Shown: piece by piece, positions 1 to 64,000 of the stretch
Position numbering within the stretch: the stretch's first letter is position 1
Layout: every line of letters starts with the position of its first letter
Assembly: GCA_028282585.1 (NCBI GenBank)
Contig: JANQHR010000047.1
Span: 32,001-96,000, forward strand
Source of the DNA: Bacteroidales bacterium
GTDB lineage: Bacteria > Bacteroidota > Bacteroidia > Bacteroidales > UBA12077
Direction: 5' to 3'
Length of the DNA stretch: 64,000 nucleotides
Made by a program: the position numbers and the translations under genes
Notes under the pieces: generated by a model
Told to the model about the DNA's origin: nothing
What the model saw: the letters and a program-made list of their open reading frames with translations, nothing else
Database searches by the model: none

Positions 1-922
1 CTTTATCTGTTATTTTATAATTGGCTTTAAGGTTAACATCGTAAAAGTATAGGGTTGTATTACTTAAATCATCATCACTTGATAGTTTCAATAGTAAATC
101 AATATACGTTCTTCTTCCGGAAAGCATAAACGAGCCTTTATCTTTAACTATAGGCCCTTCAACCGTTAATCTTGATGCAATTAATCCAATTCCGCCTGTT
201 ATGTCATATTCTTTCATATTACCGTCTTTCATTCGAATATCCATAACAGAAGAAGCCCTGCCACCATATTCGGGCATCATACCTCCTTTGTATAATGTTG
301 CGCTTTTTAAAGCATCGCCGTTAAAAACAGAAAAAAGCCCTAACAAATGAGAAGGGTTATAAACCGGAGCTTCGTCCAACAACACCAGGTTTTGATCTAA
401 GCCACCACCCCTTACATAATATCCTGAATTACCCTCACCTGCCGTTTTAACTCCGGGATTCATCTTGATTGCCTTAATAATATCCGGTTCTCCTCCAAAA
501 GATGGCATTTCTTTAATTTCCTTGGCATCGAGTTTTGTTACGCTAACCTCATTTTTAGTTATATTATGGTCTTCTTTTTTTGCAGTTACAACTACTTCTT
601 GCAGTTTATGAGTACTTTCCGTAAGCTCTACATTAATTTTTACATCGCTTGTAAGCGAAATTTCTTTTTCAAATGGCTCGTATCCCAAGTATTGATAAAT
701 TATAGTATGGTTTCCTTCTTGCAGGGTTAGTGAATAAAAGCCATAAACGTTTGTTGTTGTGCCAATACCACTTATATTTTTTACCGCAACCGTAGCGAAA
801 GGTAAATCCTCACCATTGCTGCTATCGGTTACCTGCCCGCTAACTGTATAGGTTTTGTTTTGAGCAAATGAAAAATTGGCAAATAATATAATCAGTGCTA
901 TAACAATTGTTTTAATATTCAT
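1..922 (-). CDS. TonB-dependent receptor with N-terminal CarboxypepD_reg-like domain (5' part; runs off window start)
   Basis: Manual translation from ATG at 922: MNIKTIVIALIILFANFSFAQNKTYTVSGQVTDSSNGEDLPFATV...TNVYGFYSL...PGV...VRGGGLDQNLVLLDEAPVYNPSHLLGLFSVFN, typical of the Bacteroidota TBDR signal/CarboxypepD/plug region. Confidence 0.9.
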   Translation of the reverse strand, partial: MNIKTIVIALIILFANFSFAQNKTYTVSGQVTDSSNGEDLPFATVAVKNISGIGTTTNVYGFYSLTLQEGNHTIIYQYLGYEPFEKEISLTSDVKINVELTESTHKLQEVVVTAKKEDHNITKNEVSVTKLDAKEIKEMPSFGGEPDIIKAIKMNPGVKTAGEGNSGYYVRGGGLDQNLVLLDEAPVYNPSHLLGLFSVFNGDALKSATLYKGGMMPEYGGRASSVMDIRMKDGNMKEYDITGGIGLIASRLTVEGPIVKDKGSFMLSGRRTYIDLLLKLSSDDDLSNTTLYFYDVNLKANYKITDK

Positions 923-977
923 GCTTTTTTAGCACAAATATTTCATATCAAAATAGAATTATAAAGGGAAACAATTA

Positions 978-1009
978 TGAAGCAGGCAAATTAATTATTC
1001 AAACGGGCA
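978..1009 (-). promoter_or_regulatory. Candidate LytTR-binding direct repeat upstream of the TBDR
   Basis: Minus strand TGCCCGTTTGA and TGCCTGCTTCA start 21 bp apart, immediately after the LytTR gene; this periodicity matches known LytTR sites. Confidence 0.45.
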
Positions 1010-1012
1010 TAA

Positions 1013-1780
1013 TTACAAACCCTTTTCCAACCAATTTAAAAACTTAGATGAATTAGCTTTACTTATTATGACTTGCTCCGGAAATTCTATTTTAGGTGTT
1101 ACCAGTAACTTTCGAGCAAAATATGGAGTAACATGGTTAACATAGTCCCTGCATATGATTACTTGCCGGTTTGCCCTGAAGAAGTTAATACCTAACATAG
1201 ATTCTAAGGTATCCATTTTATAATTGGTGTAATACTTTTCACTTTTCGTTGTGTAAATATAGGTTATCCCATTTTCTATATGCCCTAGAGCTACTTCTGC
1301 CACTTTAATCGGGATAATCTTTTCTCCTTTTTGCACCAAAATGGATCTATTTCTGGTTTCTTCATTAAATCTTTTAAACGAATTGATCGCATTTTCAAAT
1401 GCTTTAGAAAATTCACTTTTAGCTTTAATTAGTGTTTTATATTTTTCTAAAGTCTGAGATATTTTCTCTGGGTTATAAGGCTTTAAAATATAATCTATCC
1501 CATTAGCCTTAAAGGCTCCAAGCGCATAATGGTCGTATGCTGTGCAAAAAATAACGGGGACTTTGCTTTCTATTTTTTCAAAAATCTCAAAACTTAAACC
1601 ATCGGTTAATTCTATATCAGAAAAAAATAAGTCTGGCAACTCATTTTTTTTAAAGTAATCTAAAGCTTCAGCAATGGATTCCAGTTTTGCCTGAATTGAA
1701 ATACTGTGATCAGCGTTACTAATTTCTTGCTCTAAATTATCTGCCATCAAACTCTCATCCTCAATTATAACTACATTCAT
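1013..1780 (-). CDS. LytTR-family response regulator
   Basis: Receiver domain (IIEDE...DIELTDG...FCTAYD...YILKP) plus LytTR DNA-binding domain (FFRANRQ). Confidence 0.93.
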   Translation of the reverse strand: MNVVIIEDESLMADNLEQEISNADHSISIQAKLESIAEALDYFKKNELPDLFFSDIELTDGLSFEIFEKIESKVPVIFCTAYDHYALGAFKANGIDYILKPYNPEKISQTLEKYKTLIKAKSEFSKAFENAINSFKRFNEETRNRSILVQKGEKIIPIKVAEVALGHIENGITYIYTTKSEKYYTNYKMDTLESMLGINFFRANRQVIICRDYVNHVTPYFARKLLVTPKIEFPEQVIISKANSSKFLNWLEKGL

Positions 1781-2850
1781 AGAACAATGGGTTTAAATGA
1801 TACTGAAAATTCATTTTGAGTTTCATCCCGTTTTGTAATAAAACTTTTATTACCTAATAACTCAAATCTTTGCTTTAAATTATGTAAACCTGTTTTTGTG
1901 GTAGGTTGTTCATGTTTTTTAAAAATTAGGTTATTTTTAAAGGTTAATGTACCATCCTTATTATAAAGTAGTTCTATGAATAGTGGCGTATTTTTGGAAA
2001 ACGCATTATGCTTTATTGCATTTTCTGCTAAAATTTGTAAAGTAAATACAGGGATATGGCAATTATTGATTATTTCTTCCGGCAAATCATATTTAATTCT
2101 TATGGCGTCGCTATATCTTACTCTATGCATATCAATATAGTTTAAACAGAATTGCATTTCGTCTTTAATTAATGCAGTATCTTTTACCGATTCCGATATG
2201 GAAAATCTCAAAAATGAAGATAGGTTTAAAACATAATTTTCTGCCTTTTTAGGTTCTTTTCCGATTAGTATTCTAAGCGTGTTTAGCGAATTAAATAAAA
2301 AATGGGGGTGTATTTTATGTTTTAAGTCCTCCTGTTGTGCTTTAACATTTAAGACTTCTAACTTAGCTTTTTCAATCTCTAATCTTATCCTTTGATTCTT
2401 AGAAGTTATAACAGCAATCAATAAAATAATAAAAGTATTATTTGTTAATCCTCCTATATAAGGATATACCACGGGGACAAAGCCTACATTCGGTCTATTT
2501 TTTGTAACTTGGCTCATCACTGCAATTAGAACTATTATAAAAAGATAAGATGCAATATATTTCAACCAGGAGTTCTTCTGAAAAATCTCCCTTCTATCCA
2601 GGATTCTAAAAAGAATAATATTGAAAAGCCATTGTAAAAAGAAACTAGCAGATATAACAGATATACCTATTAAAATCCTTCCGGAATCTATAAAATAAAG
2701 AAATTCTTGATTTTCAGGCTGTGCCAGAAGAAAAACCAGCATTGGTACGATAGCATAAATCCCAATTATTGGGGACGTTATAAATGCTAATCTTATAAGT
2801 TGTTTAATTTCTCGCTTACTAGGTTGGTTATATTCTTTCATCGTTTTCAC
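1777..2850 (-). CDS. LytS/YehU-type membrane sensor histidine kinase
   Basis: N-terminal TM helices; IHPHFLFNSLN, LQILAENAIKHN and TGLHNLKQR motifs; overlaps the regulator by 4 nt. Confidence 0.92.
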   Translation of the reverse strand: MKTMKEYNQPSKREIKQLIRLAFITSPIIGIYAIVPMLVFLLAQPENQEFLYFIDSGRILIGISVISASFFLQWLFNIILFRILDRREIFQKNSWLKYIASYLFIIVLIAVMSQVTKNRPNVGFVPVVYPYIGGLTNNTFIILLIAVITSKNQRIRLEIEKAKLEVLNVKAQQEDLKHKIHPHFLFNSLNTLRILIGKEPKKAENYVLNLSSFLRFSISESVKDTALIKDEMQFCLNYIDMHRVRYSDAIRIKYDLPEEIINNCHIPVFTLQILAENAIKHNAFSKNTPLFIELLYNKDGTLTFKNNLIFKKHEQPTTKTGLHNLKQRFELLGNKSFITKRDETQNEFSVSFKPIVL

Positions 2851-3047
2851 ATATTATTGAAAATCAAAAATAATTATTCTTATTTACGTTAAATAATTAA
2901 AGCAGGTTCTTGAGGGTTATAGAATGACGTTTTAAAATGGATAAATAAATATCTAAATTAAATCATATTTTAATTAATTACACAAATAGCTTATTGGACA
3001 ATAGACTTCAATATTAAAAAACAATTTGTATTTTAAAAATAAATGTT

Positions 3048-3076
3048 TAAATTTGTACTGTTAATATATTAACTGT
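3048..3076 (+). promoter_or_regulatory. Bacteroidota -7 promoter element plus palindromic operator (site 1)
   Basis: TAAATTTG at 3048-3055 followed by GTTAATATATTAAC at 3060-3073, just before the marR ATG. Confidence 0.7.
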
Positions 3077-3082
3077 TAATAA

Positions 3083-3508
3083 ATGAATTATAATAAAACA
3101 CTGCAAGTAGGAATAAATATCTCTCAGGTACACTGGTCCTTACAAAATTTTATCAACAAGAAATTAAGGCCAAATGGTATAACTCTAGATAAGCTACGTA
3201 TTATGAGTATTGTGAATTCAAATGAAGGTTGTTGTCAGCAATTTATTGCAGATAGTTTATTCAAAACCAAAACTGCAATTGCCAATATGACTGAAAATTT
3301 GGTAAAAGAAGATTTGGTAATTCGCATCCAGGACCCTGATAACAGGCGCTTGAATAAGATTTTTTTGACTCCGGAAGGGAAAAACTTACATGATAAATGT
3401 ATATCAGAAATAACTGACAATATGGAGCAAGTCTTTACGGATATAAAAAAAGAAGAAATTAATAATTTGCTAAAAGTCTTAGAGCAAATGAAAAATAATA
3501 TTGAGTAA
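3083..3508 (+). CDS. MarR-family transcriptional regulator
   Basis: 141 aa winged helix with QQFIA...LVKEDLVIRIQDPDNRRLNKIFLTPEG motif. Confidence 0.92.
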   Translation: MNYNKTLQVGINISQVHWSLQNFINKKLRPNGITLDKLRIMSIVNSNEGCCQQFIADSLFKTKTAIANMTENLVKEDLVIRIQDPDNRRLNKIFLTPEGKNLHDKCISEITDNMEQVFTDIKKEEINNLLKVLEQMKNNIE

Positions 3509-3523
3509 TTTTTTTATAATATA

Positions 3524-3541
3524 AGTTAATATATTAACTGT
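3524..3541 (+). promoter_or_regulatory. Palindromic operator (site 2) upstream of the rdhA-like gene
   Basis: AGTTAATATATTAACT perfect 16-bp palindrome; the 17-mer GTTAATATATTAACTGT is identical to site 1. Confidence 0.7.
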
Positions 3542-3554
3542 AAATACATATACT

Positions 3555-5000
3555 ATGATAAATTTACTAAATAAACCCAAAGGTTATTCGATCAAAGAGA
3601 AAACTAACAAAAAACAAATGTTTAGTAGAAGAGATTTTCTTAAAGTAGGTTCAGTTGGTGCGGTAATAGGAGCAACATCCGCAGGAACATTTGCTAACAA
3701 CCAAATTAGTAAAGCGGTAGATAAAGCTTCCGATAAATCATTATTTAAGGACGGTGCTTCATTAATTGAGTTTAAGGAGGGCTATAAATACCGTAGGTTT
3801 GATGAAAAAAATACCTATCAGTCATCCGGGCCAACGGAATGGGACGAAACCTTAAAAGCTAAATTCATGAAGTTCACCTGGCCCGGATTTGATAATGATC
3901 AACCCGGTTTTAGCCAGGTAGATTGGGCGCTTGCAAGAGGAAGTTCGTCGCTGAAATTTAAAATGCTAGGTATGGGCGATAAGTGGAAGCAAGATAGATT
4001 TGATTATTCCATGCTCGATTTAAAACCTGGCTCGGATGGAAAACTTCAGGGACCGAATCTACCGCAATTGATGGAGGGTAATTATGTATACCCGGAGAAA
4101 GCCTCATTTAAATCTAAGCAAGAAGCTACGGATGCTATAAAAAGAGCAGCAAGGCTTTATGGAGCAGATCTGATAGGAATAACAGAACGTGACGAAAGGT
4201 TTGATTTTTCTGCTTTTTATAATTCAATGAATGGTAGAAGGTACTGGACTGAAATTCCATTTGAGCCTAAAACTGTTATTGTTTTGGCGTTCGAAATGGA
4301 TTATGATGCCATGGCAGCTGCACCTACGCATGTTGCAAGTGGAGCAACCGGTGAAGGGTATTCAAAAATGCATAAAACCTCTTATCAACTTGCTATATTT
4401 TTAAAATGTTTGGGGTATAAGGCAATACCTTCAAATAATGATTTAGGGTTAAGTATACCTTATGCCATTAAAGCAGGATTAGGTGAGCCTGGGCGCAACG
4501 GAATGTTGATTACATATAAATACGGGCCAAGAGTTCGAATTGCTAAAGTATATACTGATTTTAACTTTGTTGAATACGATGAACCTAAAGCATTTGGTGT
4601 TGAGGAATTTTGTAAAAGGTGTATGCGCTGCGCTGATGCATGTCCTTCGGATGCTATCACAAAAGAAATAGATAAAACCTTTGAACCTGATTTTAATGAA
4701 GATAAAAATTTCTTTATAAATCCCGGGACAAAAAAGTATTATAATAACTTAAAGAAATGCTTCTATTTCTGGATGGAAAACGGGAATGGGTGTAGCTCAT
4801 GTATCACAGCTTGCCCATATAATAAACCTGATTTTTGGCATCACCGTTTGGTTGATAAAATATCGGCTTTGATGCCCGGGCCCGTTCACTCTTTTATGCG
4901 CGAAATGGATAAAGTATTTGGCTATGGAGATACTTATGATAAAGCTTCTATAAAATGCTTTTGGAGCAGGAAGAATCGTAAATATCTGGGATATAAATAA
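3555..5000 (+). CDS. rdhA: Reductive dehalogenase catalytic subunit-like protein (RdhA family), TAT-exported
   Basis: SRRDFLK twin-arginine signal; YGADLIGI, AIKAGLGEPGRNGMLITYKYGPRVRIAKVYTD; Fe-S motifs CKRCMRCADACP and CSSCITACP; C-terminal MDKVFGYG. Confidence 0.88.
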   Translation: MINLLNKPKGYSIKEKTNKKQMFSRRDFLKVGSVGAVIGATSAGTFANNQISKAVDKASDKSLFKDGASLIEFKEGYKYRRFDEKNTYQSSGPTEWDETLKAKFMKFTWPGFDNDQPGFSQVDWALARGSSSLKFKMLGMGDKWKQDRFDYSMLDLKPGSDGKLQGPNLPQLMEGNYVYPEKASFKSKQEATDAIKRAARLYGADLIGITERDERFDFSAFYNSMNGRRYWTEIPFEPKTVIVLAFEMDYDAMAAAPTHVASGATGEGYSKMHKTSYQLAIFLKCLGYKAIPSNNDLGLSIPYAIKAGLGEPGRNGMLITYKYGPRVRIAKVYTDFNFVEYDEPKAFGVEEFCKRCMRCADACPSDAITKEIDKTFEPDFNEDKNFFINPGTKKYYNNLKKCFYFWMENGNGCSSCITACPYNKPDFWHHRLVDKISALMPGPVHSFMREMDKVFGYGDTYDKASIKCFWSRKNRKYLGYK

Positions 5001-5026
5001 CAAGTTAAACATAATATAGTGACTCT

Positions 5027-6073
5027 ATGAGAAATAGAATTGGAATATCAATTATAATTGTATCGCTGGTATTATTGCCTTTTGCTCTTTTTTTTAAATC
5101 TGTTGTAAAAAATACATTGTCAGAAAAGTCTCTAAAAACCATTTTAAAACAGCAAGTTTTTGATAGTAATAATTTATCGAGATTATCGAGAGCAATCGTA
5201 AATGAAAAGGCAATTGAAGCTAAAGATATGAGGTCAGCCATGATGATGGCTATCTTCTCAAAAGCTACTACAAAAAAATGGGAAGAATTCTACAGTTTGG
5301 CACTTCCTATTGAAACTTCAGCACCCTGGATAGATAAGGTATGCAAGGAGTTATTTATTTGGCTAGATAATGATGAACCTTATCCGGCAATTGAAATACA
5401 AACAACTGCTTTTATTGAAAATATTAAACAGAATAGGACAAAACTGTTTTCATGGGCACATCAAATTATGGACCCTCCACAGGTATCCAAAAGTGAATTA
5501 GAAAGTTTGGTTGAAAAAAAATTTGGCAATAGCCTACCTGATCTCTTAATGACCGGAGTACCAGATTCTTTAGAAAATAGACTATTTGATAAAGGAGGTG
5601 ATTTGATGCTTGTACAGTTGGAAAATGCAACTATTCCTCTTGAAATAAATACTAATGAGATATTATCAGAAAAAATATCTGTAGAAAGAATATCAACTAT
5701 TAAATCCAAAATTAACAAGATATTAAAGTTTGCCAATTTATGGATACTATTAATAATACTCTTAAGCGCAGGATTGTTGCTTTGCTTCAAGAATAAGAGG
5801 TATTTATTGAGATTATCCGAAAAAACGACCTATTTCACAGGTTTTTGGCTATTTATAACCGGTTGGATGTTTACAAACTATTTATTTATCAATTTGGAAA
5901 TAAAGATTAATGAGTCTCAAGCCCCTCGGGGTGTAAGAGATCTAATTATAGAAATTTTATCAAACACTTTTGTACAAGGTAGTCAATTGCTTTATATATC
6001 AGGACTTATTCTTCTATGTATAGCAATGATATTATCATTTATAAAATATGTATTTAAAAATAGATTATCATGA
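5027..6073 (+). CDS. Membrane protein of unknown function (N-terminal anchor, large soluble domain, ~3 C-terminal TMs)
   Basis: Hydropathy pattern; operonic position between rdhA and the rdhB-like gene. Confidence 0.7.
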   Translation: MRNRIGISIIIVSLVLLPFALFFKSVVKNTLSEKSLKTILKQQVFDSNNLSRLSRAIVNEKAIEAKDMRSAMMMAIFSKATTKKWEEFYSLALPIETSAPWIDKVCKELFIWLDNDEPYPAIEIQTTAFIENIKQNRTKLFSWAHQIMDPPQVSKSELESLVEKKFGNSLPDLLMTGVPDSLENRLFDKGGDLMLVQLENATIPLEINTNEILSEKISVERISTIKSKINKILKFANLWILLIILLSAGLLLCFKNKRYLLRLSEKTTYFTGFWLFITGWMFTNYLFINLEIKINESQAPRGVRDLIIEILSNTFVQGSQLLYISGLILLCIAMILSFIKYVFKNRLS

Positions 6074-6351
6074 TTTTTTCCGGAATAGAATTGTTGTTTT
6101 TTGCCTTGGGAGTGCTTACAACGCTTAGTATTGTTGCTATAGTTCATTATAATAAAAAATATAAATTGAGTTGGAAAATAGTTGGGTTACTGTTAGTGTC
6201 AGCTTTTCTGGCAGTTTTTGCCGTAGCATGGTCAGGCTCATCGCTTATTGAAGGAGAAAACCAGGCAGCAGGAGTTGGAGGATTATTTTTTGGATTCCCG
6301 GCTTTTATAGGTTTTTTCATTGCTCGAAAACGAATTCTCAATTCAAAATAA
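6070..6351 (+). CDS. RdhB-like small membrane anchor (3 TM)
   Basis: 93 aa, three hydrophobic helices, IEGENQAAGVGGLFFG loop; context next to rdhA. Confidence 0.65.
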   Translation: MIFSGIELLFFALGVLTTLSIVAIVHYNKKYKLSWKIVGLLLVSAFLAVFAVAWSGSSLIEGENQAAGVGGLFFGFPAFIGFFIARKRILNSK

Positions 6352-6362
6352 AGGATACAATC

Positions 6363-7556
6363 ATGTGCCCGAATTCATGTAAAAGTTGCAGAACAGGTAC
6401 TATTAGAAACAAAAGCAAAGTGACTCTGATTGTTTTGGGGTTGTTGCTTTTGTCATTACTATTAGGAAATTATTTTACATCAGGCGACAATTTCAGTGAA
6501 ATTACACAAAAATTACCTGAATATCGAATAAACCCTTTAAATGAAAATATATTTGAATATTATGTTAACGATTCCTTAATGGGATTTGGGGCAATCGGAC
6601 AAAGCAAAGGCTATGGAGGCCCTTTAACGGTAGCAGTTTTGGCTTCAAGAGACACTTCAATAAGGCAGGTGGTTCCCCTTTTAAATACCGAAACTCCGTC
6701 ATTTTATCAAAAATTTATTAATCAAGAGTTTTTTAAATTTTATAGTGGAGAGTCTTTGTATGTTGAACCCGTTGTAAACGCAGTCAGTGGTGCAACTGTA
6801 ACTTCAAATGCCTATCAATTAGCTGTAAGTAAAGCAATGAACCAGCTTTTAGAAGAGCAATTTCATAAAGAAACATGGCTCATAAAACCAAAGATGAATT
6901 TTAATAAAAATGAATGGATTGTACTGGTTTTTATGCTTTGCTCTTTCTGGCTATTCAGGCTGATTAAAAACAGGAAAACAAAATTATTATGGTATTTAGT
7001 AGTGGTTGTATTAATGGGATTTATATTAAAGATTCAACTTTCATCAACCCACTTAAGCGGTTTAGCAATAAATAAAATGCCAGGTTTATATAATAATTTG
7101 AATATTTGGATATTAGTGATTGGAGTGATTTTGGGTATACTTATTTTGGGCAGGAATTATTACTGTTTTCGTATTTGTCCGTTCCATGCCCTTCAATATT
7201 TATTATCGCAAATCAGCGACATTAACATTAAAACTGGTAAAAAGCTAAACACTGTTTTAAAATATGGATTGGCCACGGTAGTTTTTCTTTACTATACCAT
7301 TACATTTATAACACATGATCCTACCAAAGCTTTGTATGAACCTTTTTCGACCCTTTTTTCATTGCAAGGTACTGGTTTGCAGTGGTTATTTCTAATTCTG
7401 ATTTTAATAGCTGCTTTTCTTATCAAAAATGTATTCTGCAGATTTATGTGCCCTGTTGGATATTCTCTAAGTTACATTCAATCATTGCGATTGATAATAC
7501 TGAACAACATTAAAAAATCAAAAAAAAACGATCATGAAAAAAATAAGATTATATGA
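6363..7556 (+). CDS. RdhC/NosR-like FMN-binding, CxxxCP membrane electron-transfer protein
   Basis: KGYGGPL and NAVSGATVTS flavinylation motif; multiple TMs; CFRICP and CRFMCP. Confidence 0.85.
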   Translation: MCPNSCKSCRTGTIRNKSKVTLIVLGLLLLSLLLGNYFTSGDNFSEITQKLPEYRINPLNENIFEYYVNDSLMGFGAIGQSKGYGGPLTVAVLASRDTSIRQVVPLLNTETPSFYQKFINQEFFKFYSGESLYVEPVVNAVSGATVTSNAYQLAVSKAMNQLLEEQFHKETWLIKPKMNFNKNEWIVLVFMLCSFWLFRLIKNRKTKLLWYLVVVVLMGFILKIQLSSTHLSGLAINKMPGLYNNLNIWILVIGVILGILILGRNYYCFRICPFHALQYLLSQISDINIKTGKKLNTVLKYGLATVVFLYYTITFITHDPTKALYEPFSTLFSLQGTGLQWLFLILILIAAFLIKNVFCRFMCPVGYSLSYIQSLRLIILNNIKKSKKNDHEKNKII

Positions 7557-8502
7557 AATAATGAGAAAACCGCCTTTCTTTATGCGTGCTTCACATTATA
7601 TGAGAAAGGATGATAATCCGGTTAAAAGTGGAAATAAATCGCGCAAGGCAGTTATAATTCCTCTGGTACTGATGCAATTTGGAAGTATGAAAGATAAATT
7701 AGCTGCTATGGGTACTACAAAACCAGCATTTATAACTTCAATAAAGGAGATGATAAAAAGCGCTAGAGAATTAAAGAAGAACCCTAAAACCGGGAAAAAG
7801 CAAATCTCGAACAACACATTACAAGAACTTGAAATGTATGCTCGGGAACTAGGAGTTTCGCAAATAGCATACACGAAAGTAAATCCCAATTTTATTTTTG
7901 AGGGTTTTGAAATTCTTTATGAAAATGCCATGATTTTAACTATGGAGATGAAAAGAGATGCTATGAAATCTGCTCCATCAGATTATGCCACAAGCGAGGT
8001 TTGGCGGACATATTCAAATTTAGGACTGATAGTTAATAAACTTGCCGATTTTTTACGCGAACGAGGATATAACTGCCATCCAACTCCTGCGGTTGGAGGT
8101 GATGTATGTACTCCTCCTGTTGCGCAAGATGCAGGCTTTGGTGTTATTGGAAAACATGGTTTACTTATTACACCTGAATTTGGTCCATCACAGCGTATTG
8201 CAGCGGTGTTCATTGATGCTGATAATTTACCTGTAAAATCATTGCAAGAAAATGAACATCTGTGGGTAAAAGAGTTTTGCGAAACCTGTAACAATTGCAT
8301 CAAAAAATGTCCGGGAAGCGCAATTATGGAAGAAACTAAAATTCTTGATGATGGTTACCCAATTTATTTGGAAAGAGAAAAGTGCGCACCTTACTTTTCA
8401 AAAAATTGTTGCACATGCATTGCTACATGTCCATTTATTAATGGTAATTATGGAGAAATAAAGAAAGCATTTGAGAAAAAACAAGAAATTAACATGAACT
8501 AA
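7534..8502 (+). CDS. Second Rdh/QueG-like cobalamin and 4Fe-4S protein without a TAT signal
   Basis: AQDAGFGVIGKHGLLITPEFGPSQRIAAV; CETCNNCIKKCP and CCTCIATCP. Confidence 0.82.
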   Translation: MKKIRLYEIMRKPPFFMRASHYMRKDDNPVKSGNKSRKAVIIPLVLMQFGSMKDKLAAMGTTKPAFITSIKEMIKSARELKKNPKTGKKQISNNTLQELEMYARELGVSQIAYTKVNPNFIFEGFEILYENAMILTMEMKRDAMKSAPSDYATSEVWRTYSNLGLIVNKLADFLRERGYNCHPTPAVGGDVCTPPVAQDAGFGVIGKHGLLITPEFGPSQRIAAVFIDADNLPVKSLQENEHLWVKEFCETCNNCIKKCPGSAIMEETKILDDGYPIYLEREKCAPYFSKNCCTCIATCPFINGNYGEIKKAFEKKQEINMN

Positions 8503-8503
8503 A

Positions 8504-8875
8504 ATGGATTGGTATATACCCATTACTTTGTTACCTGGTATAGCATTACTAATATTATCAACTAGCAACTTTATAATTGCATTGAATGCTGAAGTTCAAA
8601 AATTAAAAGCGAATGAAGCATTATTTGGTGAAATAATCGCTTTGAAAATCAAACAACTTAAACGATTAAGTAAAGCTATATCGGGTTTATACCTTAGTGT
8701 ATTATTTTTTACTATATCCGGGCTCTTTGCCTCGATTTCTTATCCGCAAAATATTGTTTTTCTTTTCTTACTTCTTGGTATTGTAATAATGTCTGTTTCG
8801 GTTTTATTATTAATTACGTATTCAATCTTAGCTATAAAGATCAAAACAAAGCACCTTAGAATAAATCCTTTCTAA
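8504..8875 (+). CDS. Small 3-TM membrane protein (DUF2721-like)
   Basis: MDWYIPITLLPGIALLILSTSN start; hydrophobic C-terminal half. Confidence 0.65.
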   Translation: MDWYIPITLLPGIALLILSTSNFIIALNAEVQKLKANEALFGEIIALKIKQLKRLSKAISGLYLSVLFFTISGLFASISYPQNIVFLFLLLGIVIMSVSVLLLITYSILAIKIKTKHLRINPF

Positions 8876-8984
8876 ATATTTGTTAAGTTCTTACTATTAC
8901 ATCGAAATATTTAAATCATTCGATTAATATTTAATATATTTGATTGCTTAGCTTTGAATATTTTAACTAACTAATACTTAAACT

Positions 8985-9371
8985 ATGAAAAGAACAATTT
9001 TATTTTTATCAGTAGTAATTGCCATTATATTCTTTAGTTGTAATTCGGTAGGTAAAAAGCATAATGATTTAATTGGGAAATGGCAAAATACCAAAGCAGA
9101 TACAGTTAATTATTTTCTTAAAATTAGCGAAGATTATGCATGGGAATATTATAAAAATGATGAACTGCTTGAAGAAGGAACATTTGAAGTAAATGAAAAC
9201 ATTTTCATTATGAAACATGCAGTTCCGGCTCACAGTCATTCTCATGAAGGTAATGATCGTTCACATGCACATACTGAAGATCATAGGTATGAGTTTAAAT
9301 TAAATGATGATAAATCTGAGCTTAGTTTTATGAGTGAAGGAAAGACTTCAGTATTTAAAAGAATAAAATAA
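8985..9371 (+). CDS. Lipoprotein, lipocalin-like, with His-rich insertion
   Basis: Lipobox FFSC, LIGKW strand motif, HAVPAHSHSHEGNDRSHAHTEDH. Confidence 0.75.
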   Translation: MKRTILFLSVVIAIIFFSCNSVGKKHNDLIGKWQNTKADTVNYFLKISEDYAWEYYKNDELLEEGTFEVNENIFIMKHAVPAHSHSHEGNDRSHAHTEDHRYEFKLNDDKSELSFMSEGKTSVFKRIK

Positions 9372-9434
9372 TTAATAATACCTTGCTTTGTAACATGGTA
9401 AGGTTCTAGATTAGCTAAGTAATAAAATCATTAA

Positions 9435-10058
9435 ATGAAACAACAAATAAGCTCAATTCTGGAGGTTCTTAAACTTGCAGAGAAGCTTAAATTTGAGCTT
9501 CGGCACAGTTTTACATCAAACGGAAGACAGGAAAGTGTAGCTGAACATACTTGGAGAATGTCGTTAATGGCTGTTTTAATTGAACCCTTGTTGAAGAAAA
9601 AAGTGGATATGACCAGGCTTTTAAAAATGATCATTATACATGATTTAGTCGAAGCTGAGGCAAAAGATATTTCTGCCCTGGATGTTTTAAGAAATCCTGA
9701 AATTAAACTGGAAAAAATAGAAAATGAAAAACAGGCCATTGAAAACTTGCGTTCAATGTTACAATCCACAAATGGACAGGAAATCTATGATTTGTTTTAT
9801 GAGTTTGAGAATAAGAAAACATACGAATCCAAAGTAGCAAATGCTTTGGATAAGCTGGAAGTGCAACTTCAACATAATCATGCCGATTTTTCAACCTGGG
9901 AAGAAATTGAGTATGAAATGACCTATATGATGGATAAACATGTAGAGTTTGACTCGACACTATTTGAACTGAAAACTCAAATTGAAAATGAGGCAACAGG
10001 GAAAATGCAATCAAATGGGGTTGATACAGATCTTATTAAGAGAAAAGTCAAAAAATAA
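9435..10058 (+). CDS. HD-domain phosphohydrolase (YfbR/HDDC2-like)
   Basis: ESVAEHTWRM, IIHDLVEA and ALDKLE motifs. Confidence 0.9.
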   Translation: MKQQISSILEVLKLAEKLKFELRHSFTSNGRQESVAEHTWRMSLMAVLIEPLLKKKVDMTRLLKMIIIHDLVEAEAKDISALDVLRNPEIKLEKIENEKQAIENLRSMLQSTNGQEIYDLFYEFENKKTYESKVANALDKLEVQLQHNHADFSTWEEIEYEMTYMMDKHVEFDSTLFELKTQIENEATGKMQSNGVDTDLIKRKVKK

Positions 10059-10458
10059 GTAGAAGCTAATTCTAAAGCATAAGGTAAAAGGGTAGTTTTA
10101 CTGGTTTGACGACAACTAATAAAGTCTAGTAGATGTAATAAAGTCAAAATAAGTAGTAGTCGATTATTATACCATACACTAAAGAAATGCTAAAAATTGT
10201 CTTTTAAATTAACGTTATAATACTAATTACGTAATTTCTTCAAAAGACCAACTAATGCTTTTCTGTATTTTATTGATTTATTTAAAAATTACAGGTTAAA
10301 AATCAGCTTCGATAATTTCGATTTTCTAAGGCTTATTTGGATTTTTTATACACTTATTATTCTTATCCATACGATAAATAATTTAAAATATATGTTAGGA
10401 ATTTTTATATATATTTGCCAACCATTATTGATAAGTTATTTATTAACCTTAAACCCCA

Positions 10459-10746
10459 ATGATTATGAAAATCTTCGAAATTATCGAAAGGCTTGATCTT
10501 ATCTATAAATTAATTAAAGAACAGCAAACTGGAACAGCAAAAGAGTTTGCTCAAAAAGTAGGATTATCGCGAAGTCAGCTTTTTAACTACTTAGATTATT
10601 TAAAATCATTTGACATTGAAATAAAATACGATATTTTTTTAAACTCATATGTAATTGAAAGTAAAAAAGAGTTAAAAATTCAACAGCCCATTAGAGTTTT
10701 AAATGATTACGAACATACTAAAGTCGATGGGGAAGGAATTTTTTAA
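10459..10746 (+). CDS. Small HTH regulator (Bacteroidota TGT-x-x-EFA type), probable regulator of the peptide array
   Basis: ERLDLIYKLIKEQQTGTAKEFAQKVGLSRSQLFNYLDYLK; TATATTTG -7 element at 10410-10417. Confidence 0.8.
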   Translation: MIMKIFEIIERLDLIYKLIKEQQTGTAKEFAQKVGLSRSQLFNYLDYLKSFDIEIKYDIFLNSYVIESKKELKIQQPIRVLNDYEHTKVDGEGIF

Positions 10747-10847
10747 ATGATTTATTTCTAGTGTAAGTAGGGATCTTATTATAAAACATAAAAATTGAAG
10801 GGTCACCCTTTCAATATTTAGGGATTAACAGCCTAATGTTAATTCTT

Positions 10848-11088
10848 ATGAAAGTATTTGAAATTATGATTGATAAAAAGATATAGTTATGCTACTATAG
10901 CAGAAAAAATTGAAAATACAAATGAGTTTGCCAGGAGAGTAGGAATAATATCACGAGGTATTTTTTTTAATCATTTTGATTATTTAAAAGCATACGAAAT
11001 TGATACTAAGTTTGAAAAGAAGAAAAACTTTTTTGTAATTTCAAATTCTGTTGAAATAGGAGTTATAGAATCTATTCAGGTAATTTAA
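10848..11088 (+). pseudogene. Frameshifted paralogue of the upstream HTH regulator
   Basis: ATG 10848 gives MKVFEIM (cf. MKIFEII) then shifts frame into EFARRVGIISRGIFFNHFDYLKAYEID (cf. EFAQKVGLSRSQLFNYLDYLKSFDIE). Confidence 0.75.
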
Positions 11089-11116
11089 AATGTTAAATTT
11101 TTATAAAAAATTAAAG

Positions 11117-11258
11117 AGTCCAATTTTATTGGACTGGGTAGGTATTAAATTCGTTCACAGAACGGATGAAAACCATAAGGCGCCAAAGGTAAATATATCC
11201 GTTTTGGGCGGATACTGAAAAGCCTTAAAAGAGTAAGTATTAAACTTAAAAATAAAAA
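11117..11258 (+). repeat. Cassette leader repeat copy 1 (palindrome + promoter + 5' UTR)
   Basis: AGTCCAAT-TTT-ATTGGACT palindrome, TAAATTCG, then a conserved ~100-nt leader ending at the precursor ATG; near-identical copies at 13126 and 13826. Confidence 0.95.
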
Positions 11259-11426
11259 ATGGAAAATTTAGAAAATTACGGAGTTGAACTTCTTGACAAA
11301 CAAGGAGTAAAAGAAATTAATGGAGGTAAAGCTTGGCCTTGGTACGTTGCACTAGCGATTTGGATATACGATAATCGAAGTGATATTAAAGAGGGGTGGG
11401 ATTCATATGAACCAAAATATAGTTAG
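11259..11426 (+). CDS. Double-glycine precursor peptide 1 (class A core)
   Basis: MENLENYGVELLDKQGVKEINGG|KAWPWYVALAIWIYDNRSDIKEGWDSYEPKYS (55 aa, manual translation). Confidence 0.9.
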   Translation: MENLENYGVELLDKQGVKEINGGKAWPWYVALAIWIYDNRSDIKEGWDSYEPKYS

Positions 11427-11451
11427 AAATTACTAAAGTAGAAAAGTAGTT

Positions 11452-11616
11452 ATGGAAAATCAAGAAATAAAGTTTATGGAGCTTTCCAATTTGGAAAGAG
11501 AGCAAATTAACGGTGGTGGTGATATTGCAAGGGATCTTGGTTACGCTCTTCATTGGGCATGGGATCATTGGGTACATTTCGCTGCTGATATTTTACCAAA
11601 TACTCGTATGCCATAA
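11452..11616 (+). CDS. Double-glycine precursor peptide 2 (class B core)
   Basis: MENQEIKFMELSNLEREQINGG|GDIARDLGYALHWAWDHWVHFAADILPNTRMP (54 aa). Confidence 0.9.
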   Translation: MENQEIKFMELSNLEREQINGGGDIARDLGYALHWAWDHWVHFAADILPNTRMP

Positions 11617-11633
11617 TATTGTAGTTAAGAATA

Positions 11634-11667
11634 ATCATATCACTTTATAACTATAAAGTGATATGAT
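11634..11667 (+). other. 16-bp perfect inverted repeat between precursors and the immunity-like gene
   Basis: ATCATATCACTTTATA-AC-TATAAAGTGATATGAT. Confidence 0.85.
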
Positions 11668-11688
11668 GTTATTTTATAAATAAAAAAT

Positions 11689-12033
11689 ATGAAAGAAAAA
11701 GTTCTAAAAAAAATAATGCCTTATGGCTATAAAGTGATCGAACATGATGATACAGTATTAATAAAGAGCTATTTTGGTAATTTAAAAATAAGTTACAATA
11801 ATAAATCTTATAGTATAACGAAAAAATTTAATTTTAGTAATTATTCTTTATTGGCTTTTTTAATTTTCTTTTTTATAGTCGTTTATGAGGGTAGACATGA
11901 TATAGATGTAATTATATATGTTATAATTTCCTTAGCTATTATTATGCAAATCTTTTATAATTCAATAATGCTTGAAATAAGAAAAAATAAATTACATTCA
12001 GTTTTAGATGAAATTTTTAATTCTTATGAATAA
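11689..12033 (+). CDS. Small membrane protein, putative immunity protein
   Basis: 114 aa, two C-terminal TM helices, directly after the precursor pair; function inferred from context. Confidence 0.65.
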   Translation: MKEKVLKKIMPYGYKVIEHDDTVLIKSYFGNLKISYNNKSYSITKKFNFSNYSLLAFLIFFFIVVYEGRHDIDVIIYVIISLAIIMQIFYNSIMLEIRKNKLHSVLDEIFNSYE

Positions 12034-12110
12034 CTATTTCTGGTGAAGGATTTTTAATACTAAGGCGAATTTTTTATTTATTACCAAATAATTGATCAAT
12101 AATTTTTTTT

Positions 12111-12272
12111 ATGATTTTAGAAGATTTAAGTTTTATCAGAACTGAAAAGATCAGACACTATTAATAAAAATGGTGGAGAAAAAGAACGGTTACTTCTGTT
12201 TGGAGCTTTTGGAATTGGTGTTTGGTAGGTTATAATAAATATGAACCGGAGCAGACAAATAAAGATCAGTAG
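12111..12272 (+). pseudogene. Frameshifted double-glycine precursor
   Basis: Removing one T in AGTTTTATCA gives MILEDLSLSELKRSDTINKNGG|EKERLLLFGAFGIGVW*; a second shift continues GYNKYEPEQTNKDQ*. Confidence 0.7.
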
Positions 12273-12291
12273 TCATTTTGGAGAAAATTAA

Positions 12292-12323
12292 GTATGGTCA
12301 TTATTAGCTAATATTGACCATAC
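12292..12323 (+). other. Near-perfect inverted repeat after the pseudo-precursor
   Basis: GTATGGTCATTATTAG/CTAATATTGACCATAC (1 mismatch). Confidence 0.8.
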
Positions 12324-12350
12324 CATAAATTATTAAATTATTAAATTCGA

Positions 12351-12710
12351 ATGGAGAAAATGGATTTAGTTTTAAATAACGGGCTGATTATTATAGGCTT
12401 ATTGTTGTCTTATTCTATTATGTCACAGGTTTTTTTAAAAAAAGAATTAGGAGGTCAAATAAGGACTAAACTAAAAGAAAATATTTTATTAATCGGATTT
12501 ACATTATATATATTCATTGGAATGTTTTTTGGTTTAGGAATCTTATTTAGTATTGGAATTTCAATAACTGTATTTGGTATTTTAAAGCTTATTCCTAATA
12601 AAATATGGGTAGAGCAGTATTTCCAAGGTTTATATATTACATTACAAGTCGCCTATATTTCAACCATAATAGTATTGTTAATATATTTTATTTTTAAGCT
12701 CATAGTTTAA
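12351..12710 (+). CDS. Small multi-TM protein, putative immunity protein
   Basis: 119 aa, ~4 hydrophobic helices, same position as the other cassette membrane genes. Confidence 0.65.
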   Translation: MEKMDLVLNNGLIIIGLLLSYSIMSQVFLKKELGGQIRTKLKENILLIGFTLYIFIGMFFGLGILFSIGISITVFGILKLIPNKIWVEQYFQGLYITLQVAYISTIIVLLIYFIFKLIV

Positions 12711-12898
12711 GCTAGTACAGATAAGGTAATTATTACCCATAATTTGACCTGTAATTCATAGCAAGGTTTATGAGGTTAATAACTTTTACTACAAAAAATT
12801 ACTTTATGTTGTTGATATTGAAATATTTAAAAATAAGATGAAAATGTGACTTATGTGTTCGAAGTTGAAAAATGTACCGATTTATATGTATAATTCAT

Positions 12899-13022
12899 AT
12901 AAATAAAACATTATATTCTATAAGAATTAAGCAAAACACAATTGAATATTCTTTACCAATATAATACAACCAAAAATCATGTATTATTTATTATAGTTGC
13001 TATAGCATTTGTTTGTATTTAA
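12899..13022 (+). pseudogene. Decayed hlyD 5'-end relic 1
   Basis: INKTLYSIRIKQNTIEYSLP/(fs)NTTKNHVLFIIVAIAFVCI aligns with HlyD MNKKVYPTDIVESTVEYHLTQNSTKSQVIYITVILAFIVAI. Confidence 0.6.
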
Positions 13023-13125
13023 GTTTCCGAAAGAATAGTGAATACTTTTAAGATTATTTAAAACATTTATTAGTCATAAGCATATTAATAATTCAAAATG
13101 GTTAAATCATCATGCAAAATGGAAG

Positions 13126-13268
13126 AGTCCAATTTTATTGGACAGGGTGCGTATTAAATTCGTTCACAGAACGGATAAAAATCATAAGGCGCCATAGGTA
13201 AATAAATCCTTTTTAGTCGGATACTGAAAAGCCTTAAAAGAGTAAGTATTGAATTTAAAAATGATAAA
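13126..13268 (+). repeat. Cassette leader repeat copy 2
   Basis: AGTCCAATTTTATTGGACAGGGTG...CATAAGGCGCCA...CGGATACTGAAAAGCCTTAAAAGAGTAAGTATT, ending at the precursor ATG. Confidence 0.95.
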
Positions 13269-13421
13269 ATGGAAACAAAGGTTAAAGAACTTTCAGAACA
13301 TGAAATTATAAATATTAATGGTGGTGATGGTTTTGCTGAAGATGTTGGAGAAATTATAGGTTTTAGTATTAAATTTAATTATAATGTTTTGAAATGGGTT
13401 TATGACTCTATAATAGGATAA
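13269..13421 (+). CDS. Double-glycine precursor peptide 3 (class B core)
   Basis: METKVKELSEHEIININGG|DGFAEDVGEIIGFSIKFNYNVLKWVYDSIIG (50 aa). Confidence 0.9.
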   Translation: METKVKELSEHEIININGGDGFAEDVGEIIGFSIKFNYNVLKWVYDSIIG

Positions 13422-13444
13422 AAGCACTTAATGATTTTTTACGT

Positions 13445-13487
13445 AATACAAGCTTAGGTTTTATTACTAAAAATCTAGGTTTGTATT
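13445..13487 (+). other. 18-bp RNA hairpin after precursor 3
   Basis: AATACAAGCTTAGGTTTT...AAAATCTAGGTTTGTATT; all three non-Watson-Crick pairs are G.U on the + strand. Confidence 0.8.
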
Positions 13488-13516
13488 TTTATAAACTTTT
13501 AATAGATAAAAAAACT

Positions 13517-13633
13517 ATGAAGATTTTTAAGCGGAAAAGAGATTTTATAGTCTTGGTTATAAGCATTATTGTTTCTTTAATAATATTTAAAAATTGGGAG
13601 TTAATAAAGGAATTCTTGAGTTCGTTATTTTAA
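13517..13633 (+). CDS. 38-aa single-TM microprotein, putative immunity peptide
   Basis: MKIFKRKRDFIVLVISIIVSLIIFKNWELIKEFLSSLF; A-rich initiation region; immunity slot of the cassette. Confidence 0.65.
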   Translation: MKIFKRKRDFIVLVISIIVSLIIFKNWELIKEFLSSLF

Positions 13634-13660
13634 AGATTTCTTAACGGGTAGGATTAGGTT

Positions 13661-13762
13661 ATGGTAGAAAAATACCCGGCAAATATTGTTGGAAGTACTG
13701 CCACATATCATTTATTTAAAAACTCAATCAAAAGACAGGTAATATATAATGCAGTGGTGTAA
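13661..13762 (+). pseudogene. hlyD 5'-end relic 2
   Basis: MVEKYPANIVGSTATYHLFKNSIKRQVIYNAVV* vs HlyD MNKKVYPTDIVESTVEYHLTQNSTKSQVIYITVI. Confidence 0.8.
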
Positions 13763-13825
13763 AATTTATTATTACTTTGGTTAAGATGCTACTCGTTTTC
13801 TGCATTTTTTAAAAAAAAGGGTGAA

Positions 13826-13967
13826 AGTCCAATTTTATTGGACAGGGTGCTTATTAATTTCGTTCACGAACGGATAAAAACCATAAGGCGCCAAAGGTAA
13901 ATATATCCGTTTTGGGCGGATACTGAAAAGCCTTAAAAGAGTAGGTATTAAACTTAAAAATTATAAA
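13826..13967 (+). repeat. Cassette leader repeat copy 3
   Basis: Closely matches copy 1 (few substitutions, 1-nt indels) and ends at the precursor ATG. Confidence 0.95.
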
Positions 13968-14141
13968 ATGGAAAATTTAGAAAATTATGGAGTAGTTTCT
14001 TTGGACACGAAAGAAATGCAAGAAACTGAAGGAGGCAACCCTTGGGCAATATTTGCTGCTGGACTTGTTTTAGGTGCTATCATTAGTGATTGGGCAGGCT
14101 TTAAAAATGGAATAATGGATGGAATTGCTGATAATCAATAA
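13968..14141 (+). CDS. Double-glycine precursor peptide 4 (class A core)
   Basis: MENLENYGVVSLDTKEMQETEGG|NPWAIFAAGLVLGAIISDWAGFKNGIMDGIADNQ (57 aa). Confidence 0.92.
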   Translation: MENLENYGVVSLDTKEMQETEGGNPWAIFAAGLVLGAIISDWAGFKNGIMDGIADNQ

Positions 14142-14152
14142 GAATTAATAAT

Positions 14153-14308
14153 ATGGAAAATTTAGAATTATTAAGAATAGAAGAATTAAGTAATATTAAT
14201 GGAGGTGAACCAACAAGAGATACATCGTTTGGATATGATGTAGGTTATGCTATTGGAACAATGCTTACTGCCAAATTTTGGGAAGATTGGTCAATTAGTA
14301 TACTTTAA
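14153..14308 (+). CDS. Double-glycine precursor peptide 5 (class B core)
   Basis: MENLELLRIEELSNINGG|EPTRDTSFGYDVGYAIGTMLTAKFWEDWSISIL (51 aa). Confidence 0.92.
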   Translation: MENLELLRIEELSNINGGEPTRDTSFGYDVGYAIGTMLTAKFWEDWSISIL

Positions 14309-14325
14309 ATAAATTTGTATTACTA

Positions 14326-14363
14326 TTATGTTCCGTAATTTGTTTTATAATTGCGGAACATAA
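14326..14363 (+). other. 15-bp RNA hairpin after precursors 4/5
   Basis: TTATGTTCCGTAATT...AATTGCGGAACATAA with a single U.G pair. Confidence 0.8.
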
Positions 14364-14374
14364 ATTACTAATTA

Positions 14375-14593
14375 ATGAAATCAAATATGAAATCAATTCT
14401 ATTAAAATACATAGTTATAATTATAGCAATGTATTTCTTTCATTTAATTATTGCTAATTGGGCTTTTATAAAATCTTTGATTGAAGGCTTTCATCAAAAA
14501 AAGTTTATTTTTCTAGACCTTAAGTTGTTTATTGTAAATTTTTTTGTTGTATTAGCCTTTCTTGTTCTTGACTTATATAAAAAGATCTTTTAA
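14375..14593 (+). CDS. Small 2-TM protein, putative immunity protein
   Basis: 72 aa, hydrophobic, LIIANWAFIKSL; immunity slot of the cassette. Confidence 0.65.
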   Translation: MKSNMKSILLKYIVIIIAMYFFHLIIANWAFIKSLIEGFHQKKFIFLDLKLFIVNFFVVLAFLVLDLYKKIF

Positions 14594-14612
14594 TATAAAT
14601 AGGGGAAATTGT

Positions 14613-14730
14613 TTATATCTTGCGGCTATTAATGAAAGCACGGCTAAATACCATTTAGCAAAAAACTCAACAAAAAGTCAAATTATTTAAAAAGCCGTAA
14701 TTCTGCCTTTTATTTATTATAATTACGTTA
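14613..14730 (+). pseudogene. hlyD 5'-end relic 3
   Basis: LYLAAINESTAKYHLAKNSTKSQII*KAVILPFI vs HlyD VYPTDIVESTVEYHLTQNSTKSQVIYITVILAFI. Confidence 0.8.
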
Positions 14731-14993
14731 GTTAACTTGATCAATTTGGTAAGGCGTTTGAAAAATTATCTAAATGAACAGCCTTAATCTGTTATCTGTT
14801 CATTGAATTTTCCAAAAAATATAACAAATTACTATTATGATCCTAATATTATGGAAATGGTAAAATTGTATAAAAGTTTATGTATTACTTTAAAAAAGTA
14901 GATATAAAAGATGAAATTTTAAAATTAAGCCTGTTGAAATTAGGGCAAATTTAGATGATAATGAAGAGTTTTATGAATATTTAACTTATCCAC

Positions 14994-16151
14994 ATGAATA
15001 AAAAAGTATATCCAACAGATATAGTTGAAAGCACAGTCGAATACCATCTAACGCAAAACTCGACCAAAAGCCAGGTAATATATATTACAGTAATTTTAGC
15101 ATTTATTGTTGCCATAGCCTTGTTACCATTTGTTTATATAAATATAACAGTACAAGGAGGTGGTATTGTAAGACCGGTTACAGAAAAAACAGAGGTAAAA
15201 GCATTGGTTTCAGGTAGAGTTGCAAATGTTTTTATAGAGAATGAGCAACAAGTTTTAGAGGGAGATACTGTGTTAATTGTTCAAAGCGATAAATTAAGTA
15301 GTCAGCATAATTTACTTCAAAAACAAATAAAAGAAAAAAGGGATTTTATAAGCGATTTAGAAAAATTGGTAATTCTTAAAGCTTCAACCTTTAATTCAGA
15401 TAAATACCAGGGAGAGTATTTTAAATTCAAAGAACAGATTACACAAGTAAAAAATAAACGAAAAAAAGCAAAAAGAGAACTTGACAGAAACAAAGTTTTA
15501 CTTGAACAAGAGTTTATAAGCAAAAAAGAATACGACGATTTAAATTATCAATACCTATTAGCAGACAATGAATACAATTTGACCGTTACCAATCAGTTAA
15601 GTGTTTGGAAGTCAGATTTAAGTCGTTGCAGGTCAACTATGGAAGACCTAAAATCACAGTTAGAACAACTACAAAAAGAACAAGAGTTTTATGTAATAAA
15701 AGCACCGGTAACCGGTACCATTGAGCAATTTGCAGGGATTTATGAAGGAACCAATATTCAGTCGGGTCAAATTATTGCAGGAATAAGCCCGGAAACCGAT
15801 TTAATTGCAGAAGTTTACATATCACCTAAAGATATCGGTTACCTTAAAGAAGGAACTCCCTTAAATATTCAGGTTGATGCATTTAATTACAACGACTGGG
15901 GAATGATCAAAGGTGAGATTATTAATATTTCAGATGACTATATTTTGCTAGAAAATCAACCGGTGTTTAAAATCCGTTGTAAAATGGAGCAAAATCAACT
16001 TAGCCTGAGAAATGGGATAACAGGAGACGTAAAAAAAGGCATGACTATTAGAGCAAGGTTTTTGTTGGCAAAAAGGTCCTTATACCAGCTATTGTTTGAT
16101 AATGTAAATGACTGGTTAAATCCTGCCCAAAACAACAATTCCAAGAAGTAA
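14994..16151 (+). CDS. HlyD-family membrane fusion protein (peptide export)
   Basis: N-terminal TM, lipoyl-like halves (VLEGDTV, IKAPVTGTI), coiled coil, VDAFNYNDWGMIKG. Confidence 0.93.
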   Translation: MNKKVYPTDIVESTVEYHLTQNSTKSQVIYITVILAFIVAIALLPFVYINITVQGGGIVRPVTEKTEVKALVSGRVANVFIENEQQVLEGDTVLIVQSDKLSSQHNLLQKQIKEKRDFISDLEKLVILKASTFNSDKYQGEYFKFKEQITQVKNKRKKAKRELDRNKVLLEQEFISKKEYDDLNYQYLLADNEYNLTVTNQLSVWKSDLSRCRSTMEDLKSQLEQLQKEQEFYVIKAPVTGTIEQFAGIYEGTNIQSGQIIAGISPETDLIAEVYISPKDIGYLKEGTPLNIQVDAFNYNDWGMIKGEIINISDDYILLENQPVFKIRCKMEQNQLSLRNGITGDVKKGMTIRARFLLAKRSLYQLLFDNVNDWLNPAQNNNSKK

Positions 16152-16166
16152 TCAACAGATATCAGA

Positions 16167-18347
16167 ATGAAAAAATCAGTAAGAATCAAACAGCATGATA
16201 TTACCGATTGTGGGGCGGCTTGCCTGGCATCCATAGCAGCACATCATGGATTAAAATTACCTATATCAAAAATACGGCAATATGCTTCAACCGATCAAAA
16301 AGGAACCAATGTTTTGGGAGTAATAGAAGCAGCAGAAAAGTTGGGATTTACTGCAAAAGGTGTAAAAGGTCCTTTTGAAAGTTTGTTTAAGATTCCTAAA
16401 CCAACGATCGCACATATCATTGTAAAAGAAAGATTGCACCATTATGTAGTTATATATAAGACAACAAAAAAATATATTATTATTATGGATCCGGGCACAG
16501 GCAGGATTCATAAAAAAACGCATGAGGAATTTAAAAAGGAATGGACAGGTATTTTAATTCTCATTATGCCTGATAAGTCTTTTAAAAAAGGAAATGAAAA
16601 AACTTCCATAACAAAACGTTTCTTTCAATTAATACGCCCGCACAGAACTATCATGATCCAGGCACTTTTTGGAGCCATTATATACAGTATTTTGGGTTTA
16701 TCTACTTCAATCTATGTTGAAAAAATAGTTGATTATGTTTTGGTAGATGGTAATTTAAACTTGCTTAACCTTCTAAGCACAATTATGATTGCTTTATTAC
16801 TCTTGCGAGTTTATATCGGAGTGATGAAAAGTATTTTTGCCTTGAAAACGGGACAAAAGATGGATGCCGCTTTAATATTGGGTTATTACAAACACCTGAT
16901 GAGACTTCCTCAACGTTTTTTTGATACTATGCGAACAGGGGAAGTCATTTCAAGAATAAATGATGCAGTTAAAATACGAACATTTATTAACAATGTATCG
17001 CTCGATTTGGCTGTTAATGTCATGATCGTATTTTTCACCTTTTCGTTAATGTTTATTTACTCCTGGAAGTTAGCTTTAATTGTTTTGGCGGCTATTCCGT
17101 TATATATTGTAATTTATCTTATTTATAATAAGTTAAATAAGAAATACCTGCGAAGAAATATGGAAAATGCTGCAGAACTAGAATCACAACTGGTTGAGTC
17201 CATCAATGCATCATCTACCATTAAAAGATTTGGATTGGAGAAATTTGCCAATTTAAAAACAGAGACTCGTTTTATAAAGTTATTAAGTTCCACTTATCAT
17301 TCTGTAAAAAATTCCATCTTTTCAAGTAGTTCGACTACTTTTATAGCAGGTGCAGTCACAATAGCCGTTCTTTGGATAGGTTCTAGGAGTGTAGTAAGTC
17401 AGGAAATGACTCCGGGTGAATTAATGTCTTTTTATGCTTTAATAGGTTATATTCTAAGTCCACTTGCAGGTTTAATTGATACTAACAAGGTGGTTCAGGA
17501 TGCTTTGATTGCAGCAGACCGCTTATTTCAGATCATGGATTTGGAGATGGAAGAAACAGAGAAAGAAAAGATGATATTGACACCTGATATGATAGGAGAT
17601 ATTAATTTCAAAAATGTATCCTTTAGGTATGGCTCCAGAGTTACCGTTTTTGAAAACCTGGATTTAACGATTCAAAAGAATAAAATGACAGCCATAGTCG
17701 GTGAAAGTGGTTCGGGTAAAACAACGCTTATATCACTGTTACAAAACATTTATCCTTTGCAATCCGGGAATATTGAATTCGGAAAATATAACCTTAACTA
17801 CATAAGTAATGAAAGCCTTAGGGAAATGGTAAGTGTTGTTCCTCAAAAGATTGATTTATTTGCAGGCAGTATACTTGAGAATATAGCCATTGGAGATTTA
17901 GAGCCTGATATGAAAAGAACAATAGATATTTGCCAATCATTAGGAATTATGAAGTTTATCGAGAAGCTACCAGGTGGTTTTCAAACCTATGTTGGAGAGA
18001 ATGGAGTTTCACTTTCAGGAGGTGAAAAGCAAAGAATTGCTATTGCTCGGGCTTTATATAAGAATCCGGAAGTATTAATATTAGATGAGGCTACATCCTC
18101 ACTTGACTCTGCTTCAGAACAATATGTTCAACAAGCCATACAATATTTAAAAAATCAAAATAAGACCATAATCGTCATTGCTCATAGATTAAGTACCGTA
18201 ATGAATGCAGATGAAATCTTTGTTCTAAATGAAGGTAAGGTAGTTGAAAATGGAGATCATCAGGAACTAATTGATGGAAGAGGATTTTATTATAATTTAT
18301 GGAAACAACAATTTCCAATGTTAAAAGAGTTAGAATTAATGCATTGA
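16167..18347 (+). CDS. Peptidase C39-containing ABC transporter (PCAT, GG-leader processing exporter)
   Basis: QHDITDCGAACL, HHYVV...MDPG catalytic residues; ABC membrane domain; GESGSGKTT, LSGGEKQR, ILDEATS. Confidence 0.96.
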   Translation: MKKSVRIKQHDITDCGAACLASIAAHHGLKLPISKIRQYASTDQKGTNVLGVIEAAEKLGFTAKGVKGPFESLFKIPKPTIAHIIVKERLHHYVVIYKTTKKYIIIMDPGTGRIHKKTHEEFKKEWTGILILIMPDKSFKKGNEKTSITKRFFQLIRPHRTIMIQALFGAIIYSILGLSTSIYVEKIVDYVLVDGNLNLLNLLSTIMIALLLLRVYIGVMKSIFALKTGQKMDAALILGYYKHLMRLPQRFFDTMRTGEVISRINDAVKIRTFINNVSLDLAVNVMIVFFTFSLMFIYSWKLALIVLAAIPLYIVIYLIYNKLNKKYLRRNMENAAELESQLVESINASSTIKRFGLEKFANLKTETRFIKLLSSTYHSVKNSIFSSSSTTFIAGAVTIAVLWIGSRSVVSQEMTPGELMSFYALIGYILSPLAGLIDTNKVVQDALIAADRLFQIMDLEMEETEKEKMILTPDMIGDINFKNVSFRYGSRVTVFENLDLTIQKNKMTAIVGESGSGKTTLISLLQNIYPLQSGNIEFGKYNLNYISNESLREMVSVVPQKIDLFAGSILENIAIGDLEPDMKRTIDICQSLGIMKFIEKLPGGFQTYVGENGVSLSGGEKQRIAIARALYKNPEVLILDEATSSLDSASEQYVQQAIQYLKNQNKTIIVIAHRLSTVMNADEIFVLNEGKVVENGDHQELIDGRGFYYNLWKQQFPMLKELELMH

Positions 18348-18455
18348 CCATAAGGGTTTAGTTTTAAAAGCCACAGAACTCATCTTATTGCTGGTATTGA
18401 TAAGGTTTATCGAGTTTTACAGGGAAGAAGATGAGCAAAACTATTTGAGATTTGT

Positions 18456-18839
18456 ATGGATAAGAAGCAAAAAACATATTTGATATTATCGATTTTTATT
18501 GTATTTACGGCACTTTTATTGACCTATTTGTATAGGCCATTTATTGTATAACAATAATATTAATGATTATGGATTTGCTGATGCAATTGGAAGTTTAGCA
18601 TCGGTTATTGCAGTATGTTTTTTCCTTTGGTCTTTTAAAAATTACCCTAACAGTGAAAAAAACAAACATATTATATTGGCTATGCTCGTTTATACAGTTA
18701 TTTGGGAGCGTTAGGCTTAATAGGTGTTCATGGTACTTTTGATTGGAAGGATATAATTGCAGTATTTATAAGTGGTGGTTTGGCATATTTATTAAAATAA
18801 ATTATAGAAAAAAGAGTTTCACATATTACTAAACTATAA
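18456..18839 (+). pseudogene. Frameshifted membrane protein gene
   Basis: Fragments MDKKQKTYLILSIFIVFTALLLTYLYRPF / NNNINDYGFADAIGSLASVIAVCFFLW...WE / LGLIGVHGTFDWKDIIAVFISGGLAYLLK* join across two frameshifts and a stop. Confidence 0.6.
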
Positions 18840-18906
18840 TGTTCAAGAATTAGACGTAACAATATTTGCATTAATTCATCTATGCAAATTATATAACCAT
18901 AGTTCA

Positions 18907-19188
18907 ATGAGCATACGGTACATTATAAATTATATGACAAACAAAAAAGAATTCGACCTGGTACAAATATTTGCCGGAACAACTGTTCAAGCACAAATGG
19001 TGCAAAGCATACTAAAAAGTGAAGGAATTGAGGCATTCCTAAAGGACGAATATATGGGAACTTTGTTTCCTTTTCATACTGCGCCCGGAGCGGCAGGATC
19101 AGTAAAGGTCGTTGTCCCAAACCAGGATTACGAAGCTGCCAAAAAAATTGTAGACAACTATTACAATAATATAAATTCAGATCAATAG
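18907..19188 (+). CDS. DUF2007-like putative signal-transducing protein
   Basis: AQMVQSILKSEGIEAFLKDE...VKVVVPNQDYEAAKKIV pattern. Confidence 0.8.
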   Translation: MSIRYIINYMTNKKEFDLVQIFAGTTVQAQMVQSILKSEGIEAFLKDEYMGTLFPFHTAPGAAGSVKVVVPNQDYEAAKKIVDNYYNNINSDQ

Positions 19189-19191
19189 CTG

Positions 19192-19509
19192 ATGGATAAG
19201 AAAGTACTTTATAAGGAATTATTAAATAAATGTCCGAGGTTTGAACTTAAAGGCAAAAATATGCTTTATACTTCTGCAAACGGGCATATGTTTTCCACGT
19301 TAAATAAAGAAGGAGAATTAGGAATCAGATTCTCTAGAGAAGTTCAGGAAAAATATATAAAAGAATTGGGAACTGATTATTTTAAATCTTATGGAGCCAC
19401 CATGAAGGGTTATGTGTTAATACCTGAAATCCTCTGGAAGGATCTTGATAAACTGGCAAAATATCTGAATGAAAGCTGCGATTATGTAATGTCGCTCGAT
19501 CCAAAATAA
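19192..19509 (+). CDS. TfoX-N/YjbR-like small protein
   Basis: YTSANGHMFS...YGATMKGYVLIP...YVMSLDPK pattern. Confidence 0.65.
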   Translation: MDKKVLYKELLNKCPRFELKGKNMLYTSANGHMFSTLNKEGELGIRFSREVQEKYIKELGTDYFKSYGATMKGYVLIPEILWKDLDKLAKYLNESCDYVMSLDPK

Positions 19510-19674
19510 AAGGAGGTGTCCAAAAATTCTTAGTGTTCTTTGTGCCTGCTTTGCGAAACTATGTGGTATAATTATAAAAGGCTGTTACACAGAGAACCAC
19601 AGAGAAGACACAAAGTTACTCAAAGTAAAAAATACGAACAAGATTTAACTATTGTACTTTTTGGACACCCCCTT
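19510..19674. mobile_element. MITE-like element with 17-bp terminal inverted repeats
   Basis: AAGGAGGTGTCCAAAAA ... TTTTTGGACACCCCCTT (16/17 match); interior has inverted CTTTGTG/CACAGAG/CACAAAG repeats. Confidence 0.55.
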
Positions 19675-19715
19675 ATGATTATGTATAATGGATATACCAT
19701 TTTTCTTTTGGATAT

Positions 19716-21890
<2,175 letters not shown>

Positions 21891-22126
21891 TTAAGTTAAT
21901 GAATACCCTAAATGTTGGATTTAAATTATTTCAATATAATAAGCAGAGCGAAGTAATATACGAAAATATGAGCATTGTTTCAAGCTTTGGAATACCTAAT
22001 TGTAATCTCATATTTTAGTTAACTTGTTAGATATCAATTTTATTAATAAATGTAGAACTTCTATAAATATGTAAAAATATTCCTCAATAAACTTTAAGGG
22101 ATTTTTTCTTATATTTTGTCTTAAAA

Positions 22127-22657
22127 TTAATTGGTTTTGTTTTCAAAACTTTTTTTGTACTCATCAAAAGATACTGTTTTAAAGGCGTCTTCGGCAAAAA
22201 ACATTAGAACCGGTTCCAAAGCGTCAGCTGTGTAATATCCTGGAACTGCTGTCAGTAGCTGATTGTTTTCATTTAAATATGCCATGGAAGGGTAAGACAT
22301 TTTACCTTGTAATAAAGCAACTGCTAACTGATGGGGTGACCTTCTTCCATTTCCATCGTTTACAAAAAGTTGCCCTGCAAAGTTAATCGTGTCTTTTGAT
22401 TCTGCATCAAACTTAACTGCATAATATTCTTCGTTCAGAATCTTAGCAATAGTTGGATGGGTAAATGTAGTTGCTTCCATTTTTTTGCACCACCCACACC
22501 AATCGGTATAAACATCAATAAAAATTTTTCTTTGTTCTTTCTTATTTAGCTCGATCGCCTCTTCAATACTGTACCATTTTACCTCGTTTTCCTGCCCACT
22601 AACATTTAAACACGTAATAAGGAATATAGCGATATAGCTTATCGTCCATTTTTTCAT
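22127..22657 (-). CDS. Secreted thioredoxin-fold protein (DUF255-like)
   Basis: Signal peptide; YTDWCGWCKKM; cis-Pro loop MSYPS. Confidence 0.88.
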   Translation of the reverse strand: MKKWTISYIAIFLITCLNVSGQENEVKWYSIEEAIELNKKEQRKIFIDVYTDWCGWCKKMEATTFTHPTIAKILNEEYYAVKFDAESKDTINFAGQLFVNDGNGRRSPHQLAVALLQGKMSYPSMAYLNENNQLLTAVPGYYTADALEPVLMFFAEDAFKTVSFDEYKKSFENKTN

Positions 22658-22991
22658 ATCTGGTTCGGTTTTATTTAGAAAAATAAGTTATGTAACTATA
22701 TACATACTTATTTAGTAAACACAAATTTAAACTTTTTTGTTGCATAAATCTAATATTTTTGCAATCCATAAAGGGTTATTATATGACGAAAAACTTCTAA
22801 AAAAGTTATATCAAGGCATACATTTTAATGTTAAGATTTGTTAAAAACCGAATTTGGTAAAGTTGTACTTTAGTTAAAAAGTTATTTTTTCTAAATTTGA
22901 GCTTGCTAAATTTAAATTTGAGAATTAAACAATTCTTTTAAATCTTAGTCTGATTAAATAATTAAAAACAATAAAACGGAGGATTAATTAA

Positions 22992-24449
22992 ATGAGTGAA
23001 ATTCGCAATTTAGAACCCAAAGCTGTATGGGGAATATTTCAGGATTTATGTGATATACCACGTCCATCGAAGAAAGAGCAAAAAGCAGTAGAATTTGCAA
23101 AAAAATTTGGTGAGAATCTTGGATTAGAAACAATCGTTGATAAGATTGGAAATGTAATTATTAAAAAACCCGCAACACCAGGAATGGAGGGCAGAAAAAC
23201 TGTTGTTTTACAAGGACATTTGGATATGGTTCCTCAAAAGAACAGTAATATTGACCATAACTTTGAAACAGATCCAATTCAGCCTTATATTGACGGTGAA
23301 TGGGTTACCGCAAAAGACACAACATTAGGTGCTGACAATGGTATGGGAGTGGCTGCTGCACTGGCTGTTTTACAATCAAAAGATGCTGAGCACGGACCAC
23401 TTGAGGTTCTTCTTACGATTGACGAGGAAAGCGGAATGACAGGTGCTGAAAATTTAGAGGCTGGCATTTTAGATGCTGATATAATGATCAATACTGACTC
23501 TGAGGATGAAGGTGAGCTGTATATTGGTTGTGCTGGTGGAATTGATACCAATGCAAAGTTTCATTTTGAAAAAGAAGATGTACCTGCTGACTCAAAAGTA
23601 TTCAGGATTGATGTTAGAGGATTAAAAGGTGGTCACTCAGGAATGGATATTCCATTGGGAAGAGGAAATGCAAACAAAATTTTGAACAGGCTTTTATATG
23701 CTACAAATAAATCTTTGGATGTAAGATTGGCAGATATACAATCAGGTAGTTTGAGAAATGCTATTCCACGTGAAGGTTTTGCTGTTGTAACAGTTCCAGG
23801 ATCACAGGCAGGTGAATTCAACACAATAATAGAAGAACTTGTTCCTCAAATTAAGGCTGAATTAGAAGTTACTGAACCTGATATGGAAGTTGCAGTTAGC
23901 GAAGTTGATATGCCGGAAAAAGTTATTGACGAGAAAACAAGCAATAATTTAATCAAAGCAATCTACGGTTTTCCGAATGGTGTTATTCGTATGAGTGATG
24001 CAATGGAGGGTTTAGTAGAAACTTCTACAAACCTTGCGGTTATTAAAATGCATGAGGAATGGATTGAGATTGCATCATTACAAAGAAGTTCCGTTGAAAG
24101 TGCAAAAGAAGATTTAGCCAACATGATTCGTTGTATACTTGAGCTGGCAGGAGCTGAAGTTGTTCATGAAGGTGCATATCCGGGATGGAAACCAAACATT
24201 AATTCTCCAATTCTTAAAACAATGCAGGATGTTTACAACAATAAATGGGGTAAAGTGCCTGAAATTAAAGCTATTCATGCTGGATTGGAATGTGGAATTA
24301 TAATGGAAAATTATCCAAACTTGGATACAATTTCATTTGGGCCAACCATCCGTTACCCTCACTCTCCAGATGAGAAAGTAAATATTGAGACAGTTAAAAT
24401 GTTTTACGATTTCTTATTGGAGACTCTAAAGAACATTCCAAAAAAATAA
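22992..24449 (+). CDS. pepD: Aminoacyl-histidine dipeptidase (M20C)
   Basis: LQGHLDMV, TTLGADNGMG, DEESGM, GGHSG, IHAGLECG, HSPDE. Confidence 0.96.
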   Translation: MSEIRNLEPKAVWGIFQDLCDIPRPSKKEQKAVEFAKKFGENLGLETIVDKIGNVIIKKPATPGMEGRKTVVLQGHLDMVPQKNSNIDHNFETDPIQPYIDGEWVTAKDTTLGADNGMGVAAALAVLQSKDAEHGPLEVLLTIDEESGMTGAENLEAGILDADIMINTDSEDEGELYIGCAGGIDTNAKFHFEKEDVPADSKVFRIDVRGLKGGHSGMDIPLGRGNANKILNRLLYATNKSLDVRLADIQSGSLRNAIPREGFAVVTVPGSQAGEFNTIIEELVPQIKAELEVTEPDMEVAVSEVDMPEKVIDEKTSNNLIKAIYGFPNGVIRMSDAMEGLVETSTNLAVIKMHEEWIEIASLQRSSVESAKEDLANMIRCILELAGAEVVHEGAYPGWKPNINSPILKTMQDVYNNKWGKVPEIKAIHAGLECGIIMENYPNLDTISFGPTIRYPHSPDEKVNIETVKMFYDFLLETLKNIPKK

Positions 24450-24465
24450 TATATTTTGAATTTCT

Positions 24466-24500
24466 AAAAAGGTGCAGCTTTTTGAAGTTAGCACCTTTTT
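24466..24500 (+). terminator. Intrinsic terminator after pepD
   Basis: AAAAAGGTGC...GCACCTTTTT. Confidence 0.75.
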
Positions 24501-24616
24501 TGTTTGAGTAAATTGAAGTTAATCACATGATGGCTCAATGTCATTGTTTGAATAAAATAAACTCAAAATTTACTTTACAAGTTTTTATTAGTAAATTGGT
24601 TAAAAATCAGTTTGCT

Positions 24617-25273
24617 ATGAGAACTAAACAGAAATATCTGGTATTTATAATACTTGCTTTATTCCTAGGATGCGGCCCTTATATATGGTTTAAAGTACCA
24701 CAACCTGCCGGAGGTAAAAATTTAACCGAATTTCCTGACCTTGTATTAGGCAAATATGCATCCTTAGTTGATACCAATGTTATTAGAATAAAGAAGGATA
24801 AAATCATAAGAGAATATAGAGAGAATCTTCTTATGACAAAAATTGAATTTAGAGAGGAGGTAGGAGATACTATTTCGGAAGATACTTCTTTTATGTTTAC
24901 AGATAACTGGAAAATTGATATCAGATCATACGGTGATTCAATTAAAGTTTTTTCAAGTAAAGATGAGGAACTTTTTAAAATATCGGAAATCCAATTACTA
25001 CGAGCCTATAAAAGTTATTACTTTTTAAACTATAAAGATACTAATGATTACTGGAAAGTTAAGATATTAAGATTAGTTGGTGATACATTAGAGTTTGATT
25101 TTATATTGAAGGAAGAAGATATCAAAAGCATTAAAGGAATTACTAAAATTAAAGTATCTACTGATTCTATCAAAGGTGCCTCGAAGTATTTTTTAGATCC
25201 AACAAAAAGAGAATTAAGGAAGATCTTGAAGCAGAGAAAAAAGGGTGAAAAGTACGTAAAATCTAAGATGTAG
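24617..25273 (+). CDS. Hypothetical lipoprotein
   Basis: Likely start MRTKQK at 24617 gives a signal peptide with lipobox FLGC. Confidence 0.7.
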   Translation: MRTKQKYLVFIILALFLGCGPYIWFKVPQPAGGKNLTEFPDLVLGKYASLVDTNVIRIKKDKIIREYRENLLMTKIEFREEVGDTISEDTSFMFTDNWKIDIRSYGDSIKVFSSKDEELFKISEIQLLRAYKSYYFLNYKDTNDYWKVKILRLVGDTLEFDFILKEEDIKSIKGITKIKVSTDSIKGASKYFLDPTKRELRKILKQRKKGEKYVKSKM

Positions 25274-25333
25274 AAAGAATCATTTCTTTTTTTCAAATAA
25301 TGTATTTATTTTCACTTTTGAAAATAGAGAATC

Positions 25334-26446
25334 ATGATGGACCAAAATAAAGATTTACAACCTTTTAAGCCCGATAACAGAGAAGTTACAAAATACGATT
25401 TTTTAATTTGTCCTAATTGTAGTACTGAAGAGGTTGGAAAATATTGCCCTAATTGTGGCCAATTCAATAAAGATTATAATAAACCACTGAAAGAAATCTT
25501 CAGCGATTTAATGGATTCAATTAATTTAGATATCCGTTTGATTAAAACTTTAGTACCTTTCTTTTTTAAACCAGGCTATTTAACTCAAGAATATTTTAAA
25601 GGTAAAAGAAGAAGATACGTTCCTCCGATGCGAATGTATATTTTGTTTAGTGTTTTATTTTTCTTTTTGGCAAAGTTTACCGATTTAGATAGTTTAAAGG
25701 AAATGGGTAAAGTAACTGGCAATAGTATGACGGATTCAATTAACCATGAAGTATCCATGGCAATTACCGAGGCCGAAAATCAATTTAAAATAGGGATAGA
25801 GCAAGCAGGAATTCCTTTGGATTCAAGTAATGTGGTATACGCGGAAGTTTTAAAAGATACAGCAAAATGGTTTCCAAAAAATGTACAGTGGACTACTGAA
25901 ACAAATCGCGATACTACCCAACGATCATTAAATGATTTTTCTCCTGAAGAAATACAAAAGTTAAAGGATGAGATAGAAGCAGATACAACTCTTTCGAAGG
26001 GTGTGAAAGAGGTTGTTGGTGGCACTTTAAATGTTACGGAAAAAATGGACCTGTTCTGGGATAAGTTTCTTAATAATGCCTCTTATGTCTTATTTCTTTT
26101 AATGCCATTCTTTGCACTTATTCTTGCACTTACTTTGTGGAGATCGAAAAAATTATATGTGCACCATTTGATATTTTCTATTAATTACCACTCGTTTATT
26201 TTTGGTTTTTCTTCTTTACTAATAGTATTAGGAATGATTTTACCCGAGAAATTAGTTCCTTATTTATCTTATTTATTTTGGGGTTACCCACTTTACCTGA
26301 TGTTTGGCATACGAAGATTTTATAAAAGAAGTATTGTTGGTGCTTTTTTTAAAACATTTGGTATAACTTTATTGTATTCACTTATAATTTCTATTGTAGT
26401 GATTATTATAATAGTTTTTACTGCAAAAGGATTTTACGAAGGATAA
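25334..26446 (+). CDS. DUF3667-domain membrane protein
   Basis: CPNC..GKYCPNCGQ, KPGYLTQEYFKGKRRRYVPPMRMY, HLIFSINYHSF. Confidence 0.88.
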   Translation: MMDQNKDLQPFKPDNREVTKYDFLICPNCSTEEVGKYCPNCGQFNKDYNKPLKEIFSDLMDSINLDIRLIKTLVPFFFKPGYLTQEYFKGKRRRYVPPMRMYILFSVLFFFLAKFTDLDSLKEMGKVTGNSMTDSINHEVSMAITEAENQFKIGIEQAGIPLDSSNVVYAEVLKDTAKWFPKNVQWTTETNRDTTQRSLNDFSPEEIQKLKDEIEADTTLSKGVKEVVGGTLNVTEKMDLFWDKFLNNASYVLFLLMPFFALILALTLWRSKKLYVHHLIFSINYHSFIFGFSSLLIVLGMILPEKLVPYLSYLFWGYPLYLMFGIRRFYKRSIVGAFFKTFGITLLYSLIISIVVIIIIVFTAKGFYEG

Positions 26447-26458
26447 ATTTAAAAAACT

Positions 26459-26821
26459 ATGATAAAATTAGTTGATAAGCCATCTATAATTAAGGCTGCC
26501 GGAACAAAAGAAAAAATTATTGAAGAGTTTTTTGGAATAATAAACTCTGAAGATTCAAATGTAAGTATAGCTAGAATGAAAAGTCCCGAAGATTGGGAGG
26601 AGCCAGGACAAAAGCCTGAATTTGATGAATATACAATTGTACTTAAAGGGACTTTACATGTAAAAACGAAATTGAAAGAATACAATGTTACAGCTGGACA
26701 AGGAATATTAATTGGAAAAAATGAATGGGTACAATATAGTACGCCGTTTGAAGGCGGTGCAGAGTATGTTGCAATTTGCCTGCCTGCTTTTTCTCCCGAT
26801 ACCGTTAATAGAGATGAATAA
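26459..26821 (+). CDS. Cupin (EutQ-like)
   Basis: WEEPGQKPEFDEYTIVLKG...WVQYSTP...CLPAFSP. Confidence 0.88.
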   Translation: MIKLVDKPSIIKAAGTKEKIIEEFFGIINSEDSNVSIARMKSPEDWEEPGQKPEFDEYTIVLKGTLHVKTKLKEYNVTAGQGILIGKNEWVQYSTPFEGGAEYVAICLPAFSPDTVNRDE

Positions 26822-26844
26822 AAAACCTGCTCTAGCAGGTTTTT
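26821..26844. terminator. Bidirectional terminator
   Basis: AAAAACCTGCT-CT-AGCAGGTTTTT between convergent genes. Confidence 0.8.
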
Positions 26845-26851
26845 ATCATAT

Positions 26852-29800
26852 CTAGAATTTTATTCCAATAACAATTACATCATCTATCTGGTCTAATTCT
26901 CCTTTCCATTTATAAAACTTTTCTTCAAGAATTTGTTTCTGTTTACTCATGGGTTGATTTTGAATTTCACCTAGCAGTTTCTTGAAGTTTCCGCTTTTAA
27001 ATTTAGTTTGAACAGGTCCTCCAAACTGATCAACATAACCATCGGAGAAGATATAAATGCAATCACCACTTTTTAACTTTATCTCATGATTTGTAAAATG
27101 ATCTTTCTCAACATGATATATTCCAATTGGCATTCGGTCAGCCTTATAGACCTGGAGTTCACCATCTCTGAATAAATACAATGGATTATACGCGCCTGCA
27201 TACTCTAAAATATTTTTGCCTTTATGCAATATACACATGGCCATATCCATTCCATCTTTATTCTCACCTTCTTTACCCGTTTGTCGTAATGAAAATTTAA
27301 TTTTGGTACGCAGCAGTTCTAGTATTCTTGCAGCAGTTAAACCATTATTTTCGTTACCGAATATTTCATTTAATGATGATACACCCAGCATACTCATAAA
27401 TGCCCCGGGAACTCCATGACCTGTGCAATCGGCAGCAGTAAAATATAGTTTATCCTTATCTTCGGCAATCCAGTAGAAATCACCGCTTACTATATCTCTG
27501 GGTTTAAATAGAACAAAGTGATCAACAAATGCTTTTTGGAAATGATCCTTTAATGGTAAAATAGCAGTTTGTATTCTACTTGCATAATTTATACTATCCG
27601 TAATTTCTTCTTTTTGCCGAAGGATTTCATCTCGCTGTATCGTAATTTCATCTCTCTGGGCTTCAATTTCTTCTGCTTTTTCCTGAATCTCTATAGTTCT
27701 TTCATGAACTTTTTGTTCAAGCACTTTCTTATCATGAATTAATTTGCGCTCTCGTACTTTTGAAATGAACATGAAAATAGCAATTGCACCAGCCGCGATA
27801 AGAATATAAAACCAGATACTTTCAGTAAATGGAGGCTCAATAGTAAATTTTACAGATTTAATTTCGCTTTTATTTCCCCAGATATCTTGTGCTCTTACAT
27901 TTAAAGTATATTCACCGGATTTAACTATTAAATTAATATCCTGATTTGTACTCCAGTCCGACCAATCATTCATTAATCCATCAACAAAATATTGATAACG
28001 TGTAGAGTTTTTCTTGATATAAAATGGAGCAATTATTTGAACATATATTGCTTTATTATCCGGATCGAAACTCAAATCGGAAAGTTCAAATAATATTCCC
28101 TTTTCGTTCTGAATTTGATTAAAAAATATATTAAAATCGGGTCTTAAAACATGAAACTTTGAGTGGTTGATCTTATATAACTGGTTATTATTATTGATAA
28201 TCCAAATATTGTTTTTGTTGTCAGCAACTATTGACGAAATATCATCAAATAACTTAAGAATTGATTTTTCCTGATCGGACCACACCGATTCATTATTTAA
28301 ACATGACCATTCATTACTTACTTTAAGCCATGGATATGTTTGTTGATTAAGAATGAATTTTGTCCTTGTTTGTTCTTCGAAAAAATCTGGTTTATAGGCT
28401 AAGAATGAATCCACTTTCTCATCAAAATAATATAATCCTGATTCAAGAAATAAAAATAGTGAATCATTGACAAAATCTAATTTGTATTGTTCAGGAAAAT
28501 CCGTTTGAACGTTGTAATATTTTAAATCTTTTGGTTCACCTAATGAATCGATCAAAAACGAGTAAACCTGGTTATATCCTCCTAACCAGGCATTGTTTTT
28601 ATTAAGAATATTTACAGAGTAAACCGGTTCAATAAAATCAACAAAGTTATACTCTGGTTTCCATTCTTTATCTTCATAGACAATTGAAAAAAGACCATCT
28701 TCTGTAGAAATATAGTAACTGCCTGATTTGCTAATATTACTTATTTGATTGATATATCTGTTCTTAACTATTTCTTTTACTTTATAGTTGTCGATATGAT
28801 AAAGACCATTATTTGTGGCTACCAAAATACCATGTTTTGTTGAAACTAACTGGTTACACTTATCGTCCAGCTCTTCAATCTTTTTATAAATGTAATTGAT
28901 AGATTTTAACGTACTAACTGTTTTTTTTACATAAGTTGGTTTGGTTGATTTTTTAATTGGTAATTGAATACGTTTTTGCTCGCTTTCCTTTTCAGTAGCT
29001 TTTTTTTCTTCCGCTTTTTTTCCAAAAAGTCTTGAAAAAAGTTTTTTAGTGGGTTTCTTTTCTACGTTTGACTGAGTTGAAGTTTTTGTCGAAGCACTGG
29101 CTGTTGTATTTTTTCTTCTTGCAGGACTTGATTTTACCCAAACATCAACTTCATTATAATCCTTGACCTCCGATAAGTAATAAACACCTTCATTTGTAGC
29201 AACATACAGCTCGTTGTTATGCCAAACCGATGATATTAAATTTCCTTTTAATCCCGGGTAAGTGGTATAATTTCTTAAAGGTAAATTGAAGTCAACCCGA
29301 CTAACGCCAAATTCATGCGTTATCCATAATCCATTATTATTATCGAGACCTAAAGCATAGATTTCGTCATCGAGTAATCCATTTTGATAATTAACTGTGT
29401 AAACTATTTTACCGGTTTTTTTATTTACAATTTCAACTCCACCGAATAACGTTCCAAAGGCATATAAAGTATCCGATATTATTTGTCCATCGGCAAGTAT
29501 ACTTTCCGCTAAATAACCTTCATCATTTATATCATAGTTGTAATATTTTATTCCATCAAAAGTATAAAGCTCACTTTCATCGGTACCAACTAATACTCTG
29601 CTATCATTATAAGGTAAACTAAAAAGGATTTCACTACTTTCAGTATAAAACCCTGTTACTATAGGAAATAAAGTGTCACTTTCCAAACGATATAGACCTT
29701 CGCTAAAAACATTAAAAAAAGTATTTTTATGAGTTGTGAACATACCTGTGAAAGGCTTGTTATCTTTTGCATTCCAACGTTTATATTCATCATAATTATT

Positions 29801-30244
29801 AACTGAATGCCTGGTTATTGTACTTTCCCCATAGAAAAAAATTGTTGAATCTGTAAAAAATATTTTAGTTATCATTCCAACATCGGTTGTATCCGGAATC
29901 AGTGAATTATACTCAATTTCTCCTTTGCTATTTCTTTCTAAAAAACCATAGTTGTTGTTCGCACCTACGTACACTTTTTGATTTATTGGATTCTTCTTGA
30001 TAGCGAATGGAATAAACTGAAGTTTTATAAGATCCCAATTTTGACCATCGAATGTAATTATACCTTTTCGATTTGCAAATAGCATAACATTTTGATTATC
30101 CTGACTTATAGACCAGTTTTTGGTTTCAATTTCCTTACTCTCTTTAAAATGCGTTATAAAGGGAGTTCCGTCCTGAGCAAGAGTTGTATCGTTTAGAATA
30201 AACAGTACAAAAATCAAACTTGCAAGCAAAAGATTTTTTATCAT
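26852..30244 (-). CDS. Periplasmic beta-propeller/Y_Y_Y sensor fused to a SpoIIE (PP2C) phosphatase
   Basis: Signal peptide, propeller repeats, YQYFVDG...WSDW, TM, coiled coil, PRDIVSGDFYW, ADCTGHGVPGA, SDGYVDQFGG, DDV. Confidence 0.92.
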   Translation of the reverse strand: MIKNLLLASLIFVLFILNDTTLAQDGTPFITHFKESKEIETKNWSISQDNQNVMLFANRKGIITFDGQNWDLIKLQFIPFAIKKNPINQKVYVGANNNYGFLERNSKGEIEYNSLIPDTTDVGMITKIFFTDSTIFFYGESTITRHSVNNYDEYKRWNAKDNKPFTGMFTTHKNTFFNVFSEGLYRLESDTLFPIVTGFYTESSEILFSLPYNDSRVLVGTDESELYTFDGIKYYNYDINDEGYLAESILADGQIISDTLYAFGTLFGGVEIVNKKTGKIVYTVNYQNGLLDDEIYALGLDNNNGLWITHEFGVSRVDFNLPLRNYTTYPGLKGNLISSVWHNNELYVATNEGVYYLSEVKDYNEVDVWVKSSPARRKNTTASASTKTSTQSNVEKKPTKKLFSRLFGKKAEEKKATEKESEQKRIQLPIKKSTKPTYVKKTVSTLKSINYIYKKIEELDDKCNQLVSTKHGILVATNNGLYHIDNYKVKEIVKNRYINQISNISKSGSYYISTEDGLFSIVYEDKEWKPEYNFVDFIEPVYSVNILNKNNAWLGGYNQVYSFLIDSLGEPKDLKYYNVQTDFPEQYKLDFVNDSLFLFLESGLYYFDEKVDSFLAYKPDFFEEQTRTKFILNQQTYPWLKVSNEWSCLNNESVWSDQEKSILKLFDDISSIVADNKNNIWIINNNNQLYKINHSKFHVLRPDFNIFFNQIQNEKGILFELSDLSFDPDNKAIYVQIIAPFYIKKNSTRYQYFVDGLMNDWSDWSTNQDINLIVKSGEYTLNVRAQDIWGNKSEIKSVKFTIEPPFTESIWFYILIAAGAIAIFMFISKVRERKLIHDKKVLEQKVHERTIEIQEKAEEIEAQRDEITIQRDEILRQKEEITDSINYASRIQTAILPLKDHFQKAFVDHFVLFKPRDIVSGDFYWIAEDKDKLYFTAADCTGHGVPGAFMSMLGVSSLNEIFGNENNGLTAARILELLRTKIKFSLRQTGKEGENKDGMDMAMCILHKGKNILEYAGAYNPLYLFRDGELQVYKADRMPIGIYHVEKDHFTNHEIKLKSGDCIYIFSDGYVDQFGGPVQTKFKSGNFKKLLGEIQNQPMSKQKQILEEKFYKWKGELDQIDDVIVIGIKF

Positions 30245-30469
30245 AAGAATGGAGTTCTGTTAATAATAATCAGGCTTATAATTTACTAAAAATTATCGTA
30301 CCTAAAGATTTACAAATGATATTTTTATGTTAAAACTTTTGTAAATTCATATAGTTTATTTATCTAATAAAATTGTATATTCATGTAAATTATTGTTATC
30401 TCTCTTTTTGATTAGGTAACTTGCAAAAATTGGAATCGTAAATATGTAATGTCTTTGAATTATTAGGTT

Positions 30470-31552
30470 TTGAGTATAAAAAATGAAAACATATTAGAAC
30501 TCTCTGATGAAACAATAATTCCGTTAAGTAAGTTTTCAAAAAGATCACTTAACTCTTTCGAAAACAAAAATCTAATGGAATATGGTGTTTTTAGCGAAGA
30601 GGTTCATCAAAAACTTAAAGAATTAAAGAAGCTTCACAATAAAAAACAAATTCCTATATTAGTTACAGGGAAAACAGGCTCCGGAAAAGAAGTAATTGCT
30701 AAATACATACAGTACGAAGTTGATAATAATGAAGGACCATACGTAGCGATTAACTGCTCAAATGTTAACAAGGAAGTGTTCGAGGCAGAGCTATTTGGCT
30801 ACAATAAAGGAGCATTTACGGGCGCCAATAGTGATGGAAAAAAAGGGTACATTGAACTAGCAGAAAATGGTACTTTATTTTTAGATGAGATAACTGAAGT
30901 GGAAAGAGATGTACAGGTAAAACTATTAAGAGTACTTCAGGAAAGAGAATATTACAGATTAGGAGGTGATAAAAGTTATAATGTAAATTGCCGGATAATA
31001 GGAGCTACAAATAGAGATATAAGAGAGTTGGTTAAAAAGGGAGAGTTTCGAGAAGATTTATTTTACAGATTAAATATTGTAGAGCTGAATGTTCCGGGTT
31101 TAAAAGATAGAAAAGATGAAATTATCCCATTGTTAGGTTGGTTTATTAAAAATTTAAACAAACAATTTGGTAAAAACATAAATTTTGTTGAGGCAAAGGT
31201 TTTAAAGTTGTTCTATCACTATGATTGGCCTGGTAATATTAGGGAGTTAAAGAACCTCATTACGCAGGTAATGATATTTATAGAAAGTGATACTATTAAA
31301 TTTGAGCATTTACAGATAAAAGATAAACTGGATAGACTGCATACAGAACAAATGTCTACTAATATTAAAATTGATTCTTATAGTAAAGAAAACATAATAG
31401 AAAAACTCCTGGAAAATTCCTTTAATGTGGAAGAGTTCACGCTTGATATTGTTAGAGCTGCACTTAAAAAATTTGAAGGAAACAAAACAAAAGCAGCTAA
31501 ATATCTGGGACTAAAAAGAGAACAGTTGTATAATCGGTTTAAATTAAACTAA
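30470..31552 (+). CDS. Sigma-54 enhancer-binding protein (AAA+ plus Fis HTH) without a recognisable input domain
   Basis: GKTGSGKE, ELFGYNKGAFTGA, LFLDEI, WPGNIRELKN, GNKTKAAKYLGL; start codon uncertain. Confidence 0.93.
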   Translation: MSIKNENILELSDETIIPLSKFSKRSLNSFENKNLMEYGVFSEEVHQKLKELKKLHNKKQIPILVTGKTGSGKEVIAKYIQYEVDNNEGPYVAINCSNVNKEVFEAELFGYNKGAFTGANSDGKKGYIELAENGTLFLDEITEVERDVQVKLLRVLQEREYYRLGGDKSYNVNCRIIGATNRDIRELVKKGEFREDLFYRLNIVELNVPGLKDRKDEIIPLLGWFIKNLNKQFGKNINFVEAKVLKLFYHYDWPGNIRELKNLITQVMIFIESDTIKFEHLQIKDKLDRLHTEQMSTNIKIDSYSKENIIEKLLENSFNVEEFTLDIVRAALKKFEGNKTKAAKYLGLKREQLYNRFKLN

Positions 31553-31553
31553 G

Positions 31554-31666
31554 TGTAAGTTTTCTTACAGTTCAAATTCCTTGACTATTTTAACAAATTT
31601 ATTACTTAATATTAAAATTGTAAGATTTCTTACAATTTTATTTCTTTTTTTGTTTAATTTCTTACA
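31554..31666 (+). promoter_or_regulatory. Three TGT-N10-ACA upstream activator sites
   Basis: TGTAAGTTTTCTTACA (31554), TGTAAGATTTCTTACA (31619), TGTTTAATTTCTTACA (31651). Confidence 0.75.
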
Positions 31667-31728
31667 ACTACAACTATTTAGAACGTGTTTAAATAGTTAA
31701 AAATTTGATTATCATTTAGTTGAAAATT

Positions 31729-31745
31729 TTGGTATAAGTGTTGAA
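31729..31745 (+). promoter_or_regulatory. Candidate sigma-54 -24/-12 promoter
   Basis: TTGGTATAAGTGTTGAA: GG and TTGA at the canonical spacing (GA in place of GC). Confidence 0.6.
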
Positions 31746-31778
31746 TATTTTAAAACCGGGTTAATAAATTATACCAAA

Positions 31779-32138
31779 ATGAAAATTCTAGTAGTCGACG
31801 ATTCAACAATAAACAATATTTTACTTCAGAACTTTCTTGAAGAAAATAAGTTTGAGGTAGTTACTACTCTTAATGGCCCGGACGCCATTGATATTCTCTC
31901 AAAAGAAAAAATTGAATTGGTTATACTTGACGTTATGATGCCAGAGTTTAGTGGTTTTGATTTTTTGAATCATTTAAATAAGCACCAAATTGAGACACCT
32001 GTGATTGTAATTACGGCAAGTGCGGATACGGATTATAAGGTCAGATCCCTAGAATTAGGAGCAAAAGACTTTATTAATAAGCCAATTCAGTTTGATGAGT
32101 TATTGGAAAAAATAAGAAAAACGGTAGAATTAGTATAA
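31779..32138 (+). CDS. Single-domain response regulator (CheY-like)
   Basis: ILVVDD, ILDVMMPEFSG, ITA, FINKP. Confidence 0.93.
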   Translation: MKILVVDDSTINNILLQNFLEENKFEVVTTLNGPDAIDILSKEKIELVILDVMMPEFSGFDFLNHLNKHQIETPVIVITASADTDYKVRSLELGAKDFINKPIQFDELLEKIRKTVELV

Positions 32139-32146
32139 AAAATTAT

Positions 32147-32788
32147 ATGAGGAACTGCTACCCACAACATAGAATACAACGTTATACAATTATTATTCTA
32201 TTACTATGCTTGCAAATTAGTGTTTCTAAAGCTCAAGAAAGTTTTATTCCATTGGTTGTGGGTAGTTCAATTAACCAATCAATTAATAACGAAATAGATG
32301 GTGGTGTTTTAACAATTGGGTTAAATATTGTTAAGGCTAGAAGAACATACGAGTTGGCTGCTATTATTGATGAAGAAGAAGGTATTAATGGAGCTGAGTT
32401 TATGCATAAGATATTCTTAAATAAGAAAGACCAATCGGACGATTACAATATTGGAAATTATTCGTTACGCCCATTTCTTGTGTATAACCTGGTATATCTA
32501 AGAGAATTAAGCAATACGCAGAAAAATAATAATTTAATTATAACTGAAAGTGATTTTTATTATGTTGGAGATCTCGAAGAACCTGAAAAAGTGATTTTAA
32601 TTCAACACTTTGTTGGTATGGGTTTAGAACAAGATATTTTTCAGCATTTGTTTATCAATGCCAGTGCATTTACGGGTATTCGATTAGGTAAGAACAACAA
32701 CAACAACAAAATAGACCCAGCCAAAGATCAAATACAAGAGAACGCCTACTCTTGGAATGTAAAGTTTGGATTTGGCTATAGATTTTAG
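32147..32788 (+). CDS. Putative outer-membrane beta-barrel protein
   Basis: Signal peptide; C-terminal NVKFGFGYRF beta-signal. Confidence 0.7.
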   Translation: MRNCYPQHRIQRYTIIILLLCLQISVSKAQESFIPLVVGSSINQSINNEIDGGVLTIGLNIVKARRTYELAAIIDEEEGINGAEFMHKIFLNKKDQSDDYNIGNYSLRPFLVYNLVYLRELSNTQKNNNLIITESDFYYVGDLEEPEKVILIQHFVGMGLEQDIFQHLFINASAFTGIRLGKNNNNNKIDPAKDQIQENAYSWNVKFGFGYRF

Positions 32789-32860
32789 TTTCTAAGTAAC
32801 GTTTTCTTTTACGCTAGATAGGCGGTTTGATTGTTAGCACGTTTGTGGTGAAAGCCACTA

Positions 32861-32890
32861 AAAGCCCGGAGTGGTGTCCGGGCTTTCTTC
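32861..32890 (+). terminator. Intrinsic terminator
   Basis: AAAGCCCGGA-GTGGTG-TCCGGGCTTT. Confidence 0.8.
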
Positions 32891-32918
32891 TTCTTAATTT
32901 AATCTTATAACATTTTTT

Positions 32919-33048
32919 GAATAACGAATATAGAACACTGAATGATGAATTTTGAATTTCTTGTTAAATTTATTTTTATTCTTAAATCTTGCAGGTTTTA
33001 TACCCTCCTATTCTTAAATCGAAATTCGTTAATCCATATTCATTATTC
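32919..33048. repeat. Inverted heptamer-periodic repeat tracts
   Basis: GAA every 7 nt six times (32919-32954) and TTC/ATC every 7 nt six times (33011-33046). Confidence 0.7.
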
Positions 33049-33056
33049 TTTTTTCA

Positions 33057-34958
33057 TTAAAACTTAGTTACTTCTTCGAGGTTTTTAGTATTAATAATCT
33101 CTTTTGCATCAGGTGTAAATAGGTACTCAAGCTTATCTTTGTGATATTCAACTATTTTACCTCGTACCATTTTTAACGTCGTATTTATGAGTTTATTTTC
33201 TTCAGAAAATGGCTCAGCGATAATAGCTATGGCTGATGGTAACCAGCGCTCGGGGAACTGCCCTTCAAATTTACCTCCTTTTTTAAATTCATCTATTTCT
33301 TCCTGAAGTTTTTGCAATACGAGTTTTTGCCCTTCGGTTGTATTAATGCCCAGATTATTTTCCTTAACAGCCTTTTTTAAAGCTTCCTTCTTTGGAACAA
33401 TTAATCCAACCGTATAAGCACTTTGATCGTTGAACAACATAACTTGGTCAATGTATTTTGTTTGTTCCACTAAAGCTTCTTCTATTGATTCAGGGCTATA
33501 TTTTTCACCGTCATTTCCAATTAATAAACTTTTGAACCTACCTAATACGTAAAGGAAACCGTCTTTATCCATATACCCTAGATCGCCTGTGTGTAGCCAA
33601 CCATCTTTTAATGTTTCGTTAGTGGCTTTTTCATTTTTCCAGTAACCAACCATAATATTTTCACCACGACAAACAATTTCTCCCTTCTGTCCAACCGGAA
33701 GTTCATTTCCATCATCATCACAAATCTTTAAGTCGAGATTTGTCACCAGATAACCGGACGAACCTAGCTTATGCTTCTTCATAGAATTGGATGATATAAT
33801 CGGAGCTGATTCTGATAATCCATACCCCTGGAACATTGGCATTCCAATAGCATAATAGAATTTTTGTAGTTCTATATCAAGTAGAGCTCCCCCTCCAATA
33901 AAAAACTTTAATTCTCCTCCAAAACCTTCTCTTATTTTGCTGAATAAGATTTTATCAAATAAGTTTACTAAGGGTTTTTTCCAAAAATGTAAAAATCCAC
34001 CTTTATTGAATCCCTCTTTATTATAACTATAAGAAATCCTTAACGCGAAATTGAATAACTTTTCTGCTGTTGTTCCTTTATCTGTAATACCCTTTTCTAT
34101 GTTTTTCTTGAAATTTTTAGCTAAAGCAGGAACACTTAGAATTATATTCGGTTTAGTTTCCTTAATATTAACTGGAATATTTTTTAAAGTTTCCATAACG
34201 GTTTTTCCAGACTGAACAAAGGCTAAGCTCGCACCATAAGCCATAAAGCTGTAAATCCCGGCAGTGTGAGCAAAAGAATGATCTAATGGAAGAATGGTTA
34301 AAGTTTTATAGTGTTCCGGAATTTCCATAAGACTGCATGCTTGCTCAACATTCGCCGTGTAATTTCTATGAGTAAGCATAATCCCTTTTGGATCGGCTGT
34401 TGTCCCCGATGTGTAACTAATATTAGCTAAATCACCAGGTTTAACATTAACTATTATTTTATCAAATTCTTCCGGGTTGGATTTTAAAAATTCTTCACCT
34501 TGTTTAAATATATTTTCAATAAAAGTTTCATCATTATCATAATTATCCTGAGGATCAAGGTAAATAACTTTCTCAAGTTCAGGTAAGTCATTTTTAATTT
34601 GTTTTACCTTTTGTGCCTGAGCATTTGAAACAAATATCATTTTAGTTCCCGAATGTTCTAATCTGAACTTAAGGTCAGTTCCAGCATCCAATTTCACGGA
34701 TAAAGGAACATTGATAGCACCTGTATACAGAATTGCTAATTCACTCATTACCCAATAATTTCTTCCTTCGGATAGCAAAGCAATACGATCTTCTTTTTTT
34801 ATGTTTAAGGTAATTAATCCGGCAGCTAATATTTTTGTTTTCTCTAAAACTGCTTGATAAGTAAGTGATTCATATTTATTGGTTTTCTTCTCCCATAAAA
34901 AAGGATTCGATGAATATTTGTTTACACTATTTTCAAAAAGATCAATAATCGTTGTCAT
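33057..34958 (-). CDS. fadD: Long-chain acyl-CoA synthetase
   Basis: YTSGTTADPKG, QGYGLSE, GWLHTGDLG. Confidence 0.92.
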   Translation of the reverse strand: MTTIIDLFENSVNKYSSNPFLWEKKTNKYESLTYQAVLEKTKILAAGLITLNIKKEDRIALLSEGRNYWVMSELAILYTGAINVPLSVKLDAGTDLKFRLEHSGTKMIFVSNAQAQKVKQIKNDLPELEKVIYLDPQDNYDNDETFIENIFKQGEEFLKSNPEEFDKIIVNVKPGDLANISYTSGTTADPKGIMLTHRNYTANVEQACSLMEIPEHYKTLTILPLDHSFAHTAGIYSFMAYGASLAFVQSGKTVMETLKNIPVNIKETKPNIILSVPALAKNFKKNIEKGITDKGTTAEKLFNFALRISYSYNKEGFNKGGFLHFWKKPLVNLFDKILFSKIREGFGGELKFFIGGGALLDIELQKFYYAIGMPMFQGYGLSESAPIISSNSMKKHKLGSSGYLVTNLDLKICDDDGNELPVGQKGEIVCRGENIMVGYWKNEKATNETLKDGWLHTGDLGYMDKDGFLYVLGRFKSLLIGNDGEKYSPESIEEALVEQTKYIDQVMLFNDQSAYTVGLIVPKKEALKKAVKENNLGINTTEGQKLVLQKLQEEIDEFKKGGKFEGQFPERWLPSAIAIIAEPFSEENKLINTTLKMVRGKIVEYHKDKLEYLFTPDAKEIINTKNLEEVTKF

Positions 34959-35216
34959 ATTTGGTTTATTTAGATTTTGATTTCACAATTTAAAAAAAAT
35001 ACTCAACATGTAAAGTTTTATATTGTAGTAATAACGGGAGCTAAGAGCTATATGTAAATAAATCAGTATTTTAGGTGGTTCCAATTTAATAATTATAGTT
35101 TGTAGTTTTCATAAATATTTTAAATACAGAAATTTATGTTGTATTATTTGAATCTGACGGGTATTTTTATATATCTTTGTATTATAAAACTCAAAATCAA
35201 CGTAATCCTAATTATA

Positions 35217-35669
35217 ATGAGAAAGATTGTAATAGCGCTAAGTTTATTAGTAATTTTCAGTTCAGGCTGTAATATAATTGGCAAGAAAAAAAGAGAAGAA
35301 CAGCAAAGAATTGAAGCTCAAAGAAAAAAAGATAGTTTAGCAACTGTTCAGAAAAAAGCGGAAGAAGAAAAGCTTAAGAAACAAAAAGAAGAGCAGGCGA
35401 AAAAAGAAGCAGCAAGAAGAGCTGAAGAAGAGAGACGTAAATTATATAAGTTTCATGTAATTGTAGGAAGTTTTAAAACTCCGCAATATGCTACAGCTTA
35501 TAACGAGTTAATGGGTAAAAAAGGATACCAAACAGAGATTATAACTAATAATTATAATTTCCGGATGGTGAGTATAGGAGCATACAAATCATGGAGAGAA
35601 GCAGTTACGGAATTGGGTAAAGCCAGAGATGCCGTTGAACCAACATCATGGATTTATATAAGACAATAA
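35217..35669 (+). CDS. SPOR-domain lipoprotein
   Basis: Likely start MRKIVIALSLLVIFSSGC (lipobox), charged coiled coil, FHVIVGSFK SPOR motif. Confidence 0.85.
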   Translation: MRKIVIALSLLVIFSSGCNIIGKKKREEQQRIEAQRKKDSLATVQKKAEEEKLKKQKEEQAKKEAARRAEEERRKLYKFHVIVGSFKTPQYATAYNELMGKKGYQTEIITNNYNFRMVSIGAYKSWREAVTELGKARDAVEPTSWIYIRQ

Positions 35670-35692
35670 CTTACTTTTAAAGAATAATTTAT

Positions 35693-35720
35693 GAGCCGAC
35701 AATATTTGTTGGCTCTTTTT
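35693..35720 (+). terminator. Intrinsic terminator
   Basis: GAGCCGAC...GTTGGCTC followed by a T-run. Confidence 0.75.
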
Positions 35721-35835
35721 GTTTATAAATAATTATTAAGCGTTTTAGAACTATAATTAGGTTAAATCGTTTTTTTAAATTATGAATTATTTTATATTCG
35801 CATATATTAAGAAAATATTAACTAACTAAATAATT

Positions 35836-37275
35836 ATGACAGAAATAATAAAGTCTACTTTAAGAGATAATGCAGCCGCTCGTTGGTTTGTATTAATACT
35901 TGTTTCAATAACTATGCTTATTGCATACACTTTTATGGAAGTGCTTTCACCATTACAAACTCTTATTCAAAGCACATATGGTTGGAGCGGAACAGATTGG
36001 GGAGTTGTAACCGGAGCTCAAGGTTATTTAAATGTATTTGCATTTATGTTAATATTTGCAGGTATAGTATTAGATAAAATGGGTATTAAGTTTACTGCAG
36101 TTAGTTCAGGCATAGTTATGATTCTTGGTGCTTTCATTAAGTACTATGCTTTTGCAGGAAACTTTGAAATTGGTTCAACAATAATTGGAATTGATTCAAG
36201 AGTGTTTACATCTGCAGCAGGTTTTGCAATCTTTTGTGTTGGTGCGGAAGGAGCAGGAATAACGGTATCAAGGATAATTGTAAAATGGTTTCAAGGTAAA
36301 GAGATGGCACTGGCAATGGGTTCTGAAATGGCATTAGCTCGTTTAGGATCATTTACAGCTTTGTTTTTTTCTCCGCGTATAGCAGATAGTTTTAATATTC
36401 CAACATCAGTTTTAGTAGGAGCTATTGCTCTATGTATAGGTCTAATTTTGTTCCTTGTGTATTGTGTAATGGATAACAGATTAGATAAACAAATTGAGGA
36501 AGATGCTTCAGATGAAGAACCATTTAAAATTTCAGATATTAAAGTAATTATTACAAGTAAAGGCTTCTGGTATATTGCTATTTTATGCTTGTTATTCTAT
36601 TCTGCGGTTTTCCCTTTCTATAAATTTTCATCAGGATTAATGGTTAATAAATTTGGTGTTGATCCGTCAACAGCTGGAGACATTCCTTCAATTTTACCAT
36701 TTGGTACAATATTACTGACTCCACTTTTTGGTTATATATATGATAAATTAGGAAAAGGTGCTTCAATAATGATATTAGGAGCTATTTTACTAGTAATTGT
36801 TCATTCAATTTTTTATGTTCCATCTCTAACTGCAACTTGGGTTGCAATATTTGCTGTAGTACTTTTAGGTATAGCATTTTCTTTGGTTCCTTCAGCAATG
36901 TGGCCATCTGTTCCAAAAATTATTCCCGAAAAACAATTGGGATCAGCTTATGCCCTAATTTTTTATGTTCAAAATATTGGTTTAATGTTGGTGCCTATTT
37001 TATTAGGGGTTGTGCTAGATAGAACTAACCCAGGTGTTAATGAAAAAATTGAGACTGCTATTGCAACTTTTAGAGAGCAAGGAGTTCCTGCAAATGAAAT
37101 AACCGGAAAAATTCAAACTCTTAGAGAAACCGGAGAAATTCCTATGTTTGATTATTCTTCAACTTGGTTGATTTTTGTTGTGTTAACTATTTTAGCAACA
37201 GTATTTGGATTTTTATTAAAAGCTGAAGATAAACGAAAAGGTTATGGCCTTGAATTGCCAAATATTAAGAAATAG
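35836..37275 (+). CDS. MFS transporter, MFSD1-like, paralogue 1
   Basis: GIVLDKMGIK, KWFQGKEMALAMG, FSLVPSAMWPSV. Confidence 0.9.
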   Translation: MTEIIKSTLRDNAAARWFVLILVSITMLIAYTFMEVLSPLQTLIQSTYGWSGTDWGVVTGAQGYLNVFAFMLIFAGIVLDKMGIKFTAVSSGIVMILGAFIKYYAFAGNFEIGSTIIGIDSRVFTSAAGFAIFCVGAEGAGITVSRIIVKWFQGKEMALAMGSEMALARLGSFTALFFSPRIADSFNIPTSVLVGAIALCIGLILFLVYCVMDNRLDKQIEEDASDEEPFKISDIKVIITSKGFWYIAILCLLFYSAVFPFYKFSSGLMVNKFGVDPSTAGDIPSILPFGTILLTPLFGYIYDKLGKGASIMILGAILLVIVHSIFYVPSLTATWVAIFAVVLLGIAFSLVPSAMWPSVPKIIPEKQLGSAYALIFYVQNIGLMLVPILLGVVLDRTNPGVNEKIETAIATFREQGVPANEITGKIQTLRETGEIPMFDYSSTWLIFVVLTILATVFGFLLKAEDKRKGYGLELPNIKK

Positions 37276-37305
37276 GTTTTATAACATAATTTATATTTAT
37301 ATGTG

Positions 37306-37332
37306 GGCTGCTAATTTTTGGCAGCCTTTTTT
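37306..37332 (+). terminator. Intrinsic terminator
   Basis: GGCTGCTAA...TTGGCAGCC followed by a T-run. Confidence 0.75.
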
Positions 37333-37393
37333 GTACATTTACCAATTATCTACATAGAATTAATTAAACAATTAAGTATAAAAATTAAGTAAA

Positions 37394-38968
37394 ATGACAG
37401 AAGTAATAAAAAAGACAATTAAGGATTCTACTGCTTTACGATGGTTAGTTTTAATTTTAATAAGTTCTTTATTATTTAGCACCTATTGGTTTCAGGATTT
37501 CTATGGAGGTCTAAAAGGATTAATGGAAAGTGAATTAGGCTATTCAAGTGAAGAATTTGGGCGAATTATTGGCTTAACAACAATTGCCAATATGTTTGGT
37601 ATGATTATTATTGGAGGTATGATCCTCGATAAGTGGGGGGTTCGTTTAGCCGGGCTTTTATTTGGAGGTTTAGCGGTTCTTGGAGGAGTTGTTTCTGCAC
37701 TGGCAACAGAAGGTTTTTTTGGTGAAGGGCATTCAACAATGTTAGGTTGGATGATCTTTGGGCGTATCCTATTTGGTTCAGGGCTTGAAGTTGTTTGTGT
37801 GGTTGTTAACCGTACTATAGTAAAGTGGTTTAAAGGCTATGAGCTTGCACTTGCAATGGCTATTAGCATGGGATTTGGGCGTTTAGGAAGTGCAATGGGT
37901 ATTGCCCTTTCTGGAGATATTGCAGGAGGAAATGTTTCAACAGCTGTATCCTTAGCAGCAACGATAATTGGAATCTCTTTATTATTATTCGTGATTTACC
38001 TTTTCTTTGATATGAAACTGGATAAGCAATTAAAATCTGAGAAACAGGGATCAAGCGATGATGAATTTAAGTTCTCTGATTTAATAAAGTTAATTTCTAA
38101 TAAGTCTTTCTTGTTTATCGCTTTATTATGTGTATCATTTTACGCGGCAGTGTTTCCATTTATCCAGTATGCTCCGGATTTATTAATTAATAAATTCAAC
38201 TTTTCAAATAATTTAGTTGCAGAAGGAAATATTATTTTATTTGGCAGTACAACATTAGGGAATGCAAGTGTTTATATAGCATTCTTTATCTTCGCCATTT
38301 TATTTTCCGTTGTTCCTGGAAAAATTGCTAACAAAACAAGTAGGTACACATTCATTGCCTTAGTTTTTGTTGTGTTTGTTGTATATATAGTTGGGATAAA
38401 AACTCAATTGAACATTTGGTTCCAAAATGGGCCAAAAACAGCAAGTTTAATACCTGTTGGAACAATTTTATTTACTCCAATTTTTGGAAACTTCGTTGAT
38501 AAAAAAGGTAAAGCAGCATCCCTTATGATTTTAGGAGCTCTGTTGTTGATATTTGCCCATGTATCATTATCGTTATTTAACAGTGTTTATTTAGCTTATT
38601 TAGGCCTATTTAGTTTGGGTGTAGCTTTTTCATTAGTTCCCGCAGCAATGTGGCCTTCTGTTGCTAAAATTGTTGCTGAATCAAGATTAGGCACTGCTTA
38701 TGCTTCAATGTTTACAGTCCAGAACTGGGGATTAGGGCTATTCTTTTGGGGAATCGGTGCGTTATTAGATTTTGTAAACAGGAATGACCTTGATGCAATT
38801 AGAGCGGGAGAAGCTAATTACAATTATACAATTCCGATTTTTATATTGGTAATTTGCGGTGTTATATCAATATTCCTGGCTTTTCTATTAAAGAAAGCAG
38901 ATAAAGAACAAGGTTACGGGCTTGAATTGCCTTCTGGAGTTGAAGCTCCAAACAAAGAAAATAATTAA
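37394..38968 (+). CDS. MFS transporter, MFSD1-like, paralogue 2 (extra TM insertion)
   Basis: Same motifs (KWFKGYELALAM, FSLVPAAMWPSV) plus a ~70-aa hydrophobic insertion. Confidence 0.9.
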   Translation: MTEVIKKTIKDSTALRWLVLILISSLLFSTYWFQDFYGGLKGLMESELGYSSEEFGRIIGLTTIANMFGMIIIGGMILDKWGVRLAGLLFGGLAVLGGVVSALATEGFFGEGHSTMLGWMIFGRILFGSGLEVVCVVVNRTIVKWFKGYELALAMAISMGFGRLGSAMGIALSGDIAGGNVSTAVSLAATIIGISLLLFVIYLFFDMKLDKQLKSEKQGSSDDEFKFSDLIKLISNKSFLFIALLCVSFYAAVFPFIQYAPDLLINKFNFSNNLVAEGNIILFGSTTLGNASVYIAFFIFAILFSVVPGKIANKTSRYTFIALVFVVFVVYIVGIKTQLNIWFQNGPKTASLIPVGTILFTPIFGNFVDKKGKAASLMILGALLLIFAHVSLSLFNSVYLAYLGLFSLGVAFSLVPAAMWPSVAKIVAESRLGTAYASMFTVQNWGLGLFFWGIGALLDFVNRNDLDAIRAGEANYNYTIPIFILVICGVISIFLAFLLKKADKEQGYGLELPSGVEAPNKENN

Positions 38969-38991
38969 ATTTATATATAACTTCATGTTTC

Positions 38992-39020
38992 AAAAGCTGC
39001 TTATCAAGGCAGCTTTTTTT
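38992..39020 (+). terminator. Intrinsic terminator
   Basis: AAAAGCTGCTT...AGGCAGCTTTTTTT. Confidence 0.75.
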
Positions 39021-39066
39021 ATTTTTATTTGTATCATTGTGATTCAAAAAATTAAATATTCTGAAT

Positions 39067-40449
39067 ATGTCTGATTTAAAAACAACTTTAAGAGATAATG
39101 CCTTATTAAGATGGCTTGTCTTATTACTTGGTGGTATAGTTATTTTTACCAATTATTACTTATATGATGCCCTTTCTCCAATAAAATCAATTTTAGAAAA
39201 GGATCTAGGATTTAATAGTCAAGGATATGGTTTATTTGTTTCGTTTTATTCGTTTCCGAACACCTTCCTTGCAATGGCTGTAATAGGAGGGATTATTTTG
39301 GATAAGCTTGGAATTAGAAAAACAGGTTTGTTATTTGTTAGTTTAATGGCAATTGGAGGATTGATAACGGCTTATGGAGCAAGCGAAATATATAAAAATG
39401 GCGGACCATTTTACAATTGGATGAATTCTTTTTGGACAAATTATTCACCCGAGTTAAAAATGATGAGTGTAGGTCGTTTCTTTTATGGCCTTGGCGCAGA
39501 AACAAGTATTGTTGTAATCAGTAAAATCTTAGTTAAATGGTTTAAAGGACGAAACCTGGCCTTAGCATTTGGATTAAAGATTGGTTTTGGTCGTTTAGGA
39601 ACTATGGCTGCTTTAAATTTATCTCCTTTATTGGCTATTGGTGAAGAAAAAGTAGGTTTTGCTGTTTGGTTCGCAGCAATTCTGGTAGGCATAGGATTAC
39701 TGGTTTTCTTCATTTATAGCGTCATGGATTTAACTTTAGACAAGCAAATAGAAAAATCAACAGAACTAACAAAACCAGATAAATTTGAGTTTAAAGACAT
39801 TATAGATTTACTTACAAATAAAACGTTTATTTATATTGCTATTTTATGTGTAACATTTTATTCTGCAGTATTTCCGTTTTTATCATTTGCAGCGGATTTT
39901 ATTCACAACAAATTTGGCGTATCGTTAGCATTAAGTGGACGAATTTCTTCCTTGGTGCCTTTAAGTACTGCAATTGTTACACCTTTGTTTGGATTTTTTA
40001 TCGACAGAAAAGGGAAAAGTGCTTCTGTAATGATTTTCGGATCAGTAATACTTTTATTAGTTCATTTAACTTTCGGATTAACCAATGCTTCACCTTATTT
40101 GCCTATGATCTTACTGGGCATTGCCTTTAGTTTAGTGCCAGCTTCGATGTGGCCAACAGTTGTTAAATTGGTTGACGAATCAAAAATCGGAACAGCATAT
40201 GGTTTGATGTATTCTATTCAAAATTTGGGATTATGGGCATTTCCAATAATTGCAGGGAATATATTAGATAAAACAAACCCAGGAGTTTCAGATGCGATAA
40301 AAGCGGGTGAAAATGTTTCATATGATTATACACAAACTATGTTAATGTTTGCTTTATTGGGACTTGTCGGAGTAATATTCGCTTTTCTTTTAAAACATAT
40401 CGATAAGAAAGAGGGGCTGGGGATTGAACTCCCATTAAATAAAAAGTAA
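39067..40449 (+). CDS. MFS transporter, MFSD1-like, paralogue 3
   Basis: GIILDKLGIR, KWFKGRNLALAFG, FSLVPASMWPTV. Confidence 0.9.
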   Translation: MSDLKTTLRDNALLRWLVLLLGGIVIFTNYYLYDALSPIKSILEKDLGFNSQGYGLFVSFYSFPNTFLAMAVIGGIILDKLGIRKTGLLFVSLMAIGGLITAYGASEIYKNGGPFYNWMNSFWTNYSPELKMMSVGRFFYGLGAETSIVVISKILVKWFKGRNLALAFGLKIGFGRLGTMAALNLSPLLAIGEEKVGFAVWFAAILVGIGLLVFFIYSVMDLTLDKQIEKSTELTKPDKFEFKDIIDLLTNKTFIYIAILCVTFYSAVFPFLSFAADFIHNKFGVSLALSGRISSLVPLSTAIVTPLFGFFIDRKGKSASVMIFGSVILLLVHLTFGLTNASPYLPMILLGIAFSLVPASMWPTVVKLVDESKIGTAYGLMYSIQNLGLWAFPIIAGNILDKTNPGVSDAIKAGENVSYDYTQTMLMFALLGLVGVIFAFLLKHIDKKEGLGIELPLNKK

Positions 40450-40535
40450 AGATTATGATAGGTTAACCTTTTGATCGGTGCTTTTTAAATGTATAATTCT
40501 TAAACTGTATAACTAACCAAACATTAAATGTAAAA

Positions 40536-40943
40536 ATGAGCTTTATTACCTGGAAAGATAGTTTTTCTGTTGGTGTTCATTCGATAAACGATCAACATAA
40601 GAAATTAGTTGAAATGATCAATAATTTCTACACAGAGTTTTATAATGGAATAACTGATGAGTTCCTTAAAGTATTAATTGGTGACTTGGAGAAATATGCA
40701 GTTTACCACTTTTCTTACGAAGAAAAGTTTATGAAAATTTATAATTACGATGATTTAAAAGTGCATGAGGCTGAACATCAAAAGTTCGTCGAAGAAATCA
40801 AAAATTATAAAGAAATTGTATCTGTTAAAAACAAGACAGCTGTAATAGATTTGGCAACTTATCTTAAAAATTGGTTGTTTAAACACATTATGGGAACAGA
40901 CAAGAAATATTCGAAGTTGTTTCAGGAAAAAGGAATGAACTAG
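40536..40943 (+). CDS. Bacteriohemerythrin
   Basis: WKDSFSVG, DQHKKL, HFSYEE, HEAEHQKF, WLFKHIMGTD. Confidence 0.93.
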   Translation: MSFITWKDSFSVGVHSINDQHKKLVEMINNFYTEFYNGITDEFLKVLIGDLEKYAVYHFSYEEKFMKIYNYDDLKVHEAEHQKFVEEIKNYKEIVSVKNKTAVIDLATYLKNWLFKHIMGTDKKYSKLFQEKGMN

Positions 40944-40955
40944 TAATGAAAAAGT

Positions 40956-40983
40956 AAAGGCTCGAGTTATTCGAGCCTTTTTT
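40956..40983. terminator. Bidirectional terminator
   Basis: AAAGGCTCGA...TCGAGCCTTTTTT. Confidence 0.8.
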
Positions 40984-41000
40984 ATCTTATTTGGTTTTTT

Positions 41001-43988
41001 TTAGTAAATTACTGTATAGATATCATTAAATAAATCTTTATTTTCTTTGATCTTATTTTCGTTTCCATAAACGCAAATTGCATTTTGGTCTAAAATATCT
41101 CTAATCATCCCTTCAAAATTTTTGATATCTTCTAGTTTAGTTCCTAATACCGCAGTTCTTTCAGCTTGAAGTTCCTCTAAAGTAGTATTTCTGAAATACC
41201 TTCCATAGGCTATTCTACCTCTTTGAGAGGCAGTGTTTGGACGATCCATTCTTGCTATTGTTCCAATAATGAATCTTGTCATTTCGTTTTCATCAGCATC
41301 AAATTCACTTAAGAATTCAGGAGTTGCATCATAATTTTCAAGGGTTTTAGAAAGATTTGGATCACGGTATGATGCAAAAAATGCTTCACCGGAATTATAG
41401 AATCCTGCAAAACCTCCATAAGCTCCACCCATTACACGAACTCTGTTTTGTAACCAGTCTCTCGAGATAATTTGATTTAAAACACGCATTTTACCATCCC
41501 ATTCATAACCAAGCTTCTTAAAGTTGTATCCTTTAAGAACATACTGAACTTTTGAAGCAGACATTAACCCTTCATTTTTTGGAGTCAATTCGAATGTCCA
41601 TTCACTAATTTCTCCATCTCCTTCTGGTATAGCCGAAGTTAATACGTTCAATGCTTCTATATACGATTGATATTGATCTTTAGAACATGTTACGGCAGCA
41701 ATCATATTTTTCTGGGTAAAAAGAATGTTAGCTGTTTTTGCTAGTTTTTCAGAAATTTCTTTTTGTTTTTCATTAAAATTCGTAGTTAGATCAGTGATAA
41801 ATCTATAATACTCCAAACCATTAGTAAGTTCATTGAACATACCTTCATTTGAATGGTAAGAATTTAACCTGGTCATGGCATAACGTAAACCAGAATTTTT
41901 AACGTTTGATTCTGTTCTTGATTGATGACGAATTAAAACATCCTTTAATCTTTCAGCATCATCAAATTTTGATTTATTGATGATTTCTTCAGTAAGTTCA
42001 AACATTTTTGCCCCTTTTTCTGTAAAGGCTTTAGATCTAACTACTAAGTATGGTTTAAGTTTATCAACAGATTCATCTTCTAAATAAGTATTTAGGTAAG
42101 TATAAAAACCTCCTGTATGAATATTTAGCTCATTATCTAATTCTCCAAATGTATAGTTGTCAGTATTTAATAAACCCAGAACTTCAGATAAAAGAGTGCC
42201 GTATGGAATTAACTCTTGTGGAAGTGCGCGGAGATCAAAAAATAAGTTTGTATACACTATATTACTCGTAAAGTCTTCGAGATATAAAACCGGGATACTT
42301 CCTGCTTTTTTCTCTTCTAAAGAATACCATTCAACTTCAGGGTTAATGTCAGAAAGTGATAGCATCGGAATCGTAGCAAGAGCTTCAGGAGAATCTTCTC
42401 TTTGTTGGTATTCTCTTAATTCTTTTGTTTCCTGCACTAATTTTTCTAATTCTTCTTTACTTAAGCTCGCTTTGTAATCGGCAAGTTCTTTTCTGGTTTT
42501 TTCTGCAATTTGTTTTTCTAAACCAGGTTCTGGTTTTAATACCATTAATAAAGCATGAGGGTTATTAATGAAATGTTCCTTTATAATATCTTCCAATAAA
42601 CCATTTTTAATACCTTCTTTTACTTTAGCAAGTGGCTTTTCAAATTCTAACCCTACAAAAGGATCTTCGTCAAAGAACCATCCATTGTAACTTCTCATCG
42701 CATACCATAATCCTTTTTGAGGAGTATCGCCTTCGCGCATATTAAACTCCCAACGATTAATTATTCCGCTAATCATTTTATCTTCAAAGCCTTCTTTACT
42801 AACTTTCTCTAAAGTTTCATAAATGATTTCATCAAACCTGTCTTTATCTTCAGGATTTGCATTTTGAACTCTGATTTGGAAAATATTTTGCTTTGAATTA
42901 TCCACAAAAGCTCGGATTTCTTTACCTATTTCGGCTTCCTGTAACGCAAGCCTAATTGGAGCTGATTCATGGTTTACCAAAGCTTCGCTAAGTATGTTAA
43001 GAGCCATTACTAATTCTTCATCAGTATTTAACCCGGTAACAAAAAATTTACCTAAATAAGTATTATCTGCGGTTGGGCTTCCTTCTGGAACGGCATAAGG
43101 TTTTATAGCTTCTTTTTTTGCTTCAAAAGGTTTTTGTAATGGAATTTCTATCTTTTTATCAGATTTATCATAGTTAGAGAAATACTCCCTATCGATAAAT
43201 TCTAACTCTTTATTTAAGTCAGCATCACCATATAATAAAGTGTAGCTATTAGATGGGTGATAGAATTTTTTATGAAATTCTTTAAAATATTCATAAGTGA
43301 GCCCAGGGATTTCAGTAGGATAACCACCTGAAGAAACTCCATAAGTATTATCAGGGAATAAAATTCTTTCAGCCTGGAAACCTAATTCTCTTGCTGGATT
43401 TGAAAAAGCACCTTTCATTTCATTATAAACAACACCTTTGTAAACAATTTCTCCATCAATGTCATCCAATTCATAATGCCAGCCTTCTTGCTTGAGAACA
43501 CGAGGATCTTCATGCAAGATAGGATTGAAAACTGCATCTAAATAAACGTGCATTAAATTAAAATAATCTTTGTCATTCATACTTGCAACGGGATAAAGTG
43601 TAATATCCGATCCAGTCATTGCATTAAGGAAAGTATTCAAAGATCCTTTAGCCAAAACATCAAACGGACTTTTAACAGGAAAGTTTTTTGATCCGTTTAA
43701 TACAGAATGTTCCATGATATGTGGTGTTCCATAATCATGTTCTGGGACTGTTTTAAAAGCAATATTGAAAAGTTTGTTATTATCATCAGCAGCGATTTTT
43801 AATAATCTTGCACCACTTTTTTCATGGATGAAATATAAACATTCAGAGTTAACTTCTTCAACAAATTTCTTTTCTACCAATTTAAAACCATGGTAGACAT
43901 TTCCAACTTTAAAGTTAGATCCGGAATTACAAGCCCATAGCACGCTAATAAGACTTACCAGGACCAAATAAAAAAATCGATTTCTCAT
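41001..43988 (-). CDS. M16C (presequence protease-like) zinc metallopeptidase, predicted lipoprotein
   Basis: Lipobox LWAC; HIMEH; FLNAMT; GVVYNEMKG; RVMGGAYG; SYRDP. Confidence 0.93.
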   Translation of the reverse strand: MRNRFFYLVLVSLISVLWACNSGSNFKVGNVYHGFKLVEKKFVEEVNSECLYFIHEKSGARLLKIAADDNNKLFNIAFKTVPEHDYGTPHIMEHSVLNGSKNFPVKSPFDVLAKGSLNTFLNAMTGSDITLYPVASMNDKDYFNLMHVYLDAVFNPILHEDPRVLKQEGWHYELDDIDGEIVYKGVVYNEMKGAFSNPARELGFQAERILFPDNTYGVSSGGYPTEIPGLTYEYFKEFHKKFYHPSNSYTLLYGDADLNKELEFIDREYFSNYDKSDKKIEIPLQKPFEAKKEAIKPYAVPEGSPTADNTYLGKFFVTGLNTDEELVMALNILSEALVNHESAPIRLALQEAEIGKEIRAFVDNSKQNIFQIRVQNANPEDKDRFDEIIYETLEKVSKEGFEDKMISGIINRWEFNMREGDTPQKGLWYAMRSYNGWFFDEDPFVGLEFEKPLAKVKEGIKNGLLEDIIKEHFINNPHALLMVLKPEPGLEKQIAEKTRKELADYKASLSKEELEKLVQETKELREYQQREDSPEALATIPMLSLSDINPEVEWYSLEEKKAGSIPVLYLEDFTSNIVYTNLFFDLRALPQELIPYGTLLSEVLGLLNTDNYTFGELDNELNIHTGGFYTYLNTYLEDESVDKLKPYLVVRSKAFTEKGAKMFELTEEIINKSKFDDAERLKDVLIRHQSRTESNVKNSGLRYAMTRLNSYHSNEGMFNELTNGLEYYRFITDLTTNFNEKQKEISEKLAKTANILFTQKNMIAAVTCSKDQYQSYIEALNVLTSAIPEGDGEISEWTFELTPKNEGLMSASKVQYVLKGYNFKKLGYEWDGKMRVLNQIISRDWLQNRVRVMGGAYGGFAGFYNSGEAFFASYRDPNLSKTLENYDATPEFLSEFDADENEMTRFIIGTIARMDRPNTASQRGRIAYGRYFRNTTLEELQAERTAVLGTKLEDIKNFEGMIRDILDQNAICVYGNENKIKENKDLFNDIYTVIY

Positions 43989-44158
43989 TTTTTTAAAATT
44001 TTTAAATTATCGGTTAATAATTAACTGTTTTAGGGTTTGAAATGTTAAAAGTACAATATTTTTTATTGATAAATAATAAAACAATCATTTTAACATTTTA
44101 TTTTTACTTTTTGTTTACATTGGAAATCCAATAAATAGACCTCACTAAATAAAAAAAG

Positions 44159-44839
44159 TTGCACCTTAAAATAATACATAGAGATGAATGTTTGATTGCA
44201 ATTAATAAACCACATGGTTTATTAGTTCATAAATCTTCTTATGCCAAAAATGTAAATGAGTTTGCCGTTCAGTTGTTAAGGGATCAAGTTGGGAGAAAAG
44301 TTTATCCATGTCATAGAATTGACAGAAAAACAGGAGGAGTCTTGCTTTTTGCTTTGAATAATGAAACAAACAGTCAGGTGCAAACACTTTTTGCCCAAAA
44401 TAAAATTAAGAAGAAATATTTGGCAATTGTAAGGGGATACACCCTCAAAAGCGGAGTAATTAACTATCCTCTTACTAACGAAAAAGGAAAAATACAAGAC
44501 GCAGTTACGGTTTATGAGACATTAAAACAATCAGAATTAAATATTCCAGCAGGTAAATTTGAAACTTCGCGTTATTCATTAGTTGAATTGTTACCACAAA
44601 CTGGTAGAATGCATCAAATTCGAAAACATTTTGCTCATATCATGCATCCAATTATAGGAGATCGCCCACATGGTTGTAATAAACAGAATAAAATTTTTAA
44701 AGAGAAATTTAAAATGACATCTATGATGCTTCATGCCGTGGAATTAAAATTTGCCCATCCAAAAACGGATCAGGAAATTACAATAAGTGCAAATTTGCAA
44801 GATGAATTTAAAAGAACAAAAAAAATATTAAATCTATGA
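44159..44839 (+). CDS. truC: tRNA pseudouridine synthase C (RluA family)
   Basis: NKPHGLLVH, HRIDRKTGG, TGRMHQIRKHF, HPIIGDRPHG. Confidence 0.85.
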   Translation: MHLKIIHRDECLIAINKPHGLLVHKSSYAKNVNEFAVQLLRDQVGRKVYPCHRIDRKTGGVLLFALNNETNSQVQTLFAQNKIKKKYLAIVRGYTLKSGVINYPLTNEKGKIQDAVTVYETLKQSELNIPAGKFETSRYSLVELLPQTGRMHQIRKHFAHIMHPIIGDRPHGCNKQNKIFKEKFKMTSMMLHAVELKFAHPKTDQEITISANLQDEFKRTKKILNL

Positions 44840-44843
44840 GAAA

Positions 44844-44872
44844 ACTCCTGTTTCAATTTCAAAAACAGGAGT
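44844..44872. terminator. Hairpin between convergent genes
   Basis: ACTCCTGTTT...AAACAGGAGT. Confidence 0.65.
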
Positions 44873-44919
44873 AAAGTACTAACCTAAAGCGAAGTTGCGA
44901 AAGAAAACTAAAATTAACT

Positions 44920-46755
44920 TTATAAGTGTTGCGATAATTTTATTAGTTGAATAAACTCACTTCTATATCCTTCTTTATCATTACCTTTAGAGCTTTGAGC
45001 CAAATCAATAACGGACTTATATGTTATATCTCCCTTATGTTCGGAATTACGAAGTAACATTCCAAAACTAGCAACCGCCGCAGAAAACTTAAAGTTGTCA
45101 GACATTTCATGGATGTATTGATCTTTGAAAGGAATAACTTCTTCAAGCAAAATGCTTTTATGCCCGTCTGGTTTTTTATACCTGAATTTAACGGTTGCAA
45201 CTTCATCGCCTTCTTTAGCCAGATTATTTAAATTAGATGTTTGATACTTTAAGGTGTTCTTTTTCAAAGATTCTTTATTGGCAACCTTTATTTCATATAA
45301 AGCGGTTACAGTGTGTCCGGAACCTAATTCACCCGCATCTTTTTTATCATCTTCGAAATCTTCATCATTTAGCAAACGGTTTTCATAACCTATTAGCCTG
45401 TAAGATTCAACAATAGCGGGATTAAATTCAATTTGTATTTTAACATCCTTAGCAATGGTAAATAAAGTTCCTCCAAATTCATTTACAAGAACTTTCTTAG
45501 CTTCCATAATATTATCTATGTAAGCATAGTTGCCATTTCCTTTATCTGCAATAATTTCCATTTTGTTATCCTGGTAGTTGCCCATTCCAAAGCCAAGAAC
45601 AGAGATGAATATTCCTTTTTCAAGTTCTTTTTCAATTAATCTCTCCATTTCTGCATTGCTTGATTGTCCAACATTAAAATCGCCATCGGTTGCAAGAATA
45701 ATTCTATTGTTTCCATCTTTAATGAAATTTTCCGTAGCAACCTGATATGCAAGTTTTAAACCTGCAGCTCCAGCAGTTGAACCACCGGCATTTAACCTTT
45801 CCAATGATTCAATAATTTTTTGTTTATTGCTACCTTTAGTTGAAGGTAATACTAAACCTGAACTTCCGGCATATACAACAATTGCAACACGATCCTCTTC
45901 TCTTAACTGATGAACTAATAACTTAAATGCTTTTTTTAGTAAAGGCAATTTGTTTTGTGAACTCATTGAACCCGAAACATCAAGTAAGAATACTATATTA
46001 GAAGGAGGTAAATTATTCATAGCAATTTTTTCACCTTGTAATCCTATATGTAAAAGCATGTTTTCTTCATTCCACGGGCAATGTGCCAGCTCTTGATAAA
46101 TAGCAAACGGATGATTATTGTCTGGTTGTGGGTAATCATAATTGAAATAGTTAATCATTTCTTCAATTCGAACAGCATCAACCGGAGGCTTTTGTCCATT
46201 ATTTAAAAAACGGCGAACGTTTGCATAAGAAGCCGCATCAACATCGATTGAAAAAGTTGAAAGCGGTGATTTAATAGCTTCTTTAAATCCATTCTCATGA
46301 ATTGTAGAATAACCTTCTCTATTAAAAGGTTCTTGAGGATTAACATACATGATGGCACCAGCTGACATTTCGCAATTGGCATATGACCTTTTCTGTCTGG
46401 ATGCTCTTAGACCTTTTACTTTACTACTTAGTCCTGTTACGATGACTTCATCCATTGCGAGTATTTCAGGTTCCATGGAGATATTAATAATGGTCTGATT
46501 TTCAACTTTTATTTCGGTTGTTTTCATACCTACAAAGCTAAAAACTAAAATATCCTCATTGTAGGCTTCAATAGAGTATCTTCCATCTATATTAGTAGTT
46601 GTACCAATACTTGGGTTATTTTTTAGAATCACCGAAACTCCTGGTATTGCTAATCCATCATCCATACTTATTACAGTTCCTGTGATGGTTCGAGCACTTA
46701 AATTTATACTTATAAGTACTGCTAAAATCGAGATAATAAATACATTTTTTTTCAT
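44920..46755 (-). CDS. YfbK-like vWA protein with N-terminal CarboxypepD_reg domain
   Basis: STFSIDVDAASY, LLDVSGSM (MIDAS), ATDGDFNVG, YRLIGYENR, C-terminal DUF3520-like region. Confidence 0.92.
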   Translation of the reverse strand: MKKNVFIISILAVLISINLSARTITGTVISMDDGLAIPGVSVILKNNPSIGTTTNIDGRYSIEAYNEDILVFSFVGMKTTEIKVENQTIINISMEPEILAMDEVIVTGLSSKVKGLRASRQKRSYANCEMSAGAIMYVNPQEPFNREGYSTIHENGFKEAIKSPLSTFSIDVDAASYANVRRFLNNGQKPPVDAVRIEEMINYFNYDYPQPDNNHPFAIYQELAHCPWNEENMLLHIGLQGEKIAMNNLPPSNIVFLLDVSGSMSSQNKLPLLKKAFKLLVHQLREEDRVAIVVYAGSSGLVLPSTKGSNKQKIIESLERLNAGGSTAGAAGLKLAYQVATENFIKDGNNRIILATDGDFNVGQSSNAEMERLIEKELEKGIFISVLGFGMGNYQDNKMEIIADKGNGNYAYIDNIMEAKKVLVNEFGGTLFTIAKDVKIQIEFNPAIVESYRLIGYENRLLNDEDFEDDKKDAGELGSGHTVTALYEIKVANKESLKKNTLKYQTSNLNNLAKEGDEVATVKFRYKKPDGHKSILLEEVIPFKDQYIHEMSDNFKFSAAVASFGMLLRNSEHKGDITYKSVIDLAQSSKGNDKEGYRSEFIQLIKLSQHL

Positions 46756-46879
46756 AACTTTAAAATTTAGAAATTATTAATTCGTTTTCTTAAAGGGTGC
46801 AGATAAAGAAAAAATTCCATAAAAACGGTTATTTTTTTTTGCGATTAATTATTAAAAGCCTGTGGTTTAGAATTTTATA

Positions 46880-47470
46880 ATGCAAAGAGCAAATAGAAAT
46901 ATCAATTCAACATCCGATTCTGAGCTGCTAAATCAATATTTGAAATCTGGAAATCTGGAAATCTTAGGTGAGTTATATAATAATTATATACACCTTGTTT
47001 ATGGGGTATGTTTAAAATATTTAAATGATCGTGAAGAAAGTAAAGATGCTGTAAACAAGATATTTGAAAATCTAATTATAGAAATTCCTAAATTTGAGAT
47101 ACAAAATTTCCGAAGCTGGTTATATGTGGTTACAAAGAACTATTGCTTAATGCAAATTCGAAAAAAGAAGATAGAAAAAAAACGATTTGAAAAATATTCT
47201 GAAGATTTTTTTATGGATTCGACAGATATTTCGCATCCTATTGATGAAGCTTCGGATGATGATTTACATGAAAATCTGAAAAACTGCCTCGAAAGGCTAA
47301 AACAGGAACAAAAGCAATGTATTGTATTGTTTTATTTTAATAAAAAGTGCTATAAAGAAATTTCAAATGAGTTGAATCTTGAGCAAAAAAAAGTAAAAAG
47401 TTTTATACAAAATGGGAAACGGAATTTAAAGATATGTTTGGAAGAATATAAAGAAAAACAAAATGTCTAA
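46880..47470 (+). CDS. ECF sigma-70 factor
   Basis: LVYGVCLKYL...FRSWLYVVTKNYCL; YKEIS...VKSFIQNGKRNLK. Confidence 0.92.
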   Translation: MQRANRNINSTSDSELLNQYLKSGNLEILGELYNNYIHLVYGVCLKYLNDREESKDAVNKIFENLIIEIPKFEIQNFRSWLYVVTKNYCLMQIRKKKIEKKRFEKYSEDFFMDSTDISHPIDEASDDDLHENLKNCLERLKQEQKQCIVLFYFNKKCYKEISNELNLEQKKVKSFIQNGKRNLKICLEEYKEKQNV

Positions 47471-48965
47471 ACGAAAATTGACATATAAGGATTTCTTGAA
47501 TTATTTCAGCAATAACTTGCAGAATAAGGATAAGCATGATTTCGAAAAGGAATTGATGCGTGATGTTTTTGAGGAGGAAGCTTACGATGGTTTATCCCGG
47601 TTAAACGAAGATGAGTTAAGAAATGATGTTGCAGAACTAAAAGCTGGTATTTTTCACAGAACAGAAAAGAATAGAAGAATAGTTCCGGTTTGGTTTAGAT
47701 ATGCGGCAAGTGTTATTATATTATTAGGTGTAGGTATTACGGTTGTTTATTTGAATAGCCAATACTGGCAGGATTCCATATTAAAAGAACAGGTCTCTCA
47801 TGAAATTGAAATCGCTGATAGTGTGATTATTGAAGCGGAACGGCAAATGCAAAAATTAGATAAAAAGTCTGATACAACTAAGAAAGAGCCTGAACAGTTA
47901 ATAGCAGAAAGTAAAGAATCTATCGAAAGAAGTGAAATTAAACCTGAGGAAACAAAGCCATTAATTGTTGAGGATGAGGTTATAGTAGCGGAGGATTTAA
48001 AAATATATGATGATACTGAGGCTGATTTGGATGAAACAATAGAAATTACAGAATTTGAAGAGGATGAGAATATTGAAGAAGTAATCATAATTGCAGAATC
48101 TCCAGCGCGAAAAGAAGGAGTTGCAAATGCAGTTGTGACAGTTGAGGCAAAGGATTTAACTGAAAGCTATGAAGATAAAAATGGAGAATTATCAGTTGAT
48201 TCCGAAGTAATAACTTCATTAGAAGGAAACGTAAATGGAGTGATAGTTGAAAAATCAAAAGATGAAAAATCTGTAAATTCTTTGTCAAAAAAAGGATCAA
48301 GAAAAACTAGATCATATAAGTTGAATGAATACGAATCAAAAAATAGCTTTAACTATAAAACTATTAATGGTGTGATTGTTGGGGCAGAAGATGATTTATC
48401 AATTCCCGGAGTATCTATAATTTTAAAAGATAACCCAAGTATTGGTACTATTTCTGACCTGGATGGAAAATTTCAATTAACAGTTCCTAAGGACGATGAA
48501 GAACTTATGACTTTGATAGCTTCATTTGTAGGAATGAAAACTCAAGAAATCTTCTTAAATGATGACTCCACACTTTTAGTTTATATGGAGCCTGAAGTGC
48601 TCGCAATGGATGAAGTAGTAGTAACGGGATATGGAGCAGGTGAAAAGAGAGATGAAATTTCTACAAGTATATCGGCTAAGCCTCCTGCGTCCTTAATTAA
48701 AAGTAAATATAAAAAGCAAATATTGGAGGAGTTAGATTATAGCAAATTCTCAGGGTTTCCCGGTAAACATAAAATCAAAGTTTCGTTTACAGTTGGAGAG
48801 GATGGTTCGTTATTTAATTTCAATTTTAGCAATACTCCGGATGCAATGTTTAGTAATGAAATAAAAAGAATAATTTTAGAATTAGGTAACTGGGTTCCTG
48901 CGACAGAAAATAATATTAATGTATCATCAAAAGTTAAGCTTGTACTTAAAGTTGAAATAGAATAA
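47463..48965 (+). CDS. Anti-sigma-like membrane protein with acidic linker, CarboxypepD_reg and TonB-C-like domains
   Basis: FEKELMRDVFEEEAYDGL N-terminus, YAASV TM, IPGVSII...DLDGKF, KVSFTVGEDGSL...WVPA. Confidence 0.8.
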   Translation: MSKRKLTYKDFLNYFSNNLQNKDKHDFEKELMRDVFEEEAYDGLSRLNEDELRNDVAELKAGIFHRTEKNRRIVPVWFRYAASVIILLGVGITVVYLNSQYWQDSILKEQVSHEIEIADSVIIEAERQMQKLDKKSDTTKKEPEQLIAESKESIERSEIKPEETKPLIVEDEVIVAEDLKIYDDTEADLDETIEITEFEEDENIEEVIIIAESPARKEGVANAVVTVEAKDLTESYEDKNGELSVDSEVITSLEGNVNGVIVEKSKDEKSVNSLSKKGSRKTRSYKLNEYESKNSFNYKTINGVIVGAEDDLSIPGVSIILKDNPSIGTISDLDGKFQLTVPKDDEELMTLIASFVGMKTQEIFLNDDSTLLVYMEPEVLAMDEVVVTGYGAGEKRDEISTSISAKPPASLIKSKYKKQILEELDYSKFSGFPGKHKIKVSFTVGEDGSLFNFNFSNTPDAMFSNEIKRIILELGNWVPATENNINVSSKVKLVLKVEIE

Positions 48966-48966
48966 A

Positions 48967-48986
48967 AAAGCTCCTTATGGAGCTTT
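48967..48986. terminator. Bidirectional terminator
   Basis: AAAGCTCC-TTAT-GGAGCTTT. Confidence 0.7.
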
Positions 48987-48988
48987 AT

Positions 48989-50251
48989 CTATCTAAATAT
49001 AGTTTGATCTCTGTTTGGACCTACCGATACCAGTTTAACCGGAACTTTCACTTCTTCCTCAATATATAAAAGATAGTCTTTAAATTCCGGAGGTAAATTT
49101 CCAAAGGAATCAATTTTCGATATATCTTCTTTCCAGCCTTTAAATTCCTTTAATACGGGCTCTAACGGTTCATTTATTTCAAATGGCAGGTAATCAATTT
49201 CTTCCCCATTTAGTTTATAATGAGTACAAACTTTTATGGTATCAAAACCAGATAAAACATCCGCTTTGGTAACCATTAATTCTGTTACACCATTTAGCAT
49301 AACCGAGTATTTCAGGGCAGGTAAATCCAACCATCCGCAACGTCTTGGGCGTCCTGTTGTTGCACCAAATTCGTGACCTTGTTTACGAAGAGTTTCTCCT
49401 TCTTCATTTTCCAATTCAGTAGGAAAAGGTCCGCTTCCAACACGAGTACAATACGCCTTAAAAATTCCAATTACATTTCCTATTCTATTGGGAGCTACGC
49501 CTAATCCAGTACAAGCTCCGGCACAAATTGTATTTGACGAAGTTACAAAAGGATAAGAACCAAAATCAATATCCAATAAAGTACCTTGCGCACCTTCAGC
49601 TAATATTAGTTTTTTCTCGTTAAAATATTTATTGATTTCGTGTTCGCTCTCTATTAACTTAAACTTCTTGATTATTTCGATTCCTTTAAACCAGCTTTCT
49701 TCATATTCTTCCAGGTTATACTCAAAATCGTAAAGTTTAATAAGATCTTTATGTTTGTTAGTAAGGAAATTATATTTTTCTTCAAATCCGGGATTTATAA
49801 TATCTCCCACACGAAGACCGTTACGTCCGGTTTTATCCATATATGTTGGACCGATACCTTTTAACGTTGAGCCAATTTTAGTTTTCCCTTTTGCTTTTTC
49901 AGATGCAGCATCAAGTATTCGATGTGACGGAAGAATTAAATGAGCTTTTTTAGAAATATATAGGTTTTTTGTTAAATCAACATCCAGTTCCTCAAGATCT
50001 TCAATTTCCTGTTTAAAGATAACAGGGTCGATAACAACACCGTTTCCAATAATATTTACTGTCTCTTCACGAAAAACTCCCGACGGTATAGTATGAAGAA
50101 CATGTTTTATTTTACTGAATTCCAGAGTATGACCCGCATTTGGCCCACCTTGAAATCTTGCAATAACATTATATTTTGGAGCAAGCACATCCACAATTTT
50201 ACCTTTGCCTTCATCACCCCACTGAAGACCTAACAATACATCTAATTTCAT
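48989..50251 (-). CDS. purA: Adenylosuccinate synthetase
   Basis: QWGDEGKGK, GGPNAGHT, EFGATTGRPRRCGWLD. Confidence 0.98.
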   Translation of the reverse strand: MKLDVLLGLQWGDEGKGKIVDVLAPKYNVIARFQGGPNAGHTLEFSKIKHVLHTIPSGVFREETVNIIGNGVVIDPVIFKQEIEDLEELDVDLTKNLYISKKAHLILPSHRILDAASEKAKGKTKIGSTLKGIGPTYMDKTGRNGLRVGDIINPGFEEKYNFLTNKHKDLIKLYDFEYNLEEYEESWFKGIEIIKKFKLIESEHEINKYFNEKKLILAEGAQGTLLDIDFGSYPFVTSSNTICAGACTGLGVAPNRIGNVIGIFKAYCTRVGSGPFPTELENEEGETLRKQGHEFGATTGRPRRCGWLDLPALKYSVMLNGVTELMVTKADVLSGFDTIKVCTHYKLNGEEIDYLPFEINEPLEPVLKEFKGWKEDISKIDSFGNLPPEFKDYLLYIEEEVKVPVKLVSVGPNRDQTIFR

Positions 50252-50358
50252 CTATTTATCTGATTTATAAAAACGTTTGCAAATTACAACAAAACCTTAA
50301 AAATAAAAAAATCCCCATGTTCTTTATGGAGATTTGAAAATACTTTATGAACTTTTTA

Positions 50359-50835
50359 TTAACTTTCCTTTTTAGTTTTTTTTAATTCGCAATCTTTACA
50401 AGTACCATAAAAGTAAAGCGAATGATAACTAATATTAAAATTCATTAGCTCTGCAACCGTTTCTTGTATTTCATGTATTCTGGGGTCACAAAACTCCAAT
50501 ACTTTTCCACAATCCTGGCAAATCAGATGATCATGTTGTCTACAATTATGCGCTTTTTCGAATTGAGCAATGTTTTTACCAAACTGATGCTTAATTACCA
50601 AATTGCTTTCTAACAATAATTCAATTGTATTATATAAAGTTGCACGACTTACCCTATAATTCTTATTTTTCATTGAAATATATAGAGACTCTATATCAAA
50701 ATGATTATCACGAGAATAAATTTCTTCTAAAATAGCGTAGCGTTCAGGAGTTTTCCTGTGTCCACGTTTTTCCAGATATTCTGTGAAAATTTGCTTTACA
50801 ACATCTTTAGTATCGACACAAATCATAACATACAT
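50359..50835 (-). CDS. fur: Fur-family regulator
   Basis: [29 protein letters not shown]. Confidence 0.92.
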
Positions 50836-50897
50836 TTTGTTATCAATGGCTAAAATTATGAATTTTTTTTCTTATTTAGAATTAATTTAAAGAAAAA

Positions 50898-53168
50898 TTA
50901 CTTAGTGATTTCTTCCTTTCTTTTTACCGAATCAACACCTTTTATTTTGCTTATGTTCATAATAAGGTTGTTTAGGTCAGTAACGTTATGGACATAAAGC
51001 TCAATTTCACCTTCGAAAATTCCATCGTGTGTTTCGATGAATATTTTACGAATATTAACCGAAAGTTCAGTTGAAATAATAGCCGTTATATCAGCAGCGA
51101 TACCTATTCGGTCAATACCATTTAAAGTTAGTTTAGCTAATGATGATAGATACTTTTGTGAGGTCCATTTTACAGGGACAATATAATTGCCTGCCATTGA
51201 CATTAATTCAATAGCATTTGGGCATTTTGATTTATGTATTACAACGTCGTCAATATCAGGATTTTTATACCCTATAACCTCATCCCCTGGGATCGGATTA
51301 CAGCATTTGGCAAACTCAATATTTATTTGCTCTTTTTCTGATGAATCTTTTATAATAAGAGGATCTTTATAGCTGAATTTTTGTTTTCGCTTAGGGGTTA
51401 AATTTTCTTTTTTGGATTTACTGGAAGTAGTTGATTTTGCTATTTGTAAGCCCCAATAACGTATGATCTTATTTTTGGTATTTTTCTTTAAAATCTTTTT
51501 TAGATTATCAAGTTTAATGATACCACTTCCTATTTTACTATAAAGCTCATCTTTCGTAACAACTTCAAATTCAGGTAATATCTTCTTTAATACACGACCG
51601 CTCGGTTGCACTTTTAATTCTCTAAGCTTGGTTTCAAGTATTGTCTTTCCCTTTTGAATGCGATCTTTTGTTTCTGCTTTAATAGCATCGGTTATACTTG
51701 ACTTTGCCTTAGCTGTTTTTACGTGTTTTAACCATTCCTTTTGGATTTTTTGTTTATTGGAAGTAATTATCTCAACCTGATCGCCACTGCGTAAAACATA
51801 ATTCAGAGGAACCAGTTTGTGATTTACTTTTGCACCTATGGCTTTATTTCCAATTTCGCTATGAATATCGTAAGCAAAATCTAAGGCAGTTGAATATTTT
51901 GGCAAAGTTTTTAGATCTCCTTTAGGCGTAAAAACCATTATTTCGGCTGCAAAAAGATTCATCTTAAACTCATCAAGAAATTCTAATGCATCAGAATTCG
52001 GATTCTCAAGCATTTCCCGGATCTTTTTTATCCACTTATCAAGTTCACTTTCGCCCGAACTTTCGCCTTTATATTTCCAGTGAGCAGCAAATCCGCGTTC
52101 TGCTATTTCGTCCATTCTTTTAGAACGAATTTGGATCTCAACCCATTTACCATTAGGTCCCATTACTGTTGTATGCAATGCTTCATAACCATTAGCTTTA
52201 GGGGAACTTATCCAGTCGCGAATTCGATCTGGTTTTGGAGTATATATGTCAGTTATTAATGAATAGATTTGCCAACATTGTGCTTTTTCCGTTTCTACAT
52301 TAAGAGGTTTAAAAACGATTCTTATTGCCATTAAATCATAAACTTCTTCAAACGGAATATTTTTAGTTTGCATTTTATTCCAGATAGAAAAAATAGATTT
52401 AGGACGACCGTTTATATCAAACTCAATATTGTTTCTTTCCAGTTTTTCGATAATTGGTAATGAGAAACGATTAATTTCCTGCTGACGCTTCTTTTCGTTA
52501 TCTTTTATTTTTAAGGCAATTTCATCAAAAACATTAGGGTGGCGGTATTTTAAGCTTAAATCTTCAAGTTCGGTTTTTATTGCATAAAGTCCTAATCGAT
52601 GGGCAAGGGGTGCGTAAAGATAAATGGTTTCGCCCGCAATTTTTAATTGCTTATTAGTTGGCATCGATTCCAACGTTCGCATATTATGCAATCTGTCTGC
52701 CAATTTAATAAGAATAACGCGAACATCATCAGAAAGTGTCAATAACATCTTCCTAAAGTTTTCAGCCTGTAATGAAGATCGTTTGTCAAAAACTCCGGAA
52801 ATTTTAGTTAGACCATCGATAATAGATGCAATCTTTTCACCAAAAAGATGTTCAATATCGTCCAACGTATATTCAGTATCTTCAACTACATCGTGAAGTA
52901 ATGCACATGCAATGGATACAGCACCTAAACCAATTTCTGAAGTTACAATTTTAGCTACTTCAACAGGATGAACAATATATGGTTCTCCAGATTTACGTTT
53001 AACACCCTTATGTGATTCTTTAGCTAAATCAAAAGCTTTACGAACAAGTTTTAAATCCTTTTTTTTGACATGCTGTGAGCAGCTCGCGACCAAATCCTCA
53101 TACAATTTTTCTGCATAAGCGTCTTCGTCGGTTATATCGGTCTTTATATCGGTAATTATGCCACTCAT
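50898..53168 (-). CDS. relA: Bifunctional RelA/SpoT (p)ppGpp synthetase/hydrolase
   Basis: RKSGEPYIVHP, LHDVVED, PKANGYEALH, TGS and ACT domains. Confidence 0.96.
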   Translation of the reverse strand: MSGIITDIKTDITDEDAYAEKLYEDLVASCSQHVKKKDLKLVRKAFDLAKESHKGVKRKSGEPYIVHPVEVAKIVTSEIGLGAVSIACALLHDVVEDTEYTLDDIEHLFGEKIASIIDGLTKISGVFDKRSSLQAENFRKMLLTLSDDVRVILIKLADRLHNMRTLESMPTNKQLKIAGETIYLYAPLAHRLGLYAIKTELEDLSLKYRHPNVFDEIALKIKDNEKKRQQEINRFSLPIIEKLERNNIEFDINGRPKSIFSIWNKMQTKNIPFEEVYDLMAIRIVFKPLNVETEKAQCWQIYSLITDIYTPKPDRIRDWISSPKANGYEALHTTVMGPNGKWVEIQIRSKRMDEIAERGFAAHWKYKGESSGESELDKWIKKIREMLENPNSDALEFLDEFKMNLFAAEIMVFTPKGDLKTLPKYSTALDFAYDIHSEIGNKAIGAKVNHKLVPLNYVLRSGDQVEIITSNKQKIQKEWLKHVKTAKAKSSITDAIKAETKDRIQKGKTILETKLRELKVQPSGRVLKKILPEFEVVTKDELYSKIGSGIIKLDNLKKILKKNTKNKIIRYWGLQIAKSTTSSKSKKENLTPKRKQKFSYKDPLIIKDSSEKEQINIEFAKCCNPIPGDEVIGYKNPDIDDVVIHKSKCPNAIELMSMAGNYIVPVKWTSQKYLSSLAKLTLNGIDRIGIAADITAIISTELSVNIRKIFIETHDGIFEGEIELYVHNVTDLNNLIMNISKIKGVDSVKRKEEITK

Positions 53169-53236
53169 AGCTATACTTTAAAGTGTACTGCAAAGTTAGT
53201 GAAAATTTGATGAATTACGTTCCAGGAGCGATACTA

Positions 53237-54709
53237 TTATGGATAGATAACCACAACATTTCCCCTTTGTTCAACGGTTTGCCCGTTTTCTGTCGTTAAT
53301 TTTACATAATATATATACGCACCTGTCGGAGCAGAGTTACCGTTGGCTTCAGTTCCATTCCAGGGTTTGGAATAATCGGAAGTCTCGAATAACGTATTTC
53401 CCCATCGATTAAAAATCTTTAATACGTAAGAACTAGGAATAAAACTAAACATGGGTTTGAACTCATCATTTGTTCCGTCTCCGTTTGGTGTGAAAACTTC
53501 AGGGATGTAAACTTTTGGTTTCAAATACACACACGCAATATTAGATTGGCTATAATCATCAGAAGGAGTTCCTGGTTCCAGAGCTAGTACATAATAACAA
53601 AACTGTGTGTAGTTTTGATAATCTTCTATATTATCATCAAAATTATTAGAATTATTATCACTAATTAATTCAGGATCAAGATTATTAATAACTCTGTAGA
53701 TTTTATAATCAATGAATGAACCCTCCTTAAATTCATTCCAATTAAGTGAGTTATCAAACAACCTATTATCTATTTCAAGTAAAATATTATTGATAACATC
53801 AGAATTTGTAGTTTCAATACCGCATTCATTTAAAGAGATCAGTTTATAATAATAAATGGAGTTATTTGGGTCTACGTTGGCATCTAAAGCAGTAATTGTT
53901 GATGATGTAGTGGTGATTGTTTCCAGTGTATCGTAATTCCCTGCAGGTGAATCTGACCGTAACAGTCTATACGTGTCCAATTCAGATGCTGGGTCTATTT
54001 CAAATTTCAGATTAATTTCTGATCCATTAGTTGAGGCAACTGTAGCATTTATGTATGAAGGACTTAACAACATTTCTGTATAAATATCATTGGAATTTGA
54101 CGATGATCTGGACGAAAAAGCATGTTGTGGAATCAAGTTTATAAAAAAACTATAATTGGTATTTGGATTAACATTTTCAGCAGTATACGTTTTAACATCC
54201 GAACTGAATTGACCTAATAGTTGTGGAGCGCCACCTTCTTCAATTTGATAGACTTCATAACTGTTTACTGTTATATCACCTTCATCATAAATATTATTTA
54301 CATATATGGTCCAGTTTAAATTTATTTGCGAATTACAAGAATCGAATACTGAAGTAAGATATGTGGTTGGAAACCTTTCCGAATCATAACCATCTGATTC
54401 GGCTCTTAATTTATAAATCCTGACCATTGTATCAGCATTAGCGGTAAAATCAATATAGTTTGTAATTGAAGTGTCTGTCATAGTTGCAATAAGCTCCCAT
54501 TCAGGAGATTGACTAGTAGGTGGTATTTTGTTTCTATAAATGAATACATCAGAAGAATCTTGTAATTCCCAATTTAAATAAACATTACCTGTACCGCTTA
54601 ATACACTAACCTCTTGTAAAATTGGAGGATCAAGATTTAGCTGAGCATTAAGTTGACCAAAGTAACAAGCAGATGTTAGAAATATTATAACCCTTAATAA
54701 TTTTTGCAT
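53237..54709 (-). CDS. T9SS type-B CTD (gliding-motility-associated C-terminal domain) protein with FN3-like repeats
   Basis: Signal peptide from MQKLLR; YIPEVFTPNGDGTNDEF...IFNRWG...WNG...GAYIY. Confidence 0.9.
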   Translation of the reverse strand: MQKLLRVIIFLTSACYFGQLNAQLNLDPPILQEVSVLSGTGNVYLNWELQDSSDVFIYRNKIPPTSQSPEWELIATMTDTSITNYIDFTANADTMVRIYKLRAESDGYDSERFPTTYLTSVFDSCNSQINLNWTIYVNNIYDEGDITVNSYEVYQIEEGGAPQLLGQFSSDVKTYTAENVNPNTNYSFFINLIPQHAFSSRSSSNSNDIYTEMLLSPSYINATVASTNGSEINLKFEIDPASELDTYRLLRSDSPAGNYDTLETITTTSSTITALDANVDPNNSIYYYKLISLNECGIETTNSDVINNILLEIDNRLFDNSLNWNEFKEGSFIDYKIYRVINNLDPELISDNNSNNFDDNIEDYQNYTQFCYYVLALEPGTPSDDYSQSNIACVYLKPKVYIPEVFTPNGDGTNDEFKPMFSFIPSSYVLKIFNRWGNTLFETSDYSKPWNGTEANGNSAPTGAYIYYVKLTTENGQTVEQRGNVVVIYP

Positions 54710-54904
54710 AAAAAAACAGATATATTCTAATAACGAAAATACAAAGATTAATCCCAAATTTGATATTTAAACTACAAATTTGCTCTTCAGGGTGACGAAA
54801 CTTTCTCTGGAAACTCTCGTCAGGATCAACCCCAACAATGAAAGTAAACTATTTTTTATTTTCATTCGCTGGAATGTTGCTAAAGACTAAACGATATTTT
54901 TTGG

Positions 54905-56191
54905 TTAATCGTATTTCCCCACAATAGTTCTCGCCAGTGTATCTTCGTGTAAATAGGTATTAGCAATAGCTATAATTTCATCTGGTGTGATTGATTTTAT
55001 TGTTTCAATTTGTTTCTTGTAATAGTTTAAGTCCAGCTCAAGCTCAATAACCGGTTTAAAAGATGATGCAATCTCAAATGCTCCATCAATTGAACGTAAT
55101 AAATCTCCCAGCATATAATTTTTGACTAGTTGTAGTTCTTCATCAGAAACAGCATCTTCCCGAAGTTTTTTAACTTCAGCTAAAATATCTTCTATAGCTA
55201 CTTTGGTAACATTAGCACCTACCTCAGAAAGAATTACAAAATAACCTGTGTTCTTAAATGATACTAACACAGAGTTAATTCCGTAAGTGTAACCTTTGTG
55301 CTCGCGAATTTTTTTCATTAAGCGAGACCCAAAATAACCACCAAGTATAGTATTCACCACATTTAACCTATGATAATCAGAATGGTCATTGTTTATAATT
55401 ATTTTTCCAAGTCTTATAGCAGATTGTGTTACATCCTTTTTCTCAACAATAAATTCCTTTTTTAAAAGTTTTGGAAAATCAAAACGTGGATTTTTAATTT
55501 CGGTTTGATCATTCCATTGATCTTTCCCGAAACGTTGATTTATAAGCTGTATATCTTTATCGTCAACCTTTCCTGATATGATAATTTTACAATTATTAGA
55601 ATTATAAAACTTTTTATGGAAATCTAATAAATCCTTTTTTGAGATATTATCATAATCTTTAATTTGAACTTTGGCTCCATAAGGATGGTTTTTACCAAAT
55701 AGTTGTTCGTTAAACTCGCGACGAGCCAAATTAGTAATTTTCTCAAGTTCAATTAGAAACTTTTGTTTGTGTTTGGCTAAATAGGTATCTAGTTCATTTT
55801 CTGGAAATGTTGGATATTTAATTATTTCTTCAAGGATGTTTATTGTTTCCGGCAAATATTTTTTTAAGGTATACAAAGCAATATTAGCAAAATCTTTGGT
55901 CGGTTGCGGATGAATAAAAGCACCGTAAAAATCCAGCTTTTCTGCTATTTCCTGAGAAGATAAGTTTTGTGTACCTTCAAGCAACATTTCGTTAGTTGTT
56001 CTTGAAATTGTAGGTTTAGTCTGATACCAGTTACCGGCATTAAATTGTATGTCAATTTTAATAATATCTTGAGTGCCTGCATTTATTACATAAGTTGGGA
56101 TTCCGTTGTCAAGGTTTAAAATAGCTGGAACAGGAATGTTTATGTTATTAATGGTTCTATATTCCGGGTGTACTTTTCTGTTTAAATTCAT
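54905..56191 (-). CDS. M16B peptidase, non-catalytic subunit
   Basis: LDNGIP, LGGYFGSRLMKKIREHKGYTYG; lacks HxxEH. Confidence 0.9.
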   Translation of the reverse strand: MNLNRKVHPEYRTINNINIPVPAILNLDNGIPTYVINAGTQDIIKIDIQFNAGNWYQTKPTISRTTNEMLLEGTQNLSSQEIAEKLDFYGAFIHPQPTKDFANIALYTLKKYLPETINILEEIIKYPTFPENELDTYLAKHKQKFLIELEKITNLARREFNEQLFGKNHPYGAKVQIKDYDNISKKDLLDFHKKFYNSNNCKIIISGKVDDKDIQLINQRFGKDQWNDQTEIKNPRFDFPKLLKKEFIVEKKDVTQSAIRLGKIIINNDHSDYHRLNVVNTILGGYFGSRLMKKIREHKGYTYGINSVLVSFKNTGYFVILSEVGANVTKVAIEDILAEVKKLREDAVSDEELQLVKNYMLGDLLRSIDGAFEIASSFKPVIELELDLNYYKKQIETIKSITPDEIIAIANTYLHEDTLARTIVGKYD

Positions 56192-56194
56192 TTT

Positions 56195-57433
56195 TTAATT
56201 TTTAGGAAGATAATAAAGAGTAGAAGAGTTCTCGGTTTTAAATAATTTGGACGCTACTTTTACGATTTCTCCTCGTTGCACACTTCTGTATTTATCAATT
56301 TCCTGGTTAATTAGCTCAGCATCTTCTAATAATTCAAAATATGATAGACTCATTGCTTTATTAAGTGCACTTAATTGACTAAACTGATATACAGATTCGA
56401 ATTTATTTTTCACTTTTTCCATCTCATAATCCGTGAAATTTCCATCAATAATCTGATTCAGTTCGGATTTAATAGCCTCTTCAGCTTCTTCAAATCCTAC
56501 TTTTTCCATTAATTTGCCGGTAATAATAAATAATCCAGGATCTATATCACCAGTAATATAGGCATTTATTTCACTGAATAATCTTTTATTTTTAACCAGA
56601 TTTTGGTATAATCTGGAAGATTTCCCATTGGCTAAAAGGTCAGATATTAAGTCAGTTATATAGTATTCTTTTTTATATTTAGAACTCATGTGAAAAGCTT
56701 TGTAAACTGCTTTAAAAGGAACATTTCTTTCAACTGTTAAAGTTCTTGCTTCTTTTTGTAGTGATTCTTTTTGAAGATTTCTTGATTCAATGTTTCTTTC
56801 AGGAATATCTGAAAACCATTTTTCTGCAAGTAAGCGAACTTCTGATTTTGTAACATTTCCAGCTACACAAACAATTGCATTGTTAGGTGCATAATGATGG
56901 TTAAAAAAGTCCTTTACATTAGTTAAATCGGCATTTTTAATATGAGTAATATCTTTACCAATAGTTGGCCATTGATAAGGATGTAATTTATATGCTAAAG
57001 GTCTGAGTAATAAAAATGCATCTCCGTAAGGTTGATTCAAATATCTTTGATTAAATTCTTCAATTACTACATTTTTTTGAATTTCTAATTTTCTATCTGA
57101 GAAATCCAAACCTAACATTCTATCAGATTCCAGCCAGAAGGCGGTTTCCATATTTTCTTTTGGAACTGTAATGTAATAATTGGTGATATCGTTGGATGTA
57201 AATGCGTTATTCTCTCCACCAACTTGTTGAAGTGGGTTATCGTATGATGGAATGTTCTTACTTCCTTCAAACATAAGATGCTCAAACAAATGTGCAAAAC
57301 CAGTACGGTTAGGATTTTCATCGCGTGAACCAACATTATACAAAACATTAAATGCGACAATGGTTGTAGATGGATCATTATGAACTATAAATCTTAAACC
57401 ATTATCCAACGTAAATTTTTCAAATTTTATCAT
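56195..57433 (-). CDS. M16B peptidase, catalytic subunit
   Basis: TGFAHLFEHLMFEGS, NAFT, WLESDRM. Confidence 0.93.
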   Translation of the reverse strand: MIKFEKFTLDNGLRFIVHNDPSTTIVAFNVLYNVGSRDENPNRTGFAHLFEHLMFEGSKNIPSYDNPLQQVGGENNAFTSNDITNYYITVPKENMETAFWLESDRMLGLDFSDRKLEIQKNVVIEEFNQRYLNQPYGDAFLLLRPLAYKLHPYQWPTIGKDITHIKNADLTNVKDFFNHHYAPNNAIVCVAGNVTKSEVRLLAEKWFSDIPERNIESRNLQKESLQKEARTLTVERNVPFKAVYKAFHMSSKYKKEYYITDLISDLLANGKSSRLYQNLVKNKRLFSEINAYITGDIDPGLFIITGKLMEKVGFEEAEEAIKSELNQIIDGNFTDYEMEKVKNKFESVYQFSQLSALNKAMSLSYFELLEDAELINQEIDKYRSVQRGEIVKVASKLFKTENSSTLYYLPKN

Positions 57434-57572
57434 ACTTTCAAATTGAATCAGAATACAAACATATATAATTAACAGATAGGATATAAGTTGTTCAGATAAA
57501 TGTTGATTAATTTAAAGGATTTTGTAAAAAAATGTTTTTTTTTACAGACTTGTAAAATAAACCGAAAAATTT

Positions 57573-59351
57573 ATGGTAGTTATTTCATCATTGATAAAAC
57601 GTTTCTTGATTTGGCGGGTTAAAAAGATCGATGATAGAAAGTTTATGATATTTTTAAGTATTTTAGTTGGTATAGTTGTTGGATTAGCTGCCGTAATAAT
57701 TAAAAATTCAGTTCATTTAATACAAAATCTGCTAACCAATGATTTTGCTCTTCAGTATCATAATTATATGTATTTTGCGTACCCGGCGATTGGAATTTTT
57801 CTGGTATACATTTTTACAAAGTTTATAATAAAAAGATCTGTCGGACATGGTATTCCTACGACGCTTTATGCGATTTCTAAAAATAATGGAAAAATTAGGC
57901 AACATAATATGTTTTCCTCTATTGTTACAAGTGCATTGACCGTAGGATTTGGCGGTTCTGTTGGATTAGAGGGACCGACCGTTGCGACAGGAGCTGCATG
58001 GGGGTCAAATATTGGAAGGTTTTTTCATTTGAATTACCGGCAGGTGCTATTATTGTTAGCTTGCGCCGGAGCAGGAGCAATGTCGGCAATTTTTAAAGCT
58101 CCAATTGCAGCCATTGTTTTTGTTCTGGAGGTTATAATGTTAGATTTAACCCTAGCTTCCTTATTACCACTGTTATTTGCTTCAGTATCTGCAGCTATTA
58201 CTTCTTATTTGTTTTTGGGAATGGATGTGTTATACCCCATACAGGTTGTTGAAAAGTTTAATATTAATGAAATTCCATATTACATTTTACTAGGGATTTT
58301 AGCTGGCTTAGTATCTGTTTACTTTACCAGAGTTTACAGATTTTTACAGAACTGGTTTGATAAACAAAAGAATAGTTTTTACAGATGGGCAGTGGGTGTT
58401 TCAGCACTTGGAATATTGATTTTCTTCTTTCCTTCTTTATATGGTGAGGGCTATGAAGCAATTAACGGTTGTTTAAACGGAACAAATGAACACTTATTTA
58501 ACAATAGTATATTTTATAACTTACAAGATAACATGATCTGGGTATTTGTTATTTTTATTCTGGTTATTTTATTTAAAGTTTTTGCTACAGCTTTTACTTT
58601 TGGTGCAGGAGGCGTAGGCGGAATTTTTGCACCAACTTTATTTATTGGTGCAAATACAGGACTATTATTTGCTCAGGCAATTCAATATTTTGGATTAAAA
58701 AACTTATCATATAGCAATTTTGCTTTGGTTGGAATGGTTGGGTTAATTGCAGGCGTTCTACATGCACCTTTAACCGCAATATTTTTAATAGCCGAAATTA
58801 CAGGAGGTTATGGCTTGATCATGCCATTAATGATAGGTGCAAGTGTTTCGTTTGCGACAACAAGAATCTTTGAAAGATATTCGGTTTATACATATCAATT
58901 AGCAAGAAGAGGTGAATTATTTACCCATGATAAAGACAAAGTTGTATTATCTATCTTAAAAGTTAGTAAATTAATCGAAACTAATTTTCTAACCATTCAT
59001 GAGGATGCAACACTAGGAGATTTAGTGAAAGTAATTGCTAAATCAAAAAGAAATATTGTGCCGGTTATTGATAAAGATAACACATTATTGGGAATTGTTT
59101 TCATTAACGATATCCGTGAAATAATGTTCGAAAGAGAAAAATACGATTCTGTTTATGTTCATGAATTAATGTATATGCCATCACCCATTGTTACTCCTGA
59201 TGAATCTATGGAAGATGTTGCAAAGAAATTTAAAATCTCGAATCATTATAATTTACCAGTGGTAGATAATGGCAAGTACGTTGGCTTTGTAAGCCGTGCA
59301 AATGTATTCTCAGCATATAGAAATTTACTGAAAAAGTTTTCGGAAGATTAA
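57573..59351 (+). CDS. CLC-family anion channel/transporter with CBS pair, paralogue 1
   Basis: GHGIP, GGSVGLEGP, GGIFAP, SVYT, CBS domains. Confidence 0.93.
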   Translation: MVVISSLIKRFLIWRVKKIDDRKFMIFLSILVGIVVGLAAVIIKNSVHLIQNLLTNDFALQYHNYMYFAYPAIGIFLVYIFTKFIIKRSVGHGIPTTLYAISKNNGKIRQHNMFSSIVTSALTVGFGGSVGLEGPTVATGAAWGSNIGRFFHLNYRQVLLLLACAGAGAMSAIFKAPIAAIVFVLEVIMLDLTLASLLPLLFASVSAAITSYLFLGMDVLYPIQVVEKFNINEIPYYILLGILAGLVSVYFTRVYRFLQNWFDKQKNSFYRWAVGVSALGILIFFFPSLYGEGYEAINGCLNGTNEHLFNNSIFYNLQDNMIWVFVIFILVILFKVFATAFTFGAGGVGGIFAPTLFIGANTGLLFAQAIQYFGLKNLSYSNFALVGMVGLIAGVLHAPLTAIFLIAEITGGYGLIMPLMIGASVSFATTRIFERYSVYTYQLARRGELFTHDKDKVVLSILKVSKLIETNFLTIHEDATLGDLVKVIAKSKRNIVPVIDKDNTLLGIVFINDIREIMFEREKYDSVYVHELMYMPSPIVTPDESMEDVAKKFKISNHYNLPVVDNGKYVGFVSRANVFSAYRNLLKKFSED

Positions 59352-59417
59352 AAATTTCTATTAAAAGCTAATATAAAAATATCAATTGATTAATTTTGCG
59401 TTTTAATTTCAACTTGA

Positions 59418-61208
59418 ATGTTTTCTTACATTAATTTTAAACAACAAAGGTTTTCCAGAAGAATTCTTATCTGGAGAAATAAGAAGATCAGTGAACGTAA
59501 TTTTGTACTTATCTTAAGTTTTTTTATAGGAATATTAAGTGGATTAGCTGCCGTATTTTTGAAATCAGCCGTTCACTATACACACAATCGCTTAACAGAA
59601 GGATTTGAAGAAGGATTTAATTATACTTTATTGATATTTCCTGTAATTGGTATTTTTCTAACCGTATTGTTTGTAAAATATGTGGTAAAGGATAAAATAG
59701 GACATGGTGTTTCACGCATCTTATATGCACTTTCTAAAAATAACGGACGATTAAGAGGTCATAATAGTTATTCATCAATAGTTGCAAGTACATTAACAAT
59801 TGGTTTTGGAGGATCTGTTGGAGCTGAGGCGCCGATTGTATTAACAGGAGCATCAATTGGATCTACTTTAGGACATTACTTTAGGTTAAATTTTAAATCT
59901 ATTGCGCTACTTTTAGCTTGTGGTGCAGCCGGAGCTATTGGAGGCATATTTAAAGCTCCGATAGCGGGAATGATATTTACCTTAGAAGTATTAATGCTAG
60001 ATCTGACTTTAAAATCTATTGTTCCACTTTTGATTTCCTCGGTTACAGGTGCTACAATCGCTTATTTTTTAATGGGCGAGGGAGTTGTATTGTCTGTTAT
60101 CAATACACAACCATTCGAATTACACAATATTCCTTTCTATATATTGCTTGGGTTATTGTGTGGCTTAGTATCATTTTATTTTACAAAAAGTACTATTTCA
60201 ATAGAATCATCATTAAGCAAAATAAAAAATACGTTTGTAAAGATTCTTATAGGTGGTGTTGTATTAGCTGGATTGATTTTTATATTTCCTTCTTTATATG
60301 GAGAAGGAAACCAAACTTTGCAATCATTGCTTAATGGTAATACAGATGGTATTCCAAAAGATAAGATTTTCTCGTTTGTATTACAGAATAATTGGTATGT
60401 GCTTATATATTTGGGACTACTTTTGTTATTTAAAGTAGTAGCAATGTCTTTTACTAACGGAACCGGGGGAGTTGGAGGGATTTTTGGTCCGACCTTGTTT
60501 GTTGGAGGTGTAACCGGTTATTGGCTTTCGTATTTTATAAATTCACTTGGTTTTGTAAAGTTACCAGAGGGTAATTTTGCTTTGGTTGGAATGGCGGGAT
60601 TAATGGCTGGTGTTATGCATGCACCTTTAACGGCGATATTCCTAATAGCAGAAATTACCGGAGGTTATAGCTTGTTTATTCCTTTAATGATTACTTCAAC
60701 TATAGCATATATTACTATACTTTGGTTTACCAGGCATTCTATTTATACACATAGATTAGCAGAAAGAGGAGAACTTTTAACTCATCATAAGGATGAAGTT
60801 GTGCTTACCTTAATGAAACTGGAAAGTATTATCGAAAAAGATTTTGTACCAGTTGGTATTGAAGATTCTTTAGGCACACTGATAAAGGCCGTTTCAAAAT
60901 CTAAGAGAAATATTTTTCCAGTCCTCAATAATGAGGAGGAGCTGGTTGGAATTGTACTTTTGGATAATATTAGGGAAGTCATGTTTGAGCGTGAAAAGTA
61001 TGATGAAACATTTGTGTCTGATGTGATGATCTCACCACCCGAAATTGTTAATGCAGAAGATAATATGGATAAGGTGATGAAGAAATTTACTTCATCAGGT
61101 GCATGGAATCTTCCTGTTTTAAAAGAAGGAAAATATTTTGGTTTCGTGTCAAAATCAAAAATATTTAATTCATATCGCGATGTTTTAGTTCAGGTTTCTG
61201 AATATTAA
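59418..61208 (+). CDS. CLC-family protein with CBS pair, paralogue 2
   Basis: GHGVS, GGSVGAEAP, GGIFGP, SIYT. Confidence 0.93.
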   Translation: MFSYINFKQQRFSRRILIWRNKKISERNFVLILSFFIGILSGLAAVFLKSAVHYTHNRLTEGFEEGFNYTLLIFPVIGIFLTVLFVKYVVKDKIGHGVSRILYALSKNNGRLRGHNSYSSIVASTLTIGFGGSVGAEAPIVLTGASIGSTLGHYFRLNFKSIALLLACGAAGAIGGIFKAPIAGMIFTLEVLMLDLTLKSIVPLLISSVTGATIAYFLMGEGVVLSVINTQPFELHNIPFYILLGLLCGLVSFYFTKSTISIESSLSKIKNTFVKILIGGVVLAGLIFIFPSLYGEGNQTLQSLLNGNTDGIPKDKIFSFVLQNNWYVLIYLGLLLLFKVVAMSFTNGTGGVGGIFGPTLFVGGVTGYWLSYFINSLGFVKLPEGNFALVGMAGLMAGVMHAPLTAIFLIAEITGGYSLFIPLMITSTIAYITILWFTRHSIYTHRLAERGELLTHHKDEVVLTLMKLESIIEKDFVPVGIEDSLGTLIKAVSKSKRNIFPVLNNEEELVGIVLLDNIREVMFEREKYDETFVSDVMISPPEIVNAEDNMDKVMKKFTSSGAWNLPVLKEGKYFGFVSKSKIFNSYRDVLVQVSEY

Positions 61209-61276
61209 CAATCTTTTCCTTTAATGTAAAAAAACGTTAAATTTATAGTGTTAAGTATAACCTTAGCCAGGATTTA

Positions 61277-63046
61277 ATGATAAAACAAACTCCTTTAATC
61301 AGGTTCTTAATTTGGAGAAAGCAAAATATAAGCCAGAGAAACTTTATACTTATTTTGAGTTTCATTGTTGGTCTGGCTGGCGGTATAGTAGCATTGATAT
61401 TGAAAACCTCAGTATTTTATTTACATGAATTATTATTACAGGATAAAGGTTTTGACGAATATAACTTATTGATGTTTATTTACCCGTTTATTGGAATAGC
61501 TATAACTTTCTTTTTTATTAAATACATTCTTCGAGATCCTATAAAACATAATATTGCTGCAATATTATATGCTATCTCAAAGCGAAATAGTTTAATGCGG
61601 GCCCATAAAATATTTTCTTCGATTTTAGGAGGTATACTAACTGCCGGATTTGGTGGTTCCATAGGATTGGAGTCGCCGATTATATCATCTGGTTCATCAA
61701 TTGGTTCAAATGTTGGGCGAATTTTGAAATTAAGTTATAAAGAAGTTACTTTATTACTATCTTGTGGAGCAGCGGGAGCTATATCCGCTATATTTCATAC
61801 TCCTTTGGCAGCAATCGTTTTTGCAATTGAGGTACTGCTTATAGATTTAACCCGATTTAGCTTAATTCCGCTTTTAATTGCTTCCGTAAGTGGGGCAATT
61901 GTAACCAATGTTTTCTTTCAGGATGAAATTTTATTTGAGTTTGTATTAAAGGATCCTTATCAAGTACAACATACCATCTTTTACATATTGCTTGGTATCT
62001 TAACAGGTTTGATATCAGTTTATTTCTCAAAGGTTTTTTTTAAAGTTGAAAGCTTAGCAAACAGACTTTCCGATATAAAAAGATTATTTCTTGGCGGAGC
62101 TATATTAGGAGTGATCCTCTTTTTATTTCCGCCGCTATATGGCGAAGGCTACCAAATAATTAAAGCAATATTTGCAGAAGATTTTTCTGCGGTCATGAAA
62201 ACAAACCTGAACCTTGAATTATCAAATTATCAATGGTTCTTCTATTTCTTTTTCTTATCTCTTTTAATATTAAAAGCTTTTGCAACATCAATAACAATTA
62301 CAAGTGGAGGAGTCGGTGGAATAATTGCTCCCTCTCTGTTTACGGGAGCCATTACGGGGATGTTATTTTCGCATAGTTTAAATTTATTAGGTCTGAATAT
62401 TTCTGAAAGTAACTTTGCTTTAGTAGGAATGGCTGGTGTTTTAAGCGGGGTTTTACATGCCCCGTTAACAGGTATATTCCTAATTGCGGAAACTACAAAA
62501 GGATATGAGTTAATTGTTCCTTTAATGCTTGTGTCTACCATTTCTTTTGTAACAGTAAAGTTTTTTGAACCAAATTCGATATTTACAATTCAACTTGCCA
62601 AAAGAGGTGAGCTTATAACTCACCATAAAGATAAAGCCGTACTTACATTTATGAAGTTAAAATCAGTTATTGAAAAAGATTTTACGACAGTTCATGTTAA
62701 TTCTAATTTGGGTGATTTAGTAAAGTTGGTCTCAAAATCAAATAGAAATGTTTTTCCTGTAGTGGATGAAGATGGTATTTTAAATGGCATTATTTTAATG
62801 GATAATATCCGTGAAATTATGTTTGAACGCGAAATGTACGATACTACCAAAGTGAGTAACTTAATGATTTTACCTCCTGCTTATATAGGTTATAAAGATA
62901 CTATGAAAGAGGTAATAGAAAAATTTGAGACAACCAGGGCATGGAATTTACCCGTAATTGATAACGCAAGATATATTGGAATGGTTTCTAAATCAAAGCT
63001 TTTTTCTGCCTACCGAAATCTTCTTCTCGAAATTTCTGATGAATAA
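61277..63046 (+). CDS. CLC-family protein with CBS pair, paralogue 3
   Basis: KHNIA, GGSIGLESP, GGIIAP, SIFT. Confidence 0.92.
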   Translation: MIKQTPLIRFLIWRKQNISQRNFILILSFIVGLAGGIVALILKTSVFYLHELLLQDKGFDEYNLLMFIYPFIGIAITFFFIKYILRDPIKHNIAAILYAISKRNSLMRAHKIFSSILGGILTAGFGGSIGLESPIISSGSSIGSNVGRILKLSYKEVTLLLSCGAAGAISAIFHTPLAAIVFAIEVLLIDLTRFSLIPLLIASVSGAIVTNVFFQDEILFEFVLKDPYQVQHTIFYILLGILTGLISVYFSKVFFKVESLANRLSDIKRLFLGGAILGVILFLFPPLYGEGYQIIKAIFAEDFSAVMKTNLNLELSNYQWFFYFFFLSLLILKAFATSITITSGGVGGIIAPSLFTGAITGMLFSHSLNLLGLNISESNFALVGMAGVLSGVLHAPLTGIFLIAETTKGYELIVPLMLVSTISFVTVKFFEPNSIFTIQLAKRGELITHHKDKAVLTFMKLKSVIEKDFTTVHVNSNLGDLVKLVSKSNRNVFPVVDEDGILNGIILMDNIREIMFEREMYDTTKVSNLMILPPAYIGYKDTMKEVIEKFETTRAWNLPVIDNARYIGMVSKSKLFSAYRNLLLEISDE

Positions 63047-63069
63047 CATATAAAAAATATAAAATGTTA

Positions 63070-63126
63070 TTTGCATATATTGAGCATATGCTTATTTTTG
63101 TTATTAAAATAATGAGCTTATGCCCA
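63070..63126 (+). promoter_or_regulatory. Bacteroidota sigmaA promoter with two palindromic operators
   Basis: TTTG (63070)-19 nt-TATTTTTG (63093); TGAGCATATGCTTA (63081) and TGAGCTTATGCCCA (63113). Confidence 0.7.
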
Positions 63127-63419
63127 GAAAGAAATGTATTCGCCAGGTAGGTGGAAGTCCAAATATAACTTATTATAAGCCTGCCGGTATTCCAATGCGA
63201 AATTTAACAGAAGTGATTATTCACTTAGATGAAATTGAGGCAATTAAACTCGCTGATTTTGAAAAGAATTATCAGGAAGATGCAGCAAAAAAAATGAATA
63301 TATCACGACAAACATTTGGTCGAATTATTGAATCTGCTCGCAAAAAAATAGCAGACGCTTTATTAAATGGTAAAGCTATCAGAATTGAAGGTGGGAATGT
63401 AGAAGTAAAGAAAGTTTAG
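63120..63419 (+). CDS. DUF134 HTH DNA-binding protein
   Basis: MPRKKCIR...YKPAGIP...DEIEAIKLAD...MNISRQTFGRIIESARKKIADALLNGK. Confidence 0.93.
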   Translation: MPRKKCIRQVGGSPNITYYKPAGIPMRNLTEVIIHLDEIEAIKLADFEKNYQEDAAKKMNISRQTFGRIIESARKKIADALLNGKAIRIEGGNVEVKKV

Positions 63420-63522
63420 TAAATCTGGTTAAATCAGTAAGGATTAATAAAAGATCAGCATAAATTAAAAAGATTAGAAAACGCTACGAAGTAGTACTTT
63501 ATTTAATAATAATTTAAAATAA

Positions 63523-63885
63523 TTGAACATGAAAATAGCTGTTCCAACAAAAGAAAACAATGTTGATAGTCATTTCGGACATTGTGAATTTTATACTATT
63601 TATTCTATTAAAGAGAATAAAGTTGTTGAAAAAGAAGTCTTAGAATCACCTCAGGGGTGTGGCTGTAAATCAAACATTGCTAGTGTGTTACAGCAAAAAG
63701 GAGTAAATCGGATGCTTGCAGGAAATATGGGGGCAGGGGCGTTAAGTAAACTAAATGCTTTTGGAATTGAAGTAATCAGAGGTTGTGATGGAAATGTTGA
63801 TAATATTGTTGAAAAGTATCTAAACGGAGAAATAAAAGATTCGGGAGAGTCGTGTGCAAATCATCACCATCATCACGGACATTAA
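63523..63885 (+). CDS. NifB/NifX-family (FeMo-cofactor-binding fold) protein with His tail
   Basis: MKIAVPT...HFGHC...GCGCK...GNMGAGA; C-terminal CANHHHHHGH. Confidence 0.9.
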   Translation: MNMKIAVPTKENNVDSHFGHCEFYTIYSIKENKVVEKEVLESPQGCGCKSNIASVLQQKGVNRMLAGNMGAGALSKLNAFGIEVIRGCDGNVDNIVEKYLNGEIKDSGESCANHHHHHGH

Positions 63886-63888
63886 AAG

Positions 63889-63914
63889 AAAAAGCCGCAA
63901 ATAGCGGCTTTTTT
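63889..63914. terminator. Bidirectional terminator
   Basis: AAAAAGCCGC-AAATA-GCGGCTTTTT. Confidence 0.8.
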
Positions 63915-63918
63915 ATCT

Positions 63919-64000
63919 TTATTGTAAGTGTTTAAAATTCAGTCCATATAGAATAATAAATAATAAAGCAAATACAAGCGCCATAATGCTCCATCCAAAT
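63919..64000 (-). CDS. 3' end of a membrane protein gene (runs off window end)
   Basis: FGWSIMALVFALLFIILYGLNFKHLQ* converging on the terminator. Confidence 0.5.
   Translation of the reverse strand, partial: FGWSIMALVFALLFIILYGLNFKHLQ

Follow-up and report, generated by a model that had tools for sequence, protein, structure and literature searches.

Three tandem, apparently recombination-built units of small peptide and membrane-protein genes ahead of one predicted C39 exporter in a Bacteroidales bacterium

Introduction

What would a bacterium do with several unlike small peptide genes, set in repeated units and placed in front of a single peptidase-containing exporter, and how could such a series arise? 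The question is raised by a window of 64,000 nucleotides (the whole stretch of DNA analysed, to which all coordinates refer; the features of the locus lie on its + strand) from an uncultured Bacteroidales bacterium. Judged from sequence, the locus is a series of three tandem peptide and membrane-gene units, apparently built by recombination, ahead of one C39 exporter; chance as the origin of the pattern is excluded, because of the identities between the repeats and the intact homologous precursor ORFs found in other genomes.

Results

The small ORFs upstream of the HlyD and PCAT genes include six double-glycine (GG) precursors: five are intact, Cys-free and 50-57 aa long, and the sixth is doubly frameshifted. 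These are the very numbers proposed in the initial annotation, and ORFs and frame analysis bear them out. Each unit runs from an element with an operator-like palindrome and a promoter-like or 5′-leader DUF805b motif, through one or two precursor genes and a hairpin, to a small membrane gene, and is closed by a relic of the hlyD 5′ end (3/3). This is the order proposed before; the units, however, are three and not four, because a third hlyD relic (12899-13013) ends unit 1, whose contents include two membrane genes and the broken precursor. GC content is 24-27% over 10-15 kb, against 30-34% in the adjoining flanks.

Unit 1 holds precursors A1 (11259..11426; 55 aa, type-1 leader) and A2 (11452..11616; 54 aa, type-2 leader), whose cores both have 32 aa and 0 Cys, with net charges of -1 and -2 and 4 and 3 Trp, respectively, as well as the broken GG precursor (12111..12270), in which two frame changes leave the start in the first frame, the rest of the leader with its GG and the early core in the +1 frame, and the end of the core in the first frame again. 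Unit 2 has precursor C (13269..13421; 50 aa, type-2 leader, core of 31 aa, net charge -3, 0 Cys) and unit 3 has D1 (13968..14141; 57 aa, type-1 leader, core of 34 aa, net charge -2, 0 Cys) and D2 (14153..14308; 51 aa, type-2 leader, core of 33 aa, net charge -3, 0 Cys). The GG lies at residue 18-23 in all five intact precursors, and each of their cores is anionic, with a net charge of -1 to -3. The leader had been described as nearly constant, which it is not, because there are two leader types; leaders are 30-61% identical in pairwise comparison (10 pairs), as opposed to 12-30% for the cores, and high conservation is limited to the DNA element and the opening ~30 nt of the first ORF. That cores and membrane genes differ between modules holds for both, the membrane ORFs being 10-21% identical and mutually unrelated. 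Adjacent type-1 and type-2 pairs recur in the related loci G025 and L005.

A match of the cores to known bacteriocin families, which had been suggested as a check, did not emerge: in the profile search the peptides all stayed below the cut-off of every family model. Matches below cut-off to class II families (TIGR03949, NF038035, TIGR01847, PF10439) are mainly leader-driven. GxxxG-type motifs occur in D1, D2 and C, whilst A1 has no small-xxx-small motif at all; the D1 core has several small-xxx-small motifs and sub-threshold class II/IIb profile matches, and the D2 core has two GxxxG motifs and scores 21.5 bits against the Bacteriocin_IIc profile, under its cut-off of 27.1. One homologue in a relative carries the NCBI name class IIb lactobin A/cerein 7B family bacteriocin.

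Hairpins lie 3′ of the precursor genes (z of -4.7, -2.6, -2.7 and -6.0 versus shuffles). The one after A2 (11634..11667; -18.7 kcal/mol, z -4.66) is terminator-like, with 15 bp followed by a T-rich tail, and that after D2 (14326..14363; -18.7 kcal/mol, z -5.97) also has 15 bp; those after the broken precursor (12292..12323; -14.5 kcal/mol, z -2.62) and after precursor C (13426-13480; weak, z -2.70) complete the set. They are followed by the candidate immunity genes A (11689..12033; 114-aa ORF, 2 predicted TM, no Pfam family at or above cut-off), B (12351..12710; 119-aa ORF, 3 predicted TM), C (13517..13633; 38-aa ORF, or 50 aa from TTG 13481, 1 predicted TM) and D (14375..14593; 72-aa ORF, 2 predicted TM), none of which was assigned a Pfam family. 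From their position, an immunity role for these small membrane proteins is probable. In two related loci a CPBP/Rce1-like gene (PF02517, 68.5 and 26.5 bits) stands beside the peptide genes: in G025 between peptides and hlyD, the slot of the small membrane genes in the window, and in L005 immediately upstream of the peptides. The CPBP/Rce1 family is linked to class II bacteriocin self-immunity.

Each intact precursor set is preceded by a conserved element of ~150-180 nt, seen as a 180-nt direct repeat in three copies with 74-86% identity to the reference copy and a mean column identity of 86%. Copy A (11087..11266) has a palindrome at 11118-11134, a hairpin-forming stretch and a DUF805b motif at 11205-11239; copy C (13096..13275) has the palindrome at 13127-13143 and a DUF805b-like motif at 13214-13248; copy D (13795..13974) has the palindrome at 13827-13843 and the motif at 13913-13947. 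Copies A and D (38.5 and 42.9 bits) top the gathering score of 35.6 for the Rfam DUF805b RNA (RF02914), whereas copy C (26.2 bits) is sub-cut-off, with one pair of its 4-bp stem broken without compensation. DUF805b is widespread in Bacteroidales, and in the loci examined it lies 21-31 nt ahead of the start codons of genes for many kinds of secreted proteins and for GG peptides, with a DUF805-like ORF downstream in one case only. A promoter or translation-start element fits these data as well as a structured RNA does.

Upstream of the units lies HTH1 (10459..10746), a 95-aa winged-HTH (HTH_11-like) putative regulator scoring 19.8 bits against HTH_11, under the cut-off of 25. The proposed arrangement of an HTH gene upstream and HlyD and PCAT downstream is confirmed, except that there is a second HTH gene, HTH2′ (10842..11088). 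This paralogue of HTH1 is decayed and frameshifted at its 5′ end; it matches profile positions 5-84 with 2 internal stops and ends before the GG-like motif. That motif, resembling a GG leader and followed by a short tail, is conserved in 83/97 homologues of the HTH_11 regulator of this locus type; in HTH1 it is degenerate (G-E-G, then 2 residues), and the HTH1 cluster, listed twice, is the sole one with G-E at the site among the 97. Regulators of the HTH_11 type lie near PCATs in 13/20 sampled loci, and no description of one bearing a GG-leader-like motif was found in the literature searched. Control of all units by a single regulator is plausible, because the 17-bp palindrome is common to all three. 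HTH1 lacks the motif usual in its relatives and HTH2′ is broken, both of which count against the one-regulator idea.

The exporter itself is intact, as had been proposed. The HlyD-family membrane-fusion (periplasmic adaptor) protein (14994..16151; 385 aa) has HlyD_3 and HlyD_D23 matches and matches TIGR01843 at E 4.5e-39, under that model's cut-off. The Peptidase-C39 ABC exporter, or PCAT (16167..18347; 726 aa), scores 538.4 bits against TIGR01193 (cut-off 523.85) and 128.5 bits for Peptidase_C39, and has the Gln/Cys/His/Asp catalytic set, Q9, C15, H92 and D108 being invariant in 9/9 aligned PCATs.

Three relics of the hlyD 5′ end, all breaking off at hlyD nt ~91-118, close the units. Relic 1 (12899..13013), absent from the earlier record, is degraded and frameshifted (tblastn E 0.011 and 0.004 in two frames), with 63-69% nucleotide identity over hlyD nt 1-114/118 and 66% to the resident hlyD. 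Relic 2 (13661..13762) has 59% amino acid identity (E 5e-8) and 75% nucleotide identity over hlyD nt 6-98. Relic 3 (14613..14714; E 1e-8) is 82% and 78% identical in nucleotides to the hlyD of G016 and L006, versus 68% to the resident hlyD. A further relic (14933..14998) is the last 22 codons of a ~190-aa gene that precedes hlyD in relatives (59-68% amino acid identity, E 8e-7 to 2e-6). The hlyD relics and this gene relic show recombination. Comparison across relatives (one genome per species), which had been proposed to reveal whether cassette number and content vary, found them not to be invariant: the two relatives from the genus, G025 and G016, each carry one unit, with other peptides and accessory genes. 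A Paludibacter locus likewise has an hlyD 5′ relic ORF upstream of intact hlyD.

Discussion

The locus is read here, with reasonable rather than strong confidence, as a recombination-built, multi-cassette array of class II (unmodified, GG-leader) microcins or bacteriocins with their immunity genes. The C39 domain of the PCAT, from what is known of its family, would cut every precursor after GG, and the 31-34-aa anionic, Trp-rich, Cys-free cores would leave through the ABC transporter, the HlyD adaptor and an outer-membrane channel whose gene would lie elsewhere, as the locus has none. The pairs A1+A2 and D1+D2 would probably be two-peptide toxins, the producer being probably protected by the small membrane proteins and the hairpin probably passing only part of the transcripts onward. 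The array may have grown by recombination at two stretches of homology, the conserved 5′ element and the opening ~100 nt of hlyD, every event leaving a truncated hlyD 5′ relic, and at least one unit may be of foreign-lineage origin.

Five observations speak against the class II reading: the anionic cores, the lack of any model at cut-off, the small membrane ORFs that match no family, the decay in the locus and the missing channel gene. Many pore-forming class II bacteriocins are cationic.

The peptides could instead be signals or pheromones, or have another non-toxic exported role, with the membrane proteins as receptors or accessory factors, which we consider unlikely. PCATs are described as exporting quorum-sensing peptides too (PMC7018657), the cores are anionic and Trp-rich and not cationic, a dedicated small HTH regulator belongs to this locus type and bacteriocin family cut-offs are reached by no peptide. 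However, several distinct peptides, with an unrelated small membrane gene for each, make the pattern of toxin and immunity genes, and the CPBP/Rce1-like genes beside peptide genes in two related loci and the GxxxG motifs in the paired peptides also argue against signalling. Such systems would usually hold one match of peptide and receptor and not divergent cassettes.

We give rather little weight to the idea of a remnant, mostly silent or in decay, in which debris of recombination has built up and some or all cassettes are no longer expressed or exported. Signs of decay are the two frameshifts of one precursor, the broken HTH2′, the absence from HTH1 of the conserved [GA]G motif and tail, the three hlyD relics and one gene relic, and the sub-cut-off DUF805b copy of unit 2. 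Against them stand five precursor ORFs, four membrane ORFs, HlyD and PCAT, all intact, the retained catalytic residues of the PCAT, the DUF805b gathering score topped by 2/3 copies and a hairpin position conserved in every unit.

Very improbable, in our judgement, is that the peptides are precursors of modified peptides (RiPPs) and that the genes for the tailoring enzymes lie at other sites in the genome. DUF805b does precede Cys-rich GG precursors beside a LanC-like gene on another contig of the same genome, Bacteroidales GG precursors with no PCAT or enzyme nearby have been reported (PMC10352776), and a 322-aa Cys-rich ORF (7534-8502) has no Pfam match. Yet the claim that the cores are Cys-free and that no modifying enzyme is encoded here is supported: the cores have 0 Cys, a Pfam scan of six flanking ORFs within 7.5-19.5 kb and of the thioredoxin-fold ORF (22127-22657) gave no modifying-enzyme family, and the order of peptide gene, hairpin and small TM gene fits unmodified class II systems.

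An assembly artefact joining allelic cassettes of co-existing strains at shared repeats deserves hardly any credence, even in a metagenome-type assembly of 173 contigs with 3.9% contamination and with an exact run of ~67 nt (counted on the alignments) shared by element copies A and D, since the unit-end relics, being stop-containing or merely 63-82% identical to intact hlyD genes, are unusable as exact assembly repeats, truncated relics would be missing from allelic single-unit loci and the Paludibacter locus has one too.

Comparison with known systems

The favoured array of class II peptides and immunity genes recalls several known systems. Class IIb bacteriocins (lactococcin G, lactobin A/cerein 7B) are like the locus in having a neighbouring pair of precursor genes with a single small membrane gene behind it; the GxxxG-type motifs of D1 and D2 and the sub-threshold NF038035 and TIGR03949 matches add to the likeness. 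The differences are that the profile matches are all under cut-offs and mainly leader-driven, that A1 has no small-xxx-small motif and that the cores are anionic. The HTH proteins with a GG-like motif recall, in turn, the long-leader precursors of the NHLP and Nif11 types, whose folded N-terminal domain of ~70-90 aa is taken from a different protein family and is followed by a GG-type site and a C-terminal peptide that is short and variable, and which are encoded beside PCATs. N-terminal domain, GG-type site, short C-terminal tail and PCAT proximity are shared, but the N-terminal domain is here a winged HTH of DNA-binding type, modifying enzymes are not consistently adjacent and cleavage at the motif is putative.

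In the initial annotation the architecture was not recognised as a described one for Bacteroidales, which holds in part. GG peptides with a PCAT and a membrane-fusion protein (MFP) are already recognised as common there (PMC10352776, PMC6671954) and putative class II microcins are reported as abundant in Bacteroidaceae, as metagenome hits (PMC12219008), and variable arrays of bacteriocin and immunity genes that feed one PCAT are textbook knowledge from blp; the tandem, relic-bounded arrangement of units in Bacteroidales was not found in the literature searched, nor was a description of tandem units seen in PMC12219008. Bacteroidetocins, as described in PMC6671954, are likewise Bacteroidales GG-leader peptides whose production needs the adjacent PCAT; however, they have leaders of 15-16 aa and at least 2 Cys with disulfides, usually come with a 5-TM protein and a gene for a thiol oxidoreductase, and have no immunity protein. 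The locus, which has leaders of 18-23 aa, Cys-free cores, small TM genes and an HlyD gene but lacks an oxidoreductase, was rejected as one of these.

Also similar is the MccV type (CvaA/CvaB/TolC), described as a GG-leader unmodified small protein with a PCAT and an HlyD-type adaptor, a small inner-membrane immunity protein (putative here) whose gene adjoins that of the toxin, and a channel in the outer membrane with its gene at another site (PMC12219008, PMC10352776), although the known class II microcins are described from Enterobacteriaceae and mostly with one toxin per locus, unlike the tandem units here. Pneumococcal blp, which the locus resembles, is portrayed as a strain-variable array of GG-leader bacteriocin genes and small immunity genes, diversified by recombination and served by one peptidase ABC exporter, the PCAT BlpAB (PMC4860687, PMC3171984, PMC6422914). 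It is Gram-positive and without a membrane-fusion protein, whilst the locus has HlyD, and its control lies with a two-component system and the BlpC pheromone; the locus here has no kinase gene and instead an HTH_11-type protein of ~100 aa. Unlike in blp, hlyD 5′ relics delimit the units here, and the ~150-nt element is repeated in every unit.

Results

The assembly comprises 4.9 Mb in 173 contigs, and all features at 10.4-18.4 kb of the window lie on the plus strand, by both the ORF list and the sequence. These are two small HTH-like genes (HTH1, 10459-10746, and HTH2', a decayed paralogue at 10842-11088 with a 5' frameshift), five intact small ORFs (55, 54, 50, 57 and 51 aa) with a double glycine (GG) at residue 18-23, a sixth precursor ORF in the first unit that is broken by two frame changes, four small hydrophobic ORFs, an HlyD-family gene (14994-16151, 385 aa) and an ABC exporter gene (16167-18347, 726 aa). 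Judged by its sequence, the exporter is a peptide cleavage/export transporter (PCAT): it scores 538.4 bits with TIGR01193 (cut-off 523.85) and 128.5 bits with Peptidase_C39 (PF03412), ABC_membrane and ABC_tran are also found, and Gln9, Cys15, His92 and Asp108 are invariant in 9/9 aligned PCATs. The HlyD-family protein exceeds the cut-offs of PF13437 and PF16576, and matches TIGR01843 at E 4.5e-39, under that model's cut-off. The ORF list of the locus holds no TolC-type outer-membrane channel. There is no oxidoreductase gene at the locus either, the nearest thioredoxin-fold gene lying at 22127-22657 on the opposite strand, and no histidine kinase or response-regulator ORF within 7.5-24.4 kb. 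Directly 3' of the PCAT gene, three overlapping or abutting short ORFs with hydrophobic stretches (18456-18800; 31, 56 and 32 aa) look like one fragmented small membrane gene. Upstream, an ORF of 322 aa (7534-8502), with two Cys clusters of ferredoxin-like type, has no Pfam match at E <= 1e-3 and no obvious tie to the peptide locus.

The repeated nature of the locus rests on a direct repeat of 180 nt, with three copies starting at 11087, 13096 and 13795 (mean column identity 86%), and which takes in the initial ~30 nt of the first precursor ORF (93% identity). Every copy has a perfect 7+3+7 palindrome as well as two more hairpin-forming stretches. Further hairpins lie 3' of the precursor genes (z -4.7, -2.6, -2.7 and -6.0 against shuffles), and the four ORFs that follow them, with 2, 3, 1 and 2 hydrophobic segments, have a mutual identity of 10-21% and match no Pfam family; these 1-3-TM ORFs occupy the position expected of immunity genes. 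The initial annotation had noticed two truncated hlyD 5' relics, both of which are confirmed, yet its count was incomplete, as a sensitive tblastn search recovers a third, frameshifted one at 12899-13013. All three end at hlyD nt ~91-118, and none was found after the first membrane gene (12034-12110). Since there are three relics, one closing each unit, the array consists of three units on the plus strand: unit 1 (11087-13013) with the broken precursor and two membrane genes, and units 2 (13096-13762) and 3 (13795-14714), each running from a repeat copy to its relic. Directly 5' of the intact hlyD lies yet another relic, the last 22 codons of a ~190-aa gene found before hlyD in two relatives. 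No HTH remnants were found upstream of units 2 and 3, where the best weak matches are precursor leaders. GC content is 24-27% over the cassettes (10000-15000) against 30-34% in the adjacent flanks and up to 42% further out, with a strongly positive GC skew between 11 and 15 kb (0.21-0.30).

The five intact precursors (A1, A2, C, D1 and D2; 50-57 aa) and the broken one are as first annotated, and so is the lack of Cys, all five cores being free of it; these cores are 31-34 aa long, Trp-rich and of net charge -1 to -3. The leader, earlier described as nearly constant, is not so: it comes in two types (type-1 and type-2), with 30-61% identity over the ten pairs, yet is more conserved than the cores (12-30%), and in the alignment it has acidic and hydrophobic positions in common with relatives. 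Adjacent type-1/type-2 pairs are formed by A1/A2 and D1/D2, and also occur in two relatives. GxxxG-type motifs are present in D1, D2 and C, while A2 has small-xxx-small motifs alone and A1 none. All matches of these peptides to PF10439, TIGR03949, NF038035 and TIGR01847 are under the cut-offs. A profile of the peptide family, searched against 5.8 billion proteins, returned just 18 at E <= 0.01; the queries account for several of these, and NCBI names one a class IIb lactobin A/cerein 7B family bacteriocin.

Comparison with relatives shows how variable such loci are. HlyD matches at E <= 1e-60 in 7/37 genomes of the genus, four of them (including this genome) with at least 73% identity. In one relative (G025) the HTH gene and the palindrome are followed by two GG peptides, a CPBP/Rce1-like membrane gene, hlyD and PCAT, in this order; another (G016) has a single GG peptide after the HTH gene, and then two other genes before hlyD and PCAT; and a 79%-identical MAG locus (L005) has HlyD and PCAT first, then HTH, a CPBP-like gene, two GG peptides and, last, a small membrane gene. 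CPBP/Rce1-like genes thus adjoin peptide genes in two related loci (G025 and L005). Given these differences in make-up, unit number and content vary among relatives, which bears out the variability of cassette content first proposed. The three-unit array is confined to this genome among those examined, a full-length match to the conserved element to this genome and G025 among the 61 searched, and a hlyD 5' relic ORF is also present in a Paludibacter locus. The third relic (14613-14714) is 82% identical in nucleotides to hlyD of G016 and 78% to that of locus L006, against 68% to the resident hlyD.

The only Rfam family matched in 10300-15100 is the DUF805b motif (RF02914), found at 11205-11239, 13214-13248 and 13913-13947; it scores 42.9, 38.5 and 26.2 bits in element copies D, A and C, respectively, with a gathering score of 35.6. 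The 150-nt element as a whole is not a compelling structured RNA (z -3.5, -1.6 and -1.9). A sigma-70-type promoter scan was uninformative (35 sites against 36.3 +/- 6.9 in shuffles), and metagenome scans with palindrome-based and internal two-block patterns of the element gave 0 matches each. The motif itself is widespread, with RF02914 matches in 117/151 sampled Bacteroidales genomes (above cut-off in 81), seven of them in this genome, and none in 14 control genomes. In 23 of the best 30 loci (L027-L056) a motif-core pattern picks out 29 sites, followed after 21-31 nt by the next start codon. The genes 3' of these sites mostly encode signal-peptide proteins or lipoproteins and only once a DUF805-like ORF, and small unannotated GG-leader ORFs follow eight of them.

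Several other DUF805b sites adjoin peptide genes. In this genome, on contig C149 (L004), the motif precedes a 64-aa Cys-rich GG-leader precursor (1558-1752) beside a gene read as LanC-like from its translation alone (1895-3052), with a second C39 exporter (13859-14224 of the contig) ~6 kb downstream; the third PCAT of this genome is on contig C105. The motif is hence not specific to cassettes but generic. Also downstream of the motif are a 54-aa Cys-rich GG-leader ORF on contig C123 (L109, 1554-1718) and, on the reverse strand of contig C65 (L112), a 39-aa HTH fragment (1104-1223) and then a 68-aa GG peptide (1553-1759). In another genome (L045, G132:C104:4953-7987) each of three tandem motifs precedes a Cys-rich GG-leader ORF (67-86 aa), and a member of the window's HTH family (G132:C104:8288-8509) adjoins them. 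As far as can be read from sequence, L045 is another cassette array of the same logic with Cys-rich peptides.

HTH1 (95 aa) scores 19.8 bits with PF08279 (HTH_11), whose gathering score is 25, and HTH2' does not match that model; many of the homologues have a precomputed PF08279 match, and the Atlas neighbours of the family are Bacteroidota HTH_11 clusters. The HTH proteins of these loci (10459-10746 in the window, L026:8116-8406 on the minus strand, L025:9906-10241, L008:7645-7962, L009:9617-9934 and L005:4183-4533) align on a motif at residues ~78-90 that resembles a double-glycine leader and is followed by a short tail. Among the 97 proteins of at least 90 aa from the best 120 of 139 homologues, the aligned site reads [GA]G in 83 (41 GG and 42 AG), and conservation extends to Gly at -1 (88), Leu at -12 (83), Glu at -8 (77) and Ile at -15 (74), with a tail of 7-44 aa (median 18). 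HTH1 itself is the exception, with a degenerate site (G-E) and an end in G-E-G plus a two-residue tail. When the last 16 leader residues from 12 cassette peptides were made into a profile and this was run on the HTH homologues, 16/95 reached at least 5 bits with matches ending at residues 86-91, against 0-2 in each of ten shuffles and none in reversed sequences. At E <= 10, bacteriocin-leader models (TIGR01847 and others) did not match any of ten HTH homologues, these proteins are not covered by any curated NCBIfam family, and no HTH protein with a GG site is described in the literature searched.

An exhaustive profile search extended the family to 3,110 cluster representatives at E <= 1e-3 and 1,925 (50%-identity clusters) at E <= 1e-10. 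The motif occurs in 91/141 (strict) or 116/141 (relaxed) new representatives among the best 150, counts that are biased upward by the inclusion of the motif region in the profile. Of the Bacteroidales genomes searched for the family, 45/301 have a match. Regions of +/-8 kb around 20 of the 78 matches listed, chosen roughly by score, leaving aside contig-end matches and this genome's own, and with further matches per genome only where they fell inside a stretch already chosen, contain a C39-PCAT in 13 cases, with a chance rate of ~1% per random 16-kb stretch as estimated from three PCATs in the 4.9 Mb of this genome; 18 of the 24 HTH ORFs in these regions have the motif. L092 (G133:C5) has two near-identical HTH and DUF805b copies ~7.7 kb apart on the minus strand (2845-3237 and 10510-10902), the first with a 52-aa GG peptide, and no PCAT in the 18.9 kb fetched. 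In L090 (G320:C5, 7941-8914, minus strand) an HTH-GG gene stands beside what appears to be just the final ~200 codons of a PCAT (60% identity to residues 521-722), of which no C39 part was found.

AlphaFold2 models the G025 HTH as a confident winged HTH at residues ~1-64 (block mean pLDDT 81-97), followed by a low-confidence linker, a short helix at 81-87 that coincides with the leader-like stretch, and a disordered tail (pLDDT < 50), and Foldseek finds weak matches to the N-terminal winged HTH domains of NiaR, BirA and Mga (best E 7.9e-3). Prediction of its complex with the G025 C39 domain, taken as residues 1-150 (alignments of 46 and 9 rows, respectively), gave 'weak support', with a score of 0.49 against 0.00 for the best of three controls, at least 90% contact agreement between runs and a partner pLDDT of at least 72. 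The pass mark is reached by 58/80 solved complexes and 2/110 mismatched pairs, and passes at <= 0.60 comprise 7/80 solved complexes and both passing mismatches, a calibration that holds just roughly with our own alignments as input. The pair may owe its pass to similarity with C39-leader complexes already solved.

Discussion

The tandem, relic-bounded form of the array suggests that in Bacteroidales recombination can stack cassettes of peptide and membrane genes before a single exporter. The closer resemblance of the third relic to the hlyD of relatives, together with the low GC of the cassettes, leads us to infer serial recombination, through either unequal crossover or the integration of incoming fragments, with the conserved element and the initial ~100 nt of hlyD as the presumed homology anchors.

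The two leads that emerged alongside the array are more novel than it is, and may matter more. The first is the DUF805b motif, whose source is presumably Weinberg et al. 2017 (PMC5737381), a paper with no mention of 'DUF805' in its main text. The motif in copy C has a 4-bp stem with one broken pair, which weakens its reading as a structured RNA, and a promoter or translation-start element may fit it at least as well. In the loci examined it marks the region in which genes for secreted proteins, and for many unannotated GG peptides, start, and so offers a cheap handle for finding the latter. This re-reading is a computational lead and unproven.

The second, equally a computational and unproven lead, is a family of regulators with what appears to be a built-in exporter site. 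It is tempting to speculate that these ~100-aa HTH_11-type proteins beside Bacteroidota PCATs, made of a winged HTH, a canonical double-glycine leader helix (with a hydrophobic residue at -15, Leu at -12, Glu at -8, a hydrophobic residue or Thr at -4, and [GA]G at -2/-1) and a variable, aromatic-rich tail of 7-44 aa, are themselves substrates of the exporter. The neighbouring C39 domain would cut them and the tail would be exported as a pheromone or small toxin, whilst the DNA-binding 'leader' would stay in the cytoplasm, coupling transcription of the GG-peptide cassettes, read via the palindrome adjoining the DUF805b motif, to the activity of the exporter. In the window this circuit would be broken, given the G-E-G and two-residue tail of HTH1. 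Taken as a whole, from substrate to broken circuit, we regard this reading as tentative and rather more apt to be wrong than right. If true, Bacteroidota would possess a regulatory circuit based on peptides, of a type that lacks a described example in the phylum. The apparent cleavage site makes the regulation of peptide export, and possibly peptide signalling, directly testable in this phylum.

As to the array, we favor its reading as a toxin/immunity system, because there are several divergent peptides, each with an unrelated small membrane gene of its own, because CPBP-type genes adjoin peptide genes in the two related loci, and because the paired layout of the peptides suits two-peptide toxins. 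The anionic cores and the sub-threshold family scores of the peptides, however, speak against it. Cleavage, export, toxicity and immunity are attributed here by analogy with established PCAT systems, as described in PMC6671954, PMC12219008 and PMC10352776. The initial observation is confirmed with corrections and its interpretation partly supported: variable content stands, toxin/immunity is the probable reading, and the nearly constant leader falls.

Among known systems, the export of class II GG-leader bacteriocins and microcins is matched in its GG leaders, C39 ABC exporter and HlyD adaptor, all of which are present. Resemblance to the two-peptide class IIb is partial: units 1 and 3 have adjacent pairs and GxxxG is present in both D1 and D2, but class IIb calls for the motif in both peptides, and A1 lacks it while A2 has small-xxx-small only; the class IIb models TIGR03949 and NF038035 stay under their cut-offs. 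In Bacteroidota, to our knowledge, bacteroidetocins alone have been worked out so far. According to PMC6671954, these have a 15-16-aa leader, at least two Cys in disulfides, and genes for a thiol oxidoreductase and a 5-TM protein, and membership is rejected for leaders of 18-23 aa, five Cys-free cores and a locus without an oxidoreductase. Quorum regulation of the blp type is dismissed too, the region of 7.5-24.4 kb having no kinase or response-regulator ORF and, as candidate regulators, the ~100-aa HTH_11-like proteins. The locus is a system of known kind, in which GG peptides and a PCAT/MFP exporter serve a variable, putative toxin/immunity array, and the novelty first claimed for it narrows to the relic-bounded tandem form, which is new for Bacteroidales and parallels the diversification of streptococcal blp.
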